The position numbers were made by a program, and so were the translations under genes. From Myxococcales bacterium (lineage in GTDB: Bacteria > Myxococcota > UBA727 > VGSZ01), in the NCBI GenBank assembly GCA_023248635.1, contig JAHFED010000010.1, positions 13,275 through 77,274 of the forward strand: a stretch of 64,000 nt of DNA, written 5' to 3'. Positions 1 to 64,000 of this stretch are shown piece by piece; positions within the stretch are counted from its first letter, which is position 1, and the number at the start of each line of letters is the position of its first letter. The notes under the pieces are model-generated. The model did no database searches, was not told the origin of the DNA, and worked only from the letters and a program-made list of their open reading frames with translations.

Positions 1-2468
1 CGCGACAGCGCTGCCGTCGTCGACGCGGTGGGCTTTTCTTCCCAGACGTCGAGGATGCGGCGGAATTCGTCGTTGTCGGGGTCGTAGATGGTCGCCAGCT
101 TGGCGTTCATGCGGGCGGCGCCGATGCGCCCAATGGCGTGGTCTTTTTGGGCCTGCTCGAACAGGTTGCGCGCCTTGCGTCTCATGTCCTCGGTGGGTGG
201 ACGACGGGGCTTGGCGGGACCCTCGGAGGCGGACGGTGCTGCCACCGCTGCCGATGCCGAGACCTCGGAGGGCGCCCGTCGACGGCGCGCACCTTCTTGG
301 CTCTTGGGCAGCGCGGGGAGGTTCATGGTGGCATCGGGATCGACCATGAAGTCGTCGTCGTCGATGGGGGCGATGGGCGGGGGCACGTTGGCGAGGGCCT
401 TGCGCTTGGCTGCCATCCCCAGGGGAAGGGCCTTGGCCGCCGGCCGAATCACCATCGCTGACTCGAGGCTCTCGGCCGAGCTGCCGTGAGAAAGGGGCAG
501 GTCGTTGGTGGCGTCGGCAGCGTCGTCGTCGTCGGCGGAGGGGGGGGCTGTGAGGTCGGCGCTGACCGCGGGGCGGGGGGCCGCAGCGGTGGCCACGGCG
601 GGCGGTGGTGGAGCGCTGCCGCCTGCGCCACCGAGCCGGACGTTGGTGTTGGGCTTCAGCGCCGGTGGGGGCGGCGGGCGAGGTCCACTGGGGGCCGGCG
701 GGGGCCCGCTCTTGCGCACAGGCATCGCCGGCGGCGACGCCACGGCCTCCGCCGCGAAGAGCTCGTGGGTCGAGACGTCGTCGTCGTCGTCGCTGGCGGC
801 GGGAGCTTCGTGTCCCTCGGTCTCGACGTCGAAGGAGCCCTCGTTGGGGAAGAGGTCATCGGCGTCGGCGCGCAGGGCGGCGGCGACTGCGGGGCGAGCA
901 CGCGGGGTCGAGTCCGGCCAGTCTTCGACCGGGAAGGACGTCGACGGCGGATCCGCCACGGGGCCGGGACGAAGCTCGGCGCGGCGGGGCGGCACCACTT
1001 GGACCATCGGAGCAGGCGGGGCGCGGAAGGCCGTGGGCTCGGCGGAGTCCACCCGCACCGCTGGCTTTTTCGCCGGGGCTTCGTCGGAGTCGAGCAGATC
1101 CGAGAGTGACGTCGAGAGCTCCTCCCGCGCTGCCACGTTGGTCTCAGGCAAGCCGGGAGTGGGCGGCTGCGCCGGCGCCGGCGGCCCCGATCCCCACACG
1201 CCCCCGCTCATGGCCGCCCTCTCCTCATCATCGAGGGAGACACCCAACTGGGACGCCGACGGGCCCGAGAGCGAGGGCAGGGCGGGAGGGGCGCTGCGTG
1301 CCAGCCGCCCCGCCGACGGCGACGGCGCTGGCAGCATCGGTCGCGGCTCCACACGGCTGTCGGCCAGGTCTCCCAGAACGGGAGCATCGAAGTCTTCGAG
1401 CTCGCTCAGGTTGGAGATGCTCGCGCGCAGAGCCACGTCGACCTCAGGGCGGGCCGCGGGCAGGCTGTCGTCGGAGATCGAGGGGACGTCGACCACGGCG
1501 GTGGCGAGGTTCGAGGGATCGCCGAAGTCGTCGAAGCCGTCGGAGGCGTCGACGTCCGCCACGCCGACGCGGGGTCCGGTGGTCCGTTTGGCATCACGCG
1601 GATTGTTGGTGGCGCCTTTCTGCGCCGAGGGTCGCGCCTGCTTGGACGATGACGATGCGCGCACCGGGGGAACATCGGCGGCGGCGCGGTCGTCGAAGCT
1701 GTCGACCTTGTCGAAGTCGACGGATCCCGCCGTCGGCATGCCCTCGCCAGACGATGAGAACACGCCGTCGCCGTCGTCGTCGTCGTCGGGGTCATCCAGG
1801 CGCGGCGCCTCGGCCCGCACCTGGGTCCGGAAGGCGTCGTCGATGGCCTGGTCCGCGGCGTCGCCAACCACAACGACGGCCCCGACCAGGGTCCCGCGCA
1901 TGCGTCGGGGTGGCGCTTTCTTGTTGGCCGCGCCGGGGGCGGTGTCGACGTCGAAGTCGGCGGCGTCGGCTAGGGCCCGCCCCACCACCTTGACCACGCC
2001 CTTGTCGGCGAGGTTGGCCAGCGCGGTCTTGACTTCGGCTTCGTCGAGACCTGCTTGGCGGCGGATGGTCTCGACCGGACGACGCCCGTCGATGAAGCGC
2101 AGCACGTGCTTCTCGAAGGGCGTCAAGCGCACCTGCTCGCTGGAGTCGATGCGACCGATGACGGCGTCAGGGGACATGACGGCCTGGCTGCGACCCGAGA
2201 CGTACAGGCGCGCGGCCTGCAGGTCCTTCTTCAGGTGAAAGCCCGAGTCGGAGGTCTCGAAGGACGACGAATCATCGCCGATGTTTCCAAGGATGACGGC
2301 ATCGGCGAGGTTGAAGACCGCGGGGTCGACGCCGCCCTGGCCGGGCCGCAGCTGGTGCTCCTCGTCGAGGATGTCGCCGCCGAGGAAGGCGGTGTCGAGG
2401 ATGAAATCGCAGCCTCGACAAATCACGGCGTTTTCTTCGACGGGCCGCCCGCATTTCGGGCAAATCAC
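1..2468 (-). CDS. Zn-ribbon domain protein, partial (C-terminus lies beyond the window start). N-terminal CxxC-x14-CxxC ribbon, a long acidic/Pro-rich low-complexity middle, and a C-terminal degenerate J-domain-like helix (YDPD in place of HPD).
   Basis: Reverse-strand frame with GC3-rich codons (gcc/gac/ctg/aag) open from a GTG at 2468 (MICPKCGRPVEENAVICRGCDF...) to position 1. It is absent from the ORF track because no stop lies inside the window. The 577-aa plus-strand ORF 505..2238 is its antisense shadow and has the A/S/G/R-rich composition typical of a wrong frame. Confidence 0.6.
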   Translation of the reverse strand, partial: MICPKCGRPVEENAVICRGCDFILDTAFLGGDILDEEHQLRPGQGGVDPAVFNLADAVILGNIGDDSSSFETSDSGFHLKKDLQAARLYVSGRSQAVMSPDAVIGRIDSSEQVRLTPFEKHVLRFIDGRRPVETIRRQAGLDEAEVKTALANLADKGVVKVVGRALADAADFDVDTAPGAANKKAPPRRMRGTLVGAVVVVGDAADQAIDDAFRTQVRAEAPRLDDPDDDDDGDGVFSSSGEGMPTAGSVDFDKVDSFDDRAAADVPPVRASSSSKQARPSAQKGATNNPRDAKRTTGPRVGVADVDASDGFDDFGDPSNLATAVVDVPSISDDSLPAARPEVDVALRASISNLSELEDFDAPVLGDLADSRVEPRPMLPAPSPSAGRLARSAPPALPSLSGPSASQLGVSLDDEERAAMSGGVWGSGPPAPAQPPTPGLPETNVAAREELSTSLSDLLDSDEAPAKKPAVRVDSAEPTAFRAPPAPMVQVVPPRRAELRPGPVADPPSTSFPVEDWPDSTPRARPAVAAALRADADDLFPNEGSFDVETEGHEAPAASDDDDDVSTHELFAAEAVASPPAMPVRKSGPPPAPSGPRPPPPPALKPNTNVRLGGAGGSAPPPPAVATAAAPRPAVSADLTAPPSADDDDAADATNDLPLSHGSSAESLESAMVIRPAAKALPLGMAAKRKALANVPPPIAPIDDDDFMVDPDATMNLPALPKSQEGARRRRAPSEVSASAAVAAPSASEGPAKPRRPPTEDMRRKARNLFEQAQKDHAIGRIGAARMNAKLATIYDPDNDEFRRILDVWEEKPTASTTAALS

Positions 2469-2561
2469 GCCGCACCTGGGCCGGCCGCATGCGACGACGA
2501 CGCCGCCCGGTCGCAGCGCGATCGACCAACGCGCTTGTCGGGCAAAAGACCGTGGGACAAC

Positions 2562-3095
2562 TCAGCCTCGGAACAAGATGAACTTCGACATGTCGACCCC
2601 GAGCTGTTTGTTCTCCTCGTCGACGTATTCATTGTGCTCGTCGGCGCGCGACTTGATGTAGTCGCTCCACACCTGGACCATCAGCGAGATGCTCTGAAAG
2701 TGCGTGCGCTCGAGCACATCCATGGCCTTGTTGTAGAGGCCAAGACCGTCGCCGGCGTGGTCGCGGAATTTCTCCTGGATCAACGGCCGCACCACCGCGA
2801 GGATCAGCAGGTGTTTGTGCAGGACGTCGCCGAGCTTGAAGCTCTGGCTCACACGCAGCTTGGCGAGGAATTTGAAGTAGGTCTTCTGGCTGTCGTCGTC
2901 GCCGGTGACGAGCAAATCGGTGTAGGCCTCGATGAGGTAGTCGAGGCTCTGCTTGAGGTCGTTGCGCGCCACGCGCCCGTAGGCCGGCAGGTCCTTGGGG
3001 ATGCGGGTCAAGAGCGCGGTAACGATCTGCGGGCGGTTGTTCTCGAGGAAATTGTAGAGCTCGATCACTGCTGCACCCCTCTGAAAGCCCGCCAC
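2562..3095 (-). CDS. Hypothetical cytoplasmic protein, 177 aa.
   Basis: Clean ORF with excellent GC3 codon bias and a balanced amino-acid composition (MAGFQRGAAVIELYNFLENNRPQIV...). I do not recognise a family. Confidence 0.6.
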   Translation of the reverse strand: MAGFQRGAAVIELYNFLENNRPQIVTALLTRIPKDLPAYGRVARNDLKQSLDYLIEAYTDLLVTGDDDSQKTYFKFLAKLRVSQSFKLGDVLHKHLLILAVVRPLIQEKFRDHAGDGLGLYNKAMDVLERTHFQSISLMVQVWSDYIKSRADEHNEYVDEENKQLGVDMSKFILFRG

Positions 3096-3274
3096 AGCAA
3101 GTCCGATTGCGCGTTCGGTACGACGACAGCGACTTCAACTGCTACCACTCTCGACGACGTCGCCGCAAACGTGCCATCTCCCGGCACAGACAGCCTTGAG
3201 CCGTGCCGACGGCCCGAAGCTGGAACTACTTCTCGCTCCCACGGCGCCGCGCCGATCCGCAGAGGGACCCGCAG

Positions 3275-3823
3275 GTGCAAGACGCTCCCGTGAAAGCCGT
3301 GCTCTCGCGCCGCGGAATCTTGAAGCTCGGTGGCGGGGTCGTCGCCGCCGTCGTCGTCGCCGCGGCCTTGGGCCTTCGTACCCTGTTCGCCGACCGCCCA
3401 CCCAGCAGCCAGCGCGCGGTGTTCGACGACGACGAAGCCCGCACACTCGTGTCGATCGCCGACGCTTATTTTCCGGTCGGCAACGTGTTTCGGATCAGCG
3501 CCCACGACGTCGACATCGTCGGGGCGATCGACGAGTACGCGTCACGACTCTTGCCCCGCGAGCGCCGAATGCTGCGGGTGTTGCTGCGCGCGGTCGAGCA
3601 GTGGCCGCGGCTGAGTCTGACGTCGACAGCGCGCTTCAGTGACCTCGACACCGCCCAGCGTCAGCGCGTGCTGCAGGCCTTCGAGAGATCGACGTTGTCC
3701 GAGCGCCGCTTGCTCGGCACCCTGCTGCGATCGCTGATCGGCATGCCGATGTTCAGCGATCCCCGCCTCCTCGCCGCCGTCGGCCACCGTCACGGCTGCG
3801 GCCTGCCCATCGTGGAGGGATAG
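3275..3823 (+). CDS. Tat-secreted small subunit of a GMC-type (gluconate 2-dehydrogenase-like) dehydrogenase.
   Basis: Twin-arginine motif SRRGILKLGG followed by a hydrophobic h-region (VVAAVVVAAALG). A GTG start sits behind an agaggg Shine-Dalgarno-like element; an alternative GTG lies at 3290. It is immediately followed (TAG then ATG) by the GMC oxidoreductase gene. Confidence 0.6.
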   Translation: MQDAPVKAVLSRRGILKLGGGVVAAVVVAAALGLRTLFADRPPSSQRAVFDDDEARTLVSIADAYFPVGNVFRISAHDVDIVGAIDEYASRLLPRERRMLRVLLRAVEQWPRLSLTSTARFSDLDTAQRQRVLQAFERSTLSERRLLGTLLRSLIGMPMFSDPRLLAAVGHRHGCGLPIVEG

Positions 3824-5368
3824 ATGCTGACGACGGGACCTCTTGCACCTTCCGTCGCCCACACCGAGGGGGTCACCGTCGCCGCGCCAGGCACTGTGTC
3901 GACGGAAGTGCTCGTCATTGGCACCGGGGCCGGGGGCGCGGTTGCTGGCACCGAGCTCGCCAAAGCTGGCAAGAGAGTCCTCTTCCTCGAGGCCGGCGGC
4001 GCCTACGATCGTCGCGACTTTCGCCGGCGCTCGTTGTCGTGGGCGACCACGCACATGTTCGCCGGACGGGGCGCTCAAACCGCCAACGGCGATCCGATGA
4101 TGGTGGTGACGTCGGGGCGGGTGGTGGGTGGTTCGACCGTCTTGAACTCGGGCATCTGCTTTCGACCGCCCCAAGCGCGCCTGCGCGAGTGGGCCGAGCT
4201 CAGCGGCAGCGACCTCTGGCAGCCGGTCAATTTCGACCCCCTCGTCGACGAAATCTGGACGCGCATCGGTGTTACCCCCACCCACGCCGGCATCGGCCGC
4301 CGCAACAACCAGCTCTTTCTCGACGGGCTGCGAAAGCTCGGCGTCGACGCCCACTGGATGGACCGAAACGCCCCAGGCTGCGTCGGCTGCGGCATCTGTC
4401 ACCTCGGTTGTCCGTCAGGGGGCAAGGCCAGCGTCGACAAATCGATCCTGCCCGAGGCCCTCAACCACGGCGCCACGATCCTCACCCGCGCGCGGGCTCA
4501 ATCGATCATCGTCGAAGGAGGGCGGGTCACGGGCGTCCACGCCGTCGTCGTCGACGAGGTCGATGAGAGGCCCACCGGCTCGCTGAAGATCAAGGCCGAC
4601 GTCGTCGTCGTCGCCGGATCGGCCTTGGGTTCGCCGCTCATTCTGCAGAACAGCGGCCTGGGTGGGACAGAGGTTGGCCGACACCTCTCCCTGCACCCCG
4701 GCTTCGGCGTGCTGGGCGAATTCGCCGAGCCCGTGGTGATGTGGGACGGCGTGCCGCAGGGGGCTTGGGCCGACTGTCCCGACGACGATCGGGCCCTGCT
4801 CGAGGTCGCCAATGTCGGACCCGGCGAGCTCTTCGCCATGTTCGGCCGCGCGGGCGATCTCTCGAGCGTGCAACGCCTCGCCCATTTCGCCATGGCGGGG
4901 GCGATGATCAGAGACACCGGCGAAGGCAGCGTGGTCATTGACGACGACGACACCGATCATTTGCGACCCCGCTTGCGGGTCAAGCTCTCGCCGCGCGATC
5001 TCCAGGCCATGCGGGCGGGGGGCAAGACGCTGGTGCGCGCCTACTTCGCCGCCGGGGCGACCCACGTGATCCCGGCCATCGTGGGAACGCGCTTTTGCGC
5101 GAGTGAGTCCGAAGCGTTGGCCGTCGTCGACGAGCTCACCGAGCCCAATCGTCTCTCGCAGGCCTACGCCAGCCATCCCCACGGCACCTGCCGCATGGGT
5201 CCCACAGAGGGGCCCAACAGGGGCGTCGTCGACGTCGCCGGCGCGGTCCATGGCACCGCGGGTCTGTACGTGATGGACGGGTCGGTCTTTCCGAGCACGC
5301 TGGGCATCAATCCCCAGGTGACGATCATGGCGACGGCGTTGGGCCTCGCGCGCCGCCTCCTGCACTGA
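3824..5368 (+). CDS. GMC-family FAD-dependent oxidoreductase (large subunit).
   Basis: N-terminal Rossmann motif VLVIGTGAGGAVAG...LFLEAGG, about 514 aa, with the conserved C-terminal GMC segment (HPHGTCRMG...). It is translationally coupled to the upstream Tat small-subunit gene. Confidence 0.85.
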   Translation: MLTTGPLAPSVAHTEGVTVAAPGTVSTEVLVIGTGAGGAVAGTELAKAGKRVLFLEAGGAYDRRDFRRRSLSWATTHMFAGRGAQTANGDPMMVVTSGRVVGGSTVLNSGICFRPPQARLREWAELSGSDLWQPVNFDPLVDEIWTRIGVTPTHAGIGRRNNQLFLDGLRKLGVDAHWMDRNAPGCVGCGICHLGCPSGGKASVDKSILPEALNHGATILTRARAQSIIVEGGRVTGVHAVVVDEVDERPTGSLKIKADVVVVAGSALGSPLILQNSGLGGTEVGRHLSLHPGFGVLGEFAEPVVMWDGVPQGAWADCPDDDRALLEVANVGPGELFAMFGRAGDLSSVQRLAHFAMAGAMIRDTGEGSVVIDDDDTDHLRPRLRVKLSPRDLQAMRAGGKTLVRAYFAAGATHVIPAIVGTRFCASESEALAVVDELTEPNRLSQAYASHPHGTCRMGPTEGPNRGVVDVAGAVHGTAGLYVMDGSVFPSTLGINPQVTIMATALGLARRLLH

Positions 5369-5448
5369 TCCGTTCGGGCATCGCGCCCGAGCGCAAGAGG
5401 CCTCGTTGCGCGGCGATGATCGGCTAAACCCGCCGCCCTGAGGTGTTC

Positions 5449-6879
5449 ATGCAGCGACCAACCAGGAAGACCGCGAAGGCCAGCGCGGAGCCTCGCCAGC
5501 GGGTCGCCCACAGGAGCCCATCGACGTCGATGAGCACCGCCAAGAAGAGGCCCGCAGCAGCCAGGGCAACACCGAAGGCTCAGCCTGCTGGGGGTGCAAA
5601 CAAGAGCGCCACAAAGAAGACGACGAAGACGACGAAGACGGCGAAGGCGACGAAAACCAAGGCGAAGAAGGCGACGAAGACGAAGGCGCCGAACCTCCGC
5701 GTGGCCCGCCTCCCCGTCGTCTGGCGTTTCAACACTGGCGTTCAAACCGTGGGCTTGTGGGTCGACGAGCTCGTGTGGGTGGCCAACGACGACGGCAACG
5801 TCTACGCCCTCGACCGCCACGGCGCCTTGGCCAAGCAGATGAAGCTGCCCCAGGGCTCCGCCAGCGTCATCGCCGACGAAGCTTGGAAATACGCGGGCTG
5901 CGAAGATGGCAAGGTCTACGACCTCACCGGTCGGGTCCCGCACGCGATGTACGACGTCGGCCGAGCGAACATCGGTTGGATCGAGGTCTACCGCGGCAAT
6001 CTCTGCGTGGCCGATCTGGCTGGAACCGTGGCGGTCTTCGACGTCGACGGCGACCAACGCTGGAAAAAGAAAGTCAAAGACGGCGGCGAAGGTTGGGTGC
6101 TGCGCGTCGACGGCACGGGCCTGTACCACGGCTGCGAGATCGGGCTGCGCAAGCTCTCGTGGGGGGGCGAGGTGCTGTGGCACAACCGCGGCGTCGACGA
6201 TGTGCGCTTCGCTGTCGACCACGGCGACGCCCTCGCGCTCACCGGTGGCTACGAGAGCGGGGGTGACACCACCCTCTACGTCGTCGAGAAGGCCAGCGGC
6301 AAGACCCGGCAATCGGTGTTGCTGACCAGCGACGGCCCCGGGTTTTGCCCCAACGGAGCCGAAGCGGTGGCCGTGGGCCGCGCCGCCGACGGAGCCACGC
6401 GGCTCTATGTCGCCTGCGGCAACTATCTCTTTGGCTACGACGAAGCGCTGGCGGTCTTGTGGGAGGCCAAGGTCGAAGCTGGACCCATCTGCAACATGCA
6501 GCTCGTCGACGAGACCCTCTTCTACGCCACCTCTGAAGGTGCGGTATGCGCCGTCGACGTCGGCGCGGTGGCCATCGCCCGGGCTTTGACGGGCAAGGTG
6601 AAAAAGGCGCGGGTGAGGCAAGCGCCCAAGGAGCAAGCAGAAGACGGCGGCCTCGAGATCGTCGGTGACGCCGGCGGCGGCGTCGTCGTCGAAGTGATCA
6701 AATTGGGGGGCAAGCTCAAGGTGCGTCCCCTCGGCGGCAAGTTCCGCTCGGACTGGTTTTGCCAGTTCCCCCGCGACCTGCGGGAAGAAGGGGCCCGCTT
6801 CGTCGTCGACGAATTGCGCGAAGCCGCTCAGGGTGGTTTCTACCGCACGCTAGGCGACATCCGTCGATTCCGGCCCTGA
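5449..6879 (+). CDS. PQQ-like beta-propeller repeat protein with a histone-H1-like Lys/Ala/Thr-rich N-terminal tail.
   Basis: About 90 N-terminal residues are KKAT/KTKA-type repeats (AKKATKTKAKKATKTKA). These are followed by repeated G-x-V/L-Y-A-x-D, WxxxG and LYVAxxxG beta-propeller blades. Confidence 0.7.
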   Translation: MQRPTRKTAKASAEPRQRVAHRSPSTSMSTAKKRPAAARATPKAQPAGGANKSATKKTTKTTKTAKATKTKAKKATKTKAPNLRVARLPVVWRFNTGVQTVGLWVDELVWVANDDGNVYALDRHGALAKQMKLPQGSASVIADEAWKYAGCEDGKVYDLTGRVPHAMYDVGRANIGWIEVYRGNLCVADLAGTVAVFDVDGDQRWKKKVKDGGEGWVLRVDGTGLYHGCEIGLRKLSWGGEVLWHNRGVDDVRFAVDHGDALALTGGYESGGDTTLYVVEKASGKTRQSVLLTSDGPGFCPNGAEAVAVGRAADGATRLYVACGNYLFGYDEALAVLWEAKVEAGPICNMQLVDETLFYATSEGAVCAVDVGAVAIARALTGKVKKARVRQAPKEQAEDGGLEIVGDAGGGVVVEVIKLGGKLKVRPLGGKFRSDWFCQFPRDLREEGARFVVDELREAAQGGFYRTLGDIRRFRP

Positions 6880-6890
6880 GCAAAAAAGCC

Positions 6891-8822
6891 TCAGCTCCGA
6901 CGACGACGGCGCAGCAGCCCCGCCAAGAGCGCGAAGGACACCAGGGCGCTGCTCGTGTTGCCGCTGGCACAGGTGGGCCCGCCGGTGGTCTCGAACTCGT
7001 CCTGGAAGGCTTCGCCGTTGCAGACCACCGCCGTGGAGTCGACCTCGCCGTCCTCGAGGATGCCGTTGCCGCCAGTCCCACCGCCGGCGCCGTCGTCGAG
7101 CCCCGACTCCACCACTTGTCCACCTGCGAGACAATCGTCGCCGGCTTCGATGGGTGTCAGCCGCAGCAGTGACGTCAAGCCGCTGCCGCCGGCGGAGCCG
7201 CTGGCGCCGGTGGGTCCCGGTGGCCCCGTTTCGCCCGCGGGTCCGGTGGCGCCGTCCTCGCCGTCATCGCCCGGCGCGCCGTCGTCGCCAGCAGGTCCGG
7301 TGGCGCCGTCGTCTCCGTCGACACCTGGGGCGCCGTCGGCGCCATCGACTCCTGGGGCGCCGTCGTCGCCGTCGACACCCGGGGCGCCGTCGTCTCCGTC
7401 GGCGCCGTTGGAGCCGTTGCTGCCGTTGGTGCCGTTGGAGCCGTTGCTGCCGTTGGTGCCGTTGGTGCCGTTGCTGCCGTTGGTGCCGTCGCAAACGAAG
7501 ACCGTGTCGTCGACCTCGTCGTCGTCGAGCAGGCCGTCGAAGGCCGTGCCGTCGCCGTCGCCGTCGTCGGCGCCGGTGTCGATGGCCTGTCCGCCGGCGG
7601 CGCAATTCGCACCTGGGCCTTCGGTTCGCACGCGTGCGGCAACGGGGGCGCTGATGCCCCCCAGCTCAAAGGAGCCGATGTCGCACCGCTCATCGGCGCG
7701 GAAGCGGCCTCGTTGATCCAGGTCGAAGGCCACGCCAGCGATGTCGTTGCAGCTCCCCGCGTCCACCGCCGGGCTGGCCCCGGGGAGGCGCAAGGTCTGG
7801 GTCGCTCCGCCGTTTTGCGCCAGAGCGCCGAGCTGGGGATCGATCCCCAAGACGTCGCTCGGCAGACCCAGAAAGACCCCCGTTGCCTCGATGAGGTTGA
7901 AGCCCAGGGACACCAGGTCGCGGCCGCCGCCGCCGTCGTCGGGCGTGTCGTTGGCGGCGATGGTGTTCTTCAGGCGAACGTCGGCGGGCCCGCGGCTGAA
8001 GATGCTGCCGCCGCTGACGGCGACGTTGGCGGAGAAGGTGGAGCTGTCGACGTCGGCGGCGTCGCAATTGATGGCTCCGCCCTCGTCGCCGCCGGTGTTT
8101 GCCGAGAAGGTGCTGTTCACCACGTGCAGGGGGGCGACGGTCAAGATCGCGCCGCCGTCAGCAGCGGCGTCGTTGCCGTCGAAGGTGCTGTCGCTCACGA
8201 CGGCAGCTGGCGCCCCGAGCAGAAAGAGGGCCCCACCGTCGTTCGCCGTGTTGTCGCTGAAGGTCGAGCGCACGACGGTCAGCGCGACGTTGGAGCCGCC
8301 GATGGCGCCGCCGTTGTGCGCGTCGTTGTCCTCGAACACGCTGTCAGCGATGACGGCGGTGCCGGAAAGGTTGATGGCGCCGCCGGTGCCACTGCCAGCG
8401 TCGTTGTTGGTGTTGTTGCGAAAAGCGCAGTCCGACACCGTCAGCGATGTCGATGAAATCAGCGCAGCGTCGAGAGCCAGCGAATCCTTCATCTGCAGGG
8501 CCCGAAACGACGTCGCTGGCCCCTGTGCCGACCAGATCGCGTTGGCCCCCTGGCCATCGAGGACGGTCAGCTCCCGGCCGGCGCCCACGACGTCGACGCT
8601 GGTGGTGCTGAGCAGAACGCTGGCGAGCGGGAAGGTGCCGGCAGGCAGCACGATGGTGTCGGTGTCGGGGGCCGCATTGGCGGCGGCGACGGCCTCGCGC
8701 AGCGACAGCACCGCATCATCGGCGACCTCGTCGCTCAGCGTCGTGACCGTGAAGGTCGCGGCCTGGGCCGCCGTGGGGACGACGACGGCAATGCAGACGG
8801 CTCTCAGGACATTGGCGTTCAT
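6891..8822 (-). CDS. Secreted surface protein: signal peptide, CSLREA-type motif, parallel beta-helix repeats, a collagen-like G-X-Y run and a MYXO-CTERM sorting tail.
   Basis: Signal peptide MNANVLRAVCIAVVVPTAAQA. LSLREAV motif near the N-terminus. Many GGA[IL]x / SxFxxN beta-helix repeats. About 34 consecutive Gly-X-Y triplets (GTNGSNG...GAPGVDGDDGAPG...GPPGPTG). C-terminus TCASGNTSSALVSFALLAGLLRRRRRS (Cys, hydrophobic stretch, polybasic tract). Confidence 0.8.
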   Translation of the reverse strand: MNANVLRAVCIAVVVPTAAQAATFTVTTLSDEVADDAVLSLREAVAAANAAPDTDTIVLPAGTFPLASVLLSTTSVDVVGAGRELTVLDGQGANAIWSAQGPATSFRALQMKDSLALDAALISSTSLTVSDCAFRNNTNNDAGSGTGGAINLSGTAVIADSVFEDNDAHNGGAIGGSNVALTVVRSTFSDNTANDGGALFLLGAPAAVVSDSTFDGNDAAADGGAILTVAPLHVVNSTFSANTGGDEGGAINCDAADVDSSTFSANVAVSGGSIFSRGPADVRLKNTIAANDTPDDGGGGRDLVSLGFNLIEATGVFLGLPSDVLGIDPQLGALAQNGGATQTLRLPGASPAVDAGSCNDIAGVAFDLDQRGRFRADERCDIGSFELGGISAPVAARVRTEGPGANCAAGGQAIDTGADDGDGDGTAFDGLLDDDEVDDTVFVCDGTNGSNGTNGTNGSNGSNGTNGSNGSNGADGDDGAPGVDGDDGAPGVDGADGAPGVDGDDGATGPAGDDGAPGDDGEDGATGPAGETGPPGPTGASGSAGGSGLTSLLRLTPIEAGDDCLAGGQVVESGLDDGAGGGTGGNGILEDGEVDSTAVVCNGEAFQDEFETTGGPTCASGNTSSALVSFALLAGLLRRRRRS

Positions 8823-8864
8823 GGGCGCTCCAGACGAATCAAAGAACCAGGCGAGAGGCGACGA

Positions 8865-10538
8865 CTAGGGGAGGTTGATGACGATGATCTCGACCCGGCG
8901 GTTCTGCGCGCGGGCCGCATTCGAGGTGCCGTCGACCAAGGGACGCGCGGCACCGAAGCCGGCGACGTCGAAGCGGTCGACAGCGACGCCGCGGGCCACC
9001 AGGGCATCACGCACCGCCATGGCTCGCCTCAACGAGAGCTTGAGGTTGTAGGCGTGATAGCCGGTGTCGTCGGTGTGTCCTTCGATGCTGATGGCGACGT
9101 CGGACCGCTCGATGAGCTGCGCGGCGATGCGGTCGCACAGAGGGCCTGAGGCCTCGAGCAGTTTGTCGGAGTCGAAGGCAAACTGAAATTTGTCGTCGAT
9201 CTCGAGCCGTTCGCGCGGCGGCGGCGCCACGTGTCCTTCATCGGTGATGAGGGCCGGCAGGCAGCCATCGGCCGTGCCACGGGCGGCGATGGTCGGACAC
9301 TTGTCGAGGTGATCGGGGACGAGATCCTTGTCCTGATCGGGAGGCCGACAACCGCCAAAGGCGGGATCACCGGGACGCCTTGGGCAACGGTCGACGAGAT
9401 CGGGAACGCCGTCGAGGTCGTCGTCGGGATCGGGGCAGCCGTCGCTGTCTTCGAAGCCGTCTTTGTCTTCGGCGACGTCGAAGCACTTGTCGAGGTCGTC
9501 GCGAATCCCGTCTTTGTCCGCGTCGTCTTCGGCGCAGCCATCGAGGTCTGCGCGTCCATCTTTGTCCTCGGGCTGATCTGGGCAGCTGTCGACGTCGTTG
9601 TTGATGCCGTCCCGGTCCCCGTCGGCGAAGTTGGGTGACCAGGAGATGCCAGCGACGACGCGGAAATCGGGCACCGTTGGACCGCCGATGATCCCGGTGC
9701 CACCACCAGCGAAGAGACGGACGTTCTCGCTCACCCTCCAGCGACCACCGAGCATCACCTCGAGCGGCGCGCCGCCGAGCTGGGGAGCGACGCCGAGGGC
9801 GCCTCCGAGACTGAGCTCCAACTCCAGGGGAACGTCCATGCCGACAGTGGCGAGGGGCAGGGCCGCGCCGGCGCGGTAAAAGACCTCGTGCCCGGCGACG
9901 ATGCCCGCAAACTGCGACACGCTGCGCGCCCGATAGCCCGCCCCCCCCGCCAAGCGCACGCCGAAGAGCTCGCGCGACACCAACACCTCTGGTGCGGCCG
10001 TGAAGAACTTCTCTCCCAAGTAGTCGCCCCTCGGGTACGACGTCGGCGCCGTCACCGTCGGCATGAACGCCAGGTCGACGCCGTAATCGGCTTGGCGCAG
10101 CAGCTGGAATTTGGGCGACAAGCGCACATCGCCGAGCCCGCCGATGACCAGGCCGCCGAGGGGGAGGTCCTCGGGCAGCGCGCCCCGGGCCTGAAAGAGC
10201 ACCACGGGCACGTCGACGCCGACCTGCAGCCAGTCGAACAGGCCCAGGGCAAGCACCAGGTTTGCGCCCGCGCGCGGCCCGACGAGGGCACCAGCCCGCT
10301 CCAGGCCTCCATCGACGCGACGGTAGATGGCGATGGGGTTGTGGGCGTAGCCCAGCCACAGCGCGACGTCGCCGTCCAGATGGTCGGGCACGTCGGCGGT
10401 TTCGACGTCGAGGATGCCGTCGCGACCCAGGGCGGGCCGCAAGCGTTCGGCCGAGAAGCGCGCAGGCTCTTCAGCTGCTCCAGCGCTCAAGTGAAAGGCG
10501 AGGAACACGAGCGTGCTGGCGCGCGGACAGAGACGCAT
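8865..10538 (-). CDS. OmpA-family outer-membrane protein with thrombospondin type-3 (TSP3) repeats.
   Basis: Signal peptide, then a beta-barrel-like N-terminal domain. Multiple DxDxDGxxDxxDxC repeats (DKDGIRDDLDKC, DSDGCPDPDDDLDGVPD). C-terminal OmpA peptidoglycan-binding domain ending in NRRVEIIV. Confidence 0.85.
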   Translation of the reverse strand: MRLCPRASTLVFLAFHLSAGAAEEPARFSAERLRPALGRDGILDVETADVPDHLDGDVALWLGYAHNPIAIYRRVDGGLERAGALVGPRAGANLVLALGLFDWLQVGVDVPVVLFQARGALPEDLPLGGLVIGGLGDVRLSPKFQLLRQADYGVDLAFMPTVTAPTSYPRGDYLGEKFFTAAPEVLVSRELFGVRLAGGAGYRARSVSQFAGIVAGHEVFYRAGAALPLATVGMDVPLELELSLGGALGVAPQLGGAPLEVMLGGRWRVSENVRLFAGGGTGIIGGPTVPDFRVVAGISWSPNFADGDRDGINNDVDSCPDQPEDKDGRADLDGCAEDDADKDGIRDDLDKCFDVAEDKDGFEDSDGCPDPDDDLDGVPDLVDRCPRRPGDPAFGGCRPPDQDKDLVPDHLDKCPTIAARGTADGCLPALITDEGHVAPPPRERLEIDDKFQFAFDSDKLLEASGPLCDRIAAQLIERSDVAISIEGHTDDTGYHAYNLKLSLRRAMAVRDALVARGVAVDRFDVAGFGAARPLVDGTSNAARAQNRRVEIIVINLP

Positions 10539-10574
10539 CCCGTGCAGCTAACACACTCGCCTGTGAGACCAACC

Positions 10575-10602
10575 CAAAGTGCCGATGGTTTGCGCCGTTG
10601 GC
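10575..10602. repeat. Single copy of the CAAAGTGC-N6-TTTGCGCCGTTGGC palindromic element; this is the same family as the tandem repeats at 32033..32125.
   Basis: caaagtgccgatggtttgcgccgttggc matches the 35-bp units at 32033..32103 (ggcgcaaagtgcttcctgctttgcgccgttggc). Confidence 0.5.
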
Positions 10603-10632
10603 CCGGCGGGCTGCTTTCGACCTCGGACCTCG

Positions 10633-10700
10633 AATTCATCGCCGCCAGGCGATGAACCTGTAGACAATTCACCGACACGCGAAGCCTGGTCGGTGGACTC
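10633..10700. repeat. Copy (inverted orientation) of the ~65-bp double-hairpin intergenic repeat also found at 16620..16749 and 52636..52706.
   Basis: The reverse complement reads ...caccgaccaggcttcgcgtgtcggtgaattgtctacaggttcatcgcctggcggcgatgaattc. Apart from a few substitutions in the first stem it is the same as the units in the lepA-lepB spacer. It carries two internal inverted repeats (CACCGAC/GTCGGTG and TTCATCGCC/GGCGATGAA). Confidence 0.8.
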
Positions 10701-10822
10701 CGTGTGCGTCTATCATGGTTAACATAATGCACATTATCGAACATCTGGCGCCGTCTGAGGCGCATGGCGACGTTGTCAAAACCATGCTCCTGTTGTCCGC
10801 CGTTCGGCTCCCAGCGGCGGGC

Positions 10823-12127
10823 TCAGCCCGTGGCCCGTCGAACGATGAGAGCCAAAAAGAGGTCGGCGCGCATCGGGTGCAGTTGCAGCGGGATGTACAC
10901 GAGGTTGTGCACCAGGGCGCCGTGGTCCCCCAACCACCTGCCGAGTTCGTCGGCGGTGAAGGCCATCCGCGGCAACGGCTGCAAGCCCAACAATGGACCC
11001 ACCGCCCGACGCAGCACATCGAGATTCTCGAGGTCGACGACGGCGATGCCTTCGTCGAGGCCGATCATGTCGACGACGCGGCGGGTGGCCGCCAACAGGT
11101 CGACAGCACTGGCCACGGTCTCGAGGTGGCCAAAGTGGATGCTGTGCTCGACATGGCCGCCGAGCACGACGCGAATGGGCGGACGCGTGCGCGAGCCGTA
11201 CTCGGTGATGATGGCGGAGCCGCCGTCGGCCAACAGTCCCTCGAGCCTCTCGATCAGAGCGATGGGACCGGTGCCCACGAGCACAGCGTGGGGAGAGCCG
11301 ACCAAGGAAAGTCCATAGCGGCGCACACAGCGGGCCGCTTCGCCAACGTCGACGCCGACGTCGTCGCGATAACAGGGACGCACCGGCAGATCGGCTATGA
11401 CTTCGTTGGAAATGACGAGGTCGAAGGGTTTGTCGGGCTTGAAAGTGAGCAGGTCTTGAAGCACGAAGGAGCAACGTTCGCCGTGGGGTGCGCAGCGCTG
11501 CCGCTGGGATCGTTGCAGCGCCGGCGAGAGGTCGACGAGGGTGTAACGCACGCTTTGGTAGAGGTCGGGACGGGTGGCGTGCAGCCGCGCCAAGAAATCA
11601 TGGGCGAAGCGGCCGGTGCCACAGCCGAGCTCGACGACGGTCAAGGTCTGGCGGCTGCGGTCGACGACGGCATCGCAGAAGGCGGCGCCGAAGGTGCGTC
11701 CCTGCAGCACGGCCGAGGGAAAGGCCAAGAGGTGGGCCAAAGTGGTTTCGACGTCGTCGAATTGGGCGTCGGCGTCGTCGATGACCTCTTGGTGGTAGGC
11801 CTCGGTGTCCAAGCTCTCAGACATCGCCGCCTGGGCGGAGAAGAACTCGAGCGTGAAGCGCCGATCGGCGGCGAAGGCCCGCAGGGTTGCAAGCTCCTCG
11901 GTGAGGGAGTCGTCCCGCACCAGCCCGCGCACCGCCTGCCGCCACCGCGAGGCCACCGCGGCATCGACGTCGCCGACCCCCGTCGCCAGGGCCTTCAGGG
12001 TGGGCAGGTCGTGGGCGTCGACGTCGTGGGCCCGGGGATGCTGATCGAGGCTGTCTGCGGCCTCAAAGAGCAACCCCGTGCCGTCGCGGTCTTCGAGCAG
12101 GATCGCGGAGCGCTTCAAACGGGCCAT
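10823..12127 (-). CDS. Class I SAM-dependent methyltransferase (MidA/DUF185-like architecture).
   Basis: Rossmann SAM motif VVELGCGTGRFAHDFL and acidic motif II (FDLVISNEV). The start was chosen at MARLKRSAILLEDRDG (ATG 12127). The longer ORF-track N-terminus back to 12460 has a wrong-frame-like composition. Confidence 0.7.
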   Translation of the reverse strand: MARLKRSAILLEDRDGTGLLFEAADSLDQHPRAHDVDAHDLPTLKALATGVGDVDAAVASRWRQAVRGLVRDDSLTEELATLRAFAADRRFTLEFFSAQAAMSESLDTEAYHQEVIDDADAQFDDVETTLAHLLAFPSAVLQGRTFGAAFCDAVVDRSRQTLTVVELGCGTGRFAHDFLARLHATRPDLYQSVRYTLVDLSPALQRSQRQRCAPHGERCSFVLQDLLTFKPDKPFDLVISNEVIADLPVRPCYRDDVGVDVGEAARCVRRYGLSLVGSPHAVLVGTGPIALIERLEGLLADGGSAIITEYGSRTRPPIRVVLGGHVEHSIHFGHLETVASAVDLLAATRRVVDMIGLDEGIAVVDLENLDVLRRAVGPLLGLQPLPRMAFTADELGRWLGDHGALVHNLVYIPLQLHPMRADLFLALIVRRATG

Positions 12128-12254
12128 GGCCGAGCTTAGGTCGAGCCGGACGCGGAGGGGACGGGACCCATGAGCGGCCGCCGCAGAGCGTGGTAGTGAC
12201 CCGTCCTTCGAGACGCGCCAGCGTCTCGAACAGATGAATTCGCAGGAGCGCGCC

Positions 12255-13103
12255 ATGGGTTTGTTCACCGGCAAAGTCGTCATCGTCACCGGCTCGGGCA
12301 ACGGCATCGGTAAAGCCACGGCCCTCGCTTTCGCCAAAGCGGGCGCCCTCGTCGTCGTCAACGATGTCGGCGGCACCCGAGATGGGGCGGGCAAAGACCA
12401 AAAGGCCGCCGACGCCGTCGTCGCCGACATCAAAGACGCTGGCGGCGAGGCCGTGGCCACCTACACCTCGGTCAGCGACCTCGACGGCGCCGAGAACATC
12501 GTCTGGACCGCGCTCAACAGATGGAAGCGCGTCGACGTGCTCGTGAACAACGCCGGCATCTTGCGCGATCGCGCCCTGCTGAACATGCAGGTCAGCGAGT
12601 GGGACGCTGTCCTCGACGTGCACCTCAAGGGCTCGTTCTTGATGACCCGCGCTTTCGCCCGCGCGATCAAGGTGCAGGGCACGGGCAGCTACGCCATCGT
12701 CAACACCACCTCGATGAGCGGCCTGCTCGGGAATTTTGGCCAGGCCAATTATTCGTCGGCGAAGGCCGGGCTCTTTGGCCTCACCCGCACCTCGTCGATC
12801 GAGCTTGCGAAGCTGGGCTGCCGCGTCAACGCCATCGCGCCCGTGGCCCTGACGCGCATGACCGAGGACATCGCCATGCTCAAGGACGTCGGCGTCGACC
12901 AGATGGGTCCGCAGCATGTCGCTCCCGTGGTCACCTGGTTGGCCAGCGACGTCGCTGTCGAGGTCAATGGGCGCATTTTCGGCGTGCATGGCAGCAAGAT
13001 TTTCGAATACCGCATGACCCAATCTGAGGGCGTCGAAGGCGTTGCCGGCGTGCCCTGGACGCCCGAGTCGTTGCAGGCCGCCCTCGCCAAGATCGAGAAA
13101 TAA
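12255..13103 (+). CDS. SDR-family short-chain dehydrogenase/reductase (MFE-2/HSD17B4-like N-terminal type).
   Basis: VTGSGNGIGKA glycine-rich NAD(P)-binding motif, NNAG, and the catalytic Y-x3-K (NYSSAKAG). Start taken at MGLFTGKVVIVTG. Confidence 0.85.
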   Translation: MGLFTGKVVIVTGSGNGIGKATALAFAKAGALVVVNDVGGTRDGAGKDQKAADAVVADIKDAGGEAVATYTSVSDLDGAENIVWTALNRWKRVDVLVNNAGILRDRALLNMQVSEWDAVLDVHLKGSFLMTRAFARAIKVQGTGSYAIVNTTSMSGLLGNFGQANYSSAKAGLFGLTRTSSIELAKLGCRVNAIAPVALTRMTEDIAMLKDVGVDQMGPQHVAPVVTWLASDVAVEVNGRIFGVHGSKIFEYRMTQSEGVEGVAGVPWTPESLQAALAKIEK

Positions 13104-13214
13104 ATCGTGTGTGTAATTCTCTGCCCTCAGGCCGGGCGGCCAATTGCGAGCACATCGGCGATCATCGGGCGATCGCCGGAGGCGTGGGCGGCGACGAAGG
13201 GCGACAACCCGGGG

Positions 13215-14576
13215 ATGTCGAGCCGTGCGATCCCCGTCGTCGTTCTCTCGTTGCTCGCTCTGGCTGCCTGCGGCTCCGGCACCGACGACGTCGAGGAATT
13301 CGCTGAGCTCACCGCGGGTCTTTCACGCAGTGAGCACGCGTTGGCAGCCCCAGGCAGCTGGACCCCCGCTGGCGACGTCGTCAGCGTCGGCGACGCTCAA
13401 GAAGTCCAATACGACGGCGCCCCCGCCTACGACGACGGCGCCAACTGCTCCGGCGATGCGACCCCGGGTGCGCGCACTTTGCGCGACGTGTTGGTCAACG
13501 CCTACCCCGACATCGACAGCGTCGGCATCTACAACTGCCGGGTCATCGCCGGCACGAACTCGATGTCCATCCACGGCGTCGGCCGCGCCCTCGACGTCAT
13601 GATTTCGCCCATCGACGGTGAAGCCGACAACGGCGCCGGCGACCCCATTGCTGCCTGGTTGATGACCAACGCCGAAACCCTGGGCCTGCAGGGCATCATC
13701 TTCGATCACACCATTTGGACGACGTCGAGAGCGCCTGGAGCGCGCGTGCGTCCCTACACCGGCGAGAACCCCCACATCGATCACCTGCACGTCGAGATCA
13801 ACGAGCAGGCCGCCGCCCAAGACCTGCCCTGGTACTCAAACCCCGTGGGTCCAGGCCCCGCCCCCGACTGTGAGCCCCTGCCCGCCGGCGGCGGCGTCGT
13901 CGACGACGGACCCTGCCAGCAGCACTTTGGTCCCAGCCAGTTCTGGCGCAGCGAGGCCGCCGGGCACGGTGGCCAGCTCTATTGGACCAACGCCTTCGAA
14001 GGCGACGCCCCCAGCAACTGGGCCCGCACCACCATCAAGGTCGAAGGCGGCGGCAGCTACGACGTCGAAGTCTTTCTCGATCCCGCTTTCGCCCAGTTCG
14101 CCACCACCCGCTACCGCGTGGTCAGTGGCGACGCCGAGCAGGTCGTCGTCGTCGACCAGGCCGCCCGTTCTCTGGAGCGCGAGGGCTGGGCCCTGCTCGG
14201 CACTTTCGATGTGCCAGAAGAGGGCCTGAGCGTCATCGTCGAGGACGACACTTCGACGGCGCCGCCCGCCGAAGCCAAGCGCATCGTCTTCGACGCCGTC
14301 CGCATCTCTGGGCCCGGGGAGGTTCCCCCCGATGAGCCCCCGCCTGACGAGCCCCCGCCTGACGAACCCCCGCCCGATGAGCCCCCGCCCGACGACGTGC
14401 CCCCCATCGACGACGACGGCCCGGTGCTCGACGACGACGACGAAGGCACGGTCGAAGAGTCGCGCATCGTCGTCGTCCACCGCCAACCCTCTTGCGCCAC
14501 CGCGCCGACGCCCGCGCCGCTCTTGCTGCTGCTGGCCGCGCTCTTTTTGGTGCTCACCGGACGCCAGCGGCGCTGA
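13215..14576 (+). CDS. Lipoprotein with a LAS-fold (peptidase M15/hedgehog-type) zinc-binding domain, an (EPPPD)x4 repeat and a MYXO-CTERM tail.
   Basis: Lipobox LLALAAC|GSG. H-x6-D motif (SIHGVGRALD) plus a downstream HIDHLHVE (HxH), as in zinc D-Ala-D-Ala carboxypeptidases. DNA-level 15-bp tandem repeats encode DEPPPDEPPPDEPPPDEPPPD. C-terminal CATAPTPAPLLLLLAALFLVLTGRQRR. Confidence 0.7.
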   Translation: MSSRAIPVVVLSLLALAACGSGTDDVEEFAELTAGLSRSEHALAAPGSWTPAGDVVSVGDAQEVQYDGAPAYDDGANCSGDATPGARTLRDVLVNAYPDIDSVGIYNCRVIAGTNSMSIHGVGRALDVMISPIDGEADNGAGDPIAAWLMTNAETLGLQGIIFDHTIWTTSRAPGARVRPYTGENPHIDHLHVEINEQAAAQDLPWYSNPVGPGPAPDCEPLPAGGGVVDDGPCQQHFGPSQFWRSEAAGHGGQLYWTNAFEGDAPSNWARTTIKVEGGGSYDVEVFLDPAFAQFATTRYRVVSGDAEQVVVVDQAARSLEREGWALLGTFDVPEEGLSVIVEDDTSTAPPAEAKRIVFDAVRISGPGEVPPDEPPPDEPPPDEPPPDEPPPDDVPPIDDDGPVLDDDDEGTVEESRIVVVHRQPSCATAPTPAPLLLLLAALFLVLTGRQRR

Positions 14577-14628
14577 GCCCCGACGACGTCGTTGACGGGA
14601 TGCCAATCAGTCCGCATGACCACGGACA

Positions 14629-16425
14629 ATGGCTTCCGAGCTCATCCGAAATTTCTCCATCATCGCCCACATCGACCACGGTAAGTCGACGCTCGCCGAC
14701 CGCATCCTCGAGGTCACGGGCTCCATCACCGCCCGCGAGATGCAGTCGCAATTCCTGGACAAGATGGACCTTGAGCGCGAGCGCGGCATCACCATCAAGG
14801 CCCAAGCGGTGCGCCTGTTTTACACGGCGAAGGATGGCAAGACCTACAACCTCAACCTCATCGACACCCCTGGCCACGTCGACTTCAACTACGAGGTGAG
14901 CCGCGCGCTCGGAGCATGCGAAGGCGCCCTCCTCGTCGTCGATGCGTCTCAAGGCGTTGAAGCCCAGACCCTGGCCAACGTCTACTTGGCTCTCGACGCC
15001 AACCTCGAGATCGTGCCGGTGCTCAACAAGATCGACCTGCCCTCGGCGGACCCCGAACGGGTGCGTCAGGAGATCGAGGACATCATCGGGCTCGACGCCA
15101 GCCAAGCCGTCTGCGCTTCGGGCAAAGCGGGCATCGGCATCGTCGAAATCCTCGAAGCCATCGTGCAGAAGGTGCCCCCACCCAAGGGCGACGTCGACGG
15201 CCCCTTGGCTTGTTTGATTTTTGACTCCTGGTTCGACTCCTACCGCGGCGTTGTCGTGCTCGTGCGCGTCTTCGAAGGCACGGTGAACCCCGGCATGAAG
15301 GTGCGCCTCATGCACAACGGCAAGGAGTTCGAGGTGCAGGAGCTCGGCGCCTTCACGCCCCACTCGATCAAGCTGCCGCAGCTCGTGGCCGGCGAAACCG
15401 GCTTCATCATCGCCAACATCAAAGACGTGCACGACACCAAGGTCGGCGACACGTTGACGTCGGTGGTGAACCCGCGCCCGGCGCCCCTGCCCGGGTTCAA
15501 GGAGATCCAACCCGTCGTCTACGCCGGCGTCTTTCCCATCGAGGCCGCCGACTACGAAAACCTCAAGGAGAGCCTGGCCAAGCTCAAGCTCAACGACTCG
15601 GCGCTCAAGTTCGAGCCGGAGACGTCGAAGGCGTTGGGCTTTGGTTTCCGGGTCGGTTTCCTCGGTCTGTTGCACATGGAGATCGTGCAGGAGCGCCTCG
15701 AGCGCGAGTTCAACCTCGAGCTCATCACCACCGCTCCGACCGTGGTCTACCAGGCCTACATGACCGACGGCAGCGTCGTCGAAGTCGACAATCCCTCGCG
15801 CCTGCCCGACCCCGCGCGCACCGACCACGTCGAAGAACCCATCATCATCGCCAGCATCCACACGCCCTCGGAGCACGTGGGCGCCATCATCAAGCTCTGT
15901 GAAGATCGACGCGGCACCCAGAAGGACCTCGCGTTCATCACCCAGACCCGCGTGCTCATCAAATACGAGCTGCCCCTGGCCGAGGTCGTCTTCGACTTCT
16001 TCGACAAGCTCAAGACCGTGAGCCGCGGCTACGCCTCCTTCGACTACGACCTCGCCGGCATGCGCGCAGACAAGCTCGTGAAGGTCGACGTCCTCGTCAA
16101 CGGCGAAAACGTCGACGCCCTTTCGATCATCGCCCACCGCGACCGGGCGCAGGCTCGTGGACGCGTGCTCTGCGAGAAGATGAAAGAGCTGATCCCGCAG
16201 CAGCAGTACCAGGTGGCGATCCAGGCCGCGATTGGCGGAAAGATCATCGCGCGCGAGACGTTGAGTGCTTTGCGCAAGGATGTGACGGCCAAGTGCTACG
16301 GCGGGGACATCTCGCGCAAGCGCAAGCTGCTCGAGCGGCAGAAGGAAGGGAAGAAGCGCATGCGACAGGTCGGCAGCGTCGACATCCCGCAGGAAGCCTT
16401 CCTCGCCGTGCTGAAAGTCGATTGA
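14629..16425 (+). CDS. lepA: Translation elongation factor 4 (LepA/EF4).
   Basis: N-terminus [20 protein letters not shown], GTPase motifs G1-G4 and the LepA-specific C-terminal domain; 598 aa. Confidence 0.97.
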
Positions 16426-16458
16426 GCGATGAAGCGGAACACACGCACGGTGCTGATG

Positions 16459-16614
16459 TTCAAGACGCGCCAGCGTCTTGAACATCCAAGCTTCAAGACG
16501 CGCCAGCGTCTTGAACATCCAAGCTTCAAGACGCGCCAGCGTCTTGAACATCCAAGCTTCAAGACGCGCCAGCGTCTTGAACATCCAAGCTTCAAGACGC
16601 TGGCGCGTCTTCAG
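16459..16614. repeat. Tandem array (4 perfect copies and 1 variant) of a 33-bp unit. Each unit holds a perfect 10-bp-stem hairpin, TTCAAGACGC-gcca-GCGTCTTGAA.
   Basis: ttcaagacgcgccagcgtcttgaacatccaagc repeated at 16459, 16492, 16525 and 16558, with a variant at 16591 (loop tggc). The 9-bp spacers are identical, so this is not CRISPR. Confidence 0.9.
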
Positions 16615-16619
16615 TGCCG

Positions 16620-16749
16620 ATTCACCGACAGCGCTTCGCGTGTCGGTGAACTGTCAACAGGTTCATCGCCTGGCGGCGATGAATTCACCAACAGCGCTTC
16701 GCGTGTCGGTGAATTGTCTACAGGTTCATCGCCTGGCGGCGATGAATTG
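16620..16749. repeat. Two tandem copies of the ~65-bp double-hairpin repeat (family shared with 10633..10700 and 52636..52706).
   Basis: ATTCACCGACAgcgcttcgcgTGTCGGTGAATtgtctacaggTTCATCGCCtgGCGGCGATGAAtt occurs twice, with a/t polymorphisms. Conserved pseudo-peptides (ALRVSVNCLQVHRLAAMN) appear in spurious ORFs at all three loci. Confidence 0.85.
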
Positions 16750-16777
16750 GCCGCCCGGCCTGAGGGCAGAGAATTCC

Positions 16778-16800
16778 TCAAGACGCTGGCGCGTCTTGAA
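16778..16800. repeat. Additional solitary hairpin of the TCAAGACGC...GCGTCTTGA type, 12 bp upstream of the lepB start.
   Basis: tcaagacgctggcgcgtcttgaa is the same stem as the 33-bp array units with loop tggc. Confidence 0.8.
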
Positions 16801-16811
16801 AGCGGTGGATC

Positions 16812-18134
16812 ATGAGCTGGGGAAATCGCTTGCGCCGCTTGCTGACCCCTGGTCACGCCGTCGGCTTCGTCGTCGTCGTCACGGCCCTCTATTTTGCCTG
16901 GGGGCGCGTGTTCCAGGAGGGAGGCACCGGCAGCAACGTCGTCCTTGGTCTGCTGCTCGCCGTCGCCGTCTTGTGGGTGGGCACCAACACCCTTGCTCCG
17001 GTCGTCGACGAAGCCCTCGCGTCGGGCGATAAGCGCGCGCTCCTCAAGAAGCAGCGGCTGGCCTTCGAAGGGGCTGTGCACCTCGAGAAAGCGACCAAGC
17101 GCGAGCGCAAGAACAAGAAGACGCCGCTGACCTCCGACGTCTTCGCCGAGCTCAACGCCGTGATCGCGGCCCTCTTTCAGGCCTCCGTCGACGGCAAGGA
17201 CATCGACGCCGTCGCCGAACGGGCCACGGCCATCACCAACCGGGCTTTTCCGCCGGTCAAAGAGGGTGTCTTTGCCCAGGCCCGCTCGTTGGGTGCCGCC
17301 TTCGCCGTCGCCATCGCCCTGCGCACCTTCGCCGTCGCACCCTTCCAGATTCCCTCGGGTTCGATGATCCCGACCCTGCTCATTGGCGACCACCTCTTTG
17401 TGTGGCGCGCGACCTATGGGCTGCAGATCCCGTCGAAGAATGGCCTCGGCATCTTTTCGTTCCTTGGCGCGGTGCTGCCCCAAAAGCCGATCTATTTCGC
17501 GCGGTGGTGCATTCCCGAACCCGGCGATGTCGTCGTCTTCGAGGCTCCCCCCTGGGTCTCGGCGAATGCCGGCGAGGATTGGATCAAGCGTGTGGTCGCG
17601 GGGCCCGGCCAACAGGTGCGCTTCGAAAACACGGTGTTGATCGTCGACGGCCGGCGCTACGAGCAGGTCTCCGCCGATGGAAAAAATGGGGTCGACGACG
17701 ACGGCGACCCCTTGGGCGAGCTCACCACCTACGACGACTTCCGCGGTGACACTGGCCCCTGGGTCAAGTCCCACGCTGGCCACAAGAAAGAGACGCTGCT
17801 GCGTCGCGACGGCACGCCGGTGGTGCACTCCATCTTCAACGACATGCCACCCCGCACCTCGCAGTGGCCCATCCCCGGCGCGGTGCCCACCTTGACCGGA
17901 CTGCGCTGCACCGACGAAGCCTGCACCGTCGCCGACGGCTTCGTCTTCGTCATGGGCGACAACCGCGACAACTCCTCCGACGGGCGCACGTGGGGCGCTG
18001 TGCCCATCGACAACATCAAGGGCAAAGCCATCTTCATCTGGGTGTCCGTCGACGGCAGCGAGAACTCGCTGAAGGTCGGACGCTTCACGCTCCCGCGCTT
18101 TCGCTGGGACCGCCTCGGCGACATCATTCGCTGA
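16812..18134 (+). CDS. lepB: Signal peptidase I (S26 family) with an extended N-terminal TM region and a large insertion.
   Basis: Box B IPSGSMIPTL (catalytic Ser) and box E GDNRDNSSDGR. Conserved synteny with lepA. Confidence 0.9.
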   Translation: MSWGNRLRRLLTPGHAVGFVVVVTALYFAWGRVFQEGGTGSNVVLGLLLAVAVLWVGTNTLAPVVDEALASGDKRALLKKQRLAFEGAVHLEKATKRERKNKKTPLTSDVFAELNAVIAALFQASVDGKDIDAVAERATAITNRAFPPVKEGVFAQARSLGAAFAVAIALRTFAVAPFQIPSGSMIPTLLIGDHLFVWRATYGLQIPSKNGLGIFSFLGAVLPQKPIYFARWCIPEPGDVVVFEAPPWVSANAGEDWIKRVVAGPGQQVRFENTVLIVDGRRYEQVSADGKNGVDDDGDPLGELTTYDDFRGDTGPWVKSHAGHKKETLLRRDGTPVVHSIFNDMPPRTSQWPIPGAVPTLTGLRCTDEACTVADGFVFVMGDNRDNSSDGRTWGAVPIDNIKGKAIFIWVSVDGSENSLKVGRFTLPRFRWDRLGDIIR

Positions 18135-18138
18135 GCGA

Positions 18139-18678
18139 TCAGTCCTTCTGGTTGACGGCGACCGGCGCCGGCGACGTCGCGCGCTTGCGCAGCACTGCGA
18201 GATTCTCCTCGAGCTTGCGGCCCGGCTCTTCGGATTCGGCCACCGCCAGCAGGGCCCGGTGTTGGTCGACGGTGCTCTTGAGCTGCGACAGGAATTGGGC
18301 CCGCTGGCGCTTGAGCTCGCCGATGTCGCGCAGCAGCTCGGTCAGGCGCTCCTGGGCATGATCGAGAATGCGATCGGCCTCGAGCTCGGCACGGCCCAAG
18401 ATGACGTCGGCCTCCTTGTCGGCGGCACGCTTGATCTCTTCGGTCACGCGCTGGGCCGTGATCATGGTCTCTTTCAGAGCTTCTTCGCGGGCGCGGTAAT
18501 CCTCGAGGAGACGCTTGACCACGCGCTGGTCGTCTTTGAGCTCGACGTTTTCGCGAATGACCTTTTCGAACTCCCCGGCCACGAGGTTCAAGAAGGCATC
18601 GACCTCGGTCTTGTCGAGGCCGCCGCCGAAGCGGCTGCGAAAACGTTGCTGCTGGATGTCGAGGGGCGTGAGGGCCAT
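18139..18678 (-). CDS. DivIVA-domain protein.
   Basis: N-terminus MALTPLDIQQQRFRSRFGGGLDKTEVDAFL is the DivIVA signature, followed by coiled-coil-prone sequence. Start taken at the internal ATG (18678), not the ORF-track 18714. Confidence 0.8.
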   Translation of the reverse strand: MALTPLDIQQQRFRSRFGGGLDKTEVDAFLNLVAGEFEKVIRENVELKDDQRVVKRLLEDYRAREEALKETMITAQRVTEEIKRAADKEADVILGRAELEADRILDHAQERLTELLRDIGELKRQRAQFLSQLKSTVDQHRALLAVAESEEPGRKLEENLAVLRKRATSPAPVAVNQKD

Positions 18679-18735
18679 GGCAGAACCATACGGAGCCAGG
18701 TGGCTCCACAACAATTTTTCGACATCGAGCCATGC

Positions 18736-20238
18736 TCAATGCCGCGGCACGTCAAGGGTGTCGGAATCCCAGCGTGCTGGCGACAGCTGCGCGCCGAGCG
18801 CCTCCGGGCTCGACAAGACGGCGAGCACGGCCTCGCCCATCTCTTTGGCGCTGGGGTAGCGGTCGGCGGGGTGTTTGCGCAGACAGCGCAGCACGACCTC
18901 GTCGACGCCAGGTGGTAGGCCGGCGACGAAAAACGACGGCGCGGGAGCCGCCTTTTGCGCGTGGGCGAGCAGCATCGCGGTGAGGGAGTCCTCCAAGAAG
19001 GGCGGGCGCCCGGTCAGGCAGGCAAAGAGCACAGCCCCGAGGGCGTAGACGTCGGTGCGGGCGTCGACGTTTTCCCCCAGGGCTTGCTCCGGCGCCAGGA
19101 ACACCGGGGTGCCCAACACCGAGCCCGTCATCGTCAGCGTCGGCGCCGGCCCCAGGCCCTGCTGTTTGGCGATGCCGAAGTCGATGAGCTTGGCCTGCAC
19201 GCCGCCTTCGGGCCGGGCCACGAGCACGATGTTCTCGGGCTTGATGTCGCGGTGGATGATGCCGTGGGCGTGCACCTCATGCAGAGCGCCGGCGACCTGC
19301 GAGATGACGTCGCCAATCTCCAGAAGCGACAAACCACCCTCGGCCATGCGATCCTTGAGAGATCGACCCTGCAGGAGTTCCATGGTGTAGAAAATAAGAC
19401 CCTCATCGGTCATACCACAGTCGAAAATTTTGACGACGCCGGGATGGGTAATCGCAGTCAGCACCTCGATCTCGCGTTCGAAGCGCTGCAGCTCGGTCGG
19501 TCCGTTGTGGGTGGTGAGCTTCATCGCGACTTCGGTTTTCAACGTCGGGTGGAAGGCCTTCCACACCTCGCCCATCCCGCCCTGGCCAATCTTTTCGATC
19601 AGCCGATACCGCCCGATCAATTGGTTCTGGTGCACCTGGCGCCGCAGATTCCAGGTGGTGTCGCCGGCGATGAGCACCACGACCCAAGCAGCAAAATAGG
19701 CGACGACGTAGGAGACCGATTCTGCTCTCAAGAGCGGGTCGTCAAAGTCGGTGCGCAGCTCCGGCCGCACGACGTAGGACACCACCAGGAAGAGGGGAGG
19801 GAGCACCAGGGTCGGCGCTGTCCGCCAAAGGCCGCGCTGCCAGGGGCTGGGCAGCAGCAAGCCCTGAACGACCAAGACCAGGAAGGTCGAGGTGAAGGTC
19901 GGCGTGCGAAAGCCCTGGGCGATCAGTGCGTCCAAACCAAGCAGGCCACTGCCGCAGGAGAAGGCGATGATCTCCATGGCGGTGACGGCGCCGGGGGACA
20001 CTCCTTTTTTCAGCGCCGCCAAGAAAGCGAGCAAGAGCAGCGGCAGCGCCGCCCGCACCCCGAGCAACGCCGGCAACGACGCGCCTTGTTGGGCAGCCAC
20101 GAGGTCTACCGGCGTGAACAGGGGCCACAGGACGAGGCCGACGAAGAAACAACGCCGCAGACGAATGACGTTTTCCCGCTGGCCGCTCATCGTTGCGCCG
20201 TGAGAAAGCGAGCCCAGGATTTCGCCGCCGTGCATCAC
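18736..20238 (-). CDS. Ser/Thr protein kinase with a polytopic N-terminal membrane domain.
   Basis: About 230 N-terminal residues hold about 6 hydrophobic segments. A Hanks kinase follows (GQGGMGEVWKA, HRDIKPENIV, DFGIAK, GTPVFLAPE). Confidence 0.85.
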   Translation of the reverse strand: MMHGGEILGSLSHGATMSGQRENVIRLRRCFFVGLVLWPLFTPVDLVAAQQGASLPALLGVRAALPLLLLAFLAALKKGVSPGAVTAMEIIAFSCGSGLLGLDALIAQGFRTPTFTSTFLVLVVQGLLLPSPWQRGLWRTAPTLVLPPLFLVVSYVVRPELRTDFDDPLLRAESVSYVVAYFAAWVVVLIAGDTTWNLRRQVHQNQLIGRYRLIEKIGQGGMGEVWKAFHPTLKTEVAMKLTTHNGPTELQRFEREIEVLTAITHPGVVKIFDCGMTDEGLIFYTMELLQGRSLKDRMAEGGLSLLEIGDVISQVAGALHEVHAHGIIHRDIKPENIVLVARPEGGVQAKLIDFGIAKQQGLGPAPTLTMTGSVLGTPVFLAPEQALGENVDARTDVYALGAVLFACLTGRPPFLEDSLTAMLLAHAQKAAPAPSFFVAGLPPGVDEVVLRCLRKHPADRYPSAKEMGEAVLAVLSSPEALGAQLSPARWDSDTLDVPRH

Positions 20239-20355
20239 GCCGCAGAGTACCGGGAAGGCGCTTGGGCCGCGCGATCCCAGCTGCGCGCGCGGGCCGCCGC
20301 CTCAGGGGCCTGCTTTGGCCGTGACGACGTCAACGCGGTGCGCTAGCAGGGGCCC

Positions 20356-21519
20356 ATGTTCAAGCTCAGCGAGACCCACGACGAAATCCGCAAGACCGCC
20401 CGCAAGCTCGCCGATGACCTGCTCGCTCCCCTGGCCGCGCACCACGACCGCGAGCACCTCTATCCGGCGGAGCAGGTCAAAGCGTTGGCCAAGCTGGGCT
20501 TCATGGGCATCGCCGTCAAAGAAGACGAGGGCGGCGCCGGCGTCGACAACCTGGCCTACGCGATCGCCATGGAAGAGGTTTCGCGGGGTTGTGCGTCGAC
20601 GGGTGTGGTCATGAGCGTCAACAATTCGCTCTATTGCGATCCCGTCGCCAAATTCGCCACGGCGGAGCAGAAAAAGACGTGGCTCGCCCCCTTTGCCAGC
20701 GGCGCGCGCTTGGGTTGCTTTGCCCTCTCTGAGCCCGGCAACGGTTCCGACGCCGGCGCCGCCAGCTGCACCGCTTCCGTCGTCGACGACCCCAAGTTGG
20801 GCTCGTGCTGGGAGCTCAACGGCACCAAGGCATGGATCACCAACGGCTGCGAAGCAAACGCGGCTCTCGTCTTTGCGTCGACGGACAAGGCGGCGAAGCA
20901 CAAGGGCATCTCGGCCTTCCTCGTGGCCATGCCCACGCCGGGGCTCTCGCTGGGCAAGAAAGAAGACAAGCTCGGCATTCGGGCGTCGTCGACGTGCAAC
21001 CTGATCTTCGAGGGCTGTCGCATCCCCAAGGGCAACCTCTTGGGCGAGGCCGGCGCTGGTTTCAAGATCGCGATGGGGACTCTCGACGGCGGCCGCATCG
21101 GGATCGCGGCCCAGGCCTTGGGCATCGCGCAGGCCGCTCTCGAGGCGTCGGTGGCCTACAGCAAAGAGCGTCTCGCCTTCGGGGCGCCCATCGAGAAGCT
21201 CCAGGCCATCCAGTTCAAGATCGCAGACATGGCCCTGAGGTTGGAATCCGCGCGCTTGCTCACCTGGCGTGCTGCGACCCTCAAAGATGCGGGCGTCAAA
21301 TACACGAAAGAAGCCGCAATGGCGAAACTGGCGGCGTCGGAGACGGCGACGTTCGTGGCCCATCAAGCCATCCAGATTTTCGGCGGCAATGGCTATGTGA
21401 CTGAGTATCCAGTGGAACGCCACTATCGCGACGCCCGCATCACTGAGATCTACGAAGGAACCAGCGAGATCCAGCGGCTCGTCATCGGCACCAACGTCCT
21501 CAAGGAAATCGGTGGCTGA
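20356..21519 (+). CDS. Acyl-CoA dehydrogenase (short/branched-chain type).
   Basis: 387 aa with an ACAD N-terminal/middle/C-terminal signature, including the catalytic-base region [21 protein letters not shown]. Confidence 0.9.
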
Positions 21520-21549
21520 AATTCCGCTCGGCGACGTGCGGCGCGTCGA

Positions 21550-21738
21550 TCAGCGACCCATCCGGAAACGGAGCAGGGCGCCGCGGTTCTGTTGCCGCGC
21601 TTGTTCGGTCGGCGCGACTGCGTCGACGGCGACGTCGAGCATCTCTAGCGCGGCCTCCTGACGGGCGGCCTGCAACGTGGCCCTCACGGCATCCCGGCGC
21701 GCCTTCAGAGCTGCAAAGGGAAGTCCGGCAGCCGTCAT
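21550..21738 (-). CDS. Small hypothetical protein (62 aa), translationally coupled by an ATGA overlap to the upstream ORF.
   Basis: ATG overlaps the stop of 21735..22175 (ATATGA). Acceptable GC3 bias. No recognisable family. Confidence 0.35.
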   Translation of the reverse strand: MTAAGLPFAALKARRDAVRATLQAARQEAALEMLDVAVDAVAPTEQARQQNRGALLRFRMGR

Positions 21739-22175
21739 ATGAGGCCTCGATCGACGCCGCTGCTGAGCCGACGGATGTCTGCAGGGCTGAGGCCCGGTTG
21801 GATGGACGCCGTGGCCTGTTGATTCTCTGCGACGACCAAGATCTGCATGATTCCCCCGTAGCAGCTTGGCCTTTTTCGGATTTCGGCCCAGCCGGCGTTC
21901 GCGGGGTCGTCGGGATGCTGGATTTGATCGACGACGGCTTGGAGGACGGCATCATTGTTGGTCCAAGGCGCTTTCGTCGCTGGATCGCGGTCGTACTCCT
22001 GCACCAGGGGCTCGCCCCGTTCCGCCAGCTGCGCGAGCGCCTCCTGGATTTTTGCCACGCTGGCCGCCGCTGCGGCCTGCACCTTCGGGTTCCGCATCCC
22101 ATCGAGCAGCACCTGATCCTTGGTTTGCTGCACACCGTTGCGCCTGGCGATCAACTTCCCGAACTGAATGGACAC
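21735..22175 (-). CDS. Hypothetical protein (146 aa, GTG start).
   Basis: Balanced protein-like composition (MSIQFGKLIARRNGVQQTKDQVLLDGMRNPKVQ...). Its codon bias is somewhat weaker than neighbouring genes. The opposite-strand ORF 21798..22319 looks like a shadow ORF. Confidence 0.45.
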   Translation of the reverse strand: MSIQFGKLIARRNGVQQTKDQVLLDGMRNPKVQAAAAASVAKIQEALAQLAERGEPLVQEYDRDPATKAPWTNNDAVLQAVVDQIQHPDDPANAGWAEIRKRPSCYGGIMQILVVAENQQATASIQPGLSPADIRRLSSGVDRGLI

Positions 22176-22293
22176 AGGGGGCCCCCTCGTCCCGCGATTC
22201 TGGGGACGAAGAGGCTAATGCACGCTCGACGCCAAGAGTGCTCCGGCAGTCGAAGGCCACGCGGCGGCGGTGATGCCTGCGGATGCGCAACCG

Positions 22294-22314
22294 TTGCGCA
22301 TGCTGCTCGCGCGG
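22294..22314. promoter_or_regulatory. Perfect 9-bp inverted repeat ATGCGCAAC-cg-GTTGCGCAT in the ~300-bp leader upstream of the NRPS gene; candidate operator for a dimeric regulator.
   Basis: gatgcgcaaccgttgcgcatgc is a seen palindrome. It lies within the region between 22176 and the likely NRPS start at 22474. Confidence 0.35.
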
Positions 22315-22473
22315 ATTGAGAAAGCGGGCGCTGCGGTGCACAGGGCGATGGCGACGGGCTCAAGGCGAGCGACACGTTGGGCGGGCCCCGTCCGCTTCAG
22401 CAGGGCCCCGCTCAGCGCACAGCGCTTCCGGCTTTGCGCCGTACCAGCGACGCGATGTGATAGCCAAGGCTGG

Positions 22474-25400
22474 ATGTCGTCGTCGTCGGTGCCGCCAAAG
22501 TCCTTTCCGCTCACTTCCGTCGAGCGGCGCTTTTGGATGCTCCACAACCTCCATCCCCATTCCCCCGTGGCCAACATCGGGCGTGTGGTCGAGCTGCGGG
22601 GCGAGCTCTATGTCGACGACCTCGCGCGGGCTTTTGCCATCGTTGCCCAAAACCCGGTGCTCCGAATGAGGGTGCGCGAGGAGCGCGGGGAACCACGGGG
22701 CGTGCTCGGCGATCCCCCCCGCCTGACCATCGACGCCGACGTCGCCGACGCCGACGCCGTCGCCCGCGCTGCCGACGAAATCGTCAAGGCTCCCTACGAT
22801 CTGGCGCGCGGGCCGTTGTGTCGCGCGCGCCTGCTGCGCACCGCCGACGACGAGCTCCATGTGTTGGTGCTCGGCGCCCACCATTTGATCCTCGATGGCT
22901 GGGGGCTGTCGCGCTCGCTGCCGCGGGCCATCGCGCGGGCCATGCGCGGCGAGAACATGAGCTTCGGCGACGAAGATGCTCTCGACGACGACACCTGGAT
23001 CGAGGCCCGCTTCGAGCGCGCGCCCGACGACCCCCCGGCAGACGCCCGCGCCATCGACGCCGCCTGGTGGAGCTCGGCACTGAAAGATGCCCAGCCCCTC
23101 ACCTTGCCTCTGGTGCGCCCGCCTCCGCCCCGGTCCACCGGCCGCGCCTGGGACGTCGAGGTCGCGGTTCCGCCGGGGATCTATGCCAAGGCCAAGGCGC
23201 TGGCGACGTCGATCGGTGCTCGCACCGTGCACGTGTTTCTGGCGGCCTTCGTCACCGAGCTCTCGCGCGCCGGTCGCATCCACGACGTGCTCTTGGGGAC
23301 CACGAGCGCGGCGCGGCCGGGCAGCGACCCCGACAACCACGAGATGGGCTGCTTCGTTCGCACCAAGGCCCTGCGCGTCGCCTTCGACGATCACGCGCCT
23401 TTCGTCGACGTCGTGCGGGCCTGCCAGACCGCCGTGCGCCAAAGCCTGGATCACCCCGCGTTCGACGCCGAAGAGCTGCAGCAGATCCAGGCGCCCGCCA
23501 TCGGCGCCCTGTTCAACTTCATCCCCTTCTCGGCCTTCGACGGCGTGTTGCCCGATCTCACGGTCAAGGCGGGGCGCATCATCGCCGGGGGCACCGCGTT
23601 TCCGATCTCCATGACCGTCGACGCCCACGGCGACCCCCGCCTCGTCGTCGAAGTCGACGCCGACCTCTTCGACGAGGGCTTCGCGCTGCGTTTTGCCGAG
23701 CGCATCAACGCCGTGCTGGCCGCGGGGGTCGCAAACCCGGCCCTGCCCTTCACGCGCCTGAGCCGACTCGGCCCCGTCGACGACGACGCGTGCGCCCAGA
23801 ACGCTCCCACCGCCCCTGAGATTGCCCCCGTGGTCGGTGGTGAGGTCACCGCCCTGCTCGAGCGTGATCTCGCCGGTGCTGAGCCGGCGCTGGTGCTCGT
23901 GCGGGATCCCCTCGATCCCGCCAGCGACGTCGCCGTCTCGCGGAAGGCACTGCTCGAGCGGGCCCAGGCCATCGCGGCGTCACTCGTCAAAGACCACGTC
24001 GACGGCGACGACGTTGCTTTCGTGGGGGTGCAGTGCCTCGATCCCCTGCGCACCGTCGAAGCGATCTTGGGCGTGCTCTTCGCCGGCTTTGCCTATGTCC
24101 CCATCGATCCGCGCGCGCCCCCCCTGCGTGCCGCCGCCATCGTCGAACAAGCGAAGGTGAGCACCGTCCTCGACGACGAAGCCGCCACGATCCGCGCCGC
24201 CATCCCCATCACGGCGGGTCGCAAGAGGCGGACGCCGCGGCCCTCCGATCCCGCCTATGCCATCTTCACCTCAGGCAGCACCGGCGCTCCCAAGGGCGTC
24301 GTCATCTCTCACGGCGCCCTGGTGTCGCAGCTGCAGGCCCGCGAGGGCCTCGGCTTTCCCCACGTCAAACGCTCCTGCTTGCTCGCTCCCTTCTTCTTCG
24401 ATGGCTCCATCGAGACGCTGTTTTGGACCCTGACCACCGGCGGCACCCTGCACCTGCTGGGAGAAGACGCGCGCCGCGATCCCCTCGCCATCCGGCGCAC
24501 CCTGGCCCGACGCCGCATCACCTACACCTCGGCGGTGCCCGCGCTGTGGGGCGCGATGTTGGATGCAGCGACGTCGACGGAGGAGTCCCTCGATGCCCTG
24601 GGCTTCGTCATCGTCGGCGGCGAAAAGCTCACGCCCCAGCTCATCGAAAAGCACAACACGCACACCTCGGCGCGGCTGGTGAACGAATACGGACCAACCG
24701 AAACGACGGTGTTTTCCACGGCGTGGACCGCGCCTTCGCCGGGCGAGCCCACACCCGAGCGCGTGCCCATCGGCCGCTCGGCCCCCCATGTGCGCTGCGC
24801 CGTCGTCGACGACAACCTGGAGCCCGTGCCCTGTCTCGAGGCCGGCGAGCTCGTCGTCAGCGGTGCGGGCTTGGCCGATGGGTACTTGAATGCGCCGGAG
24901 CAGACCGCGGCCGCCTTCGTCGTCCACCAAGGCGTGCGTCTGTACAAGACGGGCGATCTGGTGCGCCTGTGGCCTGACGGCGACCTCGAGTGGCTGGCGC
25001 GCAAAGACGAGCAGGTGAAGCTGCGCGGCGTTCGCGTCGAGCCAGGCGAAGTCGAAGCCGCCCTGCTGGCCGAGGGCTGCGACGAAGCCGCCGTCCTCGT
25101 CGACGGACAACATTTGTTGGCCTGGGTCTCACCAGCCTCCTGCGACGAAGCAGAGCTGATTGCGGCCCTCTTGCGGCGGCTGCCCGAGGCCATGGTCCCC
25201 GCGCGCATCATGGCCCTGGCGGTGTTGCCAAAGACCGCCAACGACAAAATCGACAAGCGCAACCTGCCAAAGATCGCCGTCGACGACGTCGTCACGCCCG
25301 CTGCCACCGCTCTCGAGCGCGCCATCGCTGCCATCTGGGAAGACGTGCTCGATCAAAGCCCGATCTCGGTGACCAAGAGCTTCTTTGCCTACGGTGGACA

Positions 25401-26370
25401 CTCCCTGAAGGCAGCCATCGTGGTGCGTCGTCTGAGCGATCACCTCGGCAAAGAGGTGCCGCTCTCGGCCCTGATGTTTGCCCGCACCGTGCGGGAGCTG
25501 GCCCGCAGCCTCGAGCAGCAGGCCCACAGCGGGTCGTCGTCGGCGTCGTCGCTGCTGCTCCCGTTGAGCGCTCGGGCCCAGAGCGCTCCTCGGGTGGTGT
25601 TCCTGCCGGGCATTGGGGGCCACGTCTTCACCTTCGCCGGCATCGCCGATCGCATGACCAACGTCGCCGCTGGCCTGCGCTCTTACGGGAGCGAGCCGGG
25701 GGAGGAGCCCCTGGCCTCGGTCGAAGAGCTGGCCAGCAAGAACCTCGATGAGCTCGACAAGGCTGGGGTCGCCGACGACGTCGTCTTCGCCGGCTACTCT
25801 TTCGGCGGCCTGGTCGCCTACGAGATGGCGTTGCAGCGGACTGCGCTGGGACGTCCTCCTCGTCATCTGGTCATTTTCGACACCTTGGCGCCGGGCTATC
25901 CAAAGAAGCTGCCCTTCTTCCAACGCGCCCGCCTGCACGCCGAGAGCTTGGTGCGCGCGGATTGGGAAGGACGGCGGGCCTACCTTCAGGGCCGCGTCGA
26001 CAGCGTGAAAGAGAAGCTCAACTTCAAGCTGCAGCGCGCCGAGGCCTTCAAGGACGCCTTCGCCCTCGATGACGAAGAGCTGCGGGCGCTAGGCCCTGTG
26101 CAGCGCGCCCAGCTCGAGAAGCTGGCGGGTACCTCGACCTTGGCCCACCACCGCTACTGGCCGCGGGCGTCGACGTCGGTGCCCATGACCCTTTTTGCGG
26201 CAGAGTCGGGTTTTGACTGGGCAGCCACCGTCATGGACGATCCCCTGCTCGGGTGGAGCGCCTGGGGCACGGGGTCGCTGCGGCGCGTGGTGCTCAAAGG
26301 CGACCACCTGCGCCTCTTCGTCGACGAGAACCTGCTCACGGCCGCACGCGGACTCGACGCCATCGCCTGA
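22474..26370 (+). CDS. Non-ribosomal peptide synthetase, single module C-A-T-TE.
   Basis: Condensation-domain motif HHLILDGWG. Adenylation cores A3 (AIFTSGSTGAPKGV), A7 (YKTGDL), A8 (ARKDEQVKLRGVRVEPGEVE) and A10 (KTANDKIDKR). PCP motif FFAYGGHSLKA. Thioesterase motif GYSFGG. The start is set where the C domain begins (MSSSSVPPKSFPLTSVERRFWML); the upstream in-frame ATG at 22270 is possible. Confidence 0.9.
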   Translation: MSSSSVPPKSFPLTSVERRFWMLHNLHPHSPVANIGRVVELRGELYVDDLARAFAIVAQNPVLRMRVREERGEPRGVLGDPPRLTIDADVADADAVARAADEIVKAPYDLARGPLCRARLLRTADDELHVLVLGAHHLILDGWGLSRSLPRAIARAMRGENMSFGDEDALDDDTWIEARFERAPDDPPADARAIDAAWWSSALKDAQPLTLPLVRPPPPRSTGRAWDVEVAVPPGIYAKAKALATSIGARTVHVFLAAFVTELSRAGRIHDVLLGTTSAARPGSDPDNHEMGCFVRTKALRVAFDDHAPFVDVVRACQTAVRQSLDHPAFDAEELQQIQAPAIGALFNFIPFSAFDGVLPDLTVKAGRIIAGGTAFPISMTVDAHGDPRLVVEVDADLFDEGFALRFAERINAVLAAGVANPALPFTRLSRLGPVDDDACAQNAPTAPEIAPVVGGEVTALLERDLAGAEPALVLVRDPLDPASDVAVSRKALLERAQAIAASLVKDHVDGDDVAFVGVQCLDPLRTVEAILGVLFAGFAYVPIDPRAPPLRAAAIVEQAKVSTVLDDEAATIRAAIPITAGRKRRTPRPSDPAYAIFTSGSTGAPKGVVISHGALVSQLQAREGLGFPHVKRSCLLAPFFFDGSIETLFWTLTTGGTLHLLGEDARRDPLAIRRTLARRRITYTSAVPALWGAMLDAATSTEESLDALGFVIVGGEKLTPQLIEKHNTHTSARLVNEYGPTETTVFSTAWTAPSPGEPTPERVPIGRSAPHVRCAVVDDNLEPVPCLEAGELVVSGAGLADGYLNAPEQTAAAFVVHQGVRLYKTGDLVRLWPDGDLEWLARKDEQVKLRGVRVEPGEVEAALLAEGCDEAAVLVDGQHLLAWVSPASCDEAELIAALLRRLPEAMVPARIMALAVLPKTANDKIDKRNLPKIAVDDVVTPAATALERAIAAIWEDVLDQSPISVTKSFFAYGGHSLKAAIVVRRLSDHLGKEVPLSALMFARTVRELARSLEQQAHSGSSSASSLLLPLSARAQSAPRVVFLPGIGGHVFTFAGIADRMTNVAAGLRSYGSEPGEEPLASVEELASKNLDELDKAGVADDVVFAGYSFGGLVAYEMALQRTALGRPPRHLVIFDTLAPGYPKKLPFFQRARLHAESLVRADWEGRRAYLQGRVDSVKEKLNFKLQRAEAFKDAFALDDEELRALGPVQRAQLEKLAGTSTLAHHRYWPRASTSVPMTLFAAESGFDWAATVMDDPLLGWSAWGTGSLRRVVLKGDHLRLFVDENLLTAARGLDAIA

Positions 26371-26389
26371 GGGCATTGGGTGCGGCGCG

Positions 26390-26628
26390 CTACTCGCCCT
26401 CGCCTTCGCCCTCGGCGGCGTCACAGGCGGCGTTGGCGTCGCCTTCGCAGGCTTCGTGCTCGGCCTCGCCCTCTGGGAAGTCCTCGCACTCGTCGCGGAT
26501 CTTCGCCACGCAGGTGGTGCGCGCGTCGCCCTCGCAGCCGGCGCAGTTCACGTTTCTTCTTCGACCGGCGCCGCAGGGCAGGCCGCCAGCACGAGGAGAC
26601 CGAACAGGGCCAGCACGCCGCGCACCAT
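26390..26628 (-). pseudogene. Small Cys-rich acidic lipoprotein gene with an apparent +1 frameshift between the signal peptide and the mature part (or a sequencing error in a gaagaagaaa run).
   Basis: ATG 26628 gives MVRGVLALFGLLVLAAC|PAAPVEEET* (lipobox LAAC, stop after 26 codons). The adjacent frame continues RRNVNCAGCEGDARTTCVAKIRDECEDFPEGEAEHEACEGDANAACDAAEGEGEGE* with excellent GC3 bias; it has 8 Cys in 55 aa. It sits 11 bp downstream of the kinase-FGE gene stop. Confidence 0.4.
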
Positions 26629-26639
26629 GAGCAACTCGA

Positions 26640-29600
26640 TCAGCGCGGGTTGGCGCAACAGCGGTAACCAAGGGTCGACGTCGTCGTCTTCGCCGACACC
26701 AGGTGGCGCGCCGAGCAACGCGACGCGAAATCAGGGTGATCGGCGGAGCCGCCCTTGGCGATTCTCTGGCCGCCGTGGGAGTCGGCGACCCATTCCTCGG
26801 CGTTGCCCGACATCATGTAGAGCTTGAAGCCAGACTTGCACTTCTTGAAATCGACGGGAGCAGCCAGGGGACGGGGTTTGCCGTCGCTGTCTTCGGTGTT
26901 GCAAGTGTCTGCGTCGTAGGTGTTGCCATAGGGGAAGCGCGACGACGACGGCCCCTTGCAGGCTCGCTCCCATTCTTGCTCGGTGCACAAGCGCCGACCC
27001 GCGCGCTCGCAGGCGTTCTTGGCGGCGGTCCACGAGACACCGGTCGTGGGCAGGGTGCTCTTGCCGTTGGGCGCCTCGTAGTGCTCGATGCAGAAGGCTT
27101 TGACCTCGACCGACGTCGCCTCGGCTTCTCCAAAATTGCGCATGGGATCGGACTGCGCGGAGCCGAAGGTGAAGGCGCCGGCTTCGATCTTGACGGTGCC
27201 GCCTGGGCATTCTCCCGACGACAAAGCGAGCTCGGGGGCCTTGGGATCCGGTGTCGGGCCTTTGGGATCCACTTTGGGATCGACTTTGGGATCGACCCTG
27301 GGATCGACCTTGGGATCGACTCTGGGATCGGGCGCCTTGACCAAGGCAGCCTCGCGTTCGCGCCGTTGCATTTCTTCGAGGGCGCGGGCTGCGGCGTCGC
27401 GCGTCTCTTTGGCGTCGTCGACGCGCGGCTGCACGGCCACCGTCCCCGCGTCGACCACAACGGCGACGGCGGGAACCGGGGCGGGCGGCTGCGGCACCAC
27501 CTCCCCCGGTTGCAGGGTCACGCCGGCAACGTCTTCGGCGTCTTCGCCGGATTGCTTCCACAGGTGGCGAAGAGCGAGCAGCAGCAGCAGCACAGCGAAG
27601 CCGACGCCGGCCGCGATCAGCACGGGGTTGGTGCCCTGCTTGGGCCGACGCGGTGGCGTGACCGGACGCAGGGGGACAAAAGGCTGCACCGCCATGACGT
27701 CGTCGTCGTCGCCGCCGCGTGCCCTGGGGCGTCGGGCGCTGGTCAAGGTCTCCTGCACGTCGTCGTCGTCGTTGCTGCGCCTGGGCAGTGCCGGCGGCAG
27801 CTCCTCGGCTTGTCCAGAGCCCGTGCCAGCGGTGCGGGTGAGCGCTTCGCGCAGGGCGACGTCGTCGACGTGGTCGGCCCGCGGATGGAGCTTGAGCGCC
27901 GTCAAGGCATCGTGAATGGCCAGGCCATCGTCGGAGCTCAGGGGCGGTGGCGGCATCGGCAGCGACGCGGGTGGTGGCTCTTCGGAGGTCAAACCGAGCA
28001 CCTCGGCGGCTCGGGGCCCCGCCCCCGCCAGCTCGGCGGTCTCTTCGAGGGAGTCCTCGCTCGACATCGCGGGGGCGTGGGGGCGCGCGACCGCTCGCGG
28101 TGGCGTCGGGAGCCCGGGGTTGTCGCTGGGGGCCGCCGCCGGAGCGCGCGGAGGGTTCGGGTTGGGGCTCAGGCTCCCCGCCGCGATCTGTCGGTTCTCG
28201 ACGGTGTCGTCGTCCCCAGGCAAGGGGAAATGCGAGCGCTCGAGGGGATCGCCTTCGTCGTCGGGCAGCGGCGGCGGGATCAGGTTGTCGTCGACCTCCT
28301 TGGAGTAGAGGGCTTCGAGCAGGGCGTCGCCGCCGGGGGGCCGGGCACCGGAATAGACCAGCCCGGGGCGCTCGCCCTGCATCGGCCGGCCGCCGGGGCT
28401 GGTGTCGACGTCGTCTTCGCCAGAGGCACGGGTGGTTGGATCGTCGGCGGTGTCGTCGGGGTTGAGGCCGCTGACCGACATCAAGCGCCGCGCCGCCAAC
28501 TCCATGTCGGTCTCGGCAGGCGCGGGCGGGCTCGGACGCTTGGTCTGCATCACCGCGCTCTCGAGCAGCATGACCTGGCTCTGCCCAATCTCGAGCAGCG
28601 AGGGATCCTCTTCCTCCGACGACGCCGACAACGGCGGTGCCAGGGCTTGCGCGTTGGTCTGCTGGGGCGGTGGCCCGGGATGGGGAAATGCAGCTGCGAC
28701 GACGACGACCCCTGCTTCTCTGCCCTCGAGTCGCGCCCCGGCCACCGGCTCCACCAGCAGGGCGCCTGGTGGCAGGGGAGAGGACGCCTTCGCGGCCGGC
28801 GTGGGCTTGCCGAGGCTTGGTGGCTCCTTGGTCGCGGCGGGGGGCGGCAGCGGCTGTCCGCCAAGGGCAGCGAGGGCTCCTTCGACCTCCTTGGCCAGGT
28901 CGCCGGCTTTGGTGAAGCGCCCATCGGGGTGCTCGGCGACGGCGCGTCGAATCAAGCCGTCGAGGCGGGTGGGGAGCTGCTCGAGGGCCGCGGTGAAGGC
29001 GCGGGAGAAGTGTCCTTCGAAAACGATGCCCGTCAGCATCTCGGCGAAGATCACCCCCAGCGAGTAGACGTCGACGCGGCCGTCGATGGTCTGTGCTTCC
29101 ACGCGCAACTCGGGGGCGATGTAGGGAAAGGCCTTGCTCCTGCTCTTGGCGATGCCCAGGAAGGGCTTGAGCGGCAGGCCTTTGACGAGGCTGAAGTCCG
29201 TGACCTTGAGCAGGTCAGGCAGGACGACGACGTTTTCTGGCTTGAGGTCGCCGTGCCAGGTCTGTTTGTGGGCGTAGTCGAGAGCAGCACCCAGCTGCTG
29301 GAAGATCGGCGCGAGCTCTTCGGGCGAGAAAGCCTGGCCCTTGTCGTGCCGGAGCCGAATGATCTTCCGCAGCGTGAGCCCCTCGAGGAGCTTCATGGTG
29401 AAGAAGCGGCGGTTGGGCTGCAGGTGCTGCCCTTCGTCGTAGATGCGGACGATGTTGGGATGCTGCAGCTTGCGCGCGGATTTAATGGCCTTGGCGAACT
29501 GCTTTTGCTCTTCGTCGGTCTGCAGCAGGTTGGGCGAGATGCCCTTGAGGGCAATGTCGACGTCGATCTCGGTGTCGCGGGCGCGGTAGACGGCGCCGAC

Positions 29601-29804
29601 CCCGCCCTGGCCGATGAGGTCGAGGACGCGATAGCGGCCCGCGATCAGCTCTCCCGGCGAAAAGATCAGCGCCTGCTGCTGCCCCGTCGTCGGCCGCTTC
29701 TGCGGTCCGATGTTCTTGCCGGCCTTGTCGACGAGCTCTTGCCCGCAGACCGTGCACTTCTGTGCTTCATCGGAGTTGTAGGAGCCGCAGCGGAAGCAAA
29801 GCAT
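26640..29804 (-). CDS. Receptor-like Ser/Thr (pseudo)kinase: Zn-ribbon, then a Hanks kinase with altered catalytic motifs, a Pro-rich linker, one TM helix, a (VDPK)n repeat and an FGE-sulfatase (SUMF1-like) domain.
   Basis: MLCFRCGSYNSDEAQKCTVCG ribbon. Kinase motifs GQGGVGAVYRA and IALKGI, but HGDLKPENV (HRD changed to HGD) and VTDFSLV (DFG changed to DFS). TM helix NPVLIAAGVGFAVLLLLLALRHLW. DPRVDPKVDPRVDPKVDPKVDPKG encoded by 12-bp DNA tandem repeats. C-terminal FGE motifs (GNAEEWV, LGYRCCANPR). Confidence 0.8.
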   Translation of the reverse strand: MLCFRCGSYNSDEAQKCTVCGQELVDKAGKNIGPQKRPTTGQQQALIFSPGELIAGRYRVLDLIGQGGVGAVYRARDTEIDVDIALKGISPNLLQTDEEQKQFAKAIKSARKLQHPNIVRIYDEGQHLQPNRRFFTMKLLEGLTLRKIIRLRHDKGQAFSPEELAPIFQQLGAALDYAHKQTWHGDLKPENVVVLPDLLKVTDFSLVKGLPLKPFLGIAKSRSKAFPYIAPELRVEAQTIDGRVDVYSLGVIFAEMLTGIVFEGHFSRAFTAALEQLPTRLDGLIRRAVAEHPDGRFTKAGDLAKEVEGALAALGGQPLPPPAATKEPPSLGKPTPAAKASSPLPPGALLVEPVAGARLEGREAGVVVVAAAFPHPGPPPQQTNAQALAPPLSASSEEEDPSLLEIGQSQVMLLESAVMQTKRPSPPAPAETDMELAARRLMSVSGLNPDDTADDPTTRASGEDDVDTSPGGRPMQGERPGLVYSGARPPGGDALLEALYSKEVDDNLIPPPLPDDEGDPLERSHFPLPGDDDTVENRQIAAGSLSPNPNPPRAPAAAPSDNPGLPTPPRAVARPHAPAMSSEDSLEETAELAGAGPRAAEVLGLTSEEPPPASLPMPPPPLSSDDGLAIHDALTALKLHPRADHVDDVALREALTRTAGTGSGQAEELPPALPRRSNDDDDVQETLTSARRPRARGGDDDDVMAVQPFVPLRPVTPPRRPKQGTNPVLIAAGVGFAVLLLLLALRHLWKQSGEDAEDVAGVTLQPGEVVPQPPAPVPAVAVVVDAGTVAVQPRVDDAKETRDAAARALEEMQRREREAALVKAPDPRVDPKVDPRVDPKVDPKVDPKGPTPDPKAPELALSSGECPGGTVKIEAGAFTFGSAQSDPMRNFGEAEATSVEVKAFCIEHYEAPNGKSTLPTTGVSWTAAKNACERAGRRLCTEQEWERACKGPSSSRFPYGNTYDADTCNTEDSDGKPRPLAAPVDFKKCKSGFKLYMMSGNAEEWVADSHGGQRIAKGGSADHPDFASRCSARHLVSAKTTTSTLGYRCCANPR
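27262..27330. repeat. Six tandem 12-bp repeats (ttgggatcgacy) inside the kinase-FGE gene, encoding the (VDPK/R)n periplasmic linker.
   Basis: tttgggatccactttgggatcgactttgggatcgaccctgggatcgaccttgggatcgactctgggatcg. Confidence 0.8.
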
Positions 29805-30075
29805 TGACGTCGACGACCCGCGTTGGAGGTGGGGCTGCCATAGCTCAACGATCTGCGATGACAAACGGCCTGTGGCGCACGCCGCGCGCTTTCTTTCGCA
29901 TCAGGATGCGCTTCGCGCAGCTCCTCCGGCCCGGCCTCGGCCCAGATGGGCAGCCCCGGATGGGTTGACAGAAGGTGAGGTCTGTAAACTCGCACGCAGC
30001 GCGCGGACGTCGTGAGCCTTCACGTTCTGCTGTCCAGACGCTGGCGCGTCGCGAAACGTCAGCTGCGGGCCACCG

Positions 30076-31950
30076 TCATTCGGCGGGGCCTTCAGCCAGC
30101 TTCTTGGCGCGCGCATACATGGGGCTGAACTGCTTTCGGTAGACGGCGTCGATGGAGATCAACTTCTCGAAGCAGTCGCGGGCGGTCACCCAGTCTTTGC
30201 TCTGCATCGAGAGCATGGCGAGGCGAATGAGCGCAGGCGGCGCCGTCGGATCGGCAGCGATGGCCTCTTCGAGCGCCTTGCGGGCCTCGACGGGATGGTT
30301 TTCGGCGATGGCGCGGTCGGCGCGTCCGACGGCGGCGTCTCGAGCGAGGGGATCGACCGGCGTGTCGCCGGCCAGAGCCTTTTGCAAGGCGCTGCGATCC
30401 ACTGGGTCCACCGGCGGCGGCACGGGCGCGGCCGCGGGGGCACCGATGACAGCGCCCGAGGTGGCGGGCTGGGCGAGCAGTTTGCCCTGCACGACGAGCA
30501 TGGCGACAAAGACGAAGCCGCCGAGCAACAACAGACCGCCGACGACGACGACGATGGCGGCGACGCTGATGCGGTTGGGAGGTCGTTCGACCTCGACGAT
30601 CTCGGGCTTGCCGGGTCCCGGATTCGTGGTTTGGCGCACCGCCTCGAGTGTCACCACGCGCGCGGCTTTGGGTGCTCCAGCAGGGATCGGAGGCGGCGCG
30701 GCATCGCTCACAGGCGGAGGCTGCAACGGCGGCGGCGGCGGCGCGAGGGGCTGCCTCAGGGCGGGCGCTGGCTGGAGCGGAAGGGCAGCGGGGTTTGACG
30801 AAGCAGGAGCGGCGAAGGCCGGCGCCGGTGGGGCGATCATCAGCGAGGAGGGCGATCCGAAGCGGGTCATCACCGCTTCGGTCGGGGGCGAGATCGACAT
30901 CGACGCCGCCGGCAGGGGCACGGTGTCGTTGCGCATCATGGGGGGGAGGGGGGCAAAGGCCGCCGGCAGCTTGTCGAGGGTCGGCGGCGGCGCCCCCCCG
31001 TCGGCGCCGAGCCCCGGGCGCGCGCGCTGCGGCAGATCCACCACGACGCCATCGGCGAAGGGAGCCAGCGCGTTGGCGAAGCTGGCGGCGTCGGGCCAGC
31101 GCTCCTCTTTGTTCTTGGCCATGCCCCGGCGCAAGACAGACTCGAAGCCGGGAGGCATGAAAACACCCGGGCGCTCCGTCGACGGCGCCTCCTCGGAAAA
31201 GACCTTGAGCAAGGTGTCTCTGACGCTGGTGCCGCGAAAAGGCGAGCGGCCGAGCAGCATGTGCCACAGCACCACGGCGCCCGAGTAGATGTCGCTTCTG
31301 GCGTCGAGGGGATCGCCCCGCGCCTGCTCCGGCGACATGTATTCGGGCGTCCCAAAGATGGTGCCAGGGATGGTCAGGGCCTGCTGGTCGGCGGCGTCGT
31401 TGGTGGTGATCTTGGCGATGCCGAAGTCGACGACCTTCACCATGTCGGGTCGCCCGATCTTCTGGGCCAGCATCACGTTTTGCGGTTTGAGATCGCGGTG
31501 CAGCACGCCGCCGACGTGGGCTGCGTCGAGGGCTTTGAAGAGCTGGATGCCGATGCGCGCGACGCGGGCCGCGGGCATGGCCCCACACGCGCGCAGCTCG
31601 TCGGCCAACCCGCGGCCAGCGACCAGCTCCATGGCGATGTAGAAAGTGCCGTCGCCGTCTTCGCCGAAGTCGTCGACGCTGACGCAGTTTTCGTGTTCCA
31701 GCCGCGAGGCGGCCATGGCTTCGCGGCGGAACCGCGCCACGAGCTTGAGGTCCTTGGAGAGGTGCCCCGCCAGCAGCTTGATCGCGACGCGTTTCTCGGT
31801 GGTGAGATGGGCGGCCTCGTACACCGAACCCATGCCGCCGGTGCCCAGCACGCGCACGATGCGGTAGCGGCCGGCCAGCACCGTGCCGATGCGGTCATCG
31901 ACCTTGTCGCCCTTTGGGGCCGGCGGCGCTTGGCTCACGTCGACGACCAT
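30076..31950 (-). CDS. Ser/Thr protein kinase with a single TM helix and a C-terminal TPR-like periplasmic domain.
   Basis: LGTGGMGSVYEA, HRDLKPQNVML, DFGIAK and GTPEYMSPE. A Pro/Ala-rich linker, then TM VAAIVVVVGGLLLLGGFVFVAMLVV, then a C-terminal helical repeat region. Confidence 0.9.
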   Translation of the reverse strand: MVVDVSQAPPAPKGDKVDDRIGTVLAGRYRIVRVLGTGGMGSVYEAAHLTTEKRVAIKLLAGHLSKDLKLVARFRREAMAASRLEHENCVSVDDFGEDGDGTFYIAMELVAGRGLADELRACGAMPAARVARIGIQLFKALDAAHVGGVLHRDLKPQNVMLAQKIGRPDMVKVVDFGIAKITTNDAADQQALTIPGTIFGTPEYMSPEQARGDPLDARSDIYSGAVVLWHMLLGRSPFRGTSVRDTLLKVFSEEAPSTERPGVFMPPGFESVLRRGMAKNKEERWPDAASFANALAPFADGVVVDLPQRARPGLGADGGAPPPTLDKLPAAFAPLPPMMRNDTVPLPAASMSISPPTEAVMTRFGSPSSLMIAPPAPAFAAPASSNPAALPLQPAPALRQPLAPPPPPLQPPPVSDAAPPPIPAGAPKAARVVTLEAVRQTTNPGPGKPEIVEVERPPNRISVAAIVVVVGGLLLLGGFVFVAMLVVQGKLLAQPATSGAVIGAPAAAPVPPPVDPVDRSALQKALAGDTPVDPLARDAAVGRADRAIAENHPVEARKALEEAIAADPTAPPALIRLAMLSMQSKDWVTARDCFEKLISIDAVYRKQFSPMYARAKKLAEGPAE

Positions 31951-32032
31951 AGACCGGGTCGGCCCCTCGCAGCGAATCAGCGGCCTGATGCCTCAGCCCT
32001 CCAAGGCCGGCACGGCTCTTCCAGGTTGAGCG

Positions 32033-32125
32033 GTTGGCACGGCGCAAAGTGCTTCCTGCTTTGCGCCGTTGGCACGGCTCAAAGTGCTTCCTGTTTTGCG
32101 CCGTTGGCGCCGCGCAAACCCTGCA
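32033..32125. promoter_or_regulatory. Roughly 2.5 tandem 35-bp direct repeats, each containing a 9-bp-stem palindrome (GGCGCAAAG-n9-CTTTGCGCC), in the divergent intergenic region between the STK-TPR gene and the PEGA gene.
   Basis: gttggcacggcgcaaagtgcttcctgctttgcgcc / gttggcacggctcaaagtgcttcctgttttgcgcc / gttggcgccgcgcaaaccctg. A related single copy lies at 10575..10602. Confidence 0.6.
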
Positions 32126-32151
32126 GCCGCTGCAACGCGTTCCAGCGGCAG

Positions 32152-33421
32152 GATGCTCTATGCTGCGCGCGTGACCGACGACGACGTCTCCGATGAAGGC
32201 ACTCCCCTGCCCCACAACCCGGCGCTGCGGGAGGTGGTGCCCGCCCATCCCGGCGACCGCACGGCCCTGATCGACCTTGAAGCCGTCGAAGCCAAGAGGG
32301 CCGCCCGCCGGGTCCAAGAGAGGGAGGCCGCCGGCGCCGTCGACGACGATCCGGAGCTGACGCCGCCGCCCGAGGGAGTAGAAGAGCGCGACCCCGACGT
32401 CACCGGCACCCTGGCGCGCGGCAGCACCAAGAGGAAGAAGGCCGCTGCCGGAGCCCGGCTGGTGCGGGACGAGCAGTCGCGCCCCGAACCCACCGACGGT
32501 GGCGAAGCCACCAACCGTGAGGAGCCCCGGGCCGATCCGCGCAGCCGCACCGACATGAAGAGCCGCGTCGACGTCACCCGCGAGGCCACCCGCGCTCGCG
32601 ACGGCACCCAGCAGCTGCGCCGCCGCAAACGCCGGCCCCTGTCGGCGACGGCGGCGGCTTCCATCGTCGTCATCGCAATTGTGTTGTTGATCGTGGCGGT
32701 CTTCGTCGCCGTGCGCGCCACCGCCGTGCTGACGGTGACGACGGTGCCGCATGGTGCGTTGGTCAACCTCGACGGCGAACCCGTCGGCACGAGCCCTCTG
32801 CAAAAGCGCGTGCGCACGGGTTCTCACGTCATCGAGCTCGCCCTCGACGGCTACGAGCCCTTCCGTGATGTCTTCGACGTCCCCTCCACCGGTTTGCCCT
32901 TCCTGCAGCCGATGAAGGCGCTGCCGCCGCCGCCGCCGCCGCCGCCGTCTCCCGCGGAAATAGCGATGGATCTTGCTGGGCAGGCCAAGCGCTTGTTCGA
33001 GAGTGGCGACCTCGATGGCGCTGTCTCCAAGGTGGACGAGATCGAAAAGCTCGTCGTTGCCCACAAGGATTCTGAGGGGATCCGCAAGCTCATCAAGGAA
33101 GCTGCGGCCAAGCGGGCCGTGGAGCGGCGCAAAGACGCAGCGTCGGCGACGCGGGAGGCCCAGCTGCAGCGATCCCGTCAGCTCACCGAAGAAGGGAGGC
33201 AGCTCTACGATCAGGGCAAGCTCGGTCCGTCGCGCACAGCGCTCTATGAAGCGTTGAAGCTCGACAGCAAGAACCCCGATCCCCACCGCACGCTGGCCAA
33301 GATTTTCAACCGCGAAAACGAGGTCGACAAGGTGCGCTACCACCTCGAGCGCTTCCTCGCGCTCGGCGGCAACGACGCCGATTTCAAGGTGCGCGAGTGG
33401 CTGAAGTCGCACCCGAAGTAG
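32152..33421 (+). CDS. PEGA-domain membrane protein with a C-terminal TPR-like region.
   Basis: A charged N-terminal region, then TM IVVIAIVLLIVAVFVAV. PEGA domain (LTVTTVPHGALVNLDGEPVGTSPLQKRVRTGSHVIELALDGYEPF), a poly-Pro stretch and helical repeats. Start taken at MLYAARV (32152); the ORF-track start 32069 is likely upstream read-through. Confidence 0.7.
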
Positions 33422-35817
33422 GCGCCAGCGCTCTGCTGCTGCCGGCGTTGACCTTTGCGAGCCGCAACGAGTTCGCGAACCTCCAGCGTTTGCGCGGGGT
33501 CGAAGCACTGGTCGACGGGGTGCTGAAAAGGGCCACCGTTGACGACGGCCTGGCTTCGTCTTTGCGTGAAGCTGCCCGCGGCTTCGACGACGTCGACGAC
33601 GGCGCCAAGCGCGCCCGCATCTCGCGCATGATCGCGTTGCTGAAACCCACCCTCCCGGTCGCGCGCCCGGCGCCCCTTGCGCGCCGGGCGCCCACAGCTG
33701 CTCCCAATGACCCTCTGTCGTGGCCGGTCACGCGCTTGAAAGGCACCGGGCCACAGCGCGCGCTCGCCCTGGCCGATCGCGGGCTCAAGACAGTCGGCGA
33801 CGTCGTCTTCACCCTGCCCCGCACCTACGAGGACCGGCGGACCCAGCGCAAGATCAGTGAGCTCGAAGACGGGCTGCTCGCGGTGATCTCGGGAACGGTC
33901 GTGGCCAGCGGCGTCGTCGGTGGCGGACGCGGGCGTCGCTACGAAGCCGTCATCGACGACGGATCGGCGCAGCTGCGGCTGATCTTCTTCCACTTCCGTC
34001 TGCCCGAGCTGCAAAAACGGCTGGCGCGTGGCGAGGTGGTGACGGCGTCGGGCGACGTCAAGCGTCACGGGGGGCGCTTGAGCCTCATTCATCCGCGCTT
34101 GACCAGCGGCGACCTCACCTCATCGGCAGGCCAGGGCCTCGGCGGCGTGAAGCCGGTCTATCCCGAGCTGCAGGGCCTGCACCCCTTGGAGCTGGCGCGG
34201 GTGGCCGCCGCCGCCGTCGACGTCGTCAAACGCGGGGTGCCCGATCCCTTGCCCCCAGACGTCGTCGTCAAAGCGCAGCTGCCCGCGCTGCACGATGCTC
34301 TGGTCGAGCTGCACGCGCCCGCGCCCGACATCACCGTCGAAGAGCTGCGGGCCCTGCTCGACCGCCGATCGAGCGCCCACCGACGCCTCGCCTTCGAGGA
34401 GCTCTTCGTTCTCGGCACCGCGCTCTCGTTGCGCCGACGCAGCCAGGCCGTGGATCCCGCGCCGCCGTTGAGATCTCGCGCAGGCGAAGACGACGCCGTC
34501 TCGCGCTTGCTGCCCTTTGCCCTGACCGCCGCCCAGCGCCGCGCCGTCGACGAAGTGCTCGCCGACCTCGAGAAAGCTGCACCCATGGGACGCTTGCTGC
34601 AGGGCGACGTCGGCTCGGGCAAGACCGCCGTCGCTGCCATTGCGTGTTTGCGGGCGGCTCGCGCGGGCCACCAGGCTGCGTTCATGGCGCCGACGGAGAT
34701 CCTCGCCGAGCAACACGGGCGCACCTTGAAGAAGATCGGCTTCGCCGCCGGATTGCGGGTCGAGGTGCTCACCGGATCCCTCGGCAAAAAGGCCCGCGCG
34801 TTGCTCGAGTCGCGCATCGCCAACCGCGACGTTGACGTCGTCGTCGGCACCCAGGCTTTGCTCTCGGAGGGGGTGCGTTTCTTCAAGCTCGGGCTGTGCA
34901 TCGTCGACGAACAGCACCGCTTCGGCGTCGTGCAACGCGCGCTCCTGCGCACCAAAGGACCCATCGAGGGCGGCGTCTCCCTGACGCCCCATCTCTTGGT
35001 GATGACCGCGACCCCGATTCCGCGATCCCTGACCCTGACCGTCTATGGCGATCTCGCGGTGTCGGTGCTCGACGAGCTGCCCCCCGGTCGCACCGCGGTT
35101 GCGACGAAGCTGGTGGGGGATCTCAACGTCGCCGTCGACGCCATCGAAGCCACCCTGGCCGGAGATGAGCGGGCCTTCGTCGTCTATCCCCTCATCGACG
35201 AGTCCGAGAAGCTCGACTTGCAGGCCGCGAGCGCTGGCTTTCAAGATCTCAAAGCCAAGTTCGGCGACGACGTCGGCCTGCTGCACGGCAAGCTGCCGAC
35301 GTCGGAGAAGGACGCCGCCATGAACGCCTTCGCCCGCGGCGACAAGCGGGTGCTGGTGTCGACGACGGTGGTGGAGGTCGGCGTCGACGTCCCCGCTGCC
35401 ACCCTCATGGTGATCGTGTGTGCGGAGCGCTTCGGTCTTGCCCAGCTGCACCAGCTGCGCGGACGCGTCGGGCGCTCGGCGCGCGCGTCGTCGTGCATCC
35501 TCGTCGCCGCCGATCCCTCGCCCGATGCCCTCGACCGCTTGCGCACCTTGGAACAGACCAACGACGGCTTCGTCATCGCCCAAAAGGACCTCGAGCTGCG
35601 CGGCCCCGGCGACGTCTTGGGCACTCGCCAATCGGGCTTGCCCACCCTGGCCTTCTCCGATCTCGTGCGCCACGCCGCCCTCATCGAGCTCGCGCGCACC
35701 TTGGCCGACGACGTCGTCGCCGACGATCCCCACCTGCAAGAGCCCGAGCACGCTGGCTTGCGCAAGCTCGTGTGGGAGCGCTACGCCGAACGCCTCGCGC
35801 TGACGGCCGCGGGCTGA
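33397..35817 (+). CDS. recG: ATP-dependent DNA helicase RecG.
   Basis: Walker A GDVGSGKT, DEQHRFGV, a helicase C-terminal domain and an N-terminal wedge region. The N-terminal start is uncertain because it overlaps the upstream gene by 25 bp. Confidence 0.9.
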   Translation: MAEVAPEVGASALLLPALTFASRNEFANLQRLRGVEALVDGVLKRATVDDGLASSLREAARGFDDVDDGAKRARISRMIALLKPTLPVARPAPLARRAPTAAPNDPLSWPVTRLKGTGPQRALALADRGLKTVGDVVFTLPRTYEDRRTQRKISELEDGLLAVISGTVVASGVVGGGRGRRYEAVIDDGSAQLRLIFFHFRLPELQKRLARGEVVTASGDVKRHGGRLSLIHPRLTSGDLTSSAGQGLGGVKPVYPELQGLHPLELARVAAAAVDVVKRGVPDPLPPDVVVKAQLPALHDALVELHAPAPDITVEELRALLDRRSSAHRRLAFEELFVLGTALSLRRRSQAVDPAPPLRSRAGEDDAVSRLLPFALTAAQRRAVDEVLADLEKAAPMGRLLQGDVGSGKTAVAAIACLRAARAGHQAAFMAPTEILAEQHGRTLKKIGFAAGLRVEVLTGSLGKKARALLESRIANRDVDVVVGTQALLSEGVRFFKLGLCIVDEQHRFGVVQRALLRTKGPIEGGVSLTPHLLVMTATPIPRSLTLTVYGDLAVSVLDELPPGRTAVATKLVGDLNVAVDAIEATLAGDERAFVVYPLIDESEKLDLQAASAGFQDLKAKFGDDVGLLHGKLPTSEKDAAMNAFARGDKRVLVSTTVVEVGVDVPAATLMVIVCAERFGLAQLHQLRGRVGRSARASSCILVAADPSPDALDRLRTLEQTNDGFVIAQKDLELRGPGDVLGTRQSGLPTLAFSDLVRHAALIELARTLADDVVADDPHLQEPEHAGLRKLVWERYAERLALTAAG

Positions 35818-35880
35818 GACGCCGTCGACGTTCTTGACCGCGGCCCGGCTTTCGCAGGACGGTGCGCCCTTGGAGGCCCC

Positions 35881-36930
35881 ATGTCTTTTCGTCACTTCTT
35901 GTGGTGCGTGCTCGTCGTCGGGATCGTCCCTGCCTGTGCGGAGTTGCAGGGCGTCCTGAAGATCGCGCCCACCGCCGACCAAGGAAAATGGGATCAAGCA
36001 GAGCAGGCCAAGGACTACCGCTACCGCTACGACGTCTGCATCGGGAAGTTGAGGCCGCCGGAGCACTGGAATCAAATCGCGGCCTGCGTGGAGCCCATCG
36101 AGTGGGCGCGGGACGCCGGCGACCTCGCCTTCGTGGACACGGCCTGCAACGAGGTGCGCGCGGCCGCCAAGAACCGCGTCGGTCTCGGCAACGATCCCCG
36201 CGCCAGCTCGAACGACTTCGTCGGGCAGCCCCCCCCCGACCCCGAGCAGACCCTGGCCTGTCGGACGGCCAAGGGCGCTGGGAGCGTCGCCGCCCTCGTG
36301 GCTGACTCCTGCGACGGGATCGGCGACAAGATCTGGGCTGAGGTGGGGCTCGACAAGCCGATGACCGATCGCAACATCAACTTGCTCGCCAAGAAGCTCC
36401 TCGACTGCGGCGACTGGGGGACACTGTTTAACAAGCTGGCCTCTCGTCGATCAATGGATCAAATAGATCGCAGCTCTCAAGGATACAGGGTGCTAAAAAC
36501 ACTCTCGGACGCTGGTGCCGATGTGAAAGGCGGGTTTGCCACCTACTTGAAGACACCGGCGCCGGCGTTTGATCGCAACCTTGGCTTTTGGCTGGTGGAC
36601 ATCAAGGCGAACGATCTCTGCGCCCCCGTGGCAAGGGCGCTCGAGCCAGCCGACAAGAGCACGAAGGCACTGATGCTTCATTACTTCTCGGCCATGGGGT
36701 GCCCGGAAGGCGCGGCCCTGGGCCTCGCGGTCCTCAGCGCTGGGGACCCATTGAATCGCCAGATCGGTTGCTGGAGTCTGTCTACGCTCGGCACCAAGCA
36801 CGAGCTTCCCAATGTGAAAACGGTAGCGAGCTCAGACCCCTATTATATCACGCAAAATGGTGCGGTTGTGTATCCGGTTCGCATCGAGTGTGAGGGTGCG
36901 GCGGGGCAGATTCAGCTGCGCGGCAAGTAG
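35881..36930 (+). CDS. Hypothetical lipoprotein whose 3' half has atypical composition.
   Basis: Lipobox VVGIVPAC|AE. The last ~500 bp (about 36400..36900) is visibly AT-richer, with many A/T-ending codons (caaatagat, ctaaaaaca, ccctattatatcacgcaaaat). Confidence 0.6.
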   Translation: MSFRHFLWCVLVVGIVPACAELQGVLKIAPTADQGKWDQAEQAKDYRYRYDVCIGKLRPPEHWNQIAACVEPIEWARDAGDLAFVDTACNEVRAAAKNRVGLGNDPRASSNDFVGQPPPDPEQTLACRTAKGAGSVAALVADSCDGIGDKIWAEVGLDKPMTDRNINLLAKKLLDCGDWGTLFNKLASRRSMDQIDRSSQGYRVLKTLSDAGADVKGGFATYLKTPAPAFDRNLGFWLVDIKANDLCAPVARALEPADKSTKALMLHYFSAMGCPEGAALGLAVLSAGDPLNRQIGCWSLSTLGTKHELPNVKTVASSDPYYITQNGAVVYPVRIECEGAAGQIQLRGK

Positions 36931-36986
36931 CTTCGTCGTCGATTCGCGATCGACCCCGCTGCCCAGCGCCGGGGTATGCTGGACCG

Positions 36987-38012
36987 ATGCGCCTCGTGCT
37001 CGTCGTCGCAGCCCTCTTTGTCCTGCCTGCGCTCGCGTTCCAAAAAGGCGACGTGTGCGCGCTGAAGGCTCCCCTGCTCGTCACGATCAGCCGCGCGGAG
37101 GGCACGGTCGAAACCACCCTCGACACCGGCACCGACGTCGAGGTGGTCGTCGTCGGCGACGAGGGACGCTCACGCATCGACACCGGCGATGCCAAGGGCG
37201 CCGTCTCCACCCTCGATCTCGAAGCGGCCTGCGCCGGCACCCTGCAACTGTGCCGATTGGCAACGCCACTGACCCTCTTTGAAAGCAACCGCTCCGACAG
37301 CCGCAGCTGGAGGATCAAAGAGGGCGCTTCCATCAGCGTGCTGCGGACCGGCAAGGTCTGGGCCCATGTGCGCTTCGACGATCTGGTGGGCTTCGCCAAA
37401 GCCGATGAGCTCCTGCCCAACTGCACCCTGATGAGCGGCAAGAAGGGCAGCATCCGCGAGACCGAAGAGAGCGCCATCGAAGACGTCGACCGCGGCGAAG
37501 GGCCAGGGGTGTTGCTGCTGCCTCTGCTCGTCGAGGACGGGGCGCCCGCGGGCACCGCCGATGTGTTGCTGGAGTCGTTTTACGACCGGCTGGCCTACTA
37601 CCGCCCCGACGCCGGCCGTCTCCCGCTCGAGGGTGCGCGAGAGCTCGTCTGGAAAAAGCATGTGCAAGACAGCGCGGCCCGCGCCCTCAAGGCCGGCCTC
37701 GCCTACGTCGTCGTCGGCAAGCTCGGGATCGAAGAAGGCGCGAAGCCGGGTTTTCTGCTGAGCATGATGCTCATCGAGACGGCAACGGGAACGACGCTGA
37801 AGGCCGTGCGGGCGCGTCCGACGCTCAACCCCAAAGACACCTGGGCGGAGTCCACCGTCAAAGCCCTGCTGCCCTTTCTGAGGACGGCCCCAGGCGTGCG
37901 CCAACCCCAGGTGCCGAAGCTGCCGCCAGCCAAGGGAGCGCGGGGGACCATGGTGGAGCGCCCCAGCGAAGACGTCGTCTTGGCCTCTGTCGCCATCAGT
38001 CCGGCCGAGTAG
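36987..38012 (+). CDS. Secreted hypothetical protein (signal peptide).
   Basis: Signal peptide MRLVLVVAALFVLPALA|FQ, good codon bias, 341 aa, no recognised domain. Confidence 0.6.
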   Translation: MRLVLVVAALFVLPALAFQKGDVCALKAPLLVTISRAEGTVETTLDTGTDVEVVVVGDEGRSRIDTGDAKGAVSTLDLEAACAGTLQLCRLATPLTLFESNRSDSRSWRIKEGASISVLRTGKVWAHVRFDDLVGFAKADELLPNCTLMSGKKGSIRETEESAIEDVDRGEGPGVLLLPLLVEDGAPAGTADVLLESFYDRLAYYRPDAGRLPLEGARELVWKKHVQDSAARALKAGLAYVVVGKLGIEEGAKPGFLLSMMLIETATGTTLKAVRARPTLNPKDTWAESTVKALLPFLRTAPGVRQPQVPKLPPAKGARGTMVERPSEDVVLASVAISPAE

Positions 38013-40757
38013 GTGACGCGCGTCGGTTTGCGGACCTTCTCACCGGTCAGTGCCCGTCTGCTCGAGGCCTCGCCGGGCTTGGCGCGCTTCCTCGATCGGG
38101 TGCCGGCGGTGAAGGGCCTCGCACGGGTCCCGGAGGCCGCTGCACGTCGCTGCCTCCGGCTCACGCGTAAGCGCGTGCTCGTGCACACCGCCTGGCAGGA
38201 GCTGCAGGGCGCGTCTCCGCTCGTGACCGCCACCTTGTGGTCCGACGTCGCCGACGCCTGCATCGCGCTCGCCGATCGCGCCGCCGTCGCCCACACCGCC
38301 CGCAAGCTCGGGCTCATCGCACCCGCTCGGTCCGTGCTCGCCCTGGGCAAGTTGGGCAGCCGCGAGCTCAACCCCTCCTCCGACGTCGACCTCGTCTGCG
38401 TCTACGGCTCCGACGACGCCGCCTCCGATCGCGGCATCTCGGCCCACGAGTGGTTCACCGCCTGGGCCCAGCGCCTGCGGGCCATCTTGGCCGACGTCGA
38501 CGATGACGGCTTCTGCTTTCGCGTGGACTTCGATCTGCGTCCCGAGGGGACCCAGGGGCCCCTGGTCAACAGCGTCGACGCCGTCGAAAGCTATTACGAG
38601 CGCTTTGGCCGCACCTGGGAGCGGGCTGCCCTGCTGCGGCTGCGACCCGTGGTCGACGTCGACGGCGCGGGCTCGATGCTGGTGAAGCGACTCTCGCCTT
38701 TCGTGTTCAACAAGAGCCCCGATGCCCGCGTCGTTGATGAGCTCTTCGCCATGAAATCGCAGGTGACGCAGGCCGCTTCCACGCGGAACCTCGTCGACGG
38801 ACCGGCAGCTTGGGACGTCAAGCGCGGCGTCGGCGGCATACGCGAGGTCGAATTCGTCGCCCAGTCGCTCCAACTTTTGCACGGCGGCCGTCTCAAGGGC
38901 CTGCAGGGACCCAAAGACACCGCGTCGACGTTGCTGACTTTGGGCGAGCTCGGCCTGCTGCCGCACACGACGACGAAGAAGCTGCTGGCTGCCTACGAGC
39001 TCTTGCGTCGCGTCGAGCATGGCCTGCAGCTGGGTGAAGATCGACAGACCCAGCTCTTGCCCGCAGGCGGTCCAGAACGGGAGCGCGTCGCCGTCGTGTG
39101 CGCCCGCGCGCTGCACCGACCGGGTCGCCCGGTCCGCTTCGACGAGGCCCTGGCTGCAGCCCAGCAGGATGTGCACGACGCCTTCGTCAGGCATCTCGGC
39201 GAGGAGCGCGCGCAGGCCCCCGTCGCCGTGCGGGCGGCCCTCGATCCCACCGCCGGCGACGGCGTGCGCTGCGCGGCCCTTGCGGAGCTTGGCTTTCCCG
39301 ATGGCCTGCGCAGCCTCGAGCTGCTGCGCTCGGTGGAGCGACGCCGCGGTTCGATGCTGGCGCCGTCGACGTTGCGCGACCTGCCCGCCCGCCTCTTTGT
39401 GGAGCGCCTCCTCGAGCAGCTCGGGCACAGCGTCGATGCCCAGACGGCGCTCGAGCGCCTGCCCGACATCTTCGGCAGCCGCCTGCACCCCGCGGTGCTC
39501 GCCCATCTCGACAGCCGGGCGGTCACCGTGATTGCGCGCGTGATGGCGTTGTCGGCGCCGCTGTCGCGCTCGTTGGCCCGCTTGGCCCGGCGGGGGGGCG
39601 TCGACGACGCTCTGCTCTTTGGCCTGGACGCGCGGCGTCCCTCGCTCCCCGGGCTGGATCAGCTGCTGGCCAGCACCCACGTCGACGACGACGAAGACCG
39701 CTTGGCCTTCTTTGCTCGCACGCAGCAGGAGCTGGTGTTTGGCGCCGCCCTGCCTTTCTTGGCGGGCCGCATCGGGGTTGCCGATGTCCAACACCGTCTC
39801 GCGGTGCTCGCCGACGCGCTGCTCAGAGCGGCCGTCGACGTCGCAGCTGCCCGACTGCGCCGTCGGCATGGGAGCGTGCCTGGGCTGCGTTTCTCGGTGT
39901 GCGCGCTGGGATCGCTGGGCGGGCGGGAGCTCGGCTTCTTTCGTGATCTCGACCTGGCCTTCATCTACGACGCCGCCGCCGACGACGACGCCAGCGACGG
40001 GGTCCGATCGATCCCCGCCAGCGAGTGGGCCGTGCGCATGGCCCAGCAGGTGGTGTGGGTGCTCACCACGCCCACCGACGGCGCGGCGCTCTATCCCGTC
40101 GACACGCGGCTGCGCCCCAGCGGCAACCAGGGAGCGTTGACGACGTCGTTGCGCCGCTTCGCCGCCTATCACGAGCAAGAGAGCGCGCTGTGGGAGCGCC
40201 AGAGCTTGCTGCGACTGCGCCCCGTGGCCGGCGACCGCGATCTCGGCCGTCGGGTCGTCGACGTCGTCCACACCGCGCTGTCGCGGGCGGCGCCGCCAGG
40301 ATTGGGTCTGCGCCTGCTCGACATGCGCGCCCGCATGGTGGAGGAGCGCGCCGCCAAGGATGGTCTCGACATCAAGCTCGGTGAAGGGGGCGCCGCCGAC
40401 GTCGAATTCGCCGTGCAAGGGGCCCAGCTCGACGCAGCCGCCCGCGATCCGGCCGTGCTGCTGACCTCCACGCGACGAGCCCTCGCCCGCTTGTCCCGAC
40501 GGGGACACCTGCGCCCGGTCGAAGCGCTCGCGCTGCGTACGGCCTTCGACCTGCTGCACACCACCCGTGAAGCCCTCACCCTCGTCGACGACGTCCGCGG
40601 GCGCGCCGTCACCCGATCAGACGCGCGCCTGGACAAGCTCGCCCGCAGCGGGGCCCTCAGCGGCGTCGAGGATGGCGACGCGGCCTGGCACCGGCTGGTC
40701 GAGGCCATGGCCATCGTGCGCGACCTCAGCGGCCGGATCCTGATGCGGCTCGCTTGA
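38013..40757 (+). CDS. glnE: Bifunctional glutamine synthetase adenylyltransferase/adenylyl-removing enzyme (GlnE).
   Basis: Two nucleotidyltransferase cores (GKLGSRELNPSSDVDLVCVY and LGSLGGRELGFFRDLDLAFIYD) with GlnE-type linker domains; 914 aa; GTG start. Confidence 0.9.
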   Translation: MTRVGLRTFSPVSARLLEASPGLARFLDRVPAVKGLARVPEAAARRCLRLTRKRVLVHTAWQELQGASPLVTATLWSDVADACIALADRAAVAHTARKLGLIAPARSVLALGKLGSRELNPSSDVDLVCVYGSDDAASDRGISAHEWFTAWAQRLRAILADVDDDGFCFRVDFDLRPEGTQGPLVNSVDAVESYYERFGRTWERAALLRLRPVVDVDGAGSMLVKRLSPFVFNKSPDARVVDELFAMKSQVTQAASTRNLVDGPAAWDVKRGVGGIREVEFVAQSLQLLHGGRLKGLQGPKDTASTLLTLGELGLLPHTTTKKLLAAYELLRRVEHGLQLGEDRQTQLLPAGGPERERVAVVCARALHRPGRPVRFDEALAAAQQDVHDAFVRHLGEERAQAPVAVRAALDPTAGDGVRCAALAELGFPDGLRSLELLRSVERRRGSMLAPSTLRDLPARLFVERLLEQLGHSVDAQTALERLPDIFGSRLHPAVLAHLDSRAVTVIARVMALSAPLSRSLARLARRGGVDDALLFGLDARRPSLPGLDQLLASTHVDDDEDRLAFFARTQQELVFGAALPFLAGRIGVADVQHRLAVLADALLRAAVDVAAARLRRRHGSVPGLRFSVCALGSLGGRELGFFRDLDLAFIYDAAADDDASDGVRSIPASEWAVRMAQQVVWVLTTPTDGAALYPVDTRLRPSGNQGALTTSLRRFAAYHEQESALWERQSLLRLRPVAGDRDLGRRVVDVVHTALSRAAPPGLGLRLLDMRARMVEERAAKDGLDIKLGEGGAADVEFAVQGAQLDAAARDPAVLLTSTRRALARLSRRGHLRPVEALALRTAFDLLHTTREALTLVDDVRGRAVTRSDARLDKLARSGALSGVEDGDAAWHRLVEAMAIVRDLSGRILMRLA

Positions 40758-40835
40758 GCAGCAAGCGCGGGACCGTTGACGTCGTCATGTGCGGGTGCGA
40801 CGAGCCCCTTCCCCTCCCAAAAGAAGAACAAGCCG

Positions 40836-42989
40836 ATGTCTGACACCCCCGAGCAGAACGACACCCCCTCCACCCCCGAGACGCCCGAAGGCAGCGAGGC
40901 CGTGGCGTCGTCGTCGTCGGCCCCGGCAGCTTCGTCGGCGGGCGCGGTGGATACCGGTCGGCGCATCGATCCTGCTCTGCTGACGCGTGGCCAGGGCCCC
41001 ATGAAAACGGGCAACCAACGCCCCCTGCGCCGCGGTCGCGAAGCCCCGCCCGAGTCGGCCATTCGCGCTCCCGAAGGCGTCGACGTCACCAGCGGAGCCG
41101 TTCGCGTCGTCGAGCCGGCCGCGGCCTTTGCGCGCGGTCGCCCCGATGCCCGCGATCGAAACCAAGAGCGCGGCCCCGTCGTCGACGCCGCCACCATCGC
41201 CGAACGCGCGGCCCGTAATGAGCCCGCGCCCCGCAACGATGGTGATCGTCCCCGCGGACCCCGCGGCGACGGTCCTCCCCGCGGCGACGGACCACCCCGT
41301 GGTGATGGACCGCCCCGTGGCGATCGCGGCGATCGCTCGGCCCGGCCTCAGGGTCGCGACGGCAAGAAACCCCGCCCCGGTGATCGCAAGGTCGAGCGCG
41401 GCCCCCCGCAGCCCCGCGGCCCCGACTACTCCGACGTCGCCCCCATCGTGGTGCAACACGACGACGACGTCGGCGATTTCGCGGCCATGCTCGCCGCCGA
41501 GGGTGCCGTGCAACGACGCGATGTGCGCATCGGTGACAAGGTGCACGCCCTCTGTGTGCACGTCGGCAGTGACGCCGTGTTCTTCGAGCTGAGCAAGACC
41601 CAGCAGGCCCACGCCGCCCGCGCCGAATTCCTCGACGAGAAAAGCGGTGAGATGACCATCCGCGTCGGCGACGGCATCGACCTCTTCGTCGTCGCCTTCA
41701 AAGATGGGGTGCTGCTCTCGCCCAAGATTGGCCGCGATCAGATCGACGTCGGCATGCTCGAGCAGGCGCGCATCTCGTGCATCCCCATCGACGGCACCGT
41801 CACCGGCGTGAACAAGGGCGGATTCGAGATCTCCATCTCCGGAAATTCACGCGGCTTTTGCCCCCTGGGCCAGATCGACATTCACTTCGTCGACGACCCG
41901 CAAACCTTGATTGGCAAGACCCTCGCCTTCCTCGTGAAAGAGGTGAAAGAGGGCGGCAAGAACGTCGTGCTCTCGCGCCGCGCCCTGCTCGAGAAAGAGC
42001 GCGCCGAGAAGGCCTCTAAGCTGCGTGAGACCCTCGCCGTCGGCCTGGTCCTCGACGGCGTCGTCACCCGCATCCAGCCCTTCGGCGCCTTCGTCGACCT
42101 CGGCGGCATCGACGGCTTGGTTCCCGTCTCCGAGCTGGCCTACGGCCGCGTCACCGACCCCAACGAGATCGTCAAGGTCGGCGAGATGGTCAAGGTCGAG
42201 ATCACCCGCATCGAAGACGACCCCCATCCCAAGCGCCAGGGCCAGCTGCGCATCGGCTTGTCGATGAAGGCCATGCAACAGGACCCCTTGGTCGAGCGCA
42301 TGAACGAGCTCTCCCCCGGCGCCCAGTTCGTCGGCCGCGTGATGCGGCTCGAGCCCTTCGGCGCCTTCGTCGAAGTGTTCCCCGGCGTCGAAGGCCTGGT
42401 GCACGTGTCTGAGATCAGCGATCGACGCATTCGCCATCCCGAAGATGTGCTGAAGGTCGACGAGCACGTGCAGGTGCGCGTCAAAGACGTCGACCTCGCC
42501 CGCCGCCGCGTCAGCCTCTCCATGCGCGAGGCCCACAGTGACGAAGGTGGTGGGCACGAGCCCGTGGTGCAGACCTTCCCCGACCGCGATGAGCGCCAGC
42601 AGCAGGCTTCGTCGAAGCCGAAGCTCGGACGTGGCACCCGCGTCGTCGGCGTCGTCGACCGCATCGAGCGCTATGGGGTGTTCATCAACTGCTACCCCGA
42701 GGGCAGCGATCCCGGCAGCGCCGAGAAGCTCGGCACCGCGTTGATGCCGGCCTCAGAGACCGGCACGCCCCGCGGTGCTGACCTCGCCAAGGCCTTTCCC
42801 ATCGGCAGCCAGGTGAGCGCCCTCATCATCGACGTCGACGAGCGCGGGCGCCTGAAGGCCTCAAAGACCGCACGCGAGCAGGCCGAAGAGCGCGCCCTCG
42901 TCGACGAATACAAGAAAGACAAAGGCCAGGTCGGCGCCGGCCTCGGCACCTTCGGCGATCTGTTGAAGCAGAAGCTCAACTCGAAGTGA
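40836..42989 (+). CDS. S1 RNA-binding domain protein (ribosomal protein S1-like, four S1 repeats) with an Arg/Gly/Asp/Pro-rich disordered N-terminus.
   Basis: Repeated S1 folds (GxVxG...GFGAFV...GLVHVSE). N-terminal RGDGPPRGDGPPRGDGPPRGD repeat. Start at MSDTPEQ. Confidence 0.85.
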   Translation: MSDTPEQNDTPSTPETPEGSEAVASSSSAPAASSAGAVDTGRRIDPALLTRGQGPMKTGNQRPLRRGREAPPESAIRAPEGVDVTSGAVRVVEPAAAFARGRPDARDRNQERGPVVDAATIAERAARNEPAPRNDGDRPRGPRGDGPPRGDGPPRGDGPPRGDRGDRSARPQGRDGKKPRPGDRKVERGPPQPRGPDYSDVAPIVVQHDDDVGDFAAMLAAEGAVQRRDVRIGDKVHALCVHVGSDAVFFELSKTQQAHAARAEFLDEKSGEMTIRVGDGIDLFVVAFKDGVLLSPKIGRDQIDVGMLEQARISCIPIDGTVTGVNKGGFEISISGNSRGFCPLGQIDIHFVDDPQTLIGKTLAFLVKEVKEGGKNVVLSRRALLEKERAEKASKLRETLAVGLVLDGVVTRIQPFGAFVDLGGIDGLVPVSELAYGRVTDPNEIVKVGEMVKVEITRIEDDPHPKRQGQLRIGLSMKAMQQDPLVERMNELSPGAQFVGRVMRLEPFGAFVEVFPGVEGLVHVSEISDRRIRHPEDVLKVDEHVQVRVKDVDLARRRVSLSMREAHSDEGGGHEPVVQTFPDRDERQQQASSKPKLGRGTRVVGVVDRIERYGVFINCYPEGSDPGSAEKLGTALMPASETGTPRGADLAKAFPIGSQVSALIIDVDERGRLKASKTAREQAEERALVDEYKKDKGQVGAGLGTFGDLLKQKLNSK

Positions 42990-42993
42990 CGCG

Positions 42994-43392
42994 GTGAAGG
43001 CCGTGCGCAACCCAGCGGATCGTGCCGCCGCCCACGCGTTGGCGCAGGTCGACGAGACGGCGGCGACCCAGCTGCGCGCACTCGCCGCCCTGCAAAGCGT
43101 CGTCGACGGCGCCGACGACGACGGCCTGGTCCGCGCTTTGGTGGCGCGCTTCCGGGAGGAGAGGTTGGCGGCCTTCGTGCGATCTCATGAGCGGGCTGTG
43201 GGCAACGCGCACGGCGAACTCTGGGGGGCCACGCTCGAGCGTGCCTTCGACGAAGCCATCGCCTTCACCGTCGGCGTCGTCGGCGATGGACCCGAGGCTG
43301 CGGTGCTGCGCGAGCGCAAGGCCAGGGCGCTGTCGACAGGGCGCGCGGTTCGGCCTTTTTTTGCCCGCTTCCTCGAGCACCAAAAGCGCTGA
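42994..43392 (+). CDS. Hypothetical protein (132 aa, GTG start).
   Basis: Good GC3 codon bias. It sits immediately downstream of the S1 gene. Confidence 0.5.
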   Translation: MKAVRNPADRAAAHALAQVDETAATQLRALAALQSVVDGADDDGLVRALVARFREERLAAFVRSHERAVGNAHGELWGATLERAFDEAIAFTVGVVGDGPEAAVLRERKARALSTGRAVRPFFARFLEHQKR

Positions 43393-43552
43393 GGCCCGCG
43401 CGACGTCGACGTCTTGGGGCCCCGTTCGCACGTCGGATCTTGTGCTTCGGGCAAGCGGTTGATGACCGGTCGAAAACGCCCCGGAACAAGACCCGATAAC
43501 GGACCCGAAGGTCATCGCTCCGATGTGCTGATCGGCAAGGCAAGGGGTCTCT

Positions 43553-44242
43553 ATGCGCGCAGCGGGCAGCGTTCGTCAGGTCGAAACACCGGCGCGTCAG
43601 CCGGCGGTCCTCCCCGGGGCTCGGCCTGGATTCCTCGACGCGGGACTGCAGACCGTCGCACCGCAACCCGACGCCGCCGCCGGCTCCCCGCTCGATCGTT
43701 TTCTGGTCAAACGCTTCCGCAGCGCAATGCACGACTACGACCCGAGCACGGTGTCGGCGGCGCCGGGCTACGCCGGTCTGATTGAGGAGTCCATGCACTG
43801 GGCCGACCTCCCCGCGGCGCAGCAGCAGGCCGCCGTGAGCGCGCACTTCGAGGGCCTGTTCGGGCGCCTCGGCTGTCGCGTCGGCGCTTGGTTCGCCGAG
43901 CATTTTCCAGCAGCCAGCGCGCGGCTGTGGACGCTGCTCACGCCCATCGGTCTCCACTTCCTCGTGGGCGACATGGCCAGGACGTCGCCGACGACGGTGG
44001 TGATCAAGGACTGCGCGTTTCGCAAGGCCGCCGGCCCCGATGGCTGCAAGATGTGCGAGCTGCGAACGCCCCCCGCCTTTGCCGACAAGCTGAAGCAGCC
44101 CATGTCGCTGTCACCCGCCTCCGACGGCTCGTGCACGGTCCGGTACGGCGCCGCGGCCCCCCGCCTCCCGCCGCAACTGTGCGCCTCGATGTGGACGCGC
44201 GACGACGCCGCGCCGGCGGCAACGCCCCAGAGCCCGCCCTGA
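43553..44242 (+). CDS. Hypothetical protein with a Cys-containing segment (CAFRKAAGPDGCKMC).
   Basis: Coding-type codon bias; no family recognised; 229 aa. Confidence 0.55.
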   Translation: MRAAGSVRQVETPARQPAVLPGARPGFLDAGLQTVAPQPDAAAGSPLDRFLVKRFRSAMHDYDPSTVSAAPGYAGLIEESMHWADLPAAQQQAAVSAHFEGLFGRLGCRVGAWFAEHFPAASARLWTLLTPIGLHFLVGDMARTSPTTVVIKDCAFRKAAGPDGCKMCELRTPPAFADKLKQPMSLSPASDGSCTVRYGAAAPRLPPQLCASMWTRDDAAPAATPQSPP

Positions 44243-44290
44243 GGCCACGCTTGGCTTGCGCCGACGTCGTGGAATGGCTCAAAACACGGG

Positions 44291-46387
44291 ATGAACGACG
44301 CGCCCAGCGACAATGCCCTGCTCTCCTACGCGCAGGACCCTTCCCTTCACGGCGGACTGCCACCCTTCGCCGCCATCGACGCCGAGCAGGTGGTGCCCGC
44401 CATCGACCAGCTCCTCTCCGATCTCAGGGCGCAGCAACAGGGCCTCGAGAAGCAACTTTCGACGACGACGGCGCCCGCTTATGCCGACGTCGTCGAAGCC
44501 GTGGCCGACATCACCGAGCCCCTGGAGCGGGCCTGGGGCGTCGTCGGCCACCTGATGGGCGTCAACAACAGCCCGGCGTTGCGCGAGGCCCAGCAGCAAG
44601 CGCAGCCCAAGGTCGTCTTGGCGCTGATGGCCCTGGCCCAGTCGCCGGCGCTCTTTGCGGCCCTGAGCAAGGTGAAAGCGTCGTCGTCGTTTGCTTCGTT
44701 GACGGCCACCCGGCAGCGCATCGTCGACAAGAAGCTGCTCGAGGCGCGGCTGGCCGGCGTCGCCTTGCAAGGCCCCGAGAAGGAGCGCTTCAACGCTGTT
44801 GAGCAAGAGCTCTCGGAGCTGGGGACGCGTTTTGCGAACAACGTGCTCGACGCCACCAAGGCGTGGTCCTTGACCCTCGATGACGCTGCCGACGTCGACG
44901 GCCTGCCCGCGAGCTGGAAGGCCATGGCCACGACGTCGGGCGACGCCGAAAAAGGTCCGTGGAAGGTGACTCTGGACATGCCGGGGTTCCAGCCATTTTT
45001 ACGCTATGGAACACGCGCAGACCTGCGGGAAAAAATCTATCGCGCTTATCTCGCGCGCGCCTCCGATCTCGACGGAGGACAACATGACAATCGACCGCTG
45101 ATCGCGCGCATTCTTGAGCTGCGACAGGAGAAAGCCCGATTACTGGGCTTCAGTGGCTTTTCGGCATTGTCGCTGGCGACCAAAATGGCTGCGTCGACGG
45201 CGGCGGTGCACCAGCTGCTCGACGAGCTGCGCACGGTCTCCTTGCCAGTCGCGAAAGAAGAGCTGCGCGAGCTCGAGCAGATCGCGGGACGACCGGTGCG
45301 CCACTGGGACGTCGACTTCTACGCCGAGAAACTGAGGCAGGAGCGCTACGACTACTCCGAAGAGGAGCTGCGCAACTACTTCGCGTTCCCCGCAGTGCTC
45401 GAGGGCTTGTTCGCCCTGGTCAAGCGCCTCTTCGGCATCGACGTCGTCGATGACACTGCCAACGCGGCCCGCTGGCACGACGACGTGCGCTTCTTCCGGG
45501 TGTTGCGCGGCGGGCAACCCATCGCGGCCTTCTTCCTCGATCCCTACGCGCGCCCCGCCGACAAACGGGGAGGGGCCTGGATGGACGACTGCGTGGCTCG
45601 GCGAGCGTCGTCGTCGTCCTCGCGCCTGCCGGTGGCCTATCTGGTGTGCAACATGCCCCCGCCTCCGTCGCCAGGCAAAGCGGCGCTCCTGCCCTTCCGC
45701 GACGTCGAAACCCTCTTTCACGAGTTTGGCCACGGCCTGCAGCACATGCTGACGGCCGTGAACGACGTCGACGCCAGCGGCATCCGGGGGGTCGAGTGGG
45801 ACGCCGTCGAGCTGCCCAGCCAATTCATGGAGAACTGGTGCACCGACGACGCCACGCTCCGCGCCTTCGCCCGTCATACGGACACGGGGGCGCCCTTGCC
45901 GAAGGAGCTGCTCACCAAGCTCAAGGCCAGCAAGACCTTCCGCCAAGCCTCGATGATGATGCGGCAGATCCTGTTCGCCACCGTCGACCTCGCCCTGCAC
46001 GAGCGGCCCTTGGCCGCAGGACAGAGCGCCTTCGACGTGCACCGCGCCATTGCCGTCGACAACGCGGTGCTGCCGGTGCTCGCCGAGGATCGCTTTCTCG
46101 CAGCGTTCAGCCACATCTTCGCCGGCGGCTACGCGGCTGGGTACTACAGTTACAAATGGGCCGAGGTGCTCTCGGCCGACGCCTTCGCCGCCTTCGAAGA
46201 AGCCGGCGTCGACGACGACACCCAGGTTCGCGAGGTCGGTGCGCGCTTCAGGGACACGGTGTTGGCCCTGGGCGGTGGTATGCATCCCCTCGAGGTGTTT
46301 CAACGCTTCCGCGGTCGGCCGCCGTCGACGAAGGCGTTGCTGCGGCATGCTGGCCTCCTCAAGGCTGATGCCGTCTTGCGTCAGTAG
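44291..46387 (+). CDS. M3-family zinc metallopeptidase (oligopeptidase A / peptidyl-dipeptidase Dcp type).
   Basis: HEFGHGLQH zinc motif and a downstream Glu region; 698 aa; typical M3 length. Confidence 0.9.
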   Translation: MNDAPSDNALLSYAQDPSLHGGLPPFAAIDAEQVVPAIDQLLSDLRAQQQGLEKQLSTTTAPAYADVVEAVADITEPLERAWGVVGHLMGVNNSPALREAQQQAQPKVVLALMALAQSPALFAALSKVKASSSFASLTATRQRIVDKKLLEARLAGVALQGPEKERFNAVEQELSELGTRFANNVLDATKAWSLTLDDAADVDGLPASWKAMATTSGDAEKGPWKVTLDMPGFQPFLRYGTRADLREKIYRAYLARASDLDGGQHDNRPLIARILELRQEKARLLGFSGFSALSLATKMAASTAAVHQLLDELRTVSLPVAKEELRELEQIAGRPVRHWDVDFYAEKLRQERYDYSEEELRNYFAFPAVLEGLFALVKRLFGIDVVDDTANAARWHDDVRFFRVLRGGQPIAAFFLDPYARPADKRGGAWMDDCVARRASSSSSRLPVAYLVCNMPPPPSPGKAALLPFRDVETLFHEFGHGLQHMLTAVNDVDASGIRGVEWDAVELPSQFMENWCTDDATLRAFARHTDTGAPLPKELLTKLKASKTFRQASMMMRQILFATVDLALHERPLAAGQSAFDVHRAIAVDNAVLPVLAEDRFLAAFSHIFAGGYAAGYYSYKWAEVLSADAFAAFEEAGVDDDTQVREVGARFRDTVLALGGGMHPLEVFQRFRGRPPSTKALLRHAGLLKADAVLRQ

Positions 46388-46941
46388 GCAAAGAGGGCGT
46401 CGGTGCGTCGACCACCGAGCTTCGCCCGGCCTTTGAGCTCCTGCAGCTCGATGAGGAAAGAGAAGCCCGCCACGACGCCGCCGGTGCGCTCGATCAGGGT
46501 CGCCGTCGCCTGCGCGGTGCCGCCGGTGGCGATGAGGTCGTCGCACACCAACACCCGCTGACCGGGCTTGCAGGCGTCGAGGTGAATCTCGAGCTGATCG
46601 GTGCCGTATTCGAGGCCGTAGCCGATCGACTCGGTCTTGAACGGGAGCTTCCCCTTCTTGCGGATCGGGATGAAGCCCGTGCCGAGGGCCAAAGCGAGGC
46701 CGGTGCCAACGATAAAGCCGCGGCTCTCCATGCCGGCGACGACGTCGACCACTGCTTTGCCGTCAGGCCCGCGCCACACCTCGGCCATGGCCGCGAGCAC
46801 CTCCTTCAAGGCGTCGGCGTCTTGCAGCAGCGGGGTCACGTCGCGAAACAAGATGCCCTTCTTGGGGAAGTCAGGGACATCGCGCACCAGGCCGCGCGCG
46901 CGCAGCAGAGAATCGGAGAGCTTCGTCGGGATCTTCGTCAT
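46381..46941 (-). CDS. apt: Adenine phosphoribosyltransferase.
   Basis: MTKIPTKLSDSLLRARGLVRDVPDFPKKGILFRDVTPLL N-terminus and PRPP-binding motif VLVCDDLIATGGT; 186 aa. The long ORF-track N-terminal extension to 47781 is in the same frame but is really the upstream M23 gene's shadow region. Confidence 0.9.
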   Translation of the reverse strand: MTKIPTKLSDSLLRARGLVRDVPDFPKKGILFRDVTPLLQDADALKEVLAAMAEVWRGPDGKAVVDVVAGMESRGFIVGTGLALALGTGFIPIRKKGKLPFKTESIGYGLEYGTDQLEIHLDACKPGQRVLVCDDLIATGGTAQATATLIERTGGVVAGFSFLIELQELKGRAKLGGRRTDALFAY

Positions 46942-46949
46942 GACAGACC

Positions 46950-47666
46950 TCAGGGTGGCAAGAGCGGCAGCGGATCGACGGGCGCCTTGCGCCGCCGCAC
47001 CTGGAACTGCAACCGAGGGGAGACGCCAGACAAGCCCGAAGCCCCGATCACGCCGACGACGTCGCCTGCCTGTAGCTGCTGCCCCACGCTGACGCTGGTG
47101 CTCTTCAGGTGGGCATAGACCGTCACCAGGTCGCCTGGATGATTGACAACGACGAAGACGCCGGTTCTCGTGTCCTGCGTGCCGGCGAAGGCCACCTGTC
47201 CGGCGGCGGCCGCGCACACGGGGGTTCCTGCTGGCGCAGCGATGAGCACGCCGTCGTAGCCGCCGCGGTCCTTCGCGCTGCCCGCCGAAAAATCCCGCAA
47301 CACGATGCCGTCGACGGGCCACAGCAGCGAAGGGCCCCCCCCCGACGGTGCGGGGGGCACCGGGGCCGGACTTGACCGCACGCCGAGCGCAGGCGCCCCA
47401 GCCGGAATGAAGAGCACCTGGCCGGCGGCGACTTCGTCGGCAGACTGCAGGCCATTGACCTCGACGATCTCCTCGACCGGAAGCCCGGCCTCCGCAGCGA
47501 TGTCCCAAGCGTTCTGCCCCGGCCGCACGGCGACCAGGTACCCCGGCGGGAGCGGCGGCTCCGACGGCGGGGAAACGGTGGCGCAGGCTGCGACGACGGC
47601 GACCAACGCGGCGCACAGCGTCGACAGCAGCGCTCCGGCGGGCAAGTGCTCGAGGGGCGCGATCAC
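46950..47666 (-). CDS. LysM-domain M23 peptidoglycan metalloendopeptidase (lipoprotein).
   Basis: Signal/lipobox LVAVVAAC|A. LysM (YLVAVRPGQNAWDIAAEAGLPVEEIVEVNGL). M23 core (VVNHPGDLVTVYAHL ... GDVVGVIGASGLSGVSPRLQFQV). GTG start at 47666 chosen because ATG 47777 would lie 13 bp from the tRNA. Confidence 0.75.
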   Translation of the reverse strand: MIAPLEHLPAGALLSTLCAALVAVVAACATVSPPSEPPLPPGYLVAVRPGQNAWDIAAEAGLPVEEIVEVNGLQSADEVAAGQVLFIPAGAPALGVRSSPAPVPPAPSGGGPSLLWPVDGIVLRDFSAGSAKDRGGYDGVLIAAPAGTPVCAAAAGQVAFAGTQDTRTGVFVVVNHPGDLVTVYAHLKSTSVSVGQQLQAGDVVGVIGASGLSGVSPRLQFQVRRRKAPVDPLPLLPP

Positions 47667-47789
47667 CAAGGGCAGCCGTGTTTCGGGAAGAGGTGCCAAA
47701 GGGGCCCTGCGCGGAGGTCGTACCAAAGACAAAAGAAAGCGGGACGCCAACGCGTCCCGTTTCCCACCCACTGTCAAACAACAGAAGAT

Positions 47790-47866
47790 TGGTCGGAGCG
47801 ACAGGATTTGAACCTGCGACCCCTAGACCCCCAGTCTAGTGCGCTACCAAACTGCGCCACGCTCCG
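47790..47866 (-). tRNA. tRNA-Pro (anticodon GGG), CCA encoded.
   Basis: Cloverleaf folded by hand: acceptor CGGAGCG/CGCTCCG with C1:G72 (the Pro hallmark), D-stem GCGC/GCGC, anticodon stem CTAGA/TCTAG, loop CTGGGGG (U33, GGG, G37), T-loop TTCAAAT, discriminator A, CCA. Confidence 0.85.
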
Positions 47867-47887
47867 TCTGATGAGTCTGGTATCCGG

Positions 47888-48367
47888 GTGGAACCCACGA
47901 TGTCAACGACTCCGAGAGAGAGACCCATGCCCGCGCCTTCCCGAACCCACGTCGCCGAAGGCAACCTCGCCAAAGTCATTTACGCCGTCGTGATCTTCGT
48001 GGTCGTGGTGGCCGTCGGCACCTTCATGAAGCCGTGGCTGGACGAATATGAGGTGAAAACCGCGGCGCGCATCGCGTGCAACGAAATCATCAAGGGCACG
48101 CGCTACAAGCTCCCCGAGCAAGTCAAGAACGCCGAGAACACGTTCGAGCGCAAGGCCCTGATGGCGGGCGTCCACCTGAAGACGGGGCAGTCCTACGTCT
48201 TCGAAGTGAGCGACATCAGCAACGAAGACCTTTGGCGCTGCCACTTCAAGGCTGCCTGGAAGAGCAGCACGCCGCTGTTGATCGTGAGCGCTCTCTACCC
48301 GGAGGCGCCGCCGATCCAGCGCGTGCACCGCCTCGACAACACCTACGACACCAAGAACTCGTTCTGA
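47888..48367 (+). CDS. Hypothetical single-pass membrane protein.
   Basis: TM VIYAVVIFVVVVAVGTF, good codon bias. The start may be the internal ATG (MPAPSRTH) at about 47927. Confidence 0.55.
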   Translation: MEPTMSTTPRERPMPAPSRTHVAEGNLAKVIYAVVIFVVVVAVGTFMKPWLDEYEVKTAARIACNEIIKGTRYKLPEQVKNAENTFERKALMAGVHLKTGQSYVFEVSDISNEDLWRCHFKAAWKSSTPLLIVSALYPEAPPIQRVHRLDNTYDTKNSF

Positions 48368-48369
48368 GC

Positions 48370-49782
48370 ATGCTCTTGGACCCAGGACTGTTGTCGCGGC
48401 TGGTCGGTCGCGCCCTGGGCCGGGGCGGCGCCTTCGCCGAGATTTACGTCCAGCGTCGCAAGAGCGCTGGCTTCGCCTTCGACGATGGCGAATTGCGCGA
48501 TGCCCAGGCCAGCTGCGACTTCGGCGTCGGCATCCGCGTCATCAAGGGCGCCGCCGTCACCTACGCCTGGTCCGACGACACCTCCGATGCCGCCCTGCTC
48601 GCCTGCGCCGACGCCGCTGCCCGCATCGACGGCGGCGACGAACCCGTGGTGATCGCGCGTCCCCTCGCCCCCCGCCAACGCCCCAGCCATGCCGACCCCC
48701 AACGGGCCCCAGGCGATATTCCCCTCGAGCGGCGCGCCACCCTGGTGCGCCGCGCCGACGCCGCCGCCCGGGCCGCCATCGCGGCCTTTGGAGCCACCTT
48801 GGTGCAGGTGGCCTGCAGCTACGCCGACGTCGACGAAGAGGTCTTGATCGTCAACTCCGAAGGCCTGGTGCTGAGCGACCGGCGCGCCCTGTGCCGGCTG
48901 GGCGTCGAGGTCGTCGTCGACGACGGGGGGCAGCGGCGCACGGGCACCGGTGGCGGCGGATCCCGCATCGGCCTCGATCATTTCGACGCCCGCTCCCAGT
49001 CCCCCGAGGCCCACGCCGAAGAAGCGGCGCGTATGGCGGTGGCGCAAATCGGCGCCCGCGCCACACCCCGCGGAGACAGCGTCGTCGTCTTGGGTCCAGC
49101 GTCGTCGGGGGTGCTGCTGCACGAGGCGGTCGGGCACGGGCTCGAGGCCGATTTCATTCGCAAAAAGACGTCGCTGTTTACCGCGCGCATCGGCCAGAAG
49201 GTGGCCAGCGAGCTCTGCTCCGTCGTCGACGACGGTACCCTGCCCGGCAAGCGGGGCTCCCTGAACGTCGACGACGAAGGCACACCGACCGAACGCACCC
49301 TGCTCATCGAGCGCGGCGTGTTGAAGGCCTATCTCTCTGACCGCCACAACGCCGATCTGCTGGGCATGGAGCGCACCGGCAATGGTCGACGGCAGAGCTT
49401 TCGTCATCCGCCCCTGCCCCGCATGACCAACACTTTCTTGCTGCCCGGCCACGACGACCCCGGCGACATCCTGAAAGGCGTGAAGGTCGGGCTCTACTGC
49501 CGCGCTTTCGGAGGAGGTCAGGTGGACATCGCCAACGGCTCCTTCGTCTTCGAGGTGCGCGAGGGCTATCTCATCGAAGACGGCAAGCTCACGGCGCCCG
49601 TGAAGGGGGCGACGCTCGTCGGCAACGGTCCCGAGACCTTGGCGCGCATCACCCGCGTAGGACACGACGCCGAGCTCGACCCCGGCGTCTACACCTGCGG
49701 CAAGGATGGCCAAAGCGTCCCCGTCGGCGTCGGCCTGCCCACCGTGCGCATCGACGGCATCACCATTGGGGGCACGGGATGA
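48370..49782 (+). CDS. tldD: Metalloprotease TldD.
   Basis: HEAVGHGLEAD motif, GxC...GG TldD/PmbA fold signatures, and a C-terminal GITIGG. ATG 48370 directly follows the upstream stop. Confidence 0.9.
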   Translation: MLLDPGLLSRLVGRALGRGGAFAEIYVQRRKSAGFAFDDGELRDAQASCDFGVGIRVIKGAAVTYAWSDDTSDAALLACADAAARIDGGDEPVVIARPLAPRQRPSHADPQRAPGDIPLERRATLVRRADAAARAAIAAFGATLVQVACSYADVDEEVLIVNSEGLVLSDRRALCRLGVEVVVDDGGQRRTGTGGGGSRIGLDHFDARSQSPEAHAEEAARMAVAQIGARATPRGDSVVVLGPASSGVLLHEAVGHGLEADFIRKKTSLFTARIGQKVASELCSVVDDGTLPGKRGSLNVDDEGTPTERTLLIERGVLKAYLSDRHNADLLGMERTGNGRRQSFRHPPLPRMTNTFLLPGHDDPGDILKGVKVGLYCRAFGGGQVDIANGSFVFEVREGYLIEDGKLTAPVKGATLVGNGPETLARITRVGHDAELDPGVYTCGKDGQSVPVGVGLPTVRIDGITIGGTG

Positions 49783-51179
49783 GCGGGCGCGCCGATCAGT
49801 GGGTCGCGGATCAGCTCTGGGCTGAAGATTTGGCCATGGCCCTCGTCGACGCCGCTCGGAAGGTGGGGGCCGCGGCTTGCGATGCGACGGTGGGCCTGTC
49901 TGCCAGCTTGCAAGCGTCTGCACGCGACGGCGCGGTCGAAGACGTCACCCGCAGCCAAAGTCGCTCCGCAGCGTTGCGCGTGATCGTCGACGGCAAGCTG
50001 GGCTTGGCGACGTCGTCGGACGCTCCCACCACCGCCGCTGACATTGAAGAGCTGGCCCGGACGGCGGTGGGAATCGCGGCGTTGTCGTCGTCGTCGCCGC
50101 ACAATGTCGTGTTGCCGGGTGCCCAAATGACGGCCAACGAGGTGCGCGAAGCCGGCGAGGCCCTGCGCACCTGGGACGACGACACGGCTCTGCTCGACCC
50201 CGCCTGGCCCGTGGAGCGGGCGTTGCTCACCGAGCGGGTGGTACGGGGTCACGAGGGCGTCTCTGGCGTGCGCGACGTTTCAGCGGGCGTGCGGCGCGGG
50301 CTCTTCGCCTTGGCGACGTCGACGGGCTTTCTGGGCTCGATGCGGGGCACCACCGCCCAGCTCAGCTGCTCCGCCGTCGTCGAAGATGGCAGCAAGAAGC
50401 AGATCGAGTCCTGGTGGTCCCAAGCCCGCGCGATGAAGGGGGTGCAAGACGCCGTCGTCGTCGCCGACCTTGCTGCGCGCCGGGCCTTGGCGCGCCGGGG
50501 AGCGCGTCGGGTGCCCTCGCAGTCGATGCCGGTCATCTTCGATCCCAACATGACCCGCGCCTTCTTTGGCGGCGTGTTGGCGGTGGTGAGCGGCGAGGCC
50601 GTGGCCCGCAAGCAATCCTGGCTCGCCGACGCCGTGGGCGCAAAGGTGATGCCCGCGGGTCTGGTGCTCGTCGACGATCCCCTGCTGCGGGGCGGCTTTG
50701 GCTCTCGGGTGTTCGACGGCGAAGGCCAGGCGGCCGAGAAACGCGTCATCGTCGACGACGGCGGCCGCCTCACGGGCTTCTTGCTCGACGGCCGCTCGGC
50801 CGCTCGTCTCGGCTTGCCCAACACAGGACAGGCCGCGCGGGGGTCGACGTCGCTGCCCCACCCCGCCCCGACCAACACGACGCTGATGGGGGGGAGTGGC
50901 GATCTCGCTGCGATTGTGGGCGACACCGCCAACGGTCTGTTGGTGACCAAGCTGCTCGGGCGCGGCGCCGACGCCACCACCGGCGACCTCTCGCGCGGCG
51001 CGGCCGGTTTCTTCGTCAAAGACGGCGCCATCGCCTTTCCCGTCGAAGACCTCACCATCGCGGGCAATGCGCGAGAGATGTTGCTGGCCCTCGATCGGGT
51101 AGGCGCCGACGTCGACGAACGCTCCTCGTTGCGGGTGCCGAGCGTGCGCTTTGCGGCTCTGTCGGTGGGGGGCACATGA
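49779..51179 (+). CDS. pmbA: Metalloprotease PmbA/TldE.
   Basis: TldD/PmbA-family paralog without HExxH. ATGA overlap with tldD. Confidence 0.85.
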   Translation: MSGRADQWVADQLWAEDLAMALVDAARKVGAAACDATVGLSASLQASARDGAVEDVTRSQSRSAALRVIVDGKLGLATSSDAPTTAADIEELARTAVGIAALSSSSPHNVVLPGAQMTANEVREAGEALRTWDDDTALLDPAWPVERALLTERVVRGHEGVSGVRDVSAGVRRGLFALATSTGFLGSMRGTTAQLSCSAVVEDGSKKQIESWWSQARAMKGVQDAVVVADLAARRALARRGARRVPSQSMPVIFDPNMTRAFFGGVLAVVSGEAVARKQSWLADAVGAKVMPAGLVLVDDPLLRGGFGSRVFDGEGQAAEKRVIVDDGGRLTGFLLDGRSAARLGLPNTGQAARGSTSLPHPAPTNTTLMGGSGDLAAIVGDTANGLLVTKLLGRGADATTGDLSRGAAGFFVKDGAIAFPVEDLTIAGNAREMLLALDRVGADVDERSSLRVPSVRFAALSVGGT

Positions 51180-52639
51180 GCGCGCCCTTGGGCCGAGCCG
51201 TCGTTGCGGTGTGCCTGTTGCTGGGGGCCTGTCGCGGCGAACGCAGCACCACCGCCAGCTTCGCCCCCCTGGGCGACCCGTCCCGCCCGGCACCGGGAGC
51301 ACCCGATTTGAGCAGCGAGCCCGACGTGTCGGCCCTGGGCTCTGACGTCAGCAACCTGCCTCGCCTCTATCCTCACGGCGATTGGCTGCCCATCGAAGCT
51401 CCGCTGCTGTCGATGCAGGTGCTGACCCATGTGTCGGTCAACGGCCGGCAAGCGGTGGCGGTGCTCGACACCGGCGCCATGGGCACGACGATGTCGCAAC
51501 CAATGGCCGCGCGCTTGGGCATCCTCGACGACAACACACCGCGGGGCGCCCCAGTGCGGGCCGTCGACGCCCACGGCGACGTCATCTTTGGCGAGAAGCT
51601 CGAGCTCGGGGAGCTGACCATCGGTCGACATCGTTTTCGCCGTGTCTCTGTGACCGTGCTGGGAGATTCGCCGGATCTCTTCCTCATCGGCGCCGACGTC
51701 TTGCAGGATCTCGATCTCTATCTGGCCGCCGACGAAGGCCTGGTCGGCGTCTTCGAGGCTGGGCAGGCCCCGCGCCAACACGGTGAGCTGGTGGTGTCCC
51801 TGCAGAAAGAGGAGCGACAGCTCTTCTTGCGCGCCGCCGCCGATGGCCGACCGCCGGGTGGCAACGGCACGTCGGGACGCTCGCGCTTCGGTCTGCTCAT
51901 CGACACGGGCGCCTGGAACACCTCAGTGCCGGCGTCGATCGGCATCAACGGCGGCATTCCCGCCGACCTATCTTACTCGGCCACCACCGTCGGCGTCGCC
52001 GGCGAACAGGAGGCCCGCGGCCGCTTCATCATGAACCCGCTCTATCTCGGCACCAGAGATCTCGGCGTCGGTCGCGTGTTAGCGGTGTCGTCGACCATCG
52101 ACAACGGCGACGGTTTCGGCTTGCTCGGCAACGACGTCTTCATGCGCTTTCATACGGTGGTCTCTTTTCACGACGGCGAGCTGCGCCTGCGCGCCCTACC
52201 GGTCCGTCCCGCCGAACGCAGCCGCGGGCCTGCGGGCGTGTCTTGCAAGAGCGATGGCCACACCGTGCCCTGCGTGCAGGTGGGTCTGGCGCCGCACGTC
52301 GCCGACGTTGCCGACGACGACCTCCCGGGCATCTGCCTGCAGATCGACGTCGACGCCGCCTACAGCGGGCAGACCGTCGAGCTCGCGATCACGGCCGAAG
52401 ATCCAAAGGCCATCTCTTTGTTCAACGGCGGCGCCATCCGCGCCTTTCTCTCGGTCGATCAGACGGGCTCGCACCACTGCTTCGCGATCTGGCGCCAACT
52501 CGAGAAGCTCGGCCTCACGCAGACGACACGGTTGACCCTGCGCTGGGTCCGCACCGAAGGCGTCATCTGGCCCTGCGATCCCATGAAGACCCGGTGTATT
52601 ACGTTTACGGGTCCTCTGGCGCACCTCGCCATCAAATGA
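51176..52639 (+). CDS. Lipoprotein with two tandem retropepsin-like aspartic protease domains (pseudo-dimeric, pepsin-like).
   Basis: Lipobox LLLGAC|RG. Two Asp-Thr-Gly-Ala signatures, each followed later by a hydrophobic-Gly flap-like region (AVLDTGAMGTTM...LIGADVL and LLIDTGAWNTSV...LLGNDVF). ATGA overlap with the pmbA stop. Confidence 0.7.
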   Translation: MSAPLGRAVVAVCLLLGACRGERSTTASFAPLGDPSRPAPGAPDLSSEPDVSALGSDVSNLPRLYPHGDWLPIEAPLLSMQVLTHVSVNGRQAVAVLDTGAMGTTMSQPMAARLGILDDNTPRGAPVRAVDAHGDVIFGEKLELGELTIGRHRFRRVSVTVLGDSPDLFLIGADVLQDLDLYLAADEGLVGVFEAGQAPRQHGELVVSLQKEERQLFLRAAADGRPPGGNGTSGRSRFGLLIDTGAWNTSVPASIGINGGIPADLSYSATTVGVAGEQEARGRFIMNPLYLGTRDLGVGRVLAVSSTIDNGDGFGLLGNDVFMRFHTVVSFHDGELRLRALPVRPAERSRGPAGVSCKSDGHTVPCVQVGLAPHVADVADDDLPGICLQIDVDAAYSGQTVELAITAEDPKAISLFNGGAIRAFLSVDQTGSHHCFAIWRQLEKLGLTQTTRLTLRWVRTEGVIWPCDPMKTRCITFTGPLAHLAIK

Positions 52640-52706
52640 ATTCACGGACAGCGCTTCGCGTGTCGGTGAATTGTCTACCGGTCCATCGCCTCGCAGTCAT
52701 GAATTT
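52636..52706. repeat. Copy of the ~65-bp double-hairpin intergenic repeat, followed by an AT-rich (about 30% GC) 40-bp tract.
   Basis: atgaattcacggacagcgcttcgcgtgtcggtgaattgtctaccggtccatcgcctcgcagtcatgaatt, then ctagtttgagcgtatgtaattatattatgaattggtcgaaatg. Confidence 0.8.
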
Positions 52707-52743
52707 GCCTGCCTAGTTTGAGCGTATGTAATTATATTATGAA

Positions 52744-53232
52744 TTGGTCGAAATGAGCAGATTTAGTCTTGTTGTCGACGCCATCGGACCTGCCCGCGCG
52801 GTCAAGCTGATGAGCCTCTACCCGCCTTACCTGGGCGCTGGCGTCCGCGTCGACGACGTCGACCCGCAGCTTCGCTCCGTCTCCGTCTCCATGCGCCTCA
52901 CGCGTTGGAACAAGAACGCGGTGGGAACCCATTTCGGCGGCTCCTTGTATTCGCTCTGCGATCCCTGGTTCATGCTCTTGTTGATGGCGCGGCTTGGCCC
53001 CGATTTCATCGTTTGGGACAAGCGCGCCGTGATCGAGTTCCGCAGCCCGGGCCGCGGCAGGGTGAAGGCCCACTTCGTCGTCGACGATGCCTGGCTGGCC
53101 GAGCTGCGCGCCGAAGTGGAGCGCAGCGGCCGGGCCGAGCCGGTGCTGCACGCCGAAGTCACCAACGACGACGGCGGCGTGGTCTGTCGCGTGGAGAAGG
53201 TCATCTCGGTGCGCAAGAAGCCACCGCGGTGA
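52744..53232 (+). CDS. DUF4442-type hotdog-fold protein (YiiD C-terminal domain-like thioesterase).
   Basis: N-terminal LMSLYPPYLGAGVRV motif and the size (162 aa) match DUF4442. The first codons are AT-rich, so the start could be at 52753. Confidence 0.6.
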   Translation: MVEMSRFSLVVDAIGPARAVKLMSLYPPYLGAGVRVDDVDPQLRSVSVSMRLTRWNKNAVGTHFGGSLYSLCDPWFMLLLMARLGPDFIVWDKRAVIEFRSPGRGRVKAHFVVDDAWLAELRAEVERSGRAEPVLHAEVTNDDGGVVCRVEKVISVRKKPPR

Positions 53233-53331
53233 GACGAGATCGTCTGCGCGGGCTTGCTGTGGCCGGCGCCGCGGTCTAACGACGCCCTGTTCTTACAATC
53301 GTGCTCGACGGGAGTCGGGCTGGAGGCTTTC

Positions 53332-53460
53332 ATGGGCAAAGGTGACCTGCGTTCTCGTCGTGGCAAGATCTACCGGGGCACCAACGGCAAGACGCGCCCC
53401 CAAAACGGCAAGAAGCGCGATCACACCGCCGAGGCGCGTTCGACCACCACCGGCAAGTGA
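53332..53460 (+). CDS. Small ribosomal protein bTHX (THX/PSRP4-like), 42 aa.
   Basis: MGKGDLRSRRGKIYRGTNGKTRPQNGKKRDH... closely parallels Thermus THX ([25 protein letters not shown]). A ggagg Shine-Dalgarno lies 7 nt upstream and a strong terminator hairpin downstream. The ORF track fused it to an in-frame upstream extension (53254). Confidence 0.75.
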   Translation: MGKGDLRSRRGKIYRGTNGKTRPQNGKKRDHTAEARSTTTGK

Positions 53461-53482
53461 CGCCGAGCTTCTCCGTCTGACA

Positions 53483-53520
53483 AAGCGCGCCCTCGAGGCG
53501 CGCTTTGCATTTGTTTGGGA
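53483..53520 (+). terminator. Rho-independent terminator after the THX gene.
   Basis: AAAGCGCGCC-ctcga-GGCGCGCTTT is a perfect 10-bp stem, followed by gcatttgttt. Confidence 0.6.
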
Positions 53521-53605
53521 AGCGGGCTCGCCCTGCTCCCAAGCAGGGATGTCACGCCAAGGACCCAGCGACGTGGCTTTTGCGGCCTCGTGCTAAGGCG
53601 GGGGC

Positions 53606-55756
53606 ATGAGCTCTAAGGCGTGCAGCACCCGCGTCACCAAGGTCATCGTCCATGGCAATGGCGCGCTCGTCACCCGACGGGGCGTCGTCGCTGGCGGCAG
53701 TCGTGAGGTCTTGATCGAGGGACTGCCGCTGCTCTTTTCGAGCGACACCCTGCGCGTGCGCCCCGTCGGCGAGGGAGGATGCACCGTCGGCGTCGTCGAC
53801 GAAGTGTGCCGCATCGGCGTGACCAGCGCTGCGCCCATCGCGGGGGCTGCCGCCTTGGTCGAGGCCCGGCTCGCCGTCGCCGCCAACGATCAGCGCCGGC
53901 GGGTGATGAAAACCCTGCTGCAACACGCCGACGCGGGGATCGAGCTGCCTCCGGCCGACGTCGAAGGCCTGCCGGACACGGCCTTGCTGCTGCGCCTTTC
54001 CACCGTGAATGCCAAGCGTCGTCGACAGCTGGTGAGCGAAGTGCGCGTGCTCGATGAACAGGCACGGGAGCTCGCCCGCGTCGAGAAACGCGCGGCCCTC
54101 GACGTACGCCCCGACGAAACGCCGCCCCGGATCCTGCGGGGATTGCGGGTCGGTGTCGACGCCAGCGCCGATGCCGAGATCGCGGTCGAGTACTTCGTCG
54201 CCGCCGCCCGCTGGGTCCCTTCCTATGCGCTGCACCTGAGCTCGACTGAGCAAGGCACGCGGGCCCGGCTGGTGTTGGGAGCGTTGGTCGCCCAGGCCAG
54301 TGGCGAAGATTGGGACGACGTCGAGCTGCGGGTGTCGACGGCGGATCTGCGACGAGAGACCACCCTGCCCGTGCTGCACTCCTGGCGCCTGGGTCGCGCC
54401 CAGCCCGCGCGGGCCAAGGGCTTTCGCCCTCTGCCTTCCGATTTGCCGGGGCTCTTTTCGGGCTGGGATCGCTTTCCCCTCGGGCCCGCCAGCGCTCCAC
54501 CGACGACGACCCAGGCGACCAAAGCCACCGGGCGCCGCGCCAGGACCGAGCGGGCCGAAGTCGAAGAAGAAGGCGTCCTGAGCTTGGATGAGCACACCGA
54601 CGCCGCGCTCGCGAAATACGACACCGGGGCGGCCGCTGAACCCGAGCCCTTGGCGGGGAAAAGGAAGGGCGGGGGCGTCTTGGGCGCGGTGATGGCGGCG
54701 TCGGTGGCTCTGCCATCGCAAGCCCAAGCCTTCAGTTCGGCACCGGGTGGTTCTCCCCTGCGCGCCGCCGCCGCCCCCAGCGCGATGCTCTTCAGCAAAG
54801 ACCAGAGTGCCATGCCGCTGCCGCCGCCCGCGCCCAGACCCGTCGTCGTCGACGAGCTGCCCCCTCGCTTGCGCACCAGCTCGCTGCGCATGGCCGCCGC
54901 CGACGAAGGCACGCACCTGCGGGGACTGCTGCTCCCCCTCGATCCTTTGCAGCGCCTGGAGTGGTTGCTCGACGCCGCCGACGTCGCCGCGGGCGATGCA
55001 ACCAAAGCTGAGTTGCGGCGGGCCATCGCTGCCCTCGAGCAGGCGCGACGTCAGCTGCTGGGACGGCCCCTGCCCCGCGGGACCGCCGCCGTGGGCGGCG
55101 GCGGAGCCGCAGCGATCTTTGGCACGGCGGCACTCACGAAAACGAGCATCCCCGGCGATGGCAACGATCACCGTGTGGAGGTCCACGAAGAAGAGGGCGA
55201 CGCCGCCATCTTGCACCTGGCCGTGCCCCGCGAGTCCCTCGATGTGTGGCGGGCCTGTCGTTTCAAGGCCCAGCAGCCCCTGCCGACCGGACCGGTGCAG
55301 GTCTACGAAGAAGGCGCCTTCGTCGTCGCCGGACGCGTGGAAGGCGGCGGCGGCGGCAAGCCTCTCACCTTCAACCTCGGCGTCGATCCCGATGTGCGCA
55401 TCAAGGCTCGCACTCCCCACACGCACCAAAGCGAGAAGGGGCTCATGGGAGGCACGACGCAGATCGAGCAGAAGGTGCTCGTCGAGGTGCGATCGAGCCG
55501 CAAGGTGCCGGTGCGTCTTTCGCTCTACGAGCGCATGCCCATCGTCGAGGAAAACCAGAAAGACGTCGTCGTCTCAGCCTTGACGTCAAAGCCCCCAGCG
55601 GTGCGCACCGACAAGGGGCCCAACGACGAGGAGCTCAAAGGCGGGCTGCGCTTCGACCTCTCGCTCATGCCCGGCGACCTCGCCGTCGTCGAACACAGCT
55701 ACACCATCACCCTGCCGGCCAAGAGCGAGTTGGTCGGTGGCAACCGGCGGGAGTGA
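53606..55756 (+). CDS. DUF4140/DUF4139 family protein (TIGR02231 / mucoidy-inhibitor MuiA-like), paralog 1.
   Basis: N-terminal DUF4140-like beta region (TRVTKVIVHGNGALVTRRGVV...LIEGLPLLFSSDTLRVRPVG). Long Ala/Pro-rich middle. C-terminal DUF4139-like region ending ...VEHSYTITLPAKSEL. Confidence 0.65.
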   Translation: MSSKACSTRVTKVIVHGNGALVTRRGVVAGGSREVLIEGLPLLFSSDTLRVRPVGEGGCTVGVVDEVCRIGVTSAAPIAGAAALVEARLAVAANDQRRRVMKTLLQHADAGIELPPADVEGLPDTALLLRLSTVNAKRRRQLVSEVRVLDEQARELARVEKRAALDVRPDETPPRILRGLRVGVDASADAEIAVEYFVAAARWVPSYALHLSSTEQGTRARLVLGALVAQASGEDWDDVELRVSTADLRRETTLPVLHSWRLGRAQPARAKGFRPLPSDLPGLFSGWDRFPLGPASAPPTTTQATKATGRRARTERAEVEEEGVLSLDEHTDAALAKYDTGAAAEPEPLAGKRKGGGVLGAVMAASVALPSQAQAFSSAPGGSPLRAAAAPSAMLFSKDQSAMPLPPPAPRPVVVDELPPRLRTSSLRMAAADEGTHLRGLLLPLDPLQRLEWLLDAADVAAGDATKAELRRAIAALEQARRQLLGRPLPRGTAAVGGGGAAAIFGTAALTKTSIPGDGNDHRVEVHEEEGDAAILHLAVPRESLDVWRACRFKAQQPLPTGPVQVYEEGAFVVAGRVEGGGGGKPLTFNLGVDPDVRIKARTPHTHQSEKGLMGGTTQIEQKVLVEVRSSRKVPVRLSLYERMPIVEENQKDVVVSALTSKPPAVRTDKGPNDEELKGGLRFDLSLMPGDLAVVEHSYTITLPAKSELVGGNRRE

Positions 55757-55760
55757 GCCC

Positions 55761-57311
55761 ATGACAACCCTCGATCACCGCTTGGAACAGGTCACCATCT
55801 ACGAAGACCGCGCCGACGTCGTCCGCACGGCCGCGATCACTTTGACGTCGGGAGCGCACCCGCTGCGCTTCACCGCGTTGTCGCCCCTCATCGACGAGGA
55901 TCGGCTGGTGGCCCGACTCGAGGGACCAGGACACATCGACGACGTCGTGATTGTGCGCAAGGTGGTCGACGACGGGCTCGACGAGATCCAGGCCCGCCGC
56001 GCCCAACGATCCCGCGAGCGCCAAGCCTTGCAAGCCGAGCTGCAACGGGCCCAGGACGACGTCGACCTCTCCCTGCACGAGCTGCGCGCCACCGAGCAAT
56101 GCCTGCAGTGGTGGGCCAGCGCCAACGCGCGGCGGCTGGGCAAAGGCGAAGGAGGCGACGACGTCGACACCGGCCTCGATGCTGGTTTTGCCGATTTCCA
56201 GAAAAAGCTGGTGCAGGCCGCTGACGTCGTCGACGCTGCCCACGCTGGCCTGAGCTGCGTGCAAGAAGCCCTCAAACAAATCGACGTCGAAGACGCGCGC
56301 CCCGAGCCCACGCGCAAGCGCCGGGTCTGCGACGTGATCGTGCGGGCCTCGTCGACCGGGGGCGAGTGCCGCGTCGTGCTCTCGACGGTGCTCCCCTGTG
56401 CCGCCTGGCGTCCGACCCACGAAGCCCGCCTCCTGCGCTCGGAGGCCAAGGCCACGAGCGTCCGCTTCCTCACCCACGCCGCGGTGTGGAACCGCACCGG
56501 CGAAGACTGGAAGAACGCCAAGCTGGTTTTGTCGACGGCGCGGCCAGCTTTGGGAGCCGAGTTGCCGCCCCTGTCCGAAGACCGCCTGCACCTGCGCCAA
56601 AAGAGTGCCGAAGAACGCAGGACCATCGTCGTCGAGCACCGCACCGAAGCCGTGCCTCCATCGGCCACCCAAGGAGGCGCCCCAGGCGTCGACGACGGCG
56701 GCGAAGCCCGGGTGTTCTCCGTTGCCGCCGCCGACATCCCCGACGACGGCCGTCCTCACCTCGTCGAGCTGGCCTCGTTCGAAGCCCCCTGCACCCTGGC
56801 TCACGTCGCCATCCCCGAGAAAGCGGCGCAGGTGTTCGTGCGCGCCAGCTTCGTCAACAGCGGGCGCGGCCCCATCCTCGCGGGGCCCGTCAACCTTGTC
56901 GACCAGGGCGCGTGGACGGGGACGGGCGACGTCCTTTACACCGGCGCCGGCGACGACCTCGACCTCTCCTTCGGCTCTGACGATCGCTTCGCGGCCAGCA
57001 TCAACAAGCGCTGCATCGTCGAGAAGAAAACGCTGGGCAAAGACATCGAGCACTGGTTGCAAGAGGTGACCGTGACGTCGACGTCGACGACGCCGCAGCA
57101 GGTGTTGGTGCTCTTGCGTTTGCCGGTGTCTGAGCTGGCGCAGGTGAAGGTGCTGCAGTCCCCCCAACACGGCACCGAAGGAGAGCTCAAGCTCGACAGC
57201 CACGGCCTGGCCCGCGTGACGACGACGATCGAACCGGGACGGGAGCGCCGCATCGCCGCTGCCTTCGCCTTCGACACCTCTGGGGACGTGCGCCTGCCGC
57301 CGCCCTGGTGA
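55761..57311 (+). CDS. DUF4140/DUF4139 family protein, paralog 2.
   Basis: LEQVTIYEDRADVVRTAAITLTSGAHPLRFTALSPLIDEDRLVARLEG at the N-terminus has the same pattern as paralog 1. The C-terminal VVLLRLPVSELAQVKVL...GDVRLPPPW region completes it. It starts 5 bp after the paralog-1 stop. Confidence 0.65.
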   Translation: MTTLDHRLEQVTIYEDRADVVRTAAITLTSGAHPLRFTALSPLIDEDRLVARLEGPGHIDDVVIVRKVVDDGLDEIQARRAQRSRERQALQAELQRAQDDVDLSLHELRATEQCLQWWASANARRLGKGEGGDDVDTGLDAGFADFQKKLVQAADVVDAAHAGLSCVQEALKQIDVEDARPEPTRKRRVCDVIVRASSTGGECRVVLSTVLPCAAWRPTHEARLLRSEAKATSVRFLTHAAVWNRTGEDWKNAKLVLSTARPALGAELPPLSEDRLHLRQKSAEERRTIVVEHRTEAVPPSATQGGAPGVDDGGEARVFSVAAADIPDDGRPHLVELASFEAPCTLAHVAIPEKAAQVFVRASFVNSGRGPILAGPVNLVDQGAWTGTGDVLYTGAGDDLDLSFGSDDRFAASINKRCIVEKKTLGKDIEHWLQEVTVTSTSTTPQQVLVLLRLPVSELAQVKVLQSPQHGTEGELKLDSHGLARVTTTIEPGRERRIAAAFAFDTSGDVRLPPPW

Positions 57312-57314
57312 CCC

Positions 57315-58775
57315 ATGGCGACGACGACGACGACGACGACGGATCGTGATCAGCTGCTGTGCTTGGGGGGGCTGGGCGCGGCCGCCTTCGCTGTCATCAC
57401 CGCGGTCCAGCACCACAGCCCCAGCGCCGTCGTCTTCGTGTCGTCCCTCGCCCTCGTCGTCGTCACCATCGTTTTCTTGACCAGCCTGCGTCGACTGCAG
57501 GTCGCCCGCCGCCGCGCCGAGCAGGAGGCGGCCGAGCTGCGGGGGGTGAAGAACTCCCTCGAGGCCACCCTCGTTCAGGCCCGCGCCGCCGCCGCCGCCG
57601 CCGCCCGGGCCAAGACGGCCTTCCTCGCCAACATGAGCCACGAGCTCCGCACCCCGCTGCACGCGATCGTCGGCATCACGGGCCTCATGCGCGAACGAGA
57701 GCGCCCCGCCGACGAGCGCGAGTGGATCGTCACCATCGAGCGCTCCTCAGATGCCTTGCTCGGCGTGCTCAACGATGTGCTCGATCTCGCGCGCCTCGAA
57801 GCCGGGCACCTTCGCATCGAGCAGGGGCCCTGCGCGCCGCGCGCCCTGCTCGATGAAGTCGCACGCTTGGTGCAACCCCAAGTGGCCCAGGCCGGACTGG
57901 TGCTGGTCGTCGACGTCGACGACAACGTCCCGCGCTGGGTCAGCACCGATGCCTTGCGTCTGCGACAGGTGCTCTTGAACCTCGTCGGCAACGCCGTGAA
58001 ATTCTCGGCCCTGCGTCCGGCCGCTCAGCGCTCGGCCCTGAAAGCGGGCGTGGCAGAGGTGCCCGAGGTGCGCGTGCGCCTGCGGCACCGGGGCGGGGGA
58101 ACGCTGCGCTTCGACGTCGTCGACAGCGGCTGTGGCATCGCTGCCGAGCTGCAGACGCGCCTCTTCCAGCCCTTCGTGCAAGGAGACGCTTCTTCGACGC
58201 GCCGGGTGGGCGGGGCCGGACTGGGCCTGGCGATCTCGCGCGAGCTGGTCCAGCTGCTCGGTGGTGACATCGAGGTCGAGAGCACACCGGGGCAGGGAGC
58301 GCGCTTCACGTTCACCATCGAGGCCGCCGAAACAGCCGCACCGCCGACGACGACGCCGACCAGCTCCGAGGTGCCGCACATTCCAGGTGCGGCGACGCTG
58401 CGGGTGCTCGTTGTCGAGGACAACCCCGTGAACCGCGCCGTGATGGAGCTCATGCTTGCTCGCTTGGGCATCAGACCGGTGTGCGTCGACGGCGGGGCTG
58501 CGGCTCTGGTGCATTTGCGCACCCGGCGCGTCGACGTCGTCCTGCTCGACGTGCAGATGCCCGACATTGATGGACTCGAGGTCGCGCGGCAGGTGCGCGC
58601 CGGTCCCATCCCCCACCCTGCGCTGATCGCTGTGACCGCCAACGCCTTGCCCGAAGAAGAGGCCCGCGCCGCCGCTGGCGTCGACGGCTACCTCACCAAA
58701 CCCGTGCGCCTCGAGGTGCTCGCCCAGGCACTCACGCGCGCGCTGACGACGACGAAGCCGCTCACCCCTTCTTGA
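57315..58775 (+). CDS. Hybrid sensor histidine kinase / response regulator.
   Basis: Two N-terminal TM segments, HisKA H-box MSHELRTPL, HATPase_c (N, G1, G2 boxes: DSGCGI, GGAGLGLAI), and a C-terminal receiver (LVVEDNPVNR...LLDVQMPDIDG...YLTKP). Confidence 0.9.
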   Translation: MATTTTTTTDRDQLLCLGGLGAAAFAVITAVQHHSPSAVVFVSSLALVVVTIVFLTSLRRLQVARRRAEQEAAELRGVKNSLEATLVQARAAAAAAARAKTAFLANMSHELRTPLHAIVGITGLMRERERPADEREWIVTIERSSDALLGVLNDVLDLARLEAGHLRIEQGPCAPRALLDEVARLVQPQVAQAGLVLVVDVDDNVPRWVSTDALRLRQVLLNLVGNAVKFSALRPAAQRSALKAGVAEVPEVRVRLRHRGGGTLRFDVVDSGCGIAAELQTRLFQPFVQGDASSTRRVGGAGLGLAISRELVQLLGGDIEVESTPGQGARFTFTIEAAETAAPPTTTPTSSEVPHIPGAATLRVLVVEDNPVNRAVMELMLARLGIRPVCVDGGAAALVHLRTRRVDVVLLDVQMPDIDGLEVARQVRAGPIPHPALIAVTANALPEEEARAAAGVDGYLTKPVRLEVLAQALTRALTTTKPLTPS

Positions 58776-58782
58776 GGTCCCG

Positions 58783-59982
58783 ATGGATTTTGCCCCGCCG
58801 CCAAAGACCCTGGAGCTCGTGGCCCGCTATCGCGCCTTCGTCGACGAGGAATTGCTCAAGCTCGAGCCCCTGGTGCTCGCGAAGCCCTTTGGATCCTGCC
58901 TGCCCGTGCTGAACCAGGCCCGCACCCAAGCCAAAGTGCGTGGACTGTGGGCGCCGCAGATCCCCCAGGAGCACGGCGGCCTGGGCCTCAGCCTCGTCGA
59001 GCTGGCCTTCGTCGGCGAAGCCCTCGGCGGCTGTCCCCTGGGCCATTGGGCGGTGAATTTTCAGCCGCCCGACGCGGGCAACCTCGAGCTGCTGCACCTC
59101 TTTGGCTCCGCGGATCAAAAAGAACGTTTCCTCAAACCCGTCGTCGACGGCGCCGCTCGATCTTGCTTTGCGATGACCGAGCCCGATCGTCCCGGCAGCA
59201 ACCCGACCTGGCTCGAGACCACTGCGCGCAAAGAAGGATCGCAGTGGGTCATCAACGGCCACAAGTGGTTCACCAGCGGGGCCGACGGCGCCGCCTACGC
59301 CATCGTCATGGCCAGCACCAACGACGAGGGAAAACCCCACGAGCGCGCTTCGATGATCCTCGTGCCCATGAGCACGCCGGGGGTTTCGCTGGTGCGAAAT
59401 CTTCCGGTCATGGGTGAGGCCGGCAGCGATTGGGCGAGCCACAGCGAAGTCACCTTCGTCGACGTCAAAGTGCCCTTGTCCCACCTGCTGGGCCAAGAGG
59501 GGCACGGCTTCACGCTGGCCCAAGAGCGCTTGGGTCCGGGGCGCATTCACCACTGCATGCGTTGGCTGGGGATCTGCCAGCGCGCCTTCGAGCTCATGAT
59601 GAAGCGCGCCGTCGACCGGCCCGTGGCGCCCTTTCGCGCCTTGGGGCAGCAGCAGATGGTGCAGCGCTACGTTGCCGAAAGCGCCATCCAAATCGAAGCG
59701 GCGCGCTGGTTGGTGCTCAAGACAGCCTGGGTCATCGACACGCAGGGCCAAAAGGCCGCCCGCGACGACATCGCCATGATCAAGGTGCTGGTCGCGCGCA
59801 CGCTGCAGGACGTGCTCGACAGGGCCATCCAGGTGCACGGAGGCCTCGGTTTGCTCGACGACCTCCCACTGGCTTGGTTCTTCCGCCACGAGCGAGCAGC
59901 GCGCATCTACGACGGCCCCGACGAGGTGCACCTGGCCTCGCTGGCGAAGCGCCTGTTGGGGGCGCGGGGACTGGCACGCTGA
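58783..59982 (+). CDS. Acyl-CoA dehydrogenase family protein (ACAD10/11-like).
   Basis: ACAD fold motifs (CFAMTEPDRPGSNP, GHKWFTSGA, IYDGPDEVH); 399 aa. Confidence 0.85.
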   Translation: MDFAPPPKTLELVARYRAFVDEELLKLEPLVLAKPFGSCLPVLNQARTQAKVRGLWAPQIPQEHGGLGLSLVELAFVGEALGGCPLGHWAVNFQPPDAGNLELLHLFGSADQKERFLKPVVDGAARSCFAMTEPDRPGSNPTWLETTARKEGSQWVINGHKWFTSGADGAAYAIVMASTNDEGKPHERASMILVPMSTPGVSLVRNLPVMGEAGSDWASHSEVTFVDVKVPLSHLLGQEGHGFTLAQERLGPGRIHHCMRWLGICQRAFELMMKRAVDRPVAPFRALGQQQMVQRYVAESAIQIEAARWLVLKTAWVIDTQGQKAARDDIAMIKVLVARTLQDVLDRAIQVHGGLGLLDDLPLAWFFRHERAARIYDGPDEVHLASLAKRLLGARGLAR

Positions 59983-60035
59983 GCACTTGTCGGAGGGAGC
60001 AGGGCGCGCATGCTAGCCGCGTCTGCGGAGGTTCG

Positions 60036-60260
60036 ATGAAGAAGAAGCTCGCCGTGCTGCTGGGGGCCGCCTCGCTCGTCTACATGGTCGTCCCGGATCC
60101 CACCGACGTCGTCCCGATCATCGGCTGGCTCGACGAAGGTGCGGCGGCGGCGCTGCTGCTGTGGTCGATGCGCACGCTGGGCATCACGCCAGGCGCCCTG
60201 ATGGCCAAGCTGAAATCCATGCCGTCGACGACGACGGAGAAGCAGCTGCCGACGACCTAG
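60036..60260 (+). CDS. DUF1232 (YkvA-like) small membrane protein, 74 aa.
   Basis: Motif VPDPTDVVPIIGWLDEG is characteristic of DUF1232. ggag Shine-Dalgarno 6 nt upstream. Confidence 0.6.
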   Translation: MKKKLAVLLGAASLVYMVVPDPTDVVPIIGWLDEGAAAALLLWSMRTLGITPGALMAKLKSMPSTTTEKQLPTT

Positions 60261-60703
60261 CGCTTCCCGATCTTCGCGGCGCGCATCAACACCGCAGCCT
60301 CTCGTGCTCCCTGGGGTCCAACTGCTGGGTAGTAGCCCGGTCGTCGTCCTACCACGCTGAAGCCATGGTGCTCGTAGAGCGCTCTCGCGGCAGCATTGCC
60401 CTCGCGCACCTCCAACCACAGCGCCGCTGACGACGTCGCCCGATCTTTGGCCGCGCTGATCAAGCCTGAGGCGATGCCCGCGCGGCGGTGATCAGGATGC
60501 GTGGCCAGGTTGAGAATCCACAACTCATCGACAATCCGACGCAAGGAGATGTAACCCACCAAAGCAGGAGCAAAGACGCCGAGCACTTCGCCGTCGACGT
60601 GGGCCAGCTCTTCTCGCAGCGCGGCCGATGTCCAGGGGAGCACTTGCGCTGCGCGCTCCAACTCGAGCAACGCCGGCAGGTCGTCGACGCCCAGCCGCCG
60701 CAT
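60257..60703 (-). CDS. rimI: Ribosomal-protein-alanine N-acetyltransferase (GNAT).
   Basis: GNAT motif A (HPDHRRAGIASGL), 148 aa, coupled to the engB stop. Confidence 0.8.
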   Translation of the reverse strand: MRRLGVDDLPALLELERAAQVLPWTSAALREELAHVDGEVLGVFAPALVGYISLRRIVDELWILNLATHPDHRRAGIASGLISAAKDRATSSAALWLEVREGNAAARALYEHHGFSVVGRRPGYYPAVGPQGAREAAVLMRAAKIGKR

Positions 60704-61428
60704 CAAGGGCTTGGAGGAGCGTCGGCGTCGGCGTCGGCGTCTTCGAGCTTGCCCACCGCGCCCAAGATGCGCCCCCACAAGCGGCTGCGCCCCTCGCGGC
60801 TCTCGGACGAGAAGATGACGACGTCGTCGGTGGCGATGCCCAGGGCCTTGGCCAACACCTTGGCGTGCATCTGCTTCTTCGACGCCGGCACCCGATCGGA
60901 TTTGGTGCCGACGACGACACGCTCGCTGGCCAACGACGACAGCTCGTCCCACACGGTGACGTCTTGGGTCGTCGGGGCGTGGCGCAGGTCGAAGAGGTGC
61001 ACGAGCAGCGAGAGGCCTTGGCGTTGCCCCAGGTAGGCCTCGAGCATCACGCCCAGGCGCGCGTGCTCGACCTTGGACATCTTCGCAAAACCGTAGCCCG
61101 GCAGGTCGACCAGGGTCAGGGCCTGTCGTCGTCGTCGCAGCTGCAGCTCCACCCGAAACTGGTTGAGCAGGCGCGTTTGCCCGGGCGTCTTGCTCGTCTT
61201 GACCAGGTTCTTGCGCATCAAGAGCGCGTTCAGCAGCGAGGACTTGCCGACGTTGCTCTTGCCCAAAAACGCGACCTCGGGCGCCTCCACATCGACCGGA
61301 GGCAACAGCTCGAGGCTCGGCGAAGAACGCAAGAACACCGCGTCGGCGACGGCGGCGTCGACGAAGGCCCTTTTGGCTCTCGGCGGTCGAACGTCTGCCT
61401 TTGGCGCTGTGTCTGCGGCGTCGTTCAC
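60703..61428 (-). CDS. engB: Ribosome biogenesis GTP-binding protein EngB/YihA.
   Basis: G1 GKSNVGKSS, G3 DLPGYG, G4 TKSD. The GTG start overlaps the ccsA stop (GTGA). Confidence 0.85.
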   Translation of the reverse strand: MNDAADTAPKADVRPPRAKRAFVDAAVADAVFLRSSPSLELLPPVDVEAPEVAFLGKSNVGKSSLLNALLMRKNLVKTSKTPGQTRLLNQFRVELQLRRRRQALTLVDLPGYGFAKMSKVEHARLGVMLEAYLGQRQGLSLLVHLFDLRHAPTTQDVTVWDELSSLASERVVVGTKSDRVPASKKQMHAKVLAKALGIATDDVVIFSSESREGRSRLWGRILGAVGKLEDADADADAPPSP

Positions 61429-62846
61429 GAAGAGCCGTAGGAGTGCAGGCCATCGGCGAACCAGCCGAGGTTCACCCCGAGGAAGCCGGCCAGGATGATG
61501 AAGAAGCCCAGCACGCCGATGACGGCCGAGGGAACGCCGACCCATCCGTAGGTCACGCGGGCGTGCAGGTAGAGGGCGTAGACAATCCAGATGACCAGGG
61601 CGCCGGTCTCTTTGGGATCCCAGCCCCAATAACGGCCCCAGGCGTAGTGGGCCCAGAGCGCGCCAGTGACGAGGACGACGGCGACCAAGGCGAAAGCGAT
61701 GAGGATGCAGTAGTAGGCCGCGCGATCGAGGCGGGGAGCATCGGGCAGCAGATCACGCATCTCTTTGGGCTTCAACACCGCAAAGAAGACGATGAGCTGG
61801 GCAACCCAGGTGATGCCAAAGAGCGCGAGATCCCATTGGGCCGACTGCAAGGCAAGGCGCCAGGGACCAGGAGGCATCAGCGTCTTCGCCGTCTCCGCCG
61901 CAATCTGCATGTCGGTCTGCGTGAAGGCGTTGATGACGATGAGGGCCACTGTCGCCGTCGTCGCGCCAAAGGCCATGGCAAGTGCGGCCAGGGCCGGACC
62001 GCGGGGGGTGTCGTGCTCCTTGCGCTTCAAGGCCAGCAGCACGATGGCGACGACGGAGGCGACGATGGTCGAGATCATCAGCGAGCCGACGAAGGGCGAG
62101 GGCACGTAGAAGGGCGCGAAATTCTCGCCGACCATGCGGCCCGCGGGGATGAGCTCGCCGCCCATCTCTTTGAGAAGCTTCACCTTGTAGACGCCGGTGG
62201 TGAAGAGCTTGTCCCAGCGGCCGAGCAGCAAGAAGAGCAAGACATTGACGACGAGGGTGCCCGCCGCCAACGACGACAACGTGATTCGCTCTTTGGCCTT
62301 GAGCAAAAAGAGCAAGCTGAACACCGCGCCCATGGTGCCCGATGCATAACCAATGGCCGAGCTGATCACGTGAATCATGATCCACCAGCTCTGCAGAGCG
62401 GGCACCAGGGGCTTGATGGTGGCGTCGGTGGTCAACGAGGCCAGACCCAATGAGGTCAGGGCCAGCGCGAGAGCCAGCACGCCGGCACCGCGGATGCGGA
62501 ACTTCACTTCGGAGACAAGGAAGACGAAGACGATGCCCCACGCCATGTAGACCAGGATTTCGTAGAGGTTCGACCAGGGCGGGTGCTGCGTGTAGACGAC
62601 GAAGCGCTGGGCTCCGACGAGGGTGAGCCCGGTGGCACGCTCGGCGGCCGCCAGCTCGACGAGCCCGGCTTCGTGCCAGCGCGTGATCATGCCGCCGACC
62701 TGGGTGAGGAAGGCCGCAGCCACCGTCAACGTCGCTGCCTTCCGGATCATCGCCCTCTTGGTCATCAGGTGGAGCAGGAAGAGCCCCAGCCCCGCGAAGT
62801 AGCCCGCGAAGCAGAGGTTGTAGAAGAACGTGCTCGAGAGGGTCAT
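61425..62846 (-). CDS. ccsA: Cytochrome c-type biogenesis protein CcsA (ResC).
   Basis: Polytopic membrane protein with the WWD-domain signature WGRYWGWDPKETGAL. Confidence 0.9.
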   Translation of the reverse strand: MTLSSTFFYNLCFAGYFAGLGLFLLHLMTKRAMIRKAATLTVAAAFLTQVGGMITRWHEAGLVELAAAERATGLTLVGAQRFVVYTQHPPWSNLYEILVYMAWGIVFVFLVSEVKFRIRGAGVLALALALTSLGLASLTTDATIKPLVPALQSWWIMIHVISSAIGYASGTMGAVFSLLFLLKAKERITLSSLAAGTLVVNVLLFLLLGRWDKLFTTGVYKVKLLKEMGGELIPAGRMVGENFAPFYVPSPFVGSLMISTIVASVVAIVLLALKRKEHDTPRGPALAALAMAFGATTATVALIVINAFTQTDMQIAAETAKTLMPPGPWRLALQSAQWDLALFGITWVAQLIVFFAVLKPKEMRDLLPDAPRLDRAAYYCILIAFALVAVVLVTGALWAHYAWGRYWGWDPKETGALVIWIVYALYLHARVTYGWVGVPSAVIGVLGFFIILAGFLGVNLGWFADGLHSYGSS

Positions 62847-64000
62847 GGCGACTCCGTCGTATCTTTGGTGGCCGCTGTATCGGCGGTTTTTTCGGTCTTT
62901 GTGTTGGGCCGTGCCAACGGCTCAACCATCGGCACTTTGATCTGGGCTTTGCGGGCTTCACGCAGCGCTCTGGCCCGGTCGGCGGTGGATTCACCTTTGC
63001 CGAGGCCGGCCTCGAGCACCTCGCGGATCTTGGCGAACTCCTCGTCGAAAGCGTACTGGTGGCGACGGGCGGCGCCGGCGACGACGAGCTCGATGTTGCC
63101 GTCGGCCAGGGTGACGAAGCGGGCCCAATAGCGGCGGTGGCTGAGAAAGAACGCCGTGAACATGCCGGCAAACAAGATGATGAAACCGACGAAAACAAAG
63201 GGGATGAAGGGCACGCGACCAACCTGGATGCCGGTGGCGTAGAGCTGATCGAAGCCGTGGAACTGCACGTCGTAGGCGCCGCGGCGCACTTCACGATCGA
63301 AATCCGGGTAGCTGCGGAACACGATGAACGACGTCGACTTGCTGCCGCCCGGTGCCCTGGGATCGGGGGTCACCTGCTGAACGCGCACCGCGGGTCCGAG
63401 GCCGGCCATCTCGGGAATGGTCTCGATGGCCAAGAACTCGGTGCCGTCTTCCATGGCGACCTTTTCGCCGATGGCGACGTCGTAGGTGCGCCGCTGGCCG
63501 CCGCGGGGGCCGATGTCGAGCTTCACGCGTTGATCGCCTGGAATCGGATTGTACGATGCCTGGTAGAAGGTGTAGCCTTTGTATTCCAGTGGATCGTTGA
63601 CTTGAATGGTCTTTTTCAAGACAGGATTTACCGGGCTGTCGCGATCCCACACCGAGAGGTCGGACTCGAACTCCATGGGAGCGCCGTCGATGAAGGTCTT
63701 GAGCCGGAAATCGTCGCAGCGCACCTCGAAGCCGAGGTCGTGGGTGTAGGGAAGGCGTCCGGGTCCCCACACGCGCACCAGCCGGGCGTTCTTGCCCTCG
63801 CTGATCATCATCATCCCGTCGATCTTGGTGAAATTCACCAGGATTCCACCGCTGAAAATACAGACCAAACCTGCGTGGATGACATATACACCAAATCGAG
63901 CGAAGCGGTGACGTTCCAAGAAGTGATACGTCGTCGTATCGCGCACGTCCTCCATCGCGCGTTTGCCAAAGATGGCCCTGACCACGCGCTGGGCCTTGGG
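62843..64000 (-). CDS. ccsB: Cytochrome c biogenesis protein ResB/CcsB (Ccs1), 5'-partial (the N-terminus lies beyond the window end).
   Basis: ResB-family C-terminal region (KGYTFYQASY...; C-terminal TM FIPFVFVGFIILFAGMF). The reading frame stays open upstream of 63985 to the window edge. Confidence 0.8.
   Translation of the reverse strand, partial: PKAQRVVRAIFGKRAMEDVRDTTTYHFLERHRFARFGVYVIHAGLVCIFSGGILVNFTKIDGMMMISEGKNARLVRVWGPGRLPYTHDLGFEVRCDDFRLKTFIDGAPMEFESDLSVWDRDSPVNPVLKKTIQVNDPLEYKGYTFYQASYNPIPGDQRVKLDIGPRGGQRRTYDVAIGEKVAMEDGTEFLAIETIPEMAGLGPAVRVQQVTPDPRAPGGSKSTSFIVFRSYPDFDREVRRGAYDVQFHGFDQLYATGIQVGRVPFIPFVFVGFIILFAGMFTAFFLSHRRYWARFVTLADGNIELVVAGAARRHQYAFDEEFAKIREVLEAGLGKGESTADRARALREARKAQIKVPMVEPLARPNTKTEKTADTAATKDTTESP

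Follow-up and report, generated by a model that had tools for sequence, protein, structure and literature searches.

A probable REP/BIME-type family of double-hairpin repeats in an uncultured Myxococcota-like bacterium

Introduction

The BIME-2 elements of Escherichia coli, which Gilson et al. are said to have described in 1991, are reportedly clusters of the palindromic units Y and Z2 that are held apart by fixed linkers and reiterated in tandem. The relationship between the REP/BIME elements of this species and the enzyme TnpA(REP) is covered in PMC8266576, which also describes the order GTAG, 2 nt, palindrome for a Marinomonas REPtron. The same layout recurs in the GTAG-1/2 families (PMC3733652). 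GTAG REPs are found between unidirectional or convergent genes, downstream of coding regions and in tandem clusters, with some intragenic copies, while head-to-tail dimers are rare in the described REP families (PMC3733652). Two further kinds of small repeat have to be considered. Correia, ERIC, RUP and Chunjie MITEs possess defined ends, target-site duplications (TA in the case of Correia) and usually a recognisable parent insertion sequence (IS) (PMC10969869). Rickettsia palindromic elements (RPEs) measure about 100–150 bp and lie within genes in nearly half of the cases, according to Ogata et al. (2000) as cited in PMC10969869. Intragenic REPs are noted in PMC3733652 and PMC10969869. For the Myxococcota, no description of REP/BIME-type repeats was found in the literature searched.

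Four near-identical double hairpins analysed here are probably members of a multi-copy, lineage-specific family of non-autonomous palindromic repeats of the REP/BIME type, carried by an uncultured Myxococcota-like bacterium. This is a new family within an ordinary, well-known class of selfish DNA. As in E. coli BIME-2, two different short palindromes follow each other in turn, joined by two fixed linkers (here of 11 nt and 0 nt), and the two-palindrome unit is reiterated head-to-tail, here at least five times. Further common features are the extragenic location next to co-directional or convergent genes, the presence of conserved non-REP motifs in the mosaic, the lack of target duplication and a GTAG beside one palindrome. 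In contrast to BIMEs, in which Y and Z are one REP in alternating orientation and each carries a GTAG/CTAC tag, the two hairpins of the present unit differ in both stem and loop and only one of them is tagged. There is no sequence similarity between the two systems, and the host belongs to a different phylum.

The repeat unit and its copies in the window

The window, i.e., the whole stretch of 64,000 nt that was analysed, has a GC content of 0.68 and encodes a TraB/OmpA-like protein; other proteins encoded there have relatives that bear the labels Myxococcota, Deltaproteobacteria or MYXO-CTERM. With a length of 63 nt (63–66 nt in individual copies), the repeat unit consists of HP1 (TTCACCGACA-gcgcttcgcg-TGTCGGTGAA), a linker of 11 nt with the consensus TTGTCTACAGG, and HP2 (TTCATCGCC-TGGC-GGCGATGAA), which abuts the next HP1 via a common GAATTC. 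HP1 comprises 30–32 nt, with a stem of 10–12 bp and an inner stem of 3–5 bp (GCG/CGC), and HP2 comprises 22 nt, with a stem of 9 bp and a 4-nt loop. Both inverted repeats that an earlier note had described as independent are real. Each lies within the 20–40 nt that are typical of REP stem-loops, and pairs are formed in 95% of cells over 12 copies.

Copy 1 (10633..10700, minus strand; 89.1 bits with a covariance model) consists of HP2 at 10635-10656, the linker at 10657-10667 with a GTAG at 10660-10663 on the plus strand, and HP1 at 10668-10697, whose outer 5' arm is degenerate. It is located between the stop of a methyltransferase gene (10823, minus strand) and the start of an OmpA/TraB-like gene (10538, minus strand) and is co-oriented with both. 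Copy 2 (16620..16682, plus strand) has HP1 at 16621-16650, the variant linker CTGTCAACAGG at 16651-16661 and HP2 at 16662-16683. Copy 3 (16683..16748, plus strand; 98.4 bits) follows with HP1 at 16684-16713, in which one G>A change costs one pair, the linker at 16714-16724 and HP2 at 16725-16746. Copies 2 and 3 form a head-to-tail pair (63-nt period, 2.0 copies) that meets in a common GAATTC junction in the spacer between the co-directional genes lepA (stop at 16425) and lepB (start at 16812). Copy 4 (52638..52705, plus strand; 78.7 bits) has HP1 at 52641-52670 with one C>G mismatch, the linker at 52671-52681 and a decayed HP2 at 52682-52703 in which three of the nine pairs are broken. The plus-strand gene upstream of it spans 50414..52639, and the next plus-strand gene starts at 52744. 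Gene contexts were taken from the gene calls of the ENA contigs and are backed by third-position GC.

The positions proposed earlier for these copies proved right to within 1–3 nt. The count of four stands, although they occupy three loci instead of four, copies 2 and 3 being in tandem. Likewise, copies 1–3 are intergenic as claimed, whereas copy 4 overlaps the upstream TGA stop by 2 nt. The pseudo-peptide ALRVSVNC(L/Q)QVHRLAAMN, previously read from spurious open reading frames (ORFs), is encoded at all four copies, in the form RLRVSVNC... at copy 1 and ...CLPVHRLAVMN at copy 4.

A search with HP1 (32 nt, up to three mismatches) matched only at 16620, 16683 and 52640, and one with HP2 (26 nt, up to three mismatches) only at 10633 (minus strand), 16660 and 16723. 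Neither search had any match in 100 dinucleotide shuffles, so chance predicts no copies at all. In a repeat search of the window all four copies were linked to each other. The covariance model, built from 11 units and run with filters off, scored them at 49.8–98.4 bits and revealed no other full copy above 26 bits in the 64 kb. Intact copies fold with high stability (z = -4 to -7); copies 1 and 4 are partly decayed.

That the copies reflect chance similarity or an assembly artefact has a practically negligible probability. The metagenomic source of the DNA might raise this suspicion, as might a break in a short-read assembly from this sample, located in a neighbouring 33-nt array. However, the idea is refuted by the shuffles, by a second assembly and by unrelated metagenomes. 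The second assembly, an independent one of the same organism (ENA, sample ERZ27276474), is 99.975% identical to the window over 12 kb and reproduces copy 1 (on contig L001) and copies 2 and 3 (on contig L093) base for base, and further copies were found in two unrelated JGI metagenomes (see below). CRISPR-like, attC-like and retron readings were also dropped, as spacers are lacking, neither an integrase nor a reverse transcriptase lies next to the repeats, and the units abut directly.

The mosaic in the lepA–lepB spacer

The tandem pair of copies 2 and 3 is embedded in a cluster of other hairpin modules. Upstream of it, module A forms a 33-nt tandem array at 16455..16611 (plus strand) with 4.3 perfect copies of TTCAAGACGC-GCCA-GCGTCTTGAA. 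Module A has the TTCA/TGAA foot and the GCCA loop of HP2, and the array closes with a flipped copy whose loop reads TGGC. Directly 3' of copy 3 lies module E (16745..16780, plus strand; AATTGGCCGCCCGGCCTGAGGGCAGAGAATTC, 36 nt), and a second flipped hairpin A at 16778..16799 (plus strand; TCAAGACGC-TGGC-GCGTCTTGA) ends the cluster just before the lepB start. The order in the spacer is therefore [A x4.3][A flipped][unit x2][E][A flipped]. The composite of two units and module E recurs at 5076-5237 on contig L084, which is described below. This recurrence, the lepA–lepB mosaic and an array of five units on the same contig show the mosaic clustering and tandem reiteration that are characteristic of REP/BIME elements.

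In the ENA short-read assembly, both contig ends after lepA fall inside the perfect 33-nt array. The two-hairpin element was considered as the cause of this break and rejected because of the position of these ends. At no less than 141 nt, the 33-nt array matches k=141, which identifies it as the cause.

Further copies and the growth of arrays

The earlier note had reasoned that a family limited to four copies, without presence/absence differences, would favour conserved regulatory hairpins over a mobile element. About 13 more units were found on contigs L084 and L085 from the same ENA sample as the second assembly, and sites that are occupied here are empty in relatives. The tetranucleotide correlation of these contigs with the window (r = 0.99) equals that of one half of the window with the other. 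Altogether, about 17 units at eight loci in about 93 kb are attributed to the organism. This density extrapolates to hundreds of loci in the genome, a figure projected from about 93 kb and not a count. The mobile, non-autonomous or REP-type interpretation offered earlier is borne out by these additional copies, by the presence/absence differences and by the occurrence of the element in two other metagenomic organisms.

The arrangements on the additional contigs are diverse. On L084, a permuted array at 1460-1600 reads linker-HP2-HP1-linker-HP2-HP1-linker, and an inverted arrangement, HP2(-)-linker-HP1-linker-HP2(+), occupies 2890-3011 between convergent genes. At 5076-5208, a variant of module E comes after two units, and five units plus a solo HP2 fill 10030-10370 between a gene and a tRNA-Ala. 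On L085, a copy at 4600-4695 lies inside an Hpt gene. In the five-unit array the linkers shift stepwise, from TCGTCTGCATG (twice) through TTGTCTGCATG and TTGTCGACAGG to TTGTCTACAGG, and the L084 array also contains a chimeric HP1/HP2 unit; in tandem arrays in general, neighbouring units are most alike. The stepwise variants and the chimera indicate that arrays grow by local duplication and recombination.

The pseudo-peptide had been recommended as a probe. It did lead to the extra contigs, but it has only two matches among 5.8 billion proteins, from which it follows that gene callers seldom call ORFs over these repeats. One match, P0001, is a called "protein" of 187 aa that consists wholly of repeat array; the other, P0002, is an Hpt protein that contains the repeat peptide.

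A scan of JGI metagenomes with a linker-spanning pattern revealed the unit on contigs L002 and L003, which belong to other organisms. On both contigs, a C-G pair of HP2 is replaced by G-C in a compensatory manner and the inner stem of HP1 is longer; L002 also possesses an extra hairpin, HP2b. Double changes are seen at two pairs and probably reflect one or two events, the HP2 swap of L002 and L003 being one of them. The apical parts of HP1 vary yet stay self-complementary. Since covariation is thin, selection for structure is not demonstrated beyond sequence identity.

Other searches delimit the distribution of the family. The exact pattern CTTCGCGTGTCGGTGAAYTGTCWAC had no match in 185,579 species-representative genomes, a set that excludes the source genome and in which variants of the L002/L003 type would escape the pattern. 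The element is absent from 17 Myxococcota or "delta" loci obtained by a LepA scan, in which the best LepA match among those listed was 68% identical, and neither viral contigs nor PLSDB plasmids contain a match. With Rfam 15, only a tRNA passes the gathering threshold in the window, and at permissive settings the cluster gives only sub-threshold, hairpin-like hits (miRNA-like, naRNA4, RT-15).

Insertion relative to close relatives

The copies have dispersed to non-orthologous sites and are absent from the orthologous sites of relatives; they have grown in tandem and decayed, and one in-frame copy within a gene has been tolerated. In the Hpt protein P0002, the loop that precedes the last helix is longer by about 25 residues, SASRVGEFTDTASRVGELSTGSSPGGDEF. 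These residues are lacking in nine of the nine Hpt orthologues compared, and the Pfam Hpt match ends where the insert starts. The DNA of the closest orthologue is 75 nt shorter exactly at this position, with well-aligned flanks. The view that the copies are always intergenic therefore fails for the family as a whole. In this respect the element resembles intragenic REPs and also RPEs, which are likewise palindromic repeats with open frames whose in-frame insertion adds a loop peptide without destroying the protein. It differs from them in that only one of about nine loci is intragenic, in its unit of 63 nt and in the lack of sequence similarity.

A close relative, L088 (GCA_030685175.1; LepA 96% and ACAD 93% identical), was found via protein P0013 and has the same gene order as the window from the methyltransferase through the NRPS. 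With the covariance model and filters off, no copy of the element was detected in its 21 kb. The lepA–lepB spacer measures 386 nt in the window as compared to 142 nt in L088 and 111 nt in a more distant relative. The ACAD of L003 was considered as a marker of the split between organisms and rejected: it is a paralogue at 51% identity and thus unusable for dating the split from the window organism.

When the window is compared with a close relative, a 33-kb inversion is apparent, one breakpoint of which coincides exactly with copy 1.

Ends, flanks and the question of a classical mobile element

The gaatt-like direct repeats that had been thought to flank all copies are in fact the outermost bases of the palindromes (AATTCA...TGAATT), fused to GAATTC at tandem junctions. 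As these bases are self-complementary, they are not evidence of target-site duplication. The outer flanks have nothing in common (...CACGG|...|CGAGG at copy 1, AAATG|...|TGCCT at copy 4, GGAGG|...|GGGAT on L003), and no direct repeats outside the palindromes were found at five boundaries of single copies or clusters. Comparison of the Hpt insertion with the empty orthologous site also revealed no target duplication.

These observations bear on the possibility of a classical MITE, i.e., an internally deleted derivative of a DDE-transposase IS that moves by cut-and-paste via terminal inverted repeats and duplicates its target. Such an origin, which the earlier note had entertained together with target-site duplications, is improbable. 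Both ends do carry inverted repeats of about 10 nt (GAATTCAYCG / CGRTGAATTC), ATGAATT occurs on either side of copy 4, and insertion polymorphism exists. The repeats share with bacterial MITEs a small, non-coding, multi-copy nature, inverted ends, strong structure, a frequently 3' untranslated location and polymorphic insertion. However, the terminal repeats are trivial in the sense that they are the common foot of two independent hairpins, beyond which the flanks diverge completely. The ends of the element are not fixed either: array boundaries vary (e.g., L084 1460-1600), and solo HP2 hairpins, the HP2b of L002 and HP1/HP2 chimeras exist. In addition, we know of no MITE as small as this unit of 63–66 nt. 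A parent IS was not seen in the available part of the genome. Unlike bacterial MITEs, the element thus displays neither defined ends nor target-site duplications nor a parent IS in the sequence examined.

A related proposal is that the unit is a palindrome-associated derivative (PATE) of the IS200/IS605 family, in which HP1 and HP2 would be the subterminal hairpins of the left and right end, and TnpA(Y1) would move single-stranded DNA and insert it 3' of a short target without duplication. It accommodates the two different yet related subterminal hairpins (TTCACCGAC / TTCATCGCC), the lack of target duplication and the strand asymmetry, and its mechanism is close to that of the preferred REP/BIME explanation. 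We nevertheless regard it as quite unlikely, because the left flank has no conserved target of 4–5 nt and permuted arrays and solo hairpins are at odds with fixed left and right ends. Furthermore, within 6 kb the orientation tracks transcription (copy 1 minus, copies 2 and 3 plus) and not one replication direction, unless a fork switch occurs at about 12 kb, and no tnpA was found in a screen of limited weight.

The GTAG tag and probable membership among REPs

REPs bear a conserved, unpaired tetranucleotide, GTAG or CGTC, at one of their ends. On the opposite strand of the consensus, the linker reads CCT-GTAG-AC and is followed by the HP1 stem, placing the GTAG 2 nt 5' of HP1. The motif is present in 11 of about 19 linkers, both foreign contigs (L002 and L003) included. 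The remaining linkers have the one-base variants GCAG, GTCG, GTGG, GTTG or ATAG, mostly in tandem arrays. A tag of the right polarity is absent from HP2.

The element resembles the GTAG REPs of Stenotrophomonas (SMAG) and Pseudomonas (REP/REPIN) in its palindromes of 20–40 nt and a GTAG-like tag 2 nt from the stem (PMC3733652, PMC3116915). It also has in common with them that it is species-specific, that several families coexist in one genome, and that singletons, dimers and clusters occur mostly downstream of ORFs and occasionally within genes. The gene contexts agree with those of REPs: eight loci are co-directional (the gene/tRNA-Ala pair included), one is convergent, one is intragenic and none is divergent, a setting in which REPs are rare.

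Several features speak against a REP/BIME assignment. The GTAG is not invariant, occurring in only about 60% of units in contrast to GTAG REPs, and it tags HP1 only; a 4-mer would also turn up by accident in roughly 6% of linkers of 11 nt. Moreover, two different palindromes alternate head-to-tail, whereas in classical REP dimers and REPINs a single palindrome is paired with its own inverted copy, and REPINs fold into one long hairpin. In the present family such an inverted pair is seen only at L084 2890-3011; the unit otherwise consists of two different hairpins in direct order, and the head-to-tail arrangement that is rare among GTAG REPs is the rule. With respect to a cognate enzyme, whose gene forms a REPtron together with the REPs on either side, tblastn of about 150 kb from the organism and a relative returned no RAYT/IS200 gene below E = 1, in a rough search of limited weight with IS200 and YafM queries.

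Orientation and a possible RNA-level role

Of the nine loci whose orientation can be assigned, eight point in the direction of their flanking genes (two-sided binomial p ~0.04), the exception being the anti-oriented locus at L084 5076-5208. In the window, copies and genes change orientation together over 6 kb, suggesting that transcription and not replication is the correlate. The bias may result from selection against the opposite orientation or from a mild role at the RNA level, such as the 3'-end protection that REPs are reported to provide. A general RNA-level role is not indicated, since L084 5076-5208 is anti-oriented and a canonical terminator at L084 1383-1410, between a gene and an array, precedes that array.

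It could be argued that the hairpins are host regulatory elements (terminators or attenuators, determinants of mRNA stability or protein-binding sites) that are kept for their function and do not move. Apart from the co-orientation of eight of nine loci just past stop codons, this would fit with two G-U pairs in the consensus orientation, which become A-C mismatches on the other strand, and with the high stability of intact copies (z = -4 to -7). Many observations contradict it, and we consider it very unlikely. Only TT follows HP2 in place of the T/U tract of a terminator, and neither intrinsic terminators nor sigma-70 promoters were called at any element, while the organism does have canonical terminators, one of them upstream of an array. 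The flanking genes are unrelated (lepA, a methyltransferase, an aspartic protease-like gene, tRNA-Ala, Hsp70). Copies 1 and 4 are decayed, one copy lies within a coding sequence, the orthologous spacers of a close relative lack copies, and no Rfam family reaches threshold.

A broader interpretation is unlikely as well. According to it, the unit would be either a genome-wide, transcription-oriented RNA module recruited by the host, or the substrate of an undescribed hairpin-recognising mobilisation system of Myxococcota that acts on head-to-tail unlike palindromes and promotes rearrangements. The first of these two options draws on the eight co-directional loci out of nine and on the conservation of the linker between organisms.

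Proposed mechanism and implications

For the preferred REP/BIME-type family, a two-step mode of spread can be proposed. A trans-acting enzyme that recognises folded, single-stranded hairpins would seed new loci, and the likeliest candidate is a RAYT/TnpA(REP)-like HUH tyrosine transposase that would use the GTAG-tagged HP1. This choice is suggested by the GTAG located 2 nt 5' of HP1, by the lack of target-site duplication and by the conservation of hairpins rather than of fixed ends. After seeding in trans, arrays would grow locally by unequal recombination or slippage. The elements would be mainly selfish and persist where they are least harmful, in the same orientation as the genes that they follow. 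Once transcribed, the stable hairpins would probably serve, as REPs do, as barriers to 3'-end exonucleases or as weak pause sites and not as canonical terminators.

The presence of the REP/BIME class in an uncultured lineage of Myxococcota comes with an unusual head-to-tail pairing of two unlike palindromes. Apart from this pairing, the orientation bias and the location of copy 1 at an inversion breakpoint, nothing about the family departs from the ordinary. In practical terms, the repeats create spurious ORFs such as P0001 and, together with the companion 33-nt array, are located where a short-read assembly breaks. They also mark structural change between close relatives, namely an expanded spacer, an in-frame gene insertion and an inversion breakpoint. 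For metagenomes, a specific probe for the lineage is available in the form of the 63-nt consensus and the covariance model. Should a cognate RAYT turn up, the system would provide a useful out-group for studying hairpin recognition by these enzymes.

Companion modules elsewhere in the window

Further copies of modules A and E lie outside the lepA–lepB spacer, together with module D, the third hairpin module that accompanies the unit in the window. A degenerate module D (TTGCGCCGTTGGC[A/C]CGGCG...) at 10588..10625 (plus strand) abuts copy 1, and this module also occurs as a 35-nt tandem array (32026-32118) and in reverse at about 3190-3236. A variant of hairpin A at 12207..12230 (plus strand; TTCGAGACGC-GCCA-GCGTCTCGAA), in the divergent spacer between an MTase and an SDR gene, shows a compensatory A-T to G-C change in its stem and is followed by a ...GATGAATTC remnant. 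An inverted module E (13110..13145, minus strand; 94% identical) occupies the SDR–VldE spacer. The GTG start called there at 13107 is probably too early, and a lipoprotein-type signal peptide follows an ATG at about 13216.

Genome rearrangement beside copy 1

Alignment of the window with L088, a contig of a close relative that carries no copy of the two-hairpin repeat, revealed an inversion of about 33.4 kb. Positions 5374-7497 of L088 correspond to window 46368-44255 in reversed orientation, and L088 7661-13229 corresponds to window 10832-16433; the breakpoint regions are window 10547-10832 and 44243-44255. Homology to the L088 spacer restarts at about 10705, adjoining copy 1 of the repeat (10633-10700). 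An inversion by simple recombination between two inverted copies of the repeat is not supported, because no two-hairpin copy is present at the other breakpoint (window 44243-44255).

In both the window and L088, the spacer 3' of the methyltransferase gene contains an AT-rich motif (window 10705-10745, GTTAACATAATGCACATTATCGAACATC; L088 7535-7575, TTGACATAATGTGCATTAACGAACATC), the only stretch of this spacer conserved between the two. The motif is a possible promoter or operator of the downstream gene.

Companion hairpin repeats

The perfect tandem array of the 33-nt module A (window 16455-16611) has a unit forming the hairpin TTCAAGACGC-GCCA-GCGTCTTGAA. The two contigs of ENA sample ERZ27276474 that match the window on either side, L001 at its end and L093 at its start, both terminate within this array, each retaining about 141 nt of it (assembly k = 141); the array was thus the cause of the assembly break. 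Its true copy number may exceed the 4.3 units present in the window.

Module D, a 35-nt unit with the hairpin TTGCGCCG-ttggca-CGGCGCAA, forms a tandem array of 2.7 copies at window 32026-32118, immediately 5' of gene 32069... Degenerate forms occur at approximately 3190-3236 (in reverse orientation) and at 10588-10625, where the module abuts copy 1. An inverted module E falls within the gene of a VldE/Golvesin-like protein if the called GTG start (13107) is used. An alternative ATG at about 13216 precedes a signal peptide of the lipoprotein type, MSSRAIPVVVLSLLALAACGSG, and the orthologues are shorter (454-467 aa). Together, these features suggest a true start downstream of 13107, which would leave module E intergenic. 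Two additional contigs of the ENA sample, L084 (7910-7932) and L085 (49-71 and 8601-8627), have in common a further dispersed hairpin, GGGAGGTCTG-nnn-CAGACCTCCC, which does not occur in the window.

The two-hairpin repeat in reading frames

Two proteins matched the pseudo-peptide of the two-hairpin repeat. The gene of the Hpt phosphotransfer protein P0002, upstream of hrcA (L085 4326-4772), contains an in-frame copy of the repeat, which is translated into about 25-29 aa within the loop preceding the last helix; neither the reading frame nor the C-terminal helix is disrupted. The 187-aa P0001 (L084 10001-10564) consists of repeated SPPGDEPVDNSPTREALSVNS and is read from the strand opposite to the repeat consensus. 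This entry of public protein collections is a spurious ORF across the five-unit repeat array. Directly downstream of this array lies tRNA-Ala(GGC) (L084 9902-9977, minus strand).

Other repeats and a tRNA gene in the window

A minus-strand gene at 6891-8822 (Pfam Collagen and DUF7151) encodes collagen-like Gly-X-Y triplets, visible as tandem repeats of 9, 27 and 54 nt at 7205-7491, and adjoins an OmpA/TraB-like gene bearing thrombospondin type 3 repeats. The 12-nt repeat CTTTGGGATCGA (5.9 copies, 27260-27330) lies within the long minus-strand ORF 26640..29864 and presumably encodes a short peptide repeat. The window also carries tRNA-Pro(GGG) at 47790-47866 on the minus strand.

Follow-up and report, generated by a model that had tools for sequence, protein, structure and literature searches.

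Small palindromic elements of a new sequence family probably fill the lepA-lepB spacer of a myxobacterial genome

The spacer between lepA and lepB in the 64-kb stretch of myxobacterial DNA analyzed here (referred to below as the window) is pieced together from three kinds of repeat module, A, BC, and D. We think it likely that small palindromic elements specific to this lineage, akin to REP/BIME, MITE, and RPE elements, have colonized the genome and cluster in this spacer; their hairpins all follow the pattern TTCA...TGAA and make them a new sequence family. Among the explanations offered in the initial annotation of this DNA, “REP-like” and “MITE insertion hotspot” fit our data best, given the dispersed copies of the modules, an insertion in an Hpt-domain gene, and the unrelated fills, 0 to 386 nt long, that close relatives carry at this junction.

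The flanking genes were identified using Pfam. lepA (EF4; 14629 to 16425, plus strand) encodes 598 amino acids with GTP_EFTU, EFG_C, and LepA_C domains, has a GC3 of 0.88, and ends at a TGA stop (16423 to 16425). lepB (signal peptidase I; 16812 to 18134, plus strand) encodes 440 amino acids with a Peptidase_S26 domain. Its homologs are 437 to 448 amino acids long and cover 98 to 100% of LepB. Because they span LepB end to end, we take the lepB start to be right and the spacer to be 16426 to 16811, so the 386-bp gap noted at the outset is borne out by the gene identities and the full-length LepB homologs. The spacer has a GC content of 0.58, compared to 0.68 for the window, and a flat GC3, a composition foreign to coding DNA. 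Only its edges resemble anything in relatives. The left edge or leader (16426 to 16458, plus strand) contains an ATG at 16429, and its first six nucleotides, GCGATG, also occur in the closest relative (locus L083), where the blastn alignment runs to 16431. The alignment picks up again at 16803 in the right edge (16801 to 16811, plus strand), which holds a Shine-Dalgarno-like GGTGGA at 16804 to 16809 that is conserved in the spacer-bearing relatives L071 and L083.

Inside these edges, the first module is an array of four perfect head-to-tail 33-bp units (16459 to 16590, plus strand), recovered by both TRF and repeat finding (family D1). TRF reported a period of 33 with 4.3 copies and 100% matches over 16459 to 16600. 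Each unit consists of hairpin A (TTCAAGACGC-GCCA-GCGTCTTGAA) and a 9-nt linker, CATCCAAGC. In the perfect units, hairpin A is 24 nt long with a 10-bp stem and a folding energy of −15.1 kcal/mol. The initial annotation had described five such tandem units, each with a perfect 10-bp stem. Four of them are perfect, but the stem of the first is lengthened to 14 bp (16455 to 16486; −23.3 kcal/mol), and the fifth hairpin (16591 to 16614, minus strand) has a flipped loop, TGGC rather than GCCA, and a stem cut to 7 bp (−9.3 kcal/mol). Units 4 and 5 form an inverted pair (16558 to 16614) in which 21-nt arms that are 100% complementary (inverted repeat I11) are separated by a 9-nt spacer; the pair has a folding energy of −40.1 kcal/mol for RNA and −27.7 kcal/mol for DNA.

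The second module comprises two tandem BC units (16620 to 16745, plus strand; family D3). They had been described as two double-hairpin units of 65 bp; the copy number stands, but TRF places the period at 63 bp, with 95% matches. A unit contains hairpin B (30 nt, 10-bp stem, 10-nt loop, −18.9 kcal/mol) and hairpin C (22 nt, 9-bp stem, TGGC loop, −14.7 kcal/mol). Hairpins A, B, and C all open with TTCA and close with TGAA, and BC units meet at the 8-nt palindrome TGAA|TTCA. Module D (16745 to 16775, plus strand) is 31 nt long and matches the reverse complement of 13115 to 13145 at 31 of 31 positions (blastn-short; inverted repeat I9). It had been overlooked in the initial annotation. The spacer closes with a sixth A hairpin (16777 to 16800, minus strand), which has a flipped loop and a perfect 9-bp stem (−14.2 kcal/mol). 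A last hairpin 12 bp before lepB had been noted; it is present, but its loop is flipped and it ends 11 nt upstream of the ATG.

RNA folding confirmed the proposed stability of these hairpins. The whole spacer folds at −221.8 kcal/mol, compared to −138.6 ± 5.8 kcal/mol for shuffled sequences (z = −14.3), and the BC unit folds at −35.3 kcal/mol (z = −5.5). None of 200 shuffles folded as well as hairpin A, B, or C, while module D has no significant structure (z = +0.16). The window holds 19 perfect hairpins of at least 9 bp against 1 to 7 in block shuffles, and shuffles of the window gave no match to the three hairpin patterns.

The exact LepA and LepB proteins are found on two MEGAHIT k=141 contigs (ENA assembly ERZ27276474), one of which stops at window position 16599 while the other starts at 16460. 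The contigs overlap by 140 nt (k − 1), wholly within a 142-nt perfectly periodic tract. Since both contigs break inside this perfect array, the number of units is a lower bound. The break pattern is of the kind that a de Bruijn graph cycle gives rise to, the window represents the shortest path through the assembly graph, and the true A array is probably longer than displayed or varies within the population. It is extremely unlikely that the array or the entire spacer is a mis-join of the two contigs, even though they end and begin within the array, overlap by exactly k − 1, and yield the window as their minimal join. Each contig separately has more than four perfect units joined to a unique flank, lepA on one and A5-BC-BC-D-A6-lepB on the other. 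Furthermore, lepA is followed by lepB in every relative, and a single NCBI contig (129,699 bp) holds both proteins. We therefore rejected mis-assembly of the whole spacer and limit our doubt to the number of units; the existence of the array and the join stand.

All three modules have further copies in the 64-kb window, every one of them intergenic, which brings the total to six loci where shuffles predict none. A BC copy on the minus strand (10633 to 10700; 96 to 100% identity over 53 to 54 nt) lies between two minus-strand genes and is co-oriented with them; the syntenic site in relative L071 is empty. A copy of D on the minus strand (13115 to 13145) lies between adh_short and a VldE-like lipoprotein gene, and L071 is without approximately 32 nt at the corresponding site. 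Two copies are degenerate: an A-like copy (30033 to 30056, minus strand; nhmmer E = 0.0011) within the intergenic region 29865 to 30075, and a BC copy (52640 to 52703, plus strand) that begins at the TGA stop of the upstream gene (ATGAATTCAC) and whose hairpins have decayed (fold z = −0.99). When five BC copies were compared, none of 26 pairs had a compensatory change, and substitutions disrupted pairs. The A variant at 12207 to 12230 (plus strand; TTCGAGACGC-GCCA-GCGTCTCGAA, −17.5 kcal/mol), whose end lies 24 nt before adh_short begins, is a counterpoint to our reading of these sequences as elements; one base pair is altered on both sides, from A-T to G-C, a compensatory double change.

Wider searches with short probes returned only unrelated sequences. 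A scan of GTDB species-representative genomes, a set in which the source genome is absent, with TTCRAGACGCNNNNGCGTCTYGAA gave 14 matches. Eight were a different, longer repeat of Bradyrhizobium macuxiense, and the rest were single chance or coding matches. Similarly, the BC core GCTTCGCGTGTCGGTGAA matched JGI metagenome contigs 51 times, all of them chance 18-mers with dissimilar flanks.

Copies were also found inside protein-coding genes. In assembly ERZ27276474, which also supplied the LepA and LepB contigs, contig k141_3344185 has an Hpt-domain gene that carries a BC copy in frame and co-oriented with the host gene; the DNA of this copy is 96% identical over 77 nt. The encoded protein (P0127) contains RSASRVGEFTDTASRVGELSTGSSPGGDEF, and seven Hpt homologs are gapped there, missing exactly these 25 to 30 amino acids. 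An exhaustive phmmer search added four single-member proteins with peptides from BC, BC-D, or A arrays; three have the provenance “NCBI, ENA” like the window’s own proteins, and one is from NCBI only. The element peptide forms the C-terminal tail of a histidine kinase (P0140), lies in a PilZ...AMIN linker (P0142), and occurs in a MerR-family protein (P0148), while P0153 is a second array of flipped A units with an 11-codon (33-nt) period. In P0142 and P0148, the apparent BC insert falls between or after the Pfam domains. Altogether, translated ORFs or contig L084 supply at least five further loci outside the window. We discarded most of the low-scoring phmmer matches (P0137 to P0139, P0141, P0143, P0144, and others) as unrelated low-complexity tandem-repeat proteins, e.g., from Branchiostoma.

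These copies bear on whether the palindromes could be protein binding sites. Each 24-bp near-perfect palindrome TTCAAGACGC-N4-GCGTCTTGAA could be the site of a dimeric protein, repeated at a 33-bp spacing (approximately three helical turns). Palindromic half-sites fit this idea, as do two A copies placed just before gene starts (ending 24 nt upstream of adh_short and 11 nt upstream of lepB) and the 12207 variant, which stays symmetric through its double change. However, a second A array is translated as an ORF elsewhere (P0153), the copy at 30033 is degenerate, and BC lies within coding sequences. Hairpins B and C share the end motif and not the half-site sequence, and there is no adjacent regulator gene. 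We consider an operator array to be very unlikely.

We compared the junction with that of relatives whose lepA DNA is 80 to 90% identical and whose synteny is the same. Their junctions measure −1 (0), 1, approximately 28, 88, 111, and 142 nt. The initial annotation held that lepA and lepB are normally tight, and in this clade relatives do show a TGATG overlap or a 1-nt gap. Where there is a fill, its interior is unrelated to the window spacer, and modules A, BC, and D are absent from approximately 205 kb of the relatives’ loci. The 142-nt fill of L071 is bounded by 19-nt inverted termini; neither this spacer nor that of L072 recurs as a repeat within its own 20-kb context. We also considered module D as a remnant of an ancestral spacer shared with L083, but the local alignment score of 18 to 21 falls within that of shuffles (mean, 16; maximum, 26). 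Orthologs sharing the spacer without the hairpins had been put forward as a sign that the array is neutral. As worded, this was not what we found, in that no relative has the spacer and the junctions are either tight or filled with unrelated DNA. Judged from these sequences, the spacer fill is lineage specific, and the relatives’ junctions point to dispensable, recently acquired DNA and not to a conserved regulatory device. Normally overlapping and coupled, the lepA-lepB pair tolerates very different fills in closely related genomes, with sizes from 0 up to at least 386 nt, which makes the junction a natural test bed for the importance of translational coupling.

The structure of the spacer could still be taken for an RNA device under selection that sets the ratio of EF4 to signal peptidase by attenuating or terminating transcription, by offering RNase a processing site, or by stabilizing the mRNA. 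In favor of this are the high stability of the fold (−221.8 kcal/mol; z = −14) and the orientation of BC, which runs in the direction of the flanking or host gene in the window and the Hpt gene alike; there is also precedent in E. coli, where REPs act as mRNA stabilizers. The roles of REPs are summarized in PMC3733652. The attenuator proposed in the initial annotation, or a terminator, is not supported by the sequence that follows the hairpins, which is CATCC, CTGTC, TTCAC, or AGCGG with no T-run. A promoter and terminator scan found neither in the spacer; four terminator-like sites in 14400 to 18400 all lie outside it, and shuffles average 3.3. Likewise, searching Rfam by E value and gathering thresholds gave only far subthreshold microRNA-precursor noise in the spacer. 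The only real Rfam match in the window is a tRNA-Pro. Moreover, the fill is missing from every relative, the same modules occur in unrelated intergenic regions and within coding genes, and BC has no covariation. Such a device is therefore improbable. We agree with the initial annotation that the array is not CRISPR; the 9-nt linkers are identical where unique spacers would be expected, and the window ORFs have no cas domains.

The spacer can also be read as a frame. A stop-free stretch of 128 codons (16429 to 16815, plus strand) begins 3 nt past the lepA stop in the lepA frame and ends at a TGA that overlaps the lepB ATG (ATGA). With an ATG-to-TGA frame and classic coupling geometry at both ends, it might be taken for a genuine small protein gene with internal repeats. 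We give this practically no credence and rejected it. The GC3 of the frame is flat at 0.57, compared to 0.86 to 0.88 in real genes, and stretches of its DNA are found both ways round within it and again at noncoding sites. Its homologs are limited to proteins with the same inserted element, its sole Pfam match is subthreshold and spurious, and it is absent from all relatives. In the protein databases, no called protein is identical to it. The bridging frame is probably not a real protein gene. The initial annotation suggested that the array would uncouple EF4 from signal peptidase expression; the frame could even preserve the translational coupling of lepA and lepB.

We hypothesized that the insert might be compatible with translation in the manner of MIRUs or RPEs, so that the stop-free frame keeps the elements at the junction. 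Ribosomes would restart at the ATG 3 nt past lepA, melt the hairpins, and terminate on ATGA, preserving coupling from lepA to lepB. The frame is exactly in lepA phase with zero internal stops and a −4 overlap, each tandem period is a multiple of 3 (33 nt, or 11 codons, and 63 nt, or 21 codons), and the BC reading frame is certainly tolerated in protein (the Hpt gene, P0142, and P0148). The unrelated spacers of L071 (142 nt) and the L074 group (111 nt) are likewise bridged by an ORF from a TGATG overlap, and PMC12548453 describes MIRUs as insertions at start codons whose internal ORF has a −4 coupling. However, shuffles that kept the modules intact also yielded bridging ORFs, at rates of 9.7% for the window (0.097), 38% for L071, and 49% for L074; this test was not significant, and we rejected the bridging ORF as a sign of selection. 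Besides, stop codons are rare at the GC content of the spacer, which leaves two forward frames out of three open over most of its length. Furthermore, the spacer of the closest relative, L083, has no bridging ORF, the GC3 and the database result given above also count against such an insert, and finding the same frame in other proteins follows from searching with its translation. On balance, we regard this explanation of the spacer as rather doubtful.

A broader version, which we also regard as rather doubtful, is that the TTCA...TGAA cassettes (A, BC, and D) are undescribed “translation-compatible” mobile palindromes of uncultured Myxococcota whose lengths and frame are selected. The multiple-of-3 periods and the open frame across the insert hint at selection for translatability, which pure neutrality does not predict. 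If such a family were real, unit lengths of 33, 63, and approximately 95 nt together with an open frame would let copies sit in genes, and a meaningless bridging ORF would pass ribosomes on from lepA to lepB, in the way suggested for MIRUs. The lepA-lepB array would then be a VNTR-like coupling tract of variable copy number rather than junk.

Returning to the reading we prefer, a cluster of dispersed palindromic elements, we asked how the family compares with known classes. Hairpins A, B, and C are palindromic units of 20 to 40 nt with stable stem-loops, as are REPs (PMC3733652). Like REPs and BIMEs, the copies we found lie mostly between co-directional genes, often just after stop codons, with some intragenic, and tandem reiteration of REPs with flanking DNA as well as REPs inside genes are documented in other bacteria (PMC3733652). 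The mosaic of different modules at one locus resembles a BIME in a general way only. In contrast to the GTAG/CGTC superfamilies of REPs (Di Nocera et al. 2013, PMC3733652), the elements carry no unpaired GTAG/CGTC tag and end in TTCA/TGAA; CGTC is found only inside the A stem, beside the loop. Among the five adjacent A units, four run head to tail, unlike alternating REPs, and the orientation of A (+ + + + − ... −) does not strictly alternate as in E. coli BIMEs, while the linkers are identical in the array. Another difference from REPs is that the 64 kb plus 8.7 kb of genome searched held no RAYT gene. The elements also come from a different phylum (a MAG lineage of uncultured Myxococcota or “Deltaproteobacteria”), with the family undetected in the nearest relatives. 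REPINs are REP doublets that form hairpins and are mobilized by RAYTs (PMC3116915, PMC3337134); the single inverted A doublet (16558 to 16614, −40.1 kcal/mol) is similar, but most units are direct repeats or singletons.

As in MIRUs, tandem units (33 bp in at least 4.3 copies and 63 bp in 2 copies) sit between genes of what is presumably a co-transcribed operon, and copy number is probably variable. A co-oriented ORF runs through the units with a −4 (ATGA) overlap with the downstream start, as PMC12548453, citing Supply et al. 1997, describes for MIRUs, although the ORF here is indistinguishable from chance (P of approximately 0.1). The elements differ from MIRUs in being strong palindromes, in the shorter A units (33 nt), and in occurring also singly and within genes; no sequence relationship to MIRUs is known, and homology is unlikely given the palindromic units and the different phylum. 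RPEs are Rickettsia-specific palindromic elements of approximately 100 to 150 bp (PMC10969869). They share with our elements in-frame insertion in unrelated protein genes, adding a peptide segment, plus noncoding copies. BC does so in the Hpt gene and apparently in the PilZ/AMIN and MerR-family proteins, but the unit is 63 to 95 nt and also occurs in tandem arrays. Finally, the elements are small and nonautonomous like MITEs and palindromes derived from IS200/IS605, and BC has imperfect 9-nt inverted termini (AATTCAYCG...CGATGAATT) with a hairpin at each end. Unlike MITEs, A is a single 24-nt hairpin, no parent IS is known, and no target-site duplication is definable; because the BC junctions fall in the palindrome TGAATTCA, any such duplication is inseparable from the element ends. 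Taken together, traits that are mostly known from separate classes meet in this family: it forms clustered hairpins like REPs, tandem arrays in the gap of a coupled gene pair like MIRUs, and in-frame insertions in proteins like RPEs. The kind of element is familiar, but the family would be new and restricted to this lineage.

As for the origin of the spacer, the sequences show that at least three modules (A, BC, and D) landed in an ancestrally tight, translationally coupled lepA-lepB junction and that head-to-tail amplification of A, and less so of BC, came next. Since any arm can pair with the arm on either side, slipped-strand mispairing is the presumed mechanism of amplification. The elements would be mainly selfish or neutral DNA, with hairpins inherited from master copies and decaying after insertion and not kept by selection at each locus. 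Speculatively, they could spread through a single-strand transposase that recognizes hairpins (HUH/Y1, RAYT-like) and acts in trans; Pfam found no transposase among the approximately 37 ORFs of the window. The effect of the array on lepA-lepB expression we can only infer. Since U-tracts are missing, the hairpins should not terminate transcription, and lepA and lepB would still be co-transcribed. At most, the hairpins might serve as barriers to 3′-5′ exonucleases or as processing sites, like E. coli REPs. With the ancestral stop/start overlap lost, lepB would be translated from its own Shine-Dalgarno sequence, GGTGGA, with a possible contribution from ribosomes that cross the stop-free frame and terminate on ATGA.

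Arrays of this type have practical consequences for genome data. They break short-read assemblies, and unit counts in deposited MAGs are untrustworthy where the array length is close to the assembly k-mer. They also mislead gene callers, giving extended ORFs, C-terminal tails, and repeat “proteins”; the 489-amino-acid call for the VldE-like gene, P0140, and P0153 are examples.

We placed lepA at 14629-16425 by its Pfam GTP_EFTU, EFG_C and LepA_C domains and lepB, with a 440-amino-acid product, at 16812-18134 by Peptidase_S26. LepB homologues of 437 to 448 amino acids gave 98 to 100% coverage of this product, so the start at 16812 is correct and the spacer (16426-16811) is 386 bp long. The initial annotation had described it as filled with stem-loop repeats, and in substance this was right. 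Tandem Repeats Finder detected two tandem arrays: at 16459-16600 a 33-bp unit is perfectly repeated 4.3 times, and at 16620-16748 a 63-bp unit occurs 2.0 times with 95% identity. By repeat search and hairpin scan, the first comprises four identical units of a 24-nt hairpin, module A (TTCAAGACGC-GCCA-GCGTCTTGAA), with the linker CATCCAAGC. A fifth A keeps this spacing with its loop flipped (TGGC, the opposite orientation) and its stem shortened to 7 bp; the perfect units are therefore four, not five as first counted. Then come two BC units, in each of which hairpin B, with a 10-bp stem and a 10-nt loop, is combined with hairpin C, whose stem has 9 bp; the period is 63 bp rather than the 65 bp first given. 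These are followed by module D (31 nt) and a sixth, flipped A, with 11 nt between the hairpin end and the lepB ATG. Module D and the orientation flips had been overlooked. All module hairpins have the form TTCA...TGAA, and cassettes meet at the palindrome TGAA-TTCA.

Folded as RNA, the whole spacer reached -221.8 kcal/mol compared to -138.6 ± 5.8 for shuffles (z = -14.3). Individual hairpins ranged from -9.3 to -23.3 kcal/mol, module D showed no structure relative to shuffles (z = +0.16), and the hairpins also form as single-stranded DNA. The suggested transcriptional attenuator, or a terminator, was not supported: no spacer hairpin is followed by a T-run, and a scan of the spacer found no terminator-like or sigma-70-like site. 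No known RNA family in Rfam matched the spacer. CRISPR had been excluded from the start, and rightly, as the linkers share one 9-nt sequence and the window's ORFs include no cas genes. We rejected a maintained structure because none of 26 pairs was compensatory across five BC copies and substitutions break pairs. A real protein gene was rejected as well, since GC varies little across codon positions (0.60/0.55/0.57), versus a GC3 of 0.86 to 0.88 in the neighbors, and identical DNA occurs in both orientations. No called protein identical to the spacer ORF was found in the databases searched.

The modules also occur elsewhere in the window. A BC copy on the minus strand (10633-10700) is identical to the two spacer units at 53/53 and 52/54 positions, and a degenerate BC copy lies on the plus strand (52640-52703). 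An A copy at 12207-12230 (TTCGAGACGC-GCCA-GCGTCTCGAA) has one pair altered on both sides, another at 30033-30056 is degenerate, and an inverted D copy at 13115-13145 is identical at 31/31 positions. On a gene map drawn from GC3, all of these copies fall between genes. The D copy lies upstream of a lipoprotein-type start at 13216, within an over-extended gene call: a 489-amino-acid VldE/Golvesin-like lipoprotein called in the metagenome from GTG 13107 reads through it (13107-13215). Comparison with the relative L071 (GCA_030685175.1) and the signal-peptide/lipobox sequence point to ATG 13216 as the real start. No transposase was found among the roughly 37 ORFs of the window. Beside the first BC copy, the window (10716-10745) and L071 (~6175-6205) share a conserved AT-rich motif that is partly palindromic, GTTAACATAATGCACATTATCGAACATCT, within a diverged intergenic region; it may be a promoter or operator. 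At the degenerate BC copy, the ATGAATTCA border includes the TGA stop of a plus-strand gene (~51200-52639) whose product contains a retroviral-type aspartyl protease domain (gag-asp_proteas/Asp_protease_2). In Bradyrhizobium macuxiense BR 10303, seven contigs (L006, L008, L012-L014, L016 and L017) contain a longer conserved repeat, and the hairpin at its center has the module A stem; the loop and flanks differ, and we regard this repeat as an unrelated family with a convergent stem.

The order VldE-like gene, lepA, lepB, DivIVA is kept in all relatives, but the lepA-lepB junction is not. It is a TGATG overlap (-1) in L003 (LepB 87% identical), 1 nt in L005 and GCA_041443065 (LepB 72 to 74%), about 28 nt in L080 (lepA DNA 89%), 88 nt in the closest relative, L083 (lepA DNA 90%), 111 nt in the L004/L072-L079/L081-L082 group (lepA DNA about 80%), and 142 nt in L071 (LepA protein 96.5%). 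Only the edges, 16426-16431 and 16803-16811 (the latter with an SD-like GGTGGA), are common to the window and its relatives; the interiors are unrelated to each other and to the window. No copy of A, BC or D was found in about 205 kb of the relatives' loci, and at the syntenic positions in L071 both the 10.6-kb BC copy and the 13.1-kb D copy are missing. Thus, the alignment of related spacers that had been suggested revealed no conserved fill, and the fill in the window is recent and lineage specific. As judged from sequence comparison, short insertions have repeatedly accumulated at this junction, which is hypervariable among close relatives. The L071 fill (11798-11939), unrelated to that of the window, has 19-nt inverted termini (GAAAACCGCGCTGAACGGG/CCCGTTGATCGCGGTTTTC) and looks like a MITE-like element or long hairpin; a 48-codon ORF bridges it from a TGATG overlap to an ATGA overlap.

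Translating the spacer-spanning frame and searching it against proteins gave one match, the Hpt-domain protein P0127. Its gene is on L084 (k141_3344185), an 8.7-kb contig of the metagenome assembly ERZ27276474, which also yields LepA and LepB. Over 77 nt, L084 4622-4698 matches window 16680-16756 at 96% identity, with a partial B half before it; the whole (4604-4698) sits in frame within the Hpt (histidine phosphotransfer) gene (4326-4772), between the last two helices. In an alignment with seven homologues, P0127 alone had an insert of 25 to 30 amino acids at this site, and the Pfam Hpt match stops there. An exhaustive phmmer search added four proteins with module-encoded peptides: P0140, a PAS-HisKA-HATPase kinase whose C-terminal tail consists of B, B, C, C, B and C peptides; P0142, with a BC-D peptide (FTDSASRVGQLSTGSSPGGDELAARPEGREF) between PilZ and AMIN domains; P0148, which belongs to the MerR family and contains B, B and C peptides; and P0153 (90 amino acids), with five 11-codon repeats (MMFKTLARLEV) of flipped A units. 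The remaining matches were discarded as unrelated low-complexity proteins. In these four, gene callers read through repeat clusters. P0140, P0142 and P0148 have a single-member "NCBI, ENA" provenance, like the window's proteins, and P0153 is from NCBI only, which is consistent with, but not proof of, an origin in the window's MAG. Taken together, these data show that dispersed palindromic elements are clustered as a mosaic in the spacer and that at least one of them inserts at new locations. L084 has a distinct hairpin, GGGAGGTCTG-loop-CAGACCTCCC with the loops flipped, at both of its ends (49-71 and 8601-8627); it does not occur in the window and suggests another repeat family that breaks assembly.

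In kind, the spacer is a cluster like those of REPs and BIMEs, and some of its traits recall RPEs and MIRUs (REP roles are summarized in PMC3733652). Its modules lack the GTAG/CGTC tag of classical REP superfamilies, and its units do not follow the strictly alternating orientation of BIMEs. We consider it a clean, well-supported example rather than a new type of system. Alternative 10-bp stems with 9-nt loops allow an arm to pair with the arm on either side, which suggests that head-to-tail amplification occurred by slipped-strand mispairing; the array in P0153 is a second one of 33-nt period. The fixed TTCA/TGAA border on the hairpins suggests, speculatively, recognition by a single-strand HUH/Y1 enzyme (RAYT or IS200/IS605 type) that could move them. 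The insert would be transcribed as part of the lepA-lepB mRNA without terminating it. E. coli REPs impede 3'-5' decay, and by analogy the insert may do so.

ENA assembly ERZ27276474 encodes proteins identical to LepA and LepB on two contigs built by MEGAHIT at k=141, with the lepA-side contig (L001) ending at window 16599 and the lepB-side contig (L002) starting at 16460. Their 140-nt overlap (k-1) falls fully within a 142-nt perfectly periodic tract, where only two 141-mers fit, the last k-mer of L001 and the first of L002. An array of exactly 142 nt gives no graph branch; one of 142 + 33n nt gives a 33-node cycle with exactly the observed entry and exit nodes. Because the contig break matches this cycle, the true 33-bp array is probably longer than in the window, or polymorphic, with the window showing the minimal path and underestimating the unit count, an instructive assembly caveat. 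The lepA-spacer-lepB join is not in doubt, since L001 and L002 each carry >4 units joined to unique flank, both proteins are encoded on one 129,699-bp contig from NCBI, and lepA precedes lepB in all relatives.

A 128-codon frame in the lepA phase opens 3 nt past the lepA stop and closes within the ATGA that contains the lepB start codon. The tandem periods, 33 and 63, are each divisible by three. PMC12548453 describes such an architecture for MIRUs, where a bridging ORF is coupled through ATGA to the downstream start. An ORF also spans the fills of L071 and L074, though not that of L083, and shuffles that kept the modules still gave a bridging ORF in 9.7% (window), 38% (L071) and 49% (L074) of trials. 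Combining the window's figure with the one-in-nine chance that both periods would be divisible by three gives a joint probability of about 1 to 2%, a post hoc figure. MIRU-like translational coupling, the main rival or addition to the insertion-derived mosaic, is a testable hypothesis that we consider unlikely.

Two further features lie elsewhere in the window. The Peptidase_M3, phosphoribosyltransferase and LysM/M23 block (window 44255-47569; L071 2589-6072) adjoins a methyltransferase gene in L071 and is inverted and about 32 kb from it in the window, which indicates a rearrangement between close relatives. At 27251-27330, about six copies of a 12-bp tandem repeat lie in the coding sequence of a minus-strand gene (26640-29864; Pkinase...FGE-sulfatase) and encode (S/W)IP(K/R/E/G)-type tetrapeptides in the Ser/Thr kinase linker.

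Follow-up and report, generated by a model that had tools for sequence, protein, structure and literature searches.

A stand-alone C-A-T-TE nonribosomal peptide synthetase with a lysine-like specificity code from an uncultured lineage of Myxococcota

The window analysed here, a 64-kb stretch of DNA from a Myxococcales bacterium, carries a lone nonribosomal peptide synthetase (NRPS) gene at 22474..26370 on the plus strand (stop codon included), whose product of 1298 aa joins condensation (C), adenylation (A), peptidyl carrier (PCP, or T) and thioesterase (TE) domains. It belongs to a narrow orthologous family whose members are always lone C-A-T-TE proteins; its four domains are intact, with their catalytic residues preserved, purifying selection acts on them, and the gene is vertically inherited in its uncultured myxobacterial lineage. 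The family is small and uncharacterised, while the kind of enzyme is well known and ordinary, and its A domain probably loads a lysine-like basic alpha-amino acid. The reading that we favour, although we would put it at slightly below an even chance, is that of a functional, self-contained NRPS termination module that would use a lysine-like substrate and an acyl donor supplied in trans, and whose TE would release an N-acyl amino acid. Most relatives have the gene in an operon of two, together with one for a glycerophosphodiester phosphodiesterase (GDPD), which points to a link with the turnover of glycerophospholipid head groups.

Extent, integrity and inheritance of the gene

A single open reading frame spans 22270..26370 (+) and, according to Pfam, codes for C, A, PCP and TE domains. 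The true start is the ATG at 22474, rather than ~22176 or 22270, since the orthologue P0002 has the same start, DNA homology with L001 (the closest relative with long context) sets in only ~30 nt upstream of this ATG, and the GC3 of the stretch ahead of it (22270-22473) is only 0.735. The condensation domain (PF00668, E = 3e-39) covers aa 11-431 (22504..23766, +), with its active site HHLILDG at aa 136-142 (22879-22899, +). The adenylation domain, aa 485-925 (23926..25248, +; PF00501 and TIGR01733), has Pfam extents of 485-805 and, for AMP-binding_C, 859-925; it passes the TIGR01733 cut-off (335 bits vs 317) and contains the motifs A3 (AYAIFTSGSTGAPKGV), A5 (NEYGPTE), A7 (YKTGD), A8 and A10 (PKTANDKIDK), with D643 and K925 as the equivalents of D235 and K517. 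The carrier domain (PF00550; aa 950-1011, 25321..25506, +) bears its phosphopantetheine-attachment serine, Ser977, within GGHSL (25393-25407, +), and the C-terminal end of the protein is a thioesterase (aa 1040-1283, 25591..26322, +) with the triad S1109, D1136 and H1278, the serine falling in the motif GYSFG (25792-25806, +). An HHxxxDG C domain, an A domain with its cores and D235/K517, a carrier serine and a Ser-Asp-His type I TE together make up an NRPS termination module. A preliminary description of this DNA had listed an intact C domain, A3/A7/A8/A10, GGHSL and GxSxG in one protein of ~1.3k aa, and every one of these motifs was found.

Orthologues fall into 18 clusters at 49-100% identity, all of them metagenomic and Myxococcota-like, below which identity drops to ~30% with generic NRPSs, giving the family a sharp boundary. 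The catalytic residues are invariant across the 18 orthologues (H136, H137, D141 and G142 in the C domain, G974-L978 in the carrier domain), and inactivating substitutions in the core motifs, which had been named beforehand as the mark of a relic, do not occur. Against an 82% identical orthologue, dN/dS is 0.17 overall, with domain values of 0.17 (C), 0.20 (A), 0.25 (T) and 0.10 (TE).

It had also been supposed that the gene has more A/T-ending codons than its neighbours and may therefore have been acquired horizontally. Neither part withstands the comparison: GC3 is 0.855, within the range of 0.82-0.88 seen in 14 neighbouring genes; dS against the same relative is 0.66 for the NRPS and 0.73 for the adjacent acyl-CoA dehydrogenase; and in relatives the NRPS is surrounded by the same housekeeping genes (LepA, signal peptidase, DivIVA, kinases, PEGA and RecG). 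Typical GC3, a dN/dS of 0.17 and conserved synteny thus argue against horizontal acquisition. The acyl-CoA dehydrogenase gene (20356..21519, +; Pfam) also directly precedes the NRPS orthologue in L001, with a gap of 70 bp; this adjacency, observed in just two close relatives, represents context, not a demonstrated partnership. Downstream, a Ser/Thr kinase with a C-terminal FGE-sulfatase domain (26640..29864, -; Pfam) is convergent with the NRPS, as first described; the three closest lineages share this gene order, which is found in L001 and L085 alike.

Amino acid substrate and acyl donor

The code residues D643, G644, E647, S686, I713, G715, E738, V746, F747 and K925 spell DGESIGEVFK, the ten-residue code whose extraction had been suggested earlier. 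It is invariant in all 18 orthologues and in L092, and the distant L095 has DGESIGEVYK. Asn codes, too, typically have glutamate at position 322. Among published codes there is no exact counterpart of DGESIGEVFK; the nearest is the lysine code of BacB-M1 (DAESIGSV), to which DGESIGEV is identical at six of eight positions, and five of eight are shared with the lysine code of pyoverdine (DGEDHGTV; PMC3207962). We infer a lysine-like substrate from D235 and K517, from the acidic character of positions 239 and 322 and from this nearest published code.

The C domain occupies the N-terminal (starter) position, yet the starters of RzmA and SrfA-A resemble it less in sequence than elongation C domains do. 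Its best PDB matches are of the elongation type (DhbF 5u89, 5e-25; Txo1, FscG and LgrA, down to 1e-13), whereas solved lipo-initiation C domains match more weakly (RzmA 1e-8, SrfA-A 2e-5); a search of representative sequences with the C domain was dominated by the summed scores of giant NRPSs. The C-domain subtype therefore gives the idea of an acyl donor no direct support. As for gene context, the 64-kb window holds no other NRPS, PKS or tailoring gene, in agreement with what had been stated for the adjacent genes, and neither it nor any of 15 related gene neighbourhoods encodes an NRPS/PKS partner, an MbtH or a carrier protein. The earlier suggestion of a lone module drawing on an external donor is thereby supported: this intact, stand-alone C-A-T-TE protein has to receive its donor substrate from beyond its own gene.

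According to the favoured reading, the A domain would activate a basic, lysine-like alpha-amino acid and load the PCP, and the N-terminal C domain would then acylate the PCP-bound amino acid with a donor thioester supplied in trans. Since the surroundings never encode a second carrier or synthetase, this donor would most likely be a fatty or 3-hydroxy-fatty acyl-CoA or acyl-ACP out of primary metabolism. The TE would then free the N-acyl amino acid, a lipo-amino acid, either hydrolytically or through cyclisation. Against this reading stands the fact that a product has been observed for none of the family's members.

AB3403 (ABBFA_003403) of Acinetobacter baumannii (PDB 4zxh/4zxi), which is located in a multi-gene cluster, shows only distant similarity (C 1e-6, A 9e-49). 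The pyreudione synthetase Pys takes its acyl donor from primary metabolism, uses proline as substrate and relies on a TE-driven Dieckmann cyclisation. Pys of Pseudomonas fluorescens HKI0770 is described as a stand-alone C-A-T-TE NRPS that alone defines its biosynthetic locus (PMC8719888). It thus sets a precedent for the NRPS of the window, likewise a stand-alone C-A-T-TE protein, but code and lineage differ, and the two are compared by description only.

Orphan single-module NRPS genes are common, and with its textbook domain plan the window gene is in itself unsurprising. The interest lies in a compact, clade-restricted family with an invariant basic-amino-acid-like code, situated in housekeeping DNA and not in a biosynthetic island, and mostly coupled to a GDPD. 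Code, location and coupling together point away from an antibiotic and suggest a product with a physiological role, for which a lipid of the membrane or of signalling would be an example. For a lineage that has no cultured representative, the NRPS-GDPD pair offers a concrete two-gene target for heterologous expression.

Alternative reactions and the GDPD partner

One may also consider an iterative module that condenses with itself, in which the C domain of one protomer would accept the aminoacyl-PCP of a second as its donor, and the TE would hydrolyse or cyclise the resulting Lys-Lys or short homo-oligomer (to a diketopiperazine, for example). This would agree with a C domain that most resembles ordinary peptide-bond-forming elongation domains and with the fact that the only carrier ever encoded with the NRPS is its own PCP. 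Trans-iterative single-module NRPSs are known, namely those of the rhabdopeptide/xenortide type (PMC6195595), one-module enzymes in which another copy or subunit supplies the C domain with its donor. Those enzymes, however, carry docking domains and have no TE, and ours is the opposite on both counts: it begins ~10 aa before the C domain, hence without an N-terminal docking region, and ends with a TE, so that membership of the rhabdopeptide/xenortide class was rejected. With the N- and C-terminal docking regions typical of such systems missing and the GDPD left unexplained, self-condensation appears unlikely.

Slightly less likely still is an aryl-capped siderophore synthetase of the EntF/MxcG type, for which distant genes would make 2,3-dihydroxybenzoate (DHB) and load it onto an aryl carrier, the C domain would transfer it to PCP-bound lysine, and the TE would release a catecholate resembling azotochelin or myxochelin acid. 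MxcG is a myxobacterial, lysine-activating single module, and the code observed here is lysine-like too. The C-A-T-TE order is identical to that of EntF (enterobactin synthetase component F, PDB 5ja1/5t3d), and the best equivalog-type NCBIfam model for the C-A-T part is that of MxcG (myxochelin synthetase, NF038078; 353 bits, residues 10-1024), with EntF at 258 bits; for the C domain alone MxcG ranks second (50.7 bits), after a generic NRPS/PKS model (92 bits). Both full-length scores, however, are far under the curated cut-offs, 2300 bits for MxcG and 2400 for EntF. MxcG terminates in a reductase domain, whereas our protein terminates in a TE and has no mxcCDEF-like neighbours, and identity with MxcG was accordingly rejected. 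EntF activates serine and is encoded with entABCE, whereas the window NRPS has a lysine-like code and no such genes nearby; its C domain is far less similar to those of EntF (1e-9) and VibH (5e-4) than to elongation domains. Isochorismate synthase/isochorismatase, DHB-AMP ligase, aryl carrier, TonB receptor and exporter were found in none of the 15 related neighbourhoods, nor are DHB or aryl-carrier genes present in the window, and an EntF-type aryl-capping synthetase was likewise rejected as an identification. The recurrent GDPD partner, moreover, has no role in catecholate synthesis.

This GDPD is the sole recurrent partner of the family: it is UgpQ-like, and in 9 lineages its gene follows that of the NRPS immediately and in the same orientation, with stop and start codons overlapping in three of them, while the other neighbours all vary. 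It retains the family motifs (HRG...PENT, ELD, HDD..DRTT and NVELK), has a secondary match to a lysophosphatidylglycerol phospholipase D model and carries a conserved N-terminal extension of 60 aa. In the 64-kb window tblastn with five GDPD partners gave nothing, so the operon is not found there, and the partner is absent also from L001, L085 and L087; the window lineage appears to have lost the linkage.

The conserved operon and these features of the GDPD could be accommodated by a third alternative, in which the TE or C domain would transfer the aminoacyl or acyl-aminoacyl group onto a glycerol or glycerophosphate acceptor made or recycled by the relatives' GDPD, a tRNA-independent route to amino-acid-decorated glycerolipids or head groups. 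That argument is drawn purely from gene context, however; the window's own lineage has no adjacent GDPD, and co-regulation, for instance under phosphate limitation, would explain the GDPD equally well. To our knowledge, no NRPS chemistry of this type has been documented, and we consider such a transfer improbable. We are just as doubtful of the broader proposition that uncultured Myxococcota possess, in the NRPS and the UgpQ-like GDPD, a pair of enzymes not described before as a system, which would join thiotemplate amino acid activation to glycerophospholipid metabolism, with the window gene as an unlinked member. If it were true, the pair might act as a phosphate-sparing switch, with the GDPD recovering phosphate from deacylated phospholipids and the NRPS making a phosphorus-free lysine lipid, or it might attach a basic amino acid to a glycerol-phosphate head group independently of tRNA.

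Finally, the idea of a relic in decay, or of a foreign gene that arrived recently and has no role in the host, as the isolation from any cluster and the initial impression of atypical codons might suggest, is scarcely credible, being contradicted by catalytic residues that are invariant in 18 orthologues, by a dN/dS of 0.10-0.25 in every domain, by the typical GC3 and by synteny and dS that match those of the neighbouring housekeeping genes.

The region upstream of the gene

From the stop of the acyl-CoA dehydrogenase gene to the conserved ~30 nt before the NRPS start, alignments with L001 delimit a lineage-specific insert of ~920 bp (21520..22443), at whose position L001 has merely 70 bp; the local GC of 21001-22000 is 0.638. 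The preliminary description saw here a long leader of ~300 bp with a perfect 9-bp dyad. A perfect 9-bp inverted repeat does exist in the divergent intergenic region (ATGCGCAAC-C-GTTGCGCAT, 22283..22301), but its spacer is 1 nt and not 'cg', its coordinates had been off by 11, and its occurrence is at chance frequency: of the 12 palindromes with 9-bp arms and a spacer of up to 4 nt observed in the window (4.8 expected), nine are copies from a repeat family of another kind, with no relation to it, which leaves three, this one included, at chance level. Because the whole insert is absent from relatives, the palindrome is absent there too, and since L001 lacks the insert entirely, a conserved regulatory, palindrome-bearing leader is ruled out. 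Structure in the leader was not borne out either: folding showed no excess (z = +1.41), Rfam gave no credible match (one at chance level, E = 0.39), and neither a promoter nor a terminator consensus was found in it.

The two unknown ORFs that had been reported just upstream are indeed present, overlapping and without a family match in Pfam or NCBIfam, but as minus-strand ORFs they diverge from the NRPS. Both are ORFans, and a search of 5.8 billion proteins with the longer one, of 146 aa (21735..22175, -; GC3 0.76, below the local norm), returned only itself. The start of the 62-aa ORF (21550..21738, -; GC3 0.75) overlaps the stop of the 146-aa ORF in the sequence ATGA.

A lone C-A-T-TE synthetase and its family

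The NRPS gene lies in a window whose G+C content is 62-73% per 1-kb block and in which gene calls were clear from a third-position GC screen. It occupies a single long plus-strand ORF (22270..26370), within which the true start is the ATG at 22474, giving a product of 1298 aa. We place the start there because P0002, the orthologue carried by the closest relative with long context (locus L001), has the identical N-terminus MSSSS, because DNA similarity between the window and L001 begins just ~30 nt ahead of this codon, and because the in-frame stretch 22270-22473 has a GC3 of 0.735, as against 0.855 in the gene. Counting residues from this ATG, Pfam recognizes Condensation (aa 11-431), AMP-binding (485-805), AMP-binding_C (859-925), PP-binding (950-1011) and Thioesterase (1040-1283) domains, and the NCBIfam amino-acid-adenylation model was passed with 335 bits (cut-off 317). 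The preliminary description was right in its core observation of a lone C-A-T-TE synthetase, and all the catalytic signatures that it listed are present: the motifs HHLILDG, AYAIFTSGSTGAPKGV, NEYGPTE, YKTGD, RKDEQVKLRGVRVEPGEVE, PKTANDKIDK, GGHSL and GYSFG were found, as were the Asp and His of the thioesterase (TE). Every defining feature of a termination module is there. The protein is an uncharacterised member of a well-known kind of enzyme, a complete thiotemplate module equipped for adenylation, tethering, condensation and release.

A search of 5.8 billion proteins returned a family of 18 clusters at 49-100% identity, all 1271-1380 aa long, all C-A-T-TE and all derived from metagenomes or MAGs, beyond which similarity drops abruptly to ~30% with generic multi-module NRPSs. 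Only one family representative appeared among the top matches in a 50%-clustered library, and a genome-contig scan with generic NRPS motifs (VNEYGPTE, AYAIFTSG) gave only relatives at ~30%. Each of the catalytic residues is invariant across the family alignment.

Reading of the A-domain specificity code, a check proposed with the preliminary description, was done at ten positions located from the A4, A5 and A10 anchors; the spacing of 43 residues from D643 to S686 equals that from D235 to T278 in GrsA. The code is DGESIGEVFK in 18/18 members and in the metagenomic locus L092, and DGESIGEVYK in L095, a more distant C-A-T-TE relative. Its D235 and K517 would mark an alpha-amino acid substrate, and the acidic pocket residues 239 and 322 are predicted to favour a basic side chain; E322 is typical of Asn codes too. 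DGESIGEV is identical in 6/8 positions to the Lys code of BacB-M1 (DAESIGSV) and in 5/8 to that of a pyoverdine Lys module (DGEDHGTV; both from a table in PMC3207962), and nothing relevant to DGESIGEV itself turned up in the literature searched. The substrate would be a basic, Lys-like amino acid.

The same unusual TE type occurs, at 37-41% identity, in four metagenome NRPSs with Cys-type or near-Cys codes (DLYNLSLIWK in L102; DLFDMSLIWK or DLYDMSLIWK in L097, L099 and L100), three of which, all except L102, have a detectable HHxxxDG C domain. This suggests a TE subfamily used by several small NRPSs.

Inheritance of the gene and the insert upstream of it

The preliminary description had seen an excess of A/T-ending codons in the gene and taken it as a hint of horizontal acquisition. 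We observed no such excess: the GC3 of the gene (0.855; 0.815 to 0.90 in 600-nt slices) falls within the range of 14 neighbouring genes (0.82-0.88). Comparison with L001 gives a dN of 0.113 and a dS of 0.665 (ratio 0.17), with domain ratios of 0.17 for C, 0.20 for A, 0.25 for T and 0.10 for TE, so that purifying selection acts on each of the four. The adjoining acyl-CoA dehydrogenase (ACAD) gene has a similar dS (0.726), and therefore both genes diverged together. The gene neighbourhood is also recognisably common to relatives. L001 retains the order SDR-Golvesin-LepA-signal peptidase-DivIVA-kinase-ACAD-NRPS-kinase/FGE, and the last of these, a Ser/Thr kinase gene with an FGE-sulfatase domain that had been described as convergent downstream of the NRPS, was confirmed in the window and is retained in the related locus L085. 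Parts of it recur in two other loci: PEGA-RecG, which is 6 kb downstream in the window, lies directly upstream of the NRPS in L087, and the DivIVA-kinase pair of L086 is 8 kb away. Taxonomy could be read only indirectly, from LepA, whose nearest named relatives are uncultured 'Deltaproteobacteria/Myxococcota bacterium' MAGs. On the alignment, dN/dS and dS, GC3 and synteny we reject horizontal transfer of the NRPS as unsupported, and, given its invariant catalytic residues, low dN/dS and typical GC3, also the idea that it is a relic.

If anything here looks foreign, it is not the NRPS but an insert upstream of it. The ACAD stop and the NRPS start are separated by 70 bp in L001, where the NRPS is 82% identical, vs about 955 bp in the window. 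The segment between 21520 and about 22443 lacks an L001 counterpart and forms a ~920-bp insert dividing the ACAD-NRPS junction. The two coupled upstream ORFs of the preliminary description do exist and overlap (by ATGA), but they are on the minus strand and inside this insert: one of 146 aa (21735-22175) and one of 62 aa (21550-21738), with a GC3 of only 0.75-0.76 for the pair. Neither has a Pfam or NCBIfam match, and among 5.8 billion proteins the 146-aa ORF matched only itself.

The leader, 298 nt from the divergent upstream ORF to the ATG, had been singled out as a special feature. It folds no better than shuffled sequences (z +1.41), has no credible Rfam family (one chance-level match, E 0.39), and neither a sigma-70 promoter consensus nor an intrinsic terminator consensus was found in it. 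The palindrome reported there is real, but it lies 11 nt from the position given and has a 1-nt spacer (ATGCGCAAC-C-GTTGCGCAT, 22283-22301). Perfect palindromes with 9-bp arms and spacers of <=4 nt number 12 in the window, compared with 4.8 in Markov-1 simulations. Of the 12, nine come from a family of repeats near 16.4-16.8 kb that is unrelated to this palindrome, and the other three, among them the one in the leader, match chance expectation. We reject a regulatory role for it, which is unsupported: its frequency is at chance level and its DNA non-conserved.

Putative donor substrate and the phosphodiesterase partner of relatives

Pfam searches of essentially all confident ORFs of the 64 kb revealed no second NRPS/PKS, carrier protein, acyl-AMP ligase, PPTase or cluster-typical transporter, and a motif scan of all six frames of the window found no MbtH-like protein. 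What the window does encode is SDR, LepA, signal peptidase, DivIVA, several Ser/Thr kinases, acyl-CoA dehydrogenases, PEGA, RecG, GlnE, S1, M3 peptidase, a hybrid histidine kinase and cytochrome c assembly genes. Pyreudione synthetase (PMC8719888) is a precedent for a stand-alone C-A-T-TE protein that alone defines its locus.

The protein lacks an N-terminal docking region, and a carrier or synthetase is never encoded beside it. The donor for its C domain would therefore have to be supplied from outside, and primary metabolism (acyl-CoA or acyl-ACP) would be its likeliest source, with an N-acyl amino acid as the product. The ACAD directly upstream in two lineages and the phospholipid-related partner of relatives (see below) hint weakly at a lipid-like acyl group. 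The resemblance of the C domain to elongation domains counts against an acyl donor: its best matches are those of DhbF (5e-25), Txo1, FscG and LgrA, whereas matches to solved starter domains (RzmA, 1e-8; SrfA-A, 2e-5) are weaker, and those to aryl-accepting ones are 1e-9 (EntF) and 5e-4 (VibH). In a full-library C-domain search, ranked by summed scores, giant multi-module NRPSs came out on top. Because the C domain is closer to elongation than to starter or aryl-accepting domains, an iterative, self-condensing mechanism is kept alive beside the N-acyl amino acid reading; the NRPS falls outside the rhabdopeptide/xenortide type of single-module synthetases by its membership test. The other classical reading is a role in a catecholate siderophore. 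Among equivalog-type models MxcG and EntF match best, but both score far below their cut-offs, the protein belongs to neither group, and the gene context offers nothing in support.

The partner in question is a ~300-aa gene of the glycerophosphodiester phosphodiesterase (GDPD) family, found directly downstream of the NRPS and on the same strand in nine lineages (orthologue clusters P0006, P0008, P0009, P0011, P0014, P0015 and P0016, and loci L092 and L093; the pairs lie on L003/L091, L086, L088, L089, L090, L092, L093, L172 and the P0009 contig). Its start overlaps the NRPS stop in three loci, by 4 bp in L086 and L172 and by 17 bp in the P0009 contig, and all other neighbours vary, with purSQLF upstream in one group and Peptidase_MA_2 in another. 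The product is UgpQ-like (NF006989, 136 bits) and secondarily matches a model for lysophosphatidylglycerol phospholipase D; it has visible family motifs and a conserved ~60-aa N-terminal extension with the pattern MS..L.R....WS.P.DP.LR. No GDPD gene was detected by tblastn in the window, L001, L085 or L087, and none adjoins the NRPS in P0012, P0018 or L095. When L095 was used to root a neighbour-joining tree, which is a plain distance tree and carries no support values, the clade of the window, P0002 and P0003, with sisters P0007 and P0012, came out nested among GDPD-linked lineages. Loss or relocation of the linkage in the window's lineage is thus most likely. Nothing relevant to clusters of an NRPS with a glycerophosphodiester phosphodiesterase turned up in the literature searched; this pairing, absent from the window, is the only element that may lead somewhere new.

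At the locus of P0012 (L171), a sister lineage that likewise lacks the GDPD, an Exo_endo_phos gene (5326-6126, minus strand) is convergent on the NRPS. The Exo_endo_phos family includes phosphodiesterases, and the adjacency may be coincidental.

Other features of the window

Between lepA and the signal-peptidase gene (16459-16800) there is a perfect 33-bp tandem repeat of 4.3 copies, 100% identical, each unit with a hairpin of 10-bp stem (TTCAAGACGCGCCAGCGTCTTGAA), followed by two copies of a 63-bp repeat with a second palindrome (TTCATCGCCTGGCGGCGATGAA) and one extra copy of the TTCAAGACGCGCCAGCGTCTTGAA type. Single related palindromes are intergenic at 10635-10656 and 12208-12229, and together these look like a family of REP-like palindromic elements. 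Two adjacent paralogous DUF4140/DUF4139 genes, with ORFs overlapping by ~170 nt, precede a hybrid histidine kinase/response regulator (53597-57311). Unusual for bacteria are two proteins, one combining collagen triple-helix repeats with DUF7151 (6891-8864, minus strand) and the other, of 741 aa, having an aspartyl protease domain of retroviral type (50414-52639).

Follow-up and report, generated by a model that had tools for sequence, protein, structure and literature searches.

A probable young pseudogene of a rare Cys-rich lipoprotein family behind a receptor kinase gene in a Myxococcales bacterium

Organization of the locus

The locus was analysed within a window of 64,000 nucleotides (the whole stretch of DNA studied here), taken from contig JAHFED010000010.1 of a Myxococcales bacterium. 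On its minus strand, the gene of a receptor kinase with an FGE-like domain is followed at a short distance by two small pieces of reading frame, which in turn face a convergent NRPS gene on the plus strand. The features are given here by their positions in the window.

22270–26370, plus strand: convergent single-module NRPS gene (C-A-T-TE; Pfam Condensation, AMP-binding, PP-binding and Thioesterase)
26390–26551, minus strand: 3' half of the small gene, in the -1 frame, with the acidic 6-Cys domain (stop TAG at 26392–26390)
26548–26550, minus strand: premature TGA that closes the signal-peptide ORF and overlaps GTG 26551–26549 as GTGA
26553–26555, minus strand: frameshift site, an AAA run right after GAAGAAGAA, placed with the table of per-codon log-odds
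26551–26628, minus strand: 5' half of the small gene, 26 codons by translation, starting with ATG at 26628–26626
within 26551–26628, minus strand: predicted type II (lipoprotein) signal peptide MVRGVLALFGLLVLAAC, then PAAPVEEE(T)
26578–26589, minus strand: lipobox L-A-A-C (26589–26578), with the predicted lipidated Cys17 at 26580–26578
26629–26639, minus strand: spacer of 11 nt between the kinase stop and the ATG of the small gene, read from the sequence
26640–29864, minus strand: kinase/FGE-like receptor gene from the ORF list, 1074 aa (stop TGA at 26642–26640)

The initial annotation had proposed that an ATG 11 nt past the receptor stop opens a lipoprotein signal peptide and that this frame ends after 26 codons, and we find both statements to be correct: the translation from ATG 26628 is MVRGVLALFGLLVLAACPAAPVEEET, contains an LAAC lipobox and runs into the TGA at 26550–26548. 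The downstream piece had been described as a peptide of 55 residues with eight Cys in the +1 frame. In fact it lies in the -1 (equivalent to the +2) frame relative to the ATG, is 54 codons long if counted from the first Asn in frame and 53 if counted from the GTG at 26551, and contains six Cys. Its translation, ...NVNCAGCEGDARTTCVAKIRDECEDFPEGEAEHEACEGDANAACDAAEGEGEGE, ends at the TAG at 26392–26390, and its Cys are spaced as C-x2-C-x7-C-x7-C-x12-C-x7-C, with 17 acidic and 3 basic amino acids among 52 residues and a GEGEGE tail. Together with the lipobox Cys, a protein with both pieces in one frame would have seven Cys. The stop of the small gene is separated by 19 nt from the stop of the convergent NRPS gene, with no recognisable terminator in between. 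A scan of 25900–27100, which includes the 11-nt spacer, likewise returned no terminator, and a promoter scan was also empty. As a candidate gene for the same region we considered a 93-aa ORF starting with TTG (26390–26671, in the -1 frame) and rejected it, given that its upstream part overlaps the kinase gene, uses the rare codons CGA and AGA and encodes no signal peptide.

Coding potential and the frameshift junction

Because the window, at 67.6% G+C, is full of spurious open frames, we used a codon log-odds score for which 24 of its long genes served as training set. By this score the part of 26 codons reached +14.7, compared with 13.8 ± 7.9 for real genes at that size, and the 53-codon part scored +33.0, compared with 27.9 ± 13 for real genes and with a 95th percentile of 22.8 for the most gene-like non-coding frame in the 53-codon comparison. 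Each half is gene-like in its own frame and, when that frame is followed across the junction, scores as non-coding.

The switch had been assigned to a gaagaagaaa run, and this is where it is found. GAAGAAGAAA occupies 26562–26553 on the minus strand and the junction reads GTC GAA GAA GAA ACG TGA. In the ATG frame the run of good codons ends with GAA (26556–26554), and in the -1 frame it begins with AAC (26554–26552), with A26554 common to both. Upstream of the junction the -1 frame consists of the rare codons CGA AGA AGA (about -3 each), and downstream of it the ATG frame has poor codon scores. A switch at a single shared A is just what the loss of one nucleotide from an A run leaves behind (AAAA to AAA, 26553–26555). 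Indeed, one added A repairs the frame, which then reads ...EEENVNCAGC... (PVEEENVNCAGC) and gives a protein of 79 aa. The rest of the 79 codons contain no other stop or indel and keep every conserved residue.

To the repaired ORF, for which a signal-peptide check had been suggested, and to its homologues (see below) we applied a lipobox rule in the style of PROSITE PS51257, namely a Lys or Arg among the first 7 residues, a hydrophobic stretch free of charged residues, and [LVI][ASTVI][GAS]C with the Cys at 15–35. The protein of the window passes it with Cys17, and its two homologues P0002 and P0004 pass it with Cys15 and Cys17, respectively. Of the 1266 ATGs in the window no more than 10 satisfy this rule, most of the 10 without a hydrophobic core.

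A rare family of small lipoproteins

A word-indexed search with the repaired protein matched only P0001, which is the 53-aa GTG-start ORF itself, identical in sequence and present as a gene call in the NCBI, Logan and ENA records. When 1.84 billion representatives were scanned exhaustively with HMMER, P0002 was found, a protein of 74 aa that matches query residues 5–79 in a single frame (E 2e-11, 58% identity). P0004 (78 aa, E 1e-20) came from a subsequent profile search, and a third profile iteration gave no further members. Each of the two proteins is encoded without interruption on a short metagenome contig (L015 for P0002, L016 for P0004). A third candidate, the 3828-aa cadherin-like repeat protein P0003 (E 1e-6), was discarded, its match to the acidic tail being one of composition, and tblastn found no paralogue of the small gene in the window or in any of the fetched loci. 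Among about 5.8 billion protein clusters the family thus has three members, the window copy, P0002 and P0004, all of them from metagenomes.

In the alignment of the three sequences 31 columns are invariant, including all seven Cys, the lipobox Cys-Pro, R-D, P-E-G, E-H-E and the GEGEGE C-terminus. All three have an SPII signal peptide, and the Cys pattern of the family is C-x2-C-x7/8-C-x7-C-x12-C-x7-C. Pairwise dN/dS for the mature part is 0.45–0.66, a noisy estimate from three short sequences; since these values lie just moderately below 1, it is chiefly the pattern of invariant Cys and motifs that shows selection. In the window the GEGEGE tail is encoded by 3.7 tandem copies of a 6-nt unit (CTCGCC on the plus strand, 26393–26414), and P0004 has one extra GE unit, which indicates that the length of the tail varies within the family by repeat slippage.

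Pfam and NCBIfam searches gave nothing meaningful for the repaired protein or its homologues, and a search of PDB sequences with the family profile returned only an insignificant match of the signal peptide to 2yp6. This family of small, acidic 6-Cys lipoproteins is previously undescribed and extremely rare. Given that P0002 and P0004 carry the signal peptide, the lipobox and the 6-Cys acidic domain in one frame, the family is real and it is the window copy that is frameshifted. The sequence comparison therefore supports the view that the two pieces in the window are parts of a single lipoprotein gene, which in its ancestral state encoded about 79 aa. The window copy resembles the bacterial type II lipoproteins of the Lgt/LspA/Lnt pathway in its basic n-region (Arg3), its hydrophobic core of 11 residues, LAAC and Cys17, and both intact homologues share the same architecture. 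It differs from them in that its mature domain is out of frame, the export signal being uncoupled from its cargo, and in that this domain matches no described lipoprotein family. Only nine residues follow Cys17 in the window ORF before the TGA, whereas in P0002 and P0004 a mature polypeptide continues in the same frame after the lipobox Cys.

Predicted structure of the intact protein

AlphaFold models of the full-length protein, made with only three sequences in the alignment, have two helices (residues 35–48 and 56–73, core pLDDT 70–83), and models of mature P0002, also with only three sequences, have corresponding helices at 15–29 and 37–54 (mean pLDDT 74, core 80–91). In these models one helix bears C40 and C48, the other bears C61 and C69, and the invariant P-E-G lies in the turn. 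The positions of the four Cys are mirror-symmetric (40 + 69 = 48 + 61), which suggests two disulfides between the helices. We infer from the models that the mature domain may form an alpha-helical hairpin stapled by disulfides C40–C69 and C48–C61, and judging by the signal peptide it would be lipid-anchored in the cell envelope. The N-terminal CxxC pair could make a third disulfide or have a metal or redox role.

A two-disulfide helical hairpin, as predicted here, is also the fold of the CHCH or twin-CxnC proteins of the mitochondrial intermembrane space (Cox17-type) and of the plant alpha-hairpinins (e.g. VBP-8, Luffin P1). The Cys motifs of the two helices are Cx7C and Cx7C, a spacing that is not the canonical 9 or 3 of CHCH proteins, and fold searches were non-specific. 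Furthermore, no member of the family gave a Pfam match, to the CHCH profile or otherwise, at E ≤ 0.1 to 1, and a literature search for bacterial twin-CxnC lipoproteins gave nothing useful. It is tempting to speculate that the family could be a lipid-anchored bacterial analogue of Cox17-type proteins, in which Cu(I) or another thiophilic metal is bound by the CxxC together with the invariant His, or these residues act in redox relay, the window copy being a recently lost or split allele, but we regard this as a long shot.

The adjacent receptor kinase

The gene upstream encodes a Ser/Thr receptor kinase in which an N-terminal zinc ribbon and a kinase domain (Pfam Pkinase, 4e-32) are followed by a long linker of low complexity, a TM segment and, at the C-terminus, an FGE-sulfatase-like domain (Pfam FGE-sulfatase, 8e-21). 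An exact look-up of the 1074-aa kinase gave no record, the public call being 1054 aa. Its C-terminus, ...TLGYRCCANPR followed by the stop, coincides with the ends of its orthologues. The 3' end of the receptor gene is present at seven orthologous loci (L001, L002 and L010–L014), where the FGE-like domain, with its end in ...LGYRCCA, is strongly conserved at 63–75% (L001 and L002) or 70–72% (L010–L014) identity.

The initial annotation had cast the small protein as a possible metal or redox partner of this receptor, FGE being a copper enzyme, and had suggested looking for the same gene behind related kinases. At none of the seven loci is the receptor gene followed by a small lipoprotein gene or a Cys-rich ORF; what lies downstream is a VIT1-like gene, convergent cNMP-binding genes, a glutamate-dehydrogenase-like gene or unrelated sequence. 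Conversely, the gene upstream of P0002 is unrelated to the receptor, and the neighbour of P0004 is a divergent lipoprotein-like ORF, the start of which (L016 3–122, minus strand; MRSSIVLAVVVLAPALALMMSGCPNNECPEDE...) is Cys-containing and acidic past the lipobox on this short contig.

The receptor domain itself is similar in fold to the formylglycine-generating enzyme, as judged by the Pfam match and by a match to human FGE at 8e-14. However, in the phmmer alignment with the human FGE mutants 2aft and 2afy, the positions of Cys336 and Cys341, the catalytic copper-binding residues of the human enzyme, are taken in the receptor by Asp and Ala, respectively. Without both catalytic Cys the domain (26640–27260, minus strand) looks like a non-catalytic extracytoplasmic sensor module, and the rationale for a copper-delivering partner is removed. 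With the gene missing at seven loci, its homologues in other contexts and no catalytic Cys in the receptor, the idea of a copper or FGE partner is left without support, as is any functional tie of the small gene to the FGE-like kinase.

Origin of the split gene

The window contains a frameshifted copy of a real but very rare lipoprotein gene, and we consider that a recent inactivating mutation most likely made it a young pseudogene. The ancestral product had a Sec/SPII signal peptide with the lipobox LAAC, followed by a mature domain of 62 residues with six conserved Cys, an invariant His and the GEGEGE tail. The loss of one base from the A run just past the lipobox region (AAAA to AAA, 26553–26555) would have left translation from the ATG to stop after 26 codons and the Cys-rich domain stranded in the -1 frame without an export signal, with at most a signal-less remnant of 53 aa made by re-initiation at the overlapping GTGA. 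The gene is otherwise pristine, so that the lesion, if real, is recent, and its place 11 nt behind the receptor kinase is an accident of gene order in this lineage rather than a functional pairing kept by evolution. Of the three options given in the initial annotation, recent pseudogenization therefore fits best; an indel error is less likely and a slippery-site frameshift lacks support.

A sequencing or consensus indel would mean that the organism has AAAA and an intact gene for 79 aa, the deposited sequence being one A short, and a lesion of a single base in a short homopolymer within an otherwise undamaged gene is what such an error would look like. The junction is, however, the same in three assemblies: Logan contig L008 (11,051 bp), assembled from SRR14366783, and ENA contig L009 (1,191 bp), a MEGAHIT product to judge by its k141 name, match the window at 100% identity from end to end, the junction included, and agree exactly with the NCBI record at this site. 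The same sequence in two other short-read assemblies makes an assembler-specific error unlikely and suggests that short reads back it, and indels in the consensus of short reads are rare in a run of 3 nt. On the other hand, assemblies that are 100% identical throughout are not independent biological samples and may share libraries, and three assemblies identical over 11 kb may come from one library with one common error. On balance we find an error of this kind rather unlikely. Chance open frames, in turn, are common on all strands of DNA with a high G+C content such as this stretch between convergent genes, and three plus-strand ORFs (95, 125 and 210 aa) do overlap the region. But the codon scores are gene-like in the two proposed frames only, the lipobox is canonical and the two homologues conserve every Cys, so that we can regard the reading of both pieces as spurious ORFs as refuted and next to impossible.

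The split could also be functional, the gene being used for two products, a 26-aa lipopeptide precursor and a cytoplasmic, acidic Cys-rich protein of 53 aa made by re-initiation. TGA 26550–26548 and GTG 26551–26549 do form a GTGA stop/start overlap, an arrangement typical of translational coupling, and the 53-aa ORF has good codon usage and is predicted by gene callers (P0001). A recent lesion explains the codon bias equally well, however, and there is no clear Shine-Dalgarno sequence ahead of the GTG. Moreover, in both homologues the signal peptide belongs to the same single ORF as the domain, and a six-Cys domain built for an oxidizing envelope is unlikely to function in the cytoplasm, which makes the use of two products improbable. 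Even less credible is that the frames are joined into one lipoprotein at GAAGAAGAAA, be it by programmed -1 ribosomal frameshifting or by slippage during transcription. As in known programmed -1 frameshift genes (dnaX, IS3-family transposases), the frames overlap with an offset of -1 and a stop follows soon after the junction, which lies in a purine-rich repeat. In contrast to these genes, the site has no slippery X XXY YYZ heptamer, and the re-pairing of GAA to AGA and of ACG to AAC would be poor. The RNA around and downstream of it is no more stable than shuffled sequences (z = 0.13, 0.54 and 2.0) and has no Rfam match as a stimulatory structure, an A run of 3 nt is too short for transcriptional slippage, and the shift is not conserved, P0002 and P0004 each being encoded in one frame. 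We therefore favour a recent inactivating mutation over any form of recoding.

On a practical matter, public calls at this locus give only a 53-aa GTG-start ‘hypothetical protein’, which hides its origin as the signal-less remnant of a lipoprotein gene. The finding is thus one at the level of annotation, which reveals no new mechanism, recoding event or partner of the FGE-like receptor kinase, while the predicted disulfide-stapled hairpin may be of minor interest for metal or redox biology of the envelope.

Genomic surroundings

The convergent NRPS gene, which stands alone, is absent from the orthologous kinase loci, so that this side of the locus is lineage-specific. Within the kinase gene, just upstream of the FGE-like domain (27260–27330), a 12-nt unit repeated 5.9 times in tandem encodes the peptide repeat (V/P)DPK/(V)DPR, which resembles a VDPPK repeat in the orthologue at L001. 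The receptor has its closest relatives in Myxococcota MAGs. Two more Ser/Thr protein kinase genes flank the locus (18736–20238 and 30076–31950, both on the minus strand, the latter with TPR repeats), a kinase-rich neighbourhood that is typical of Myxococcota.
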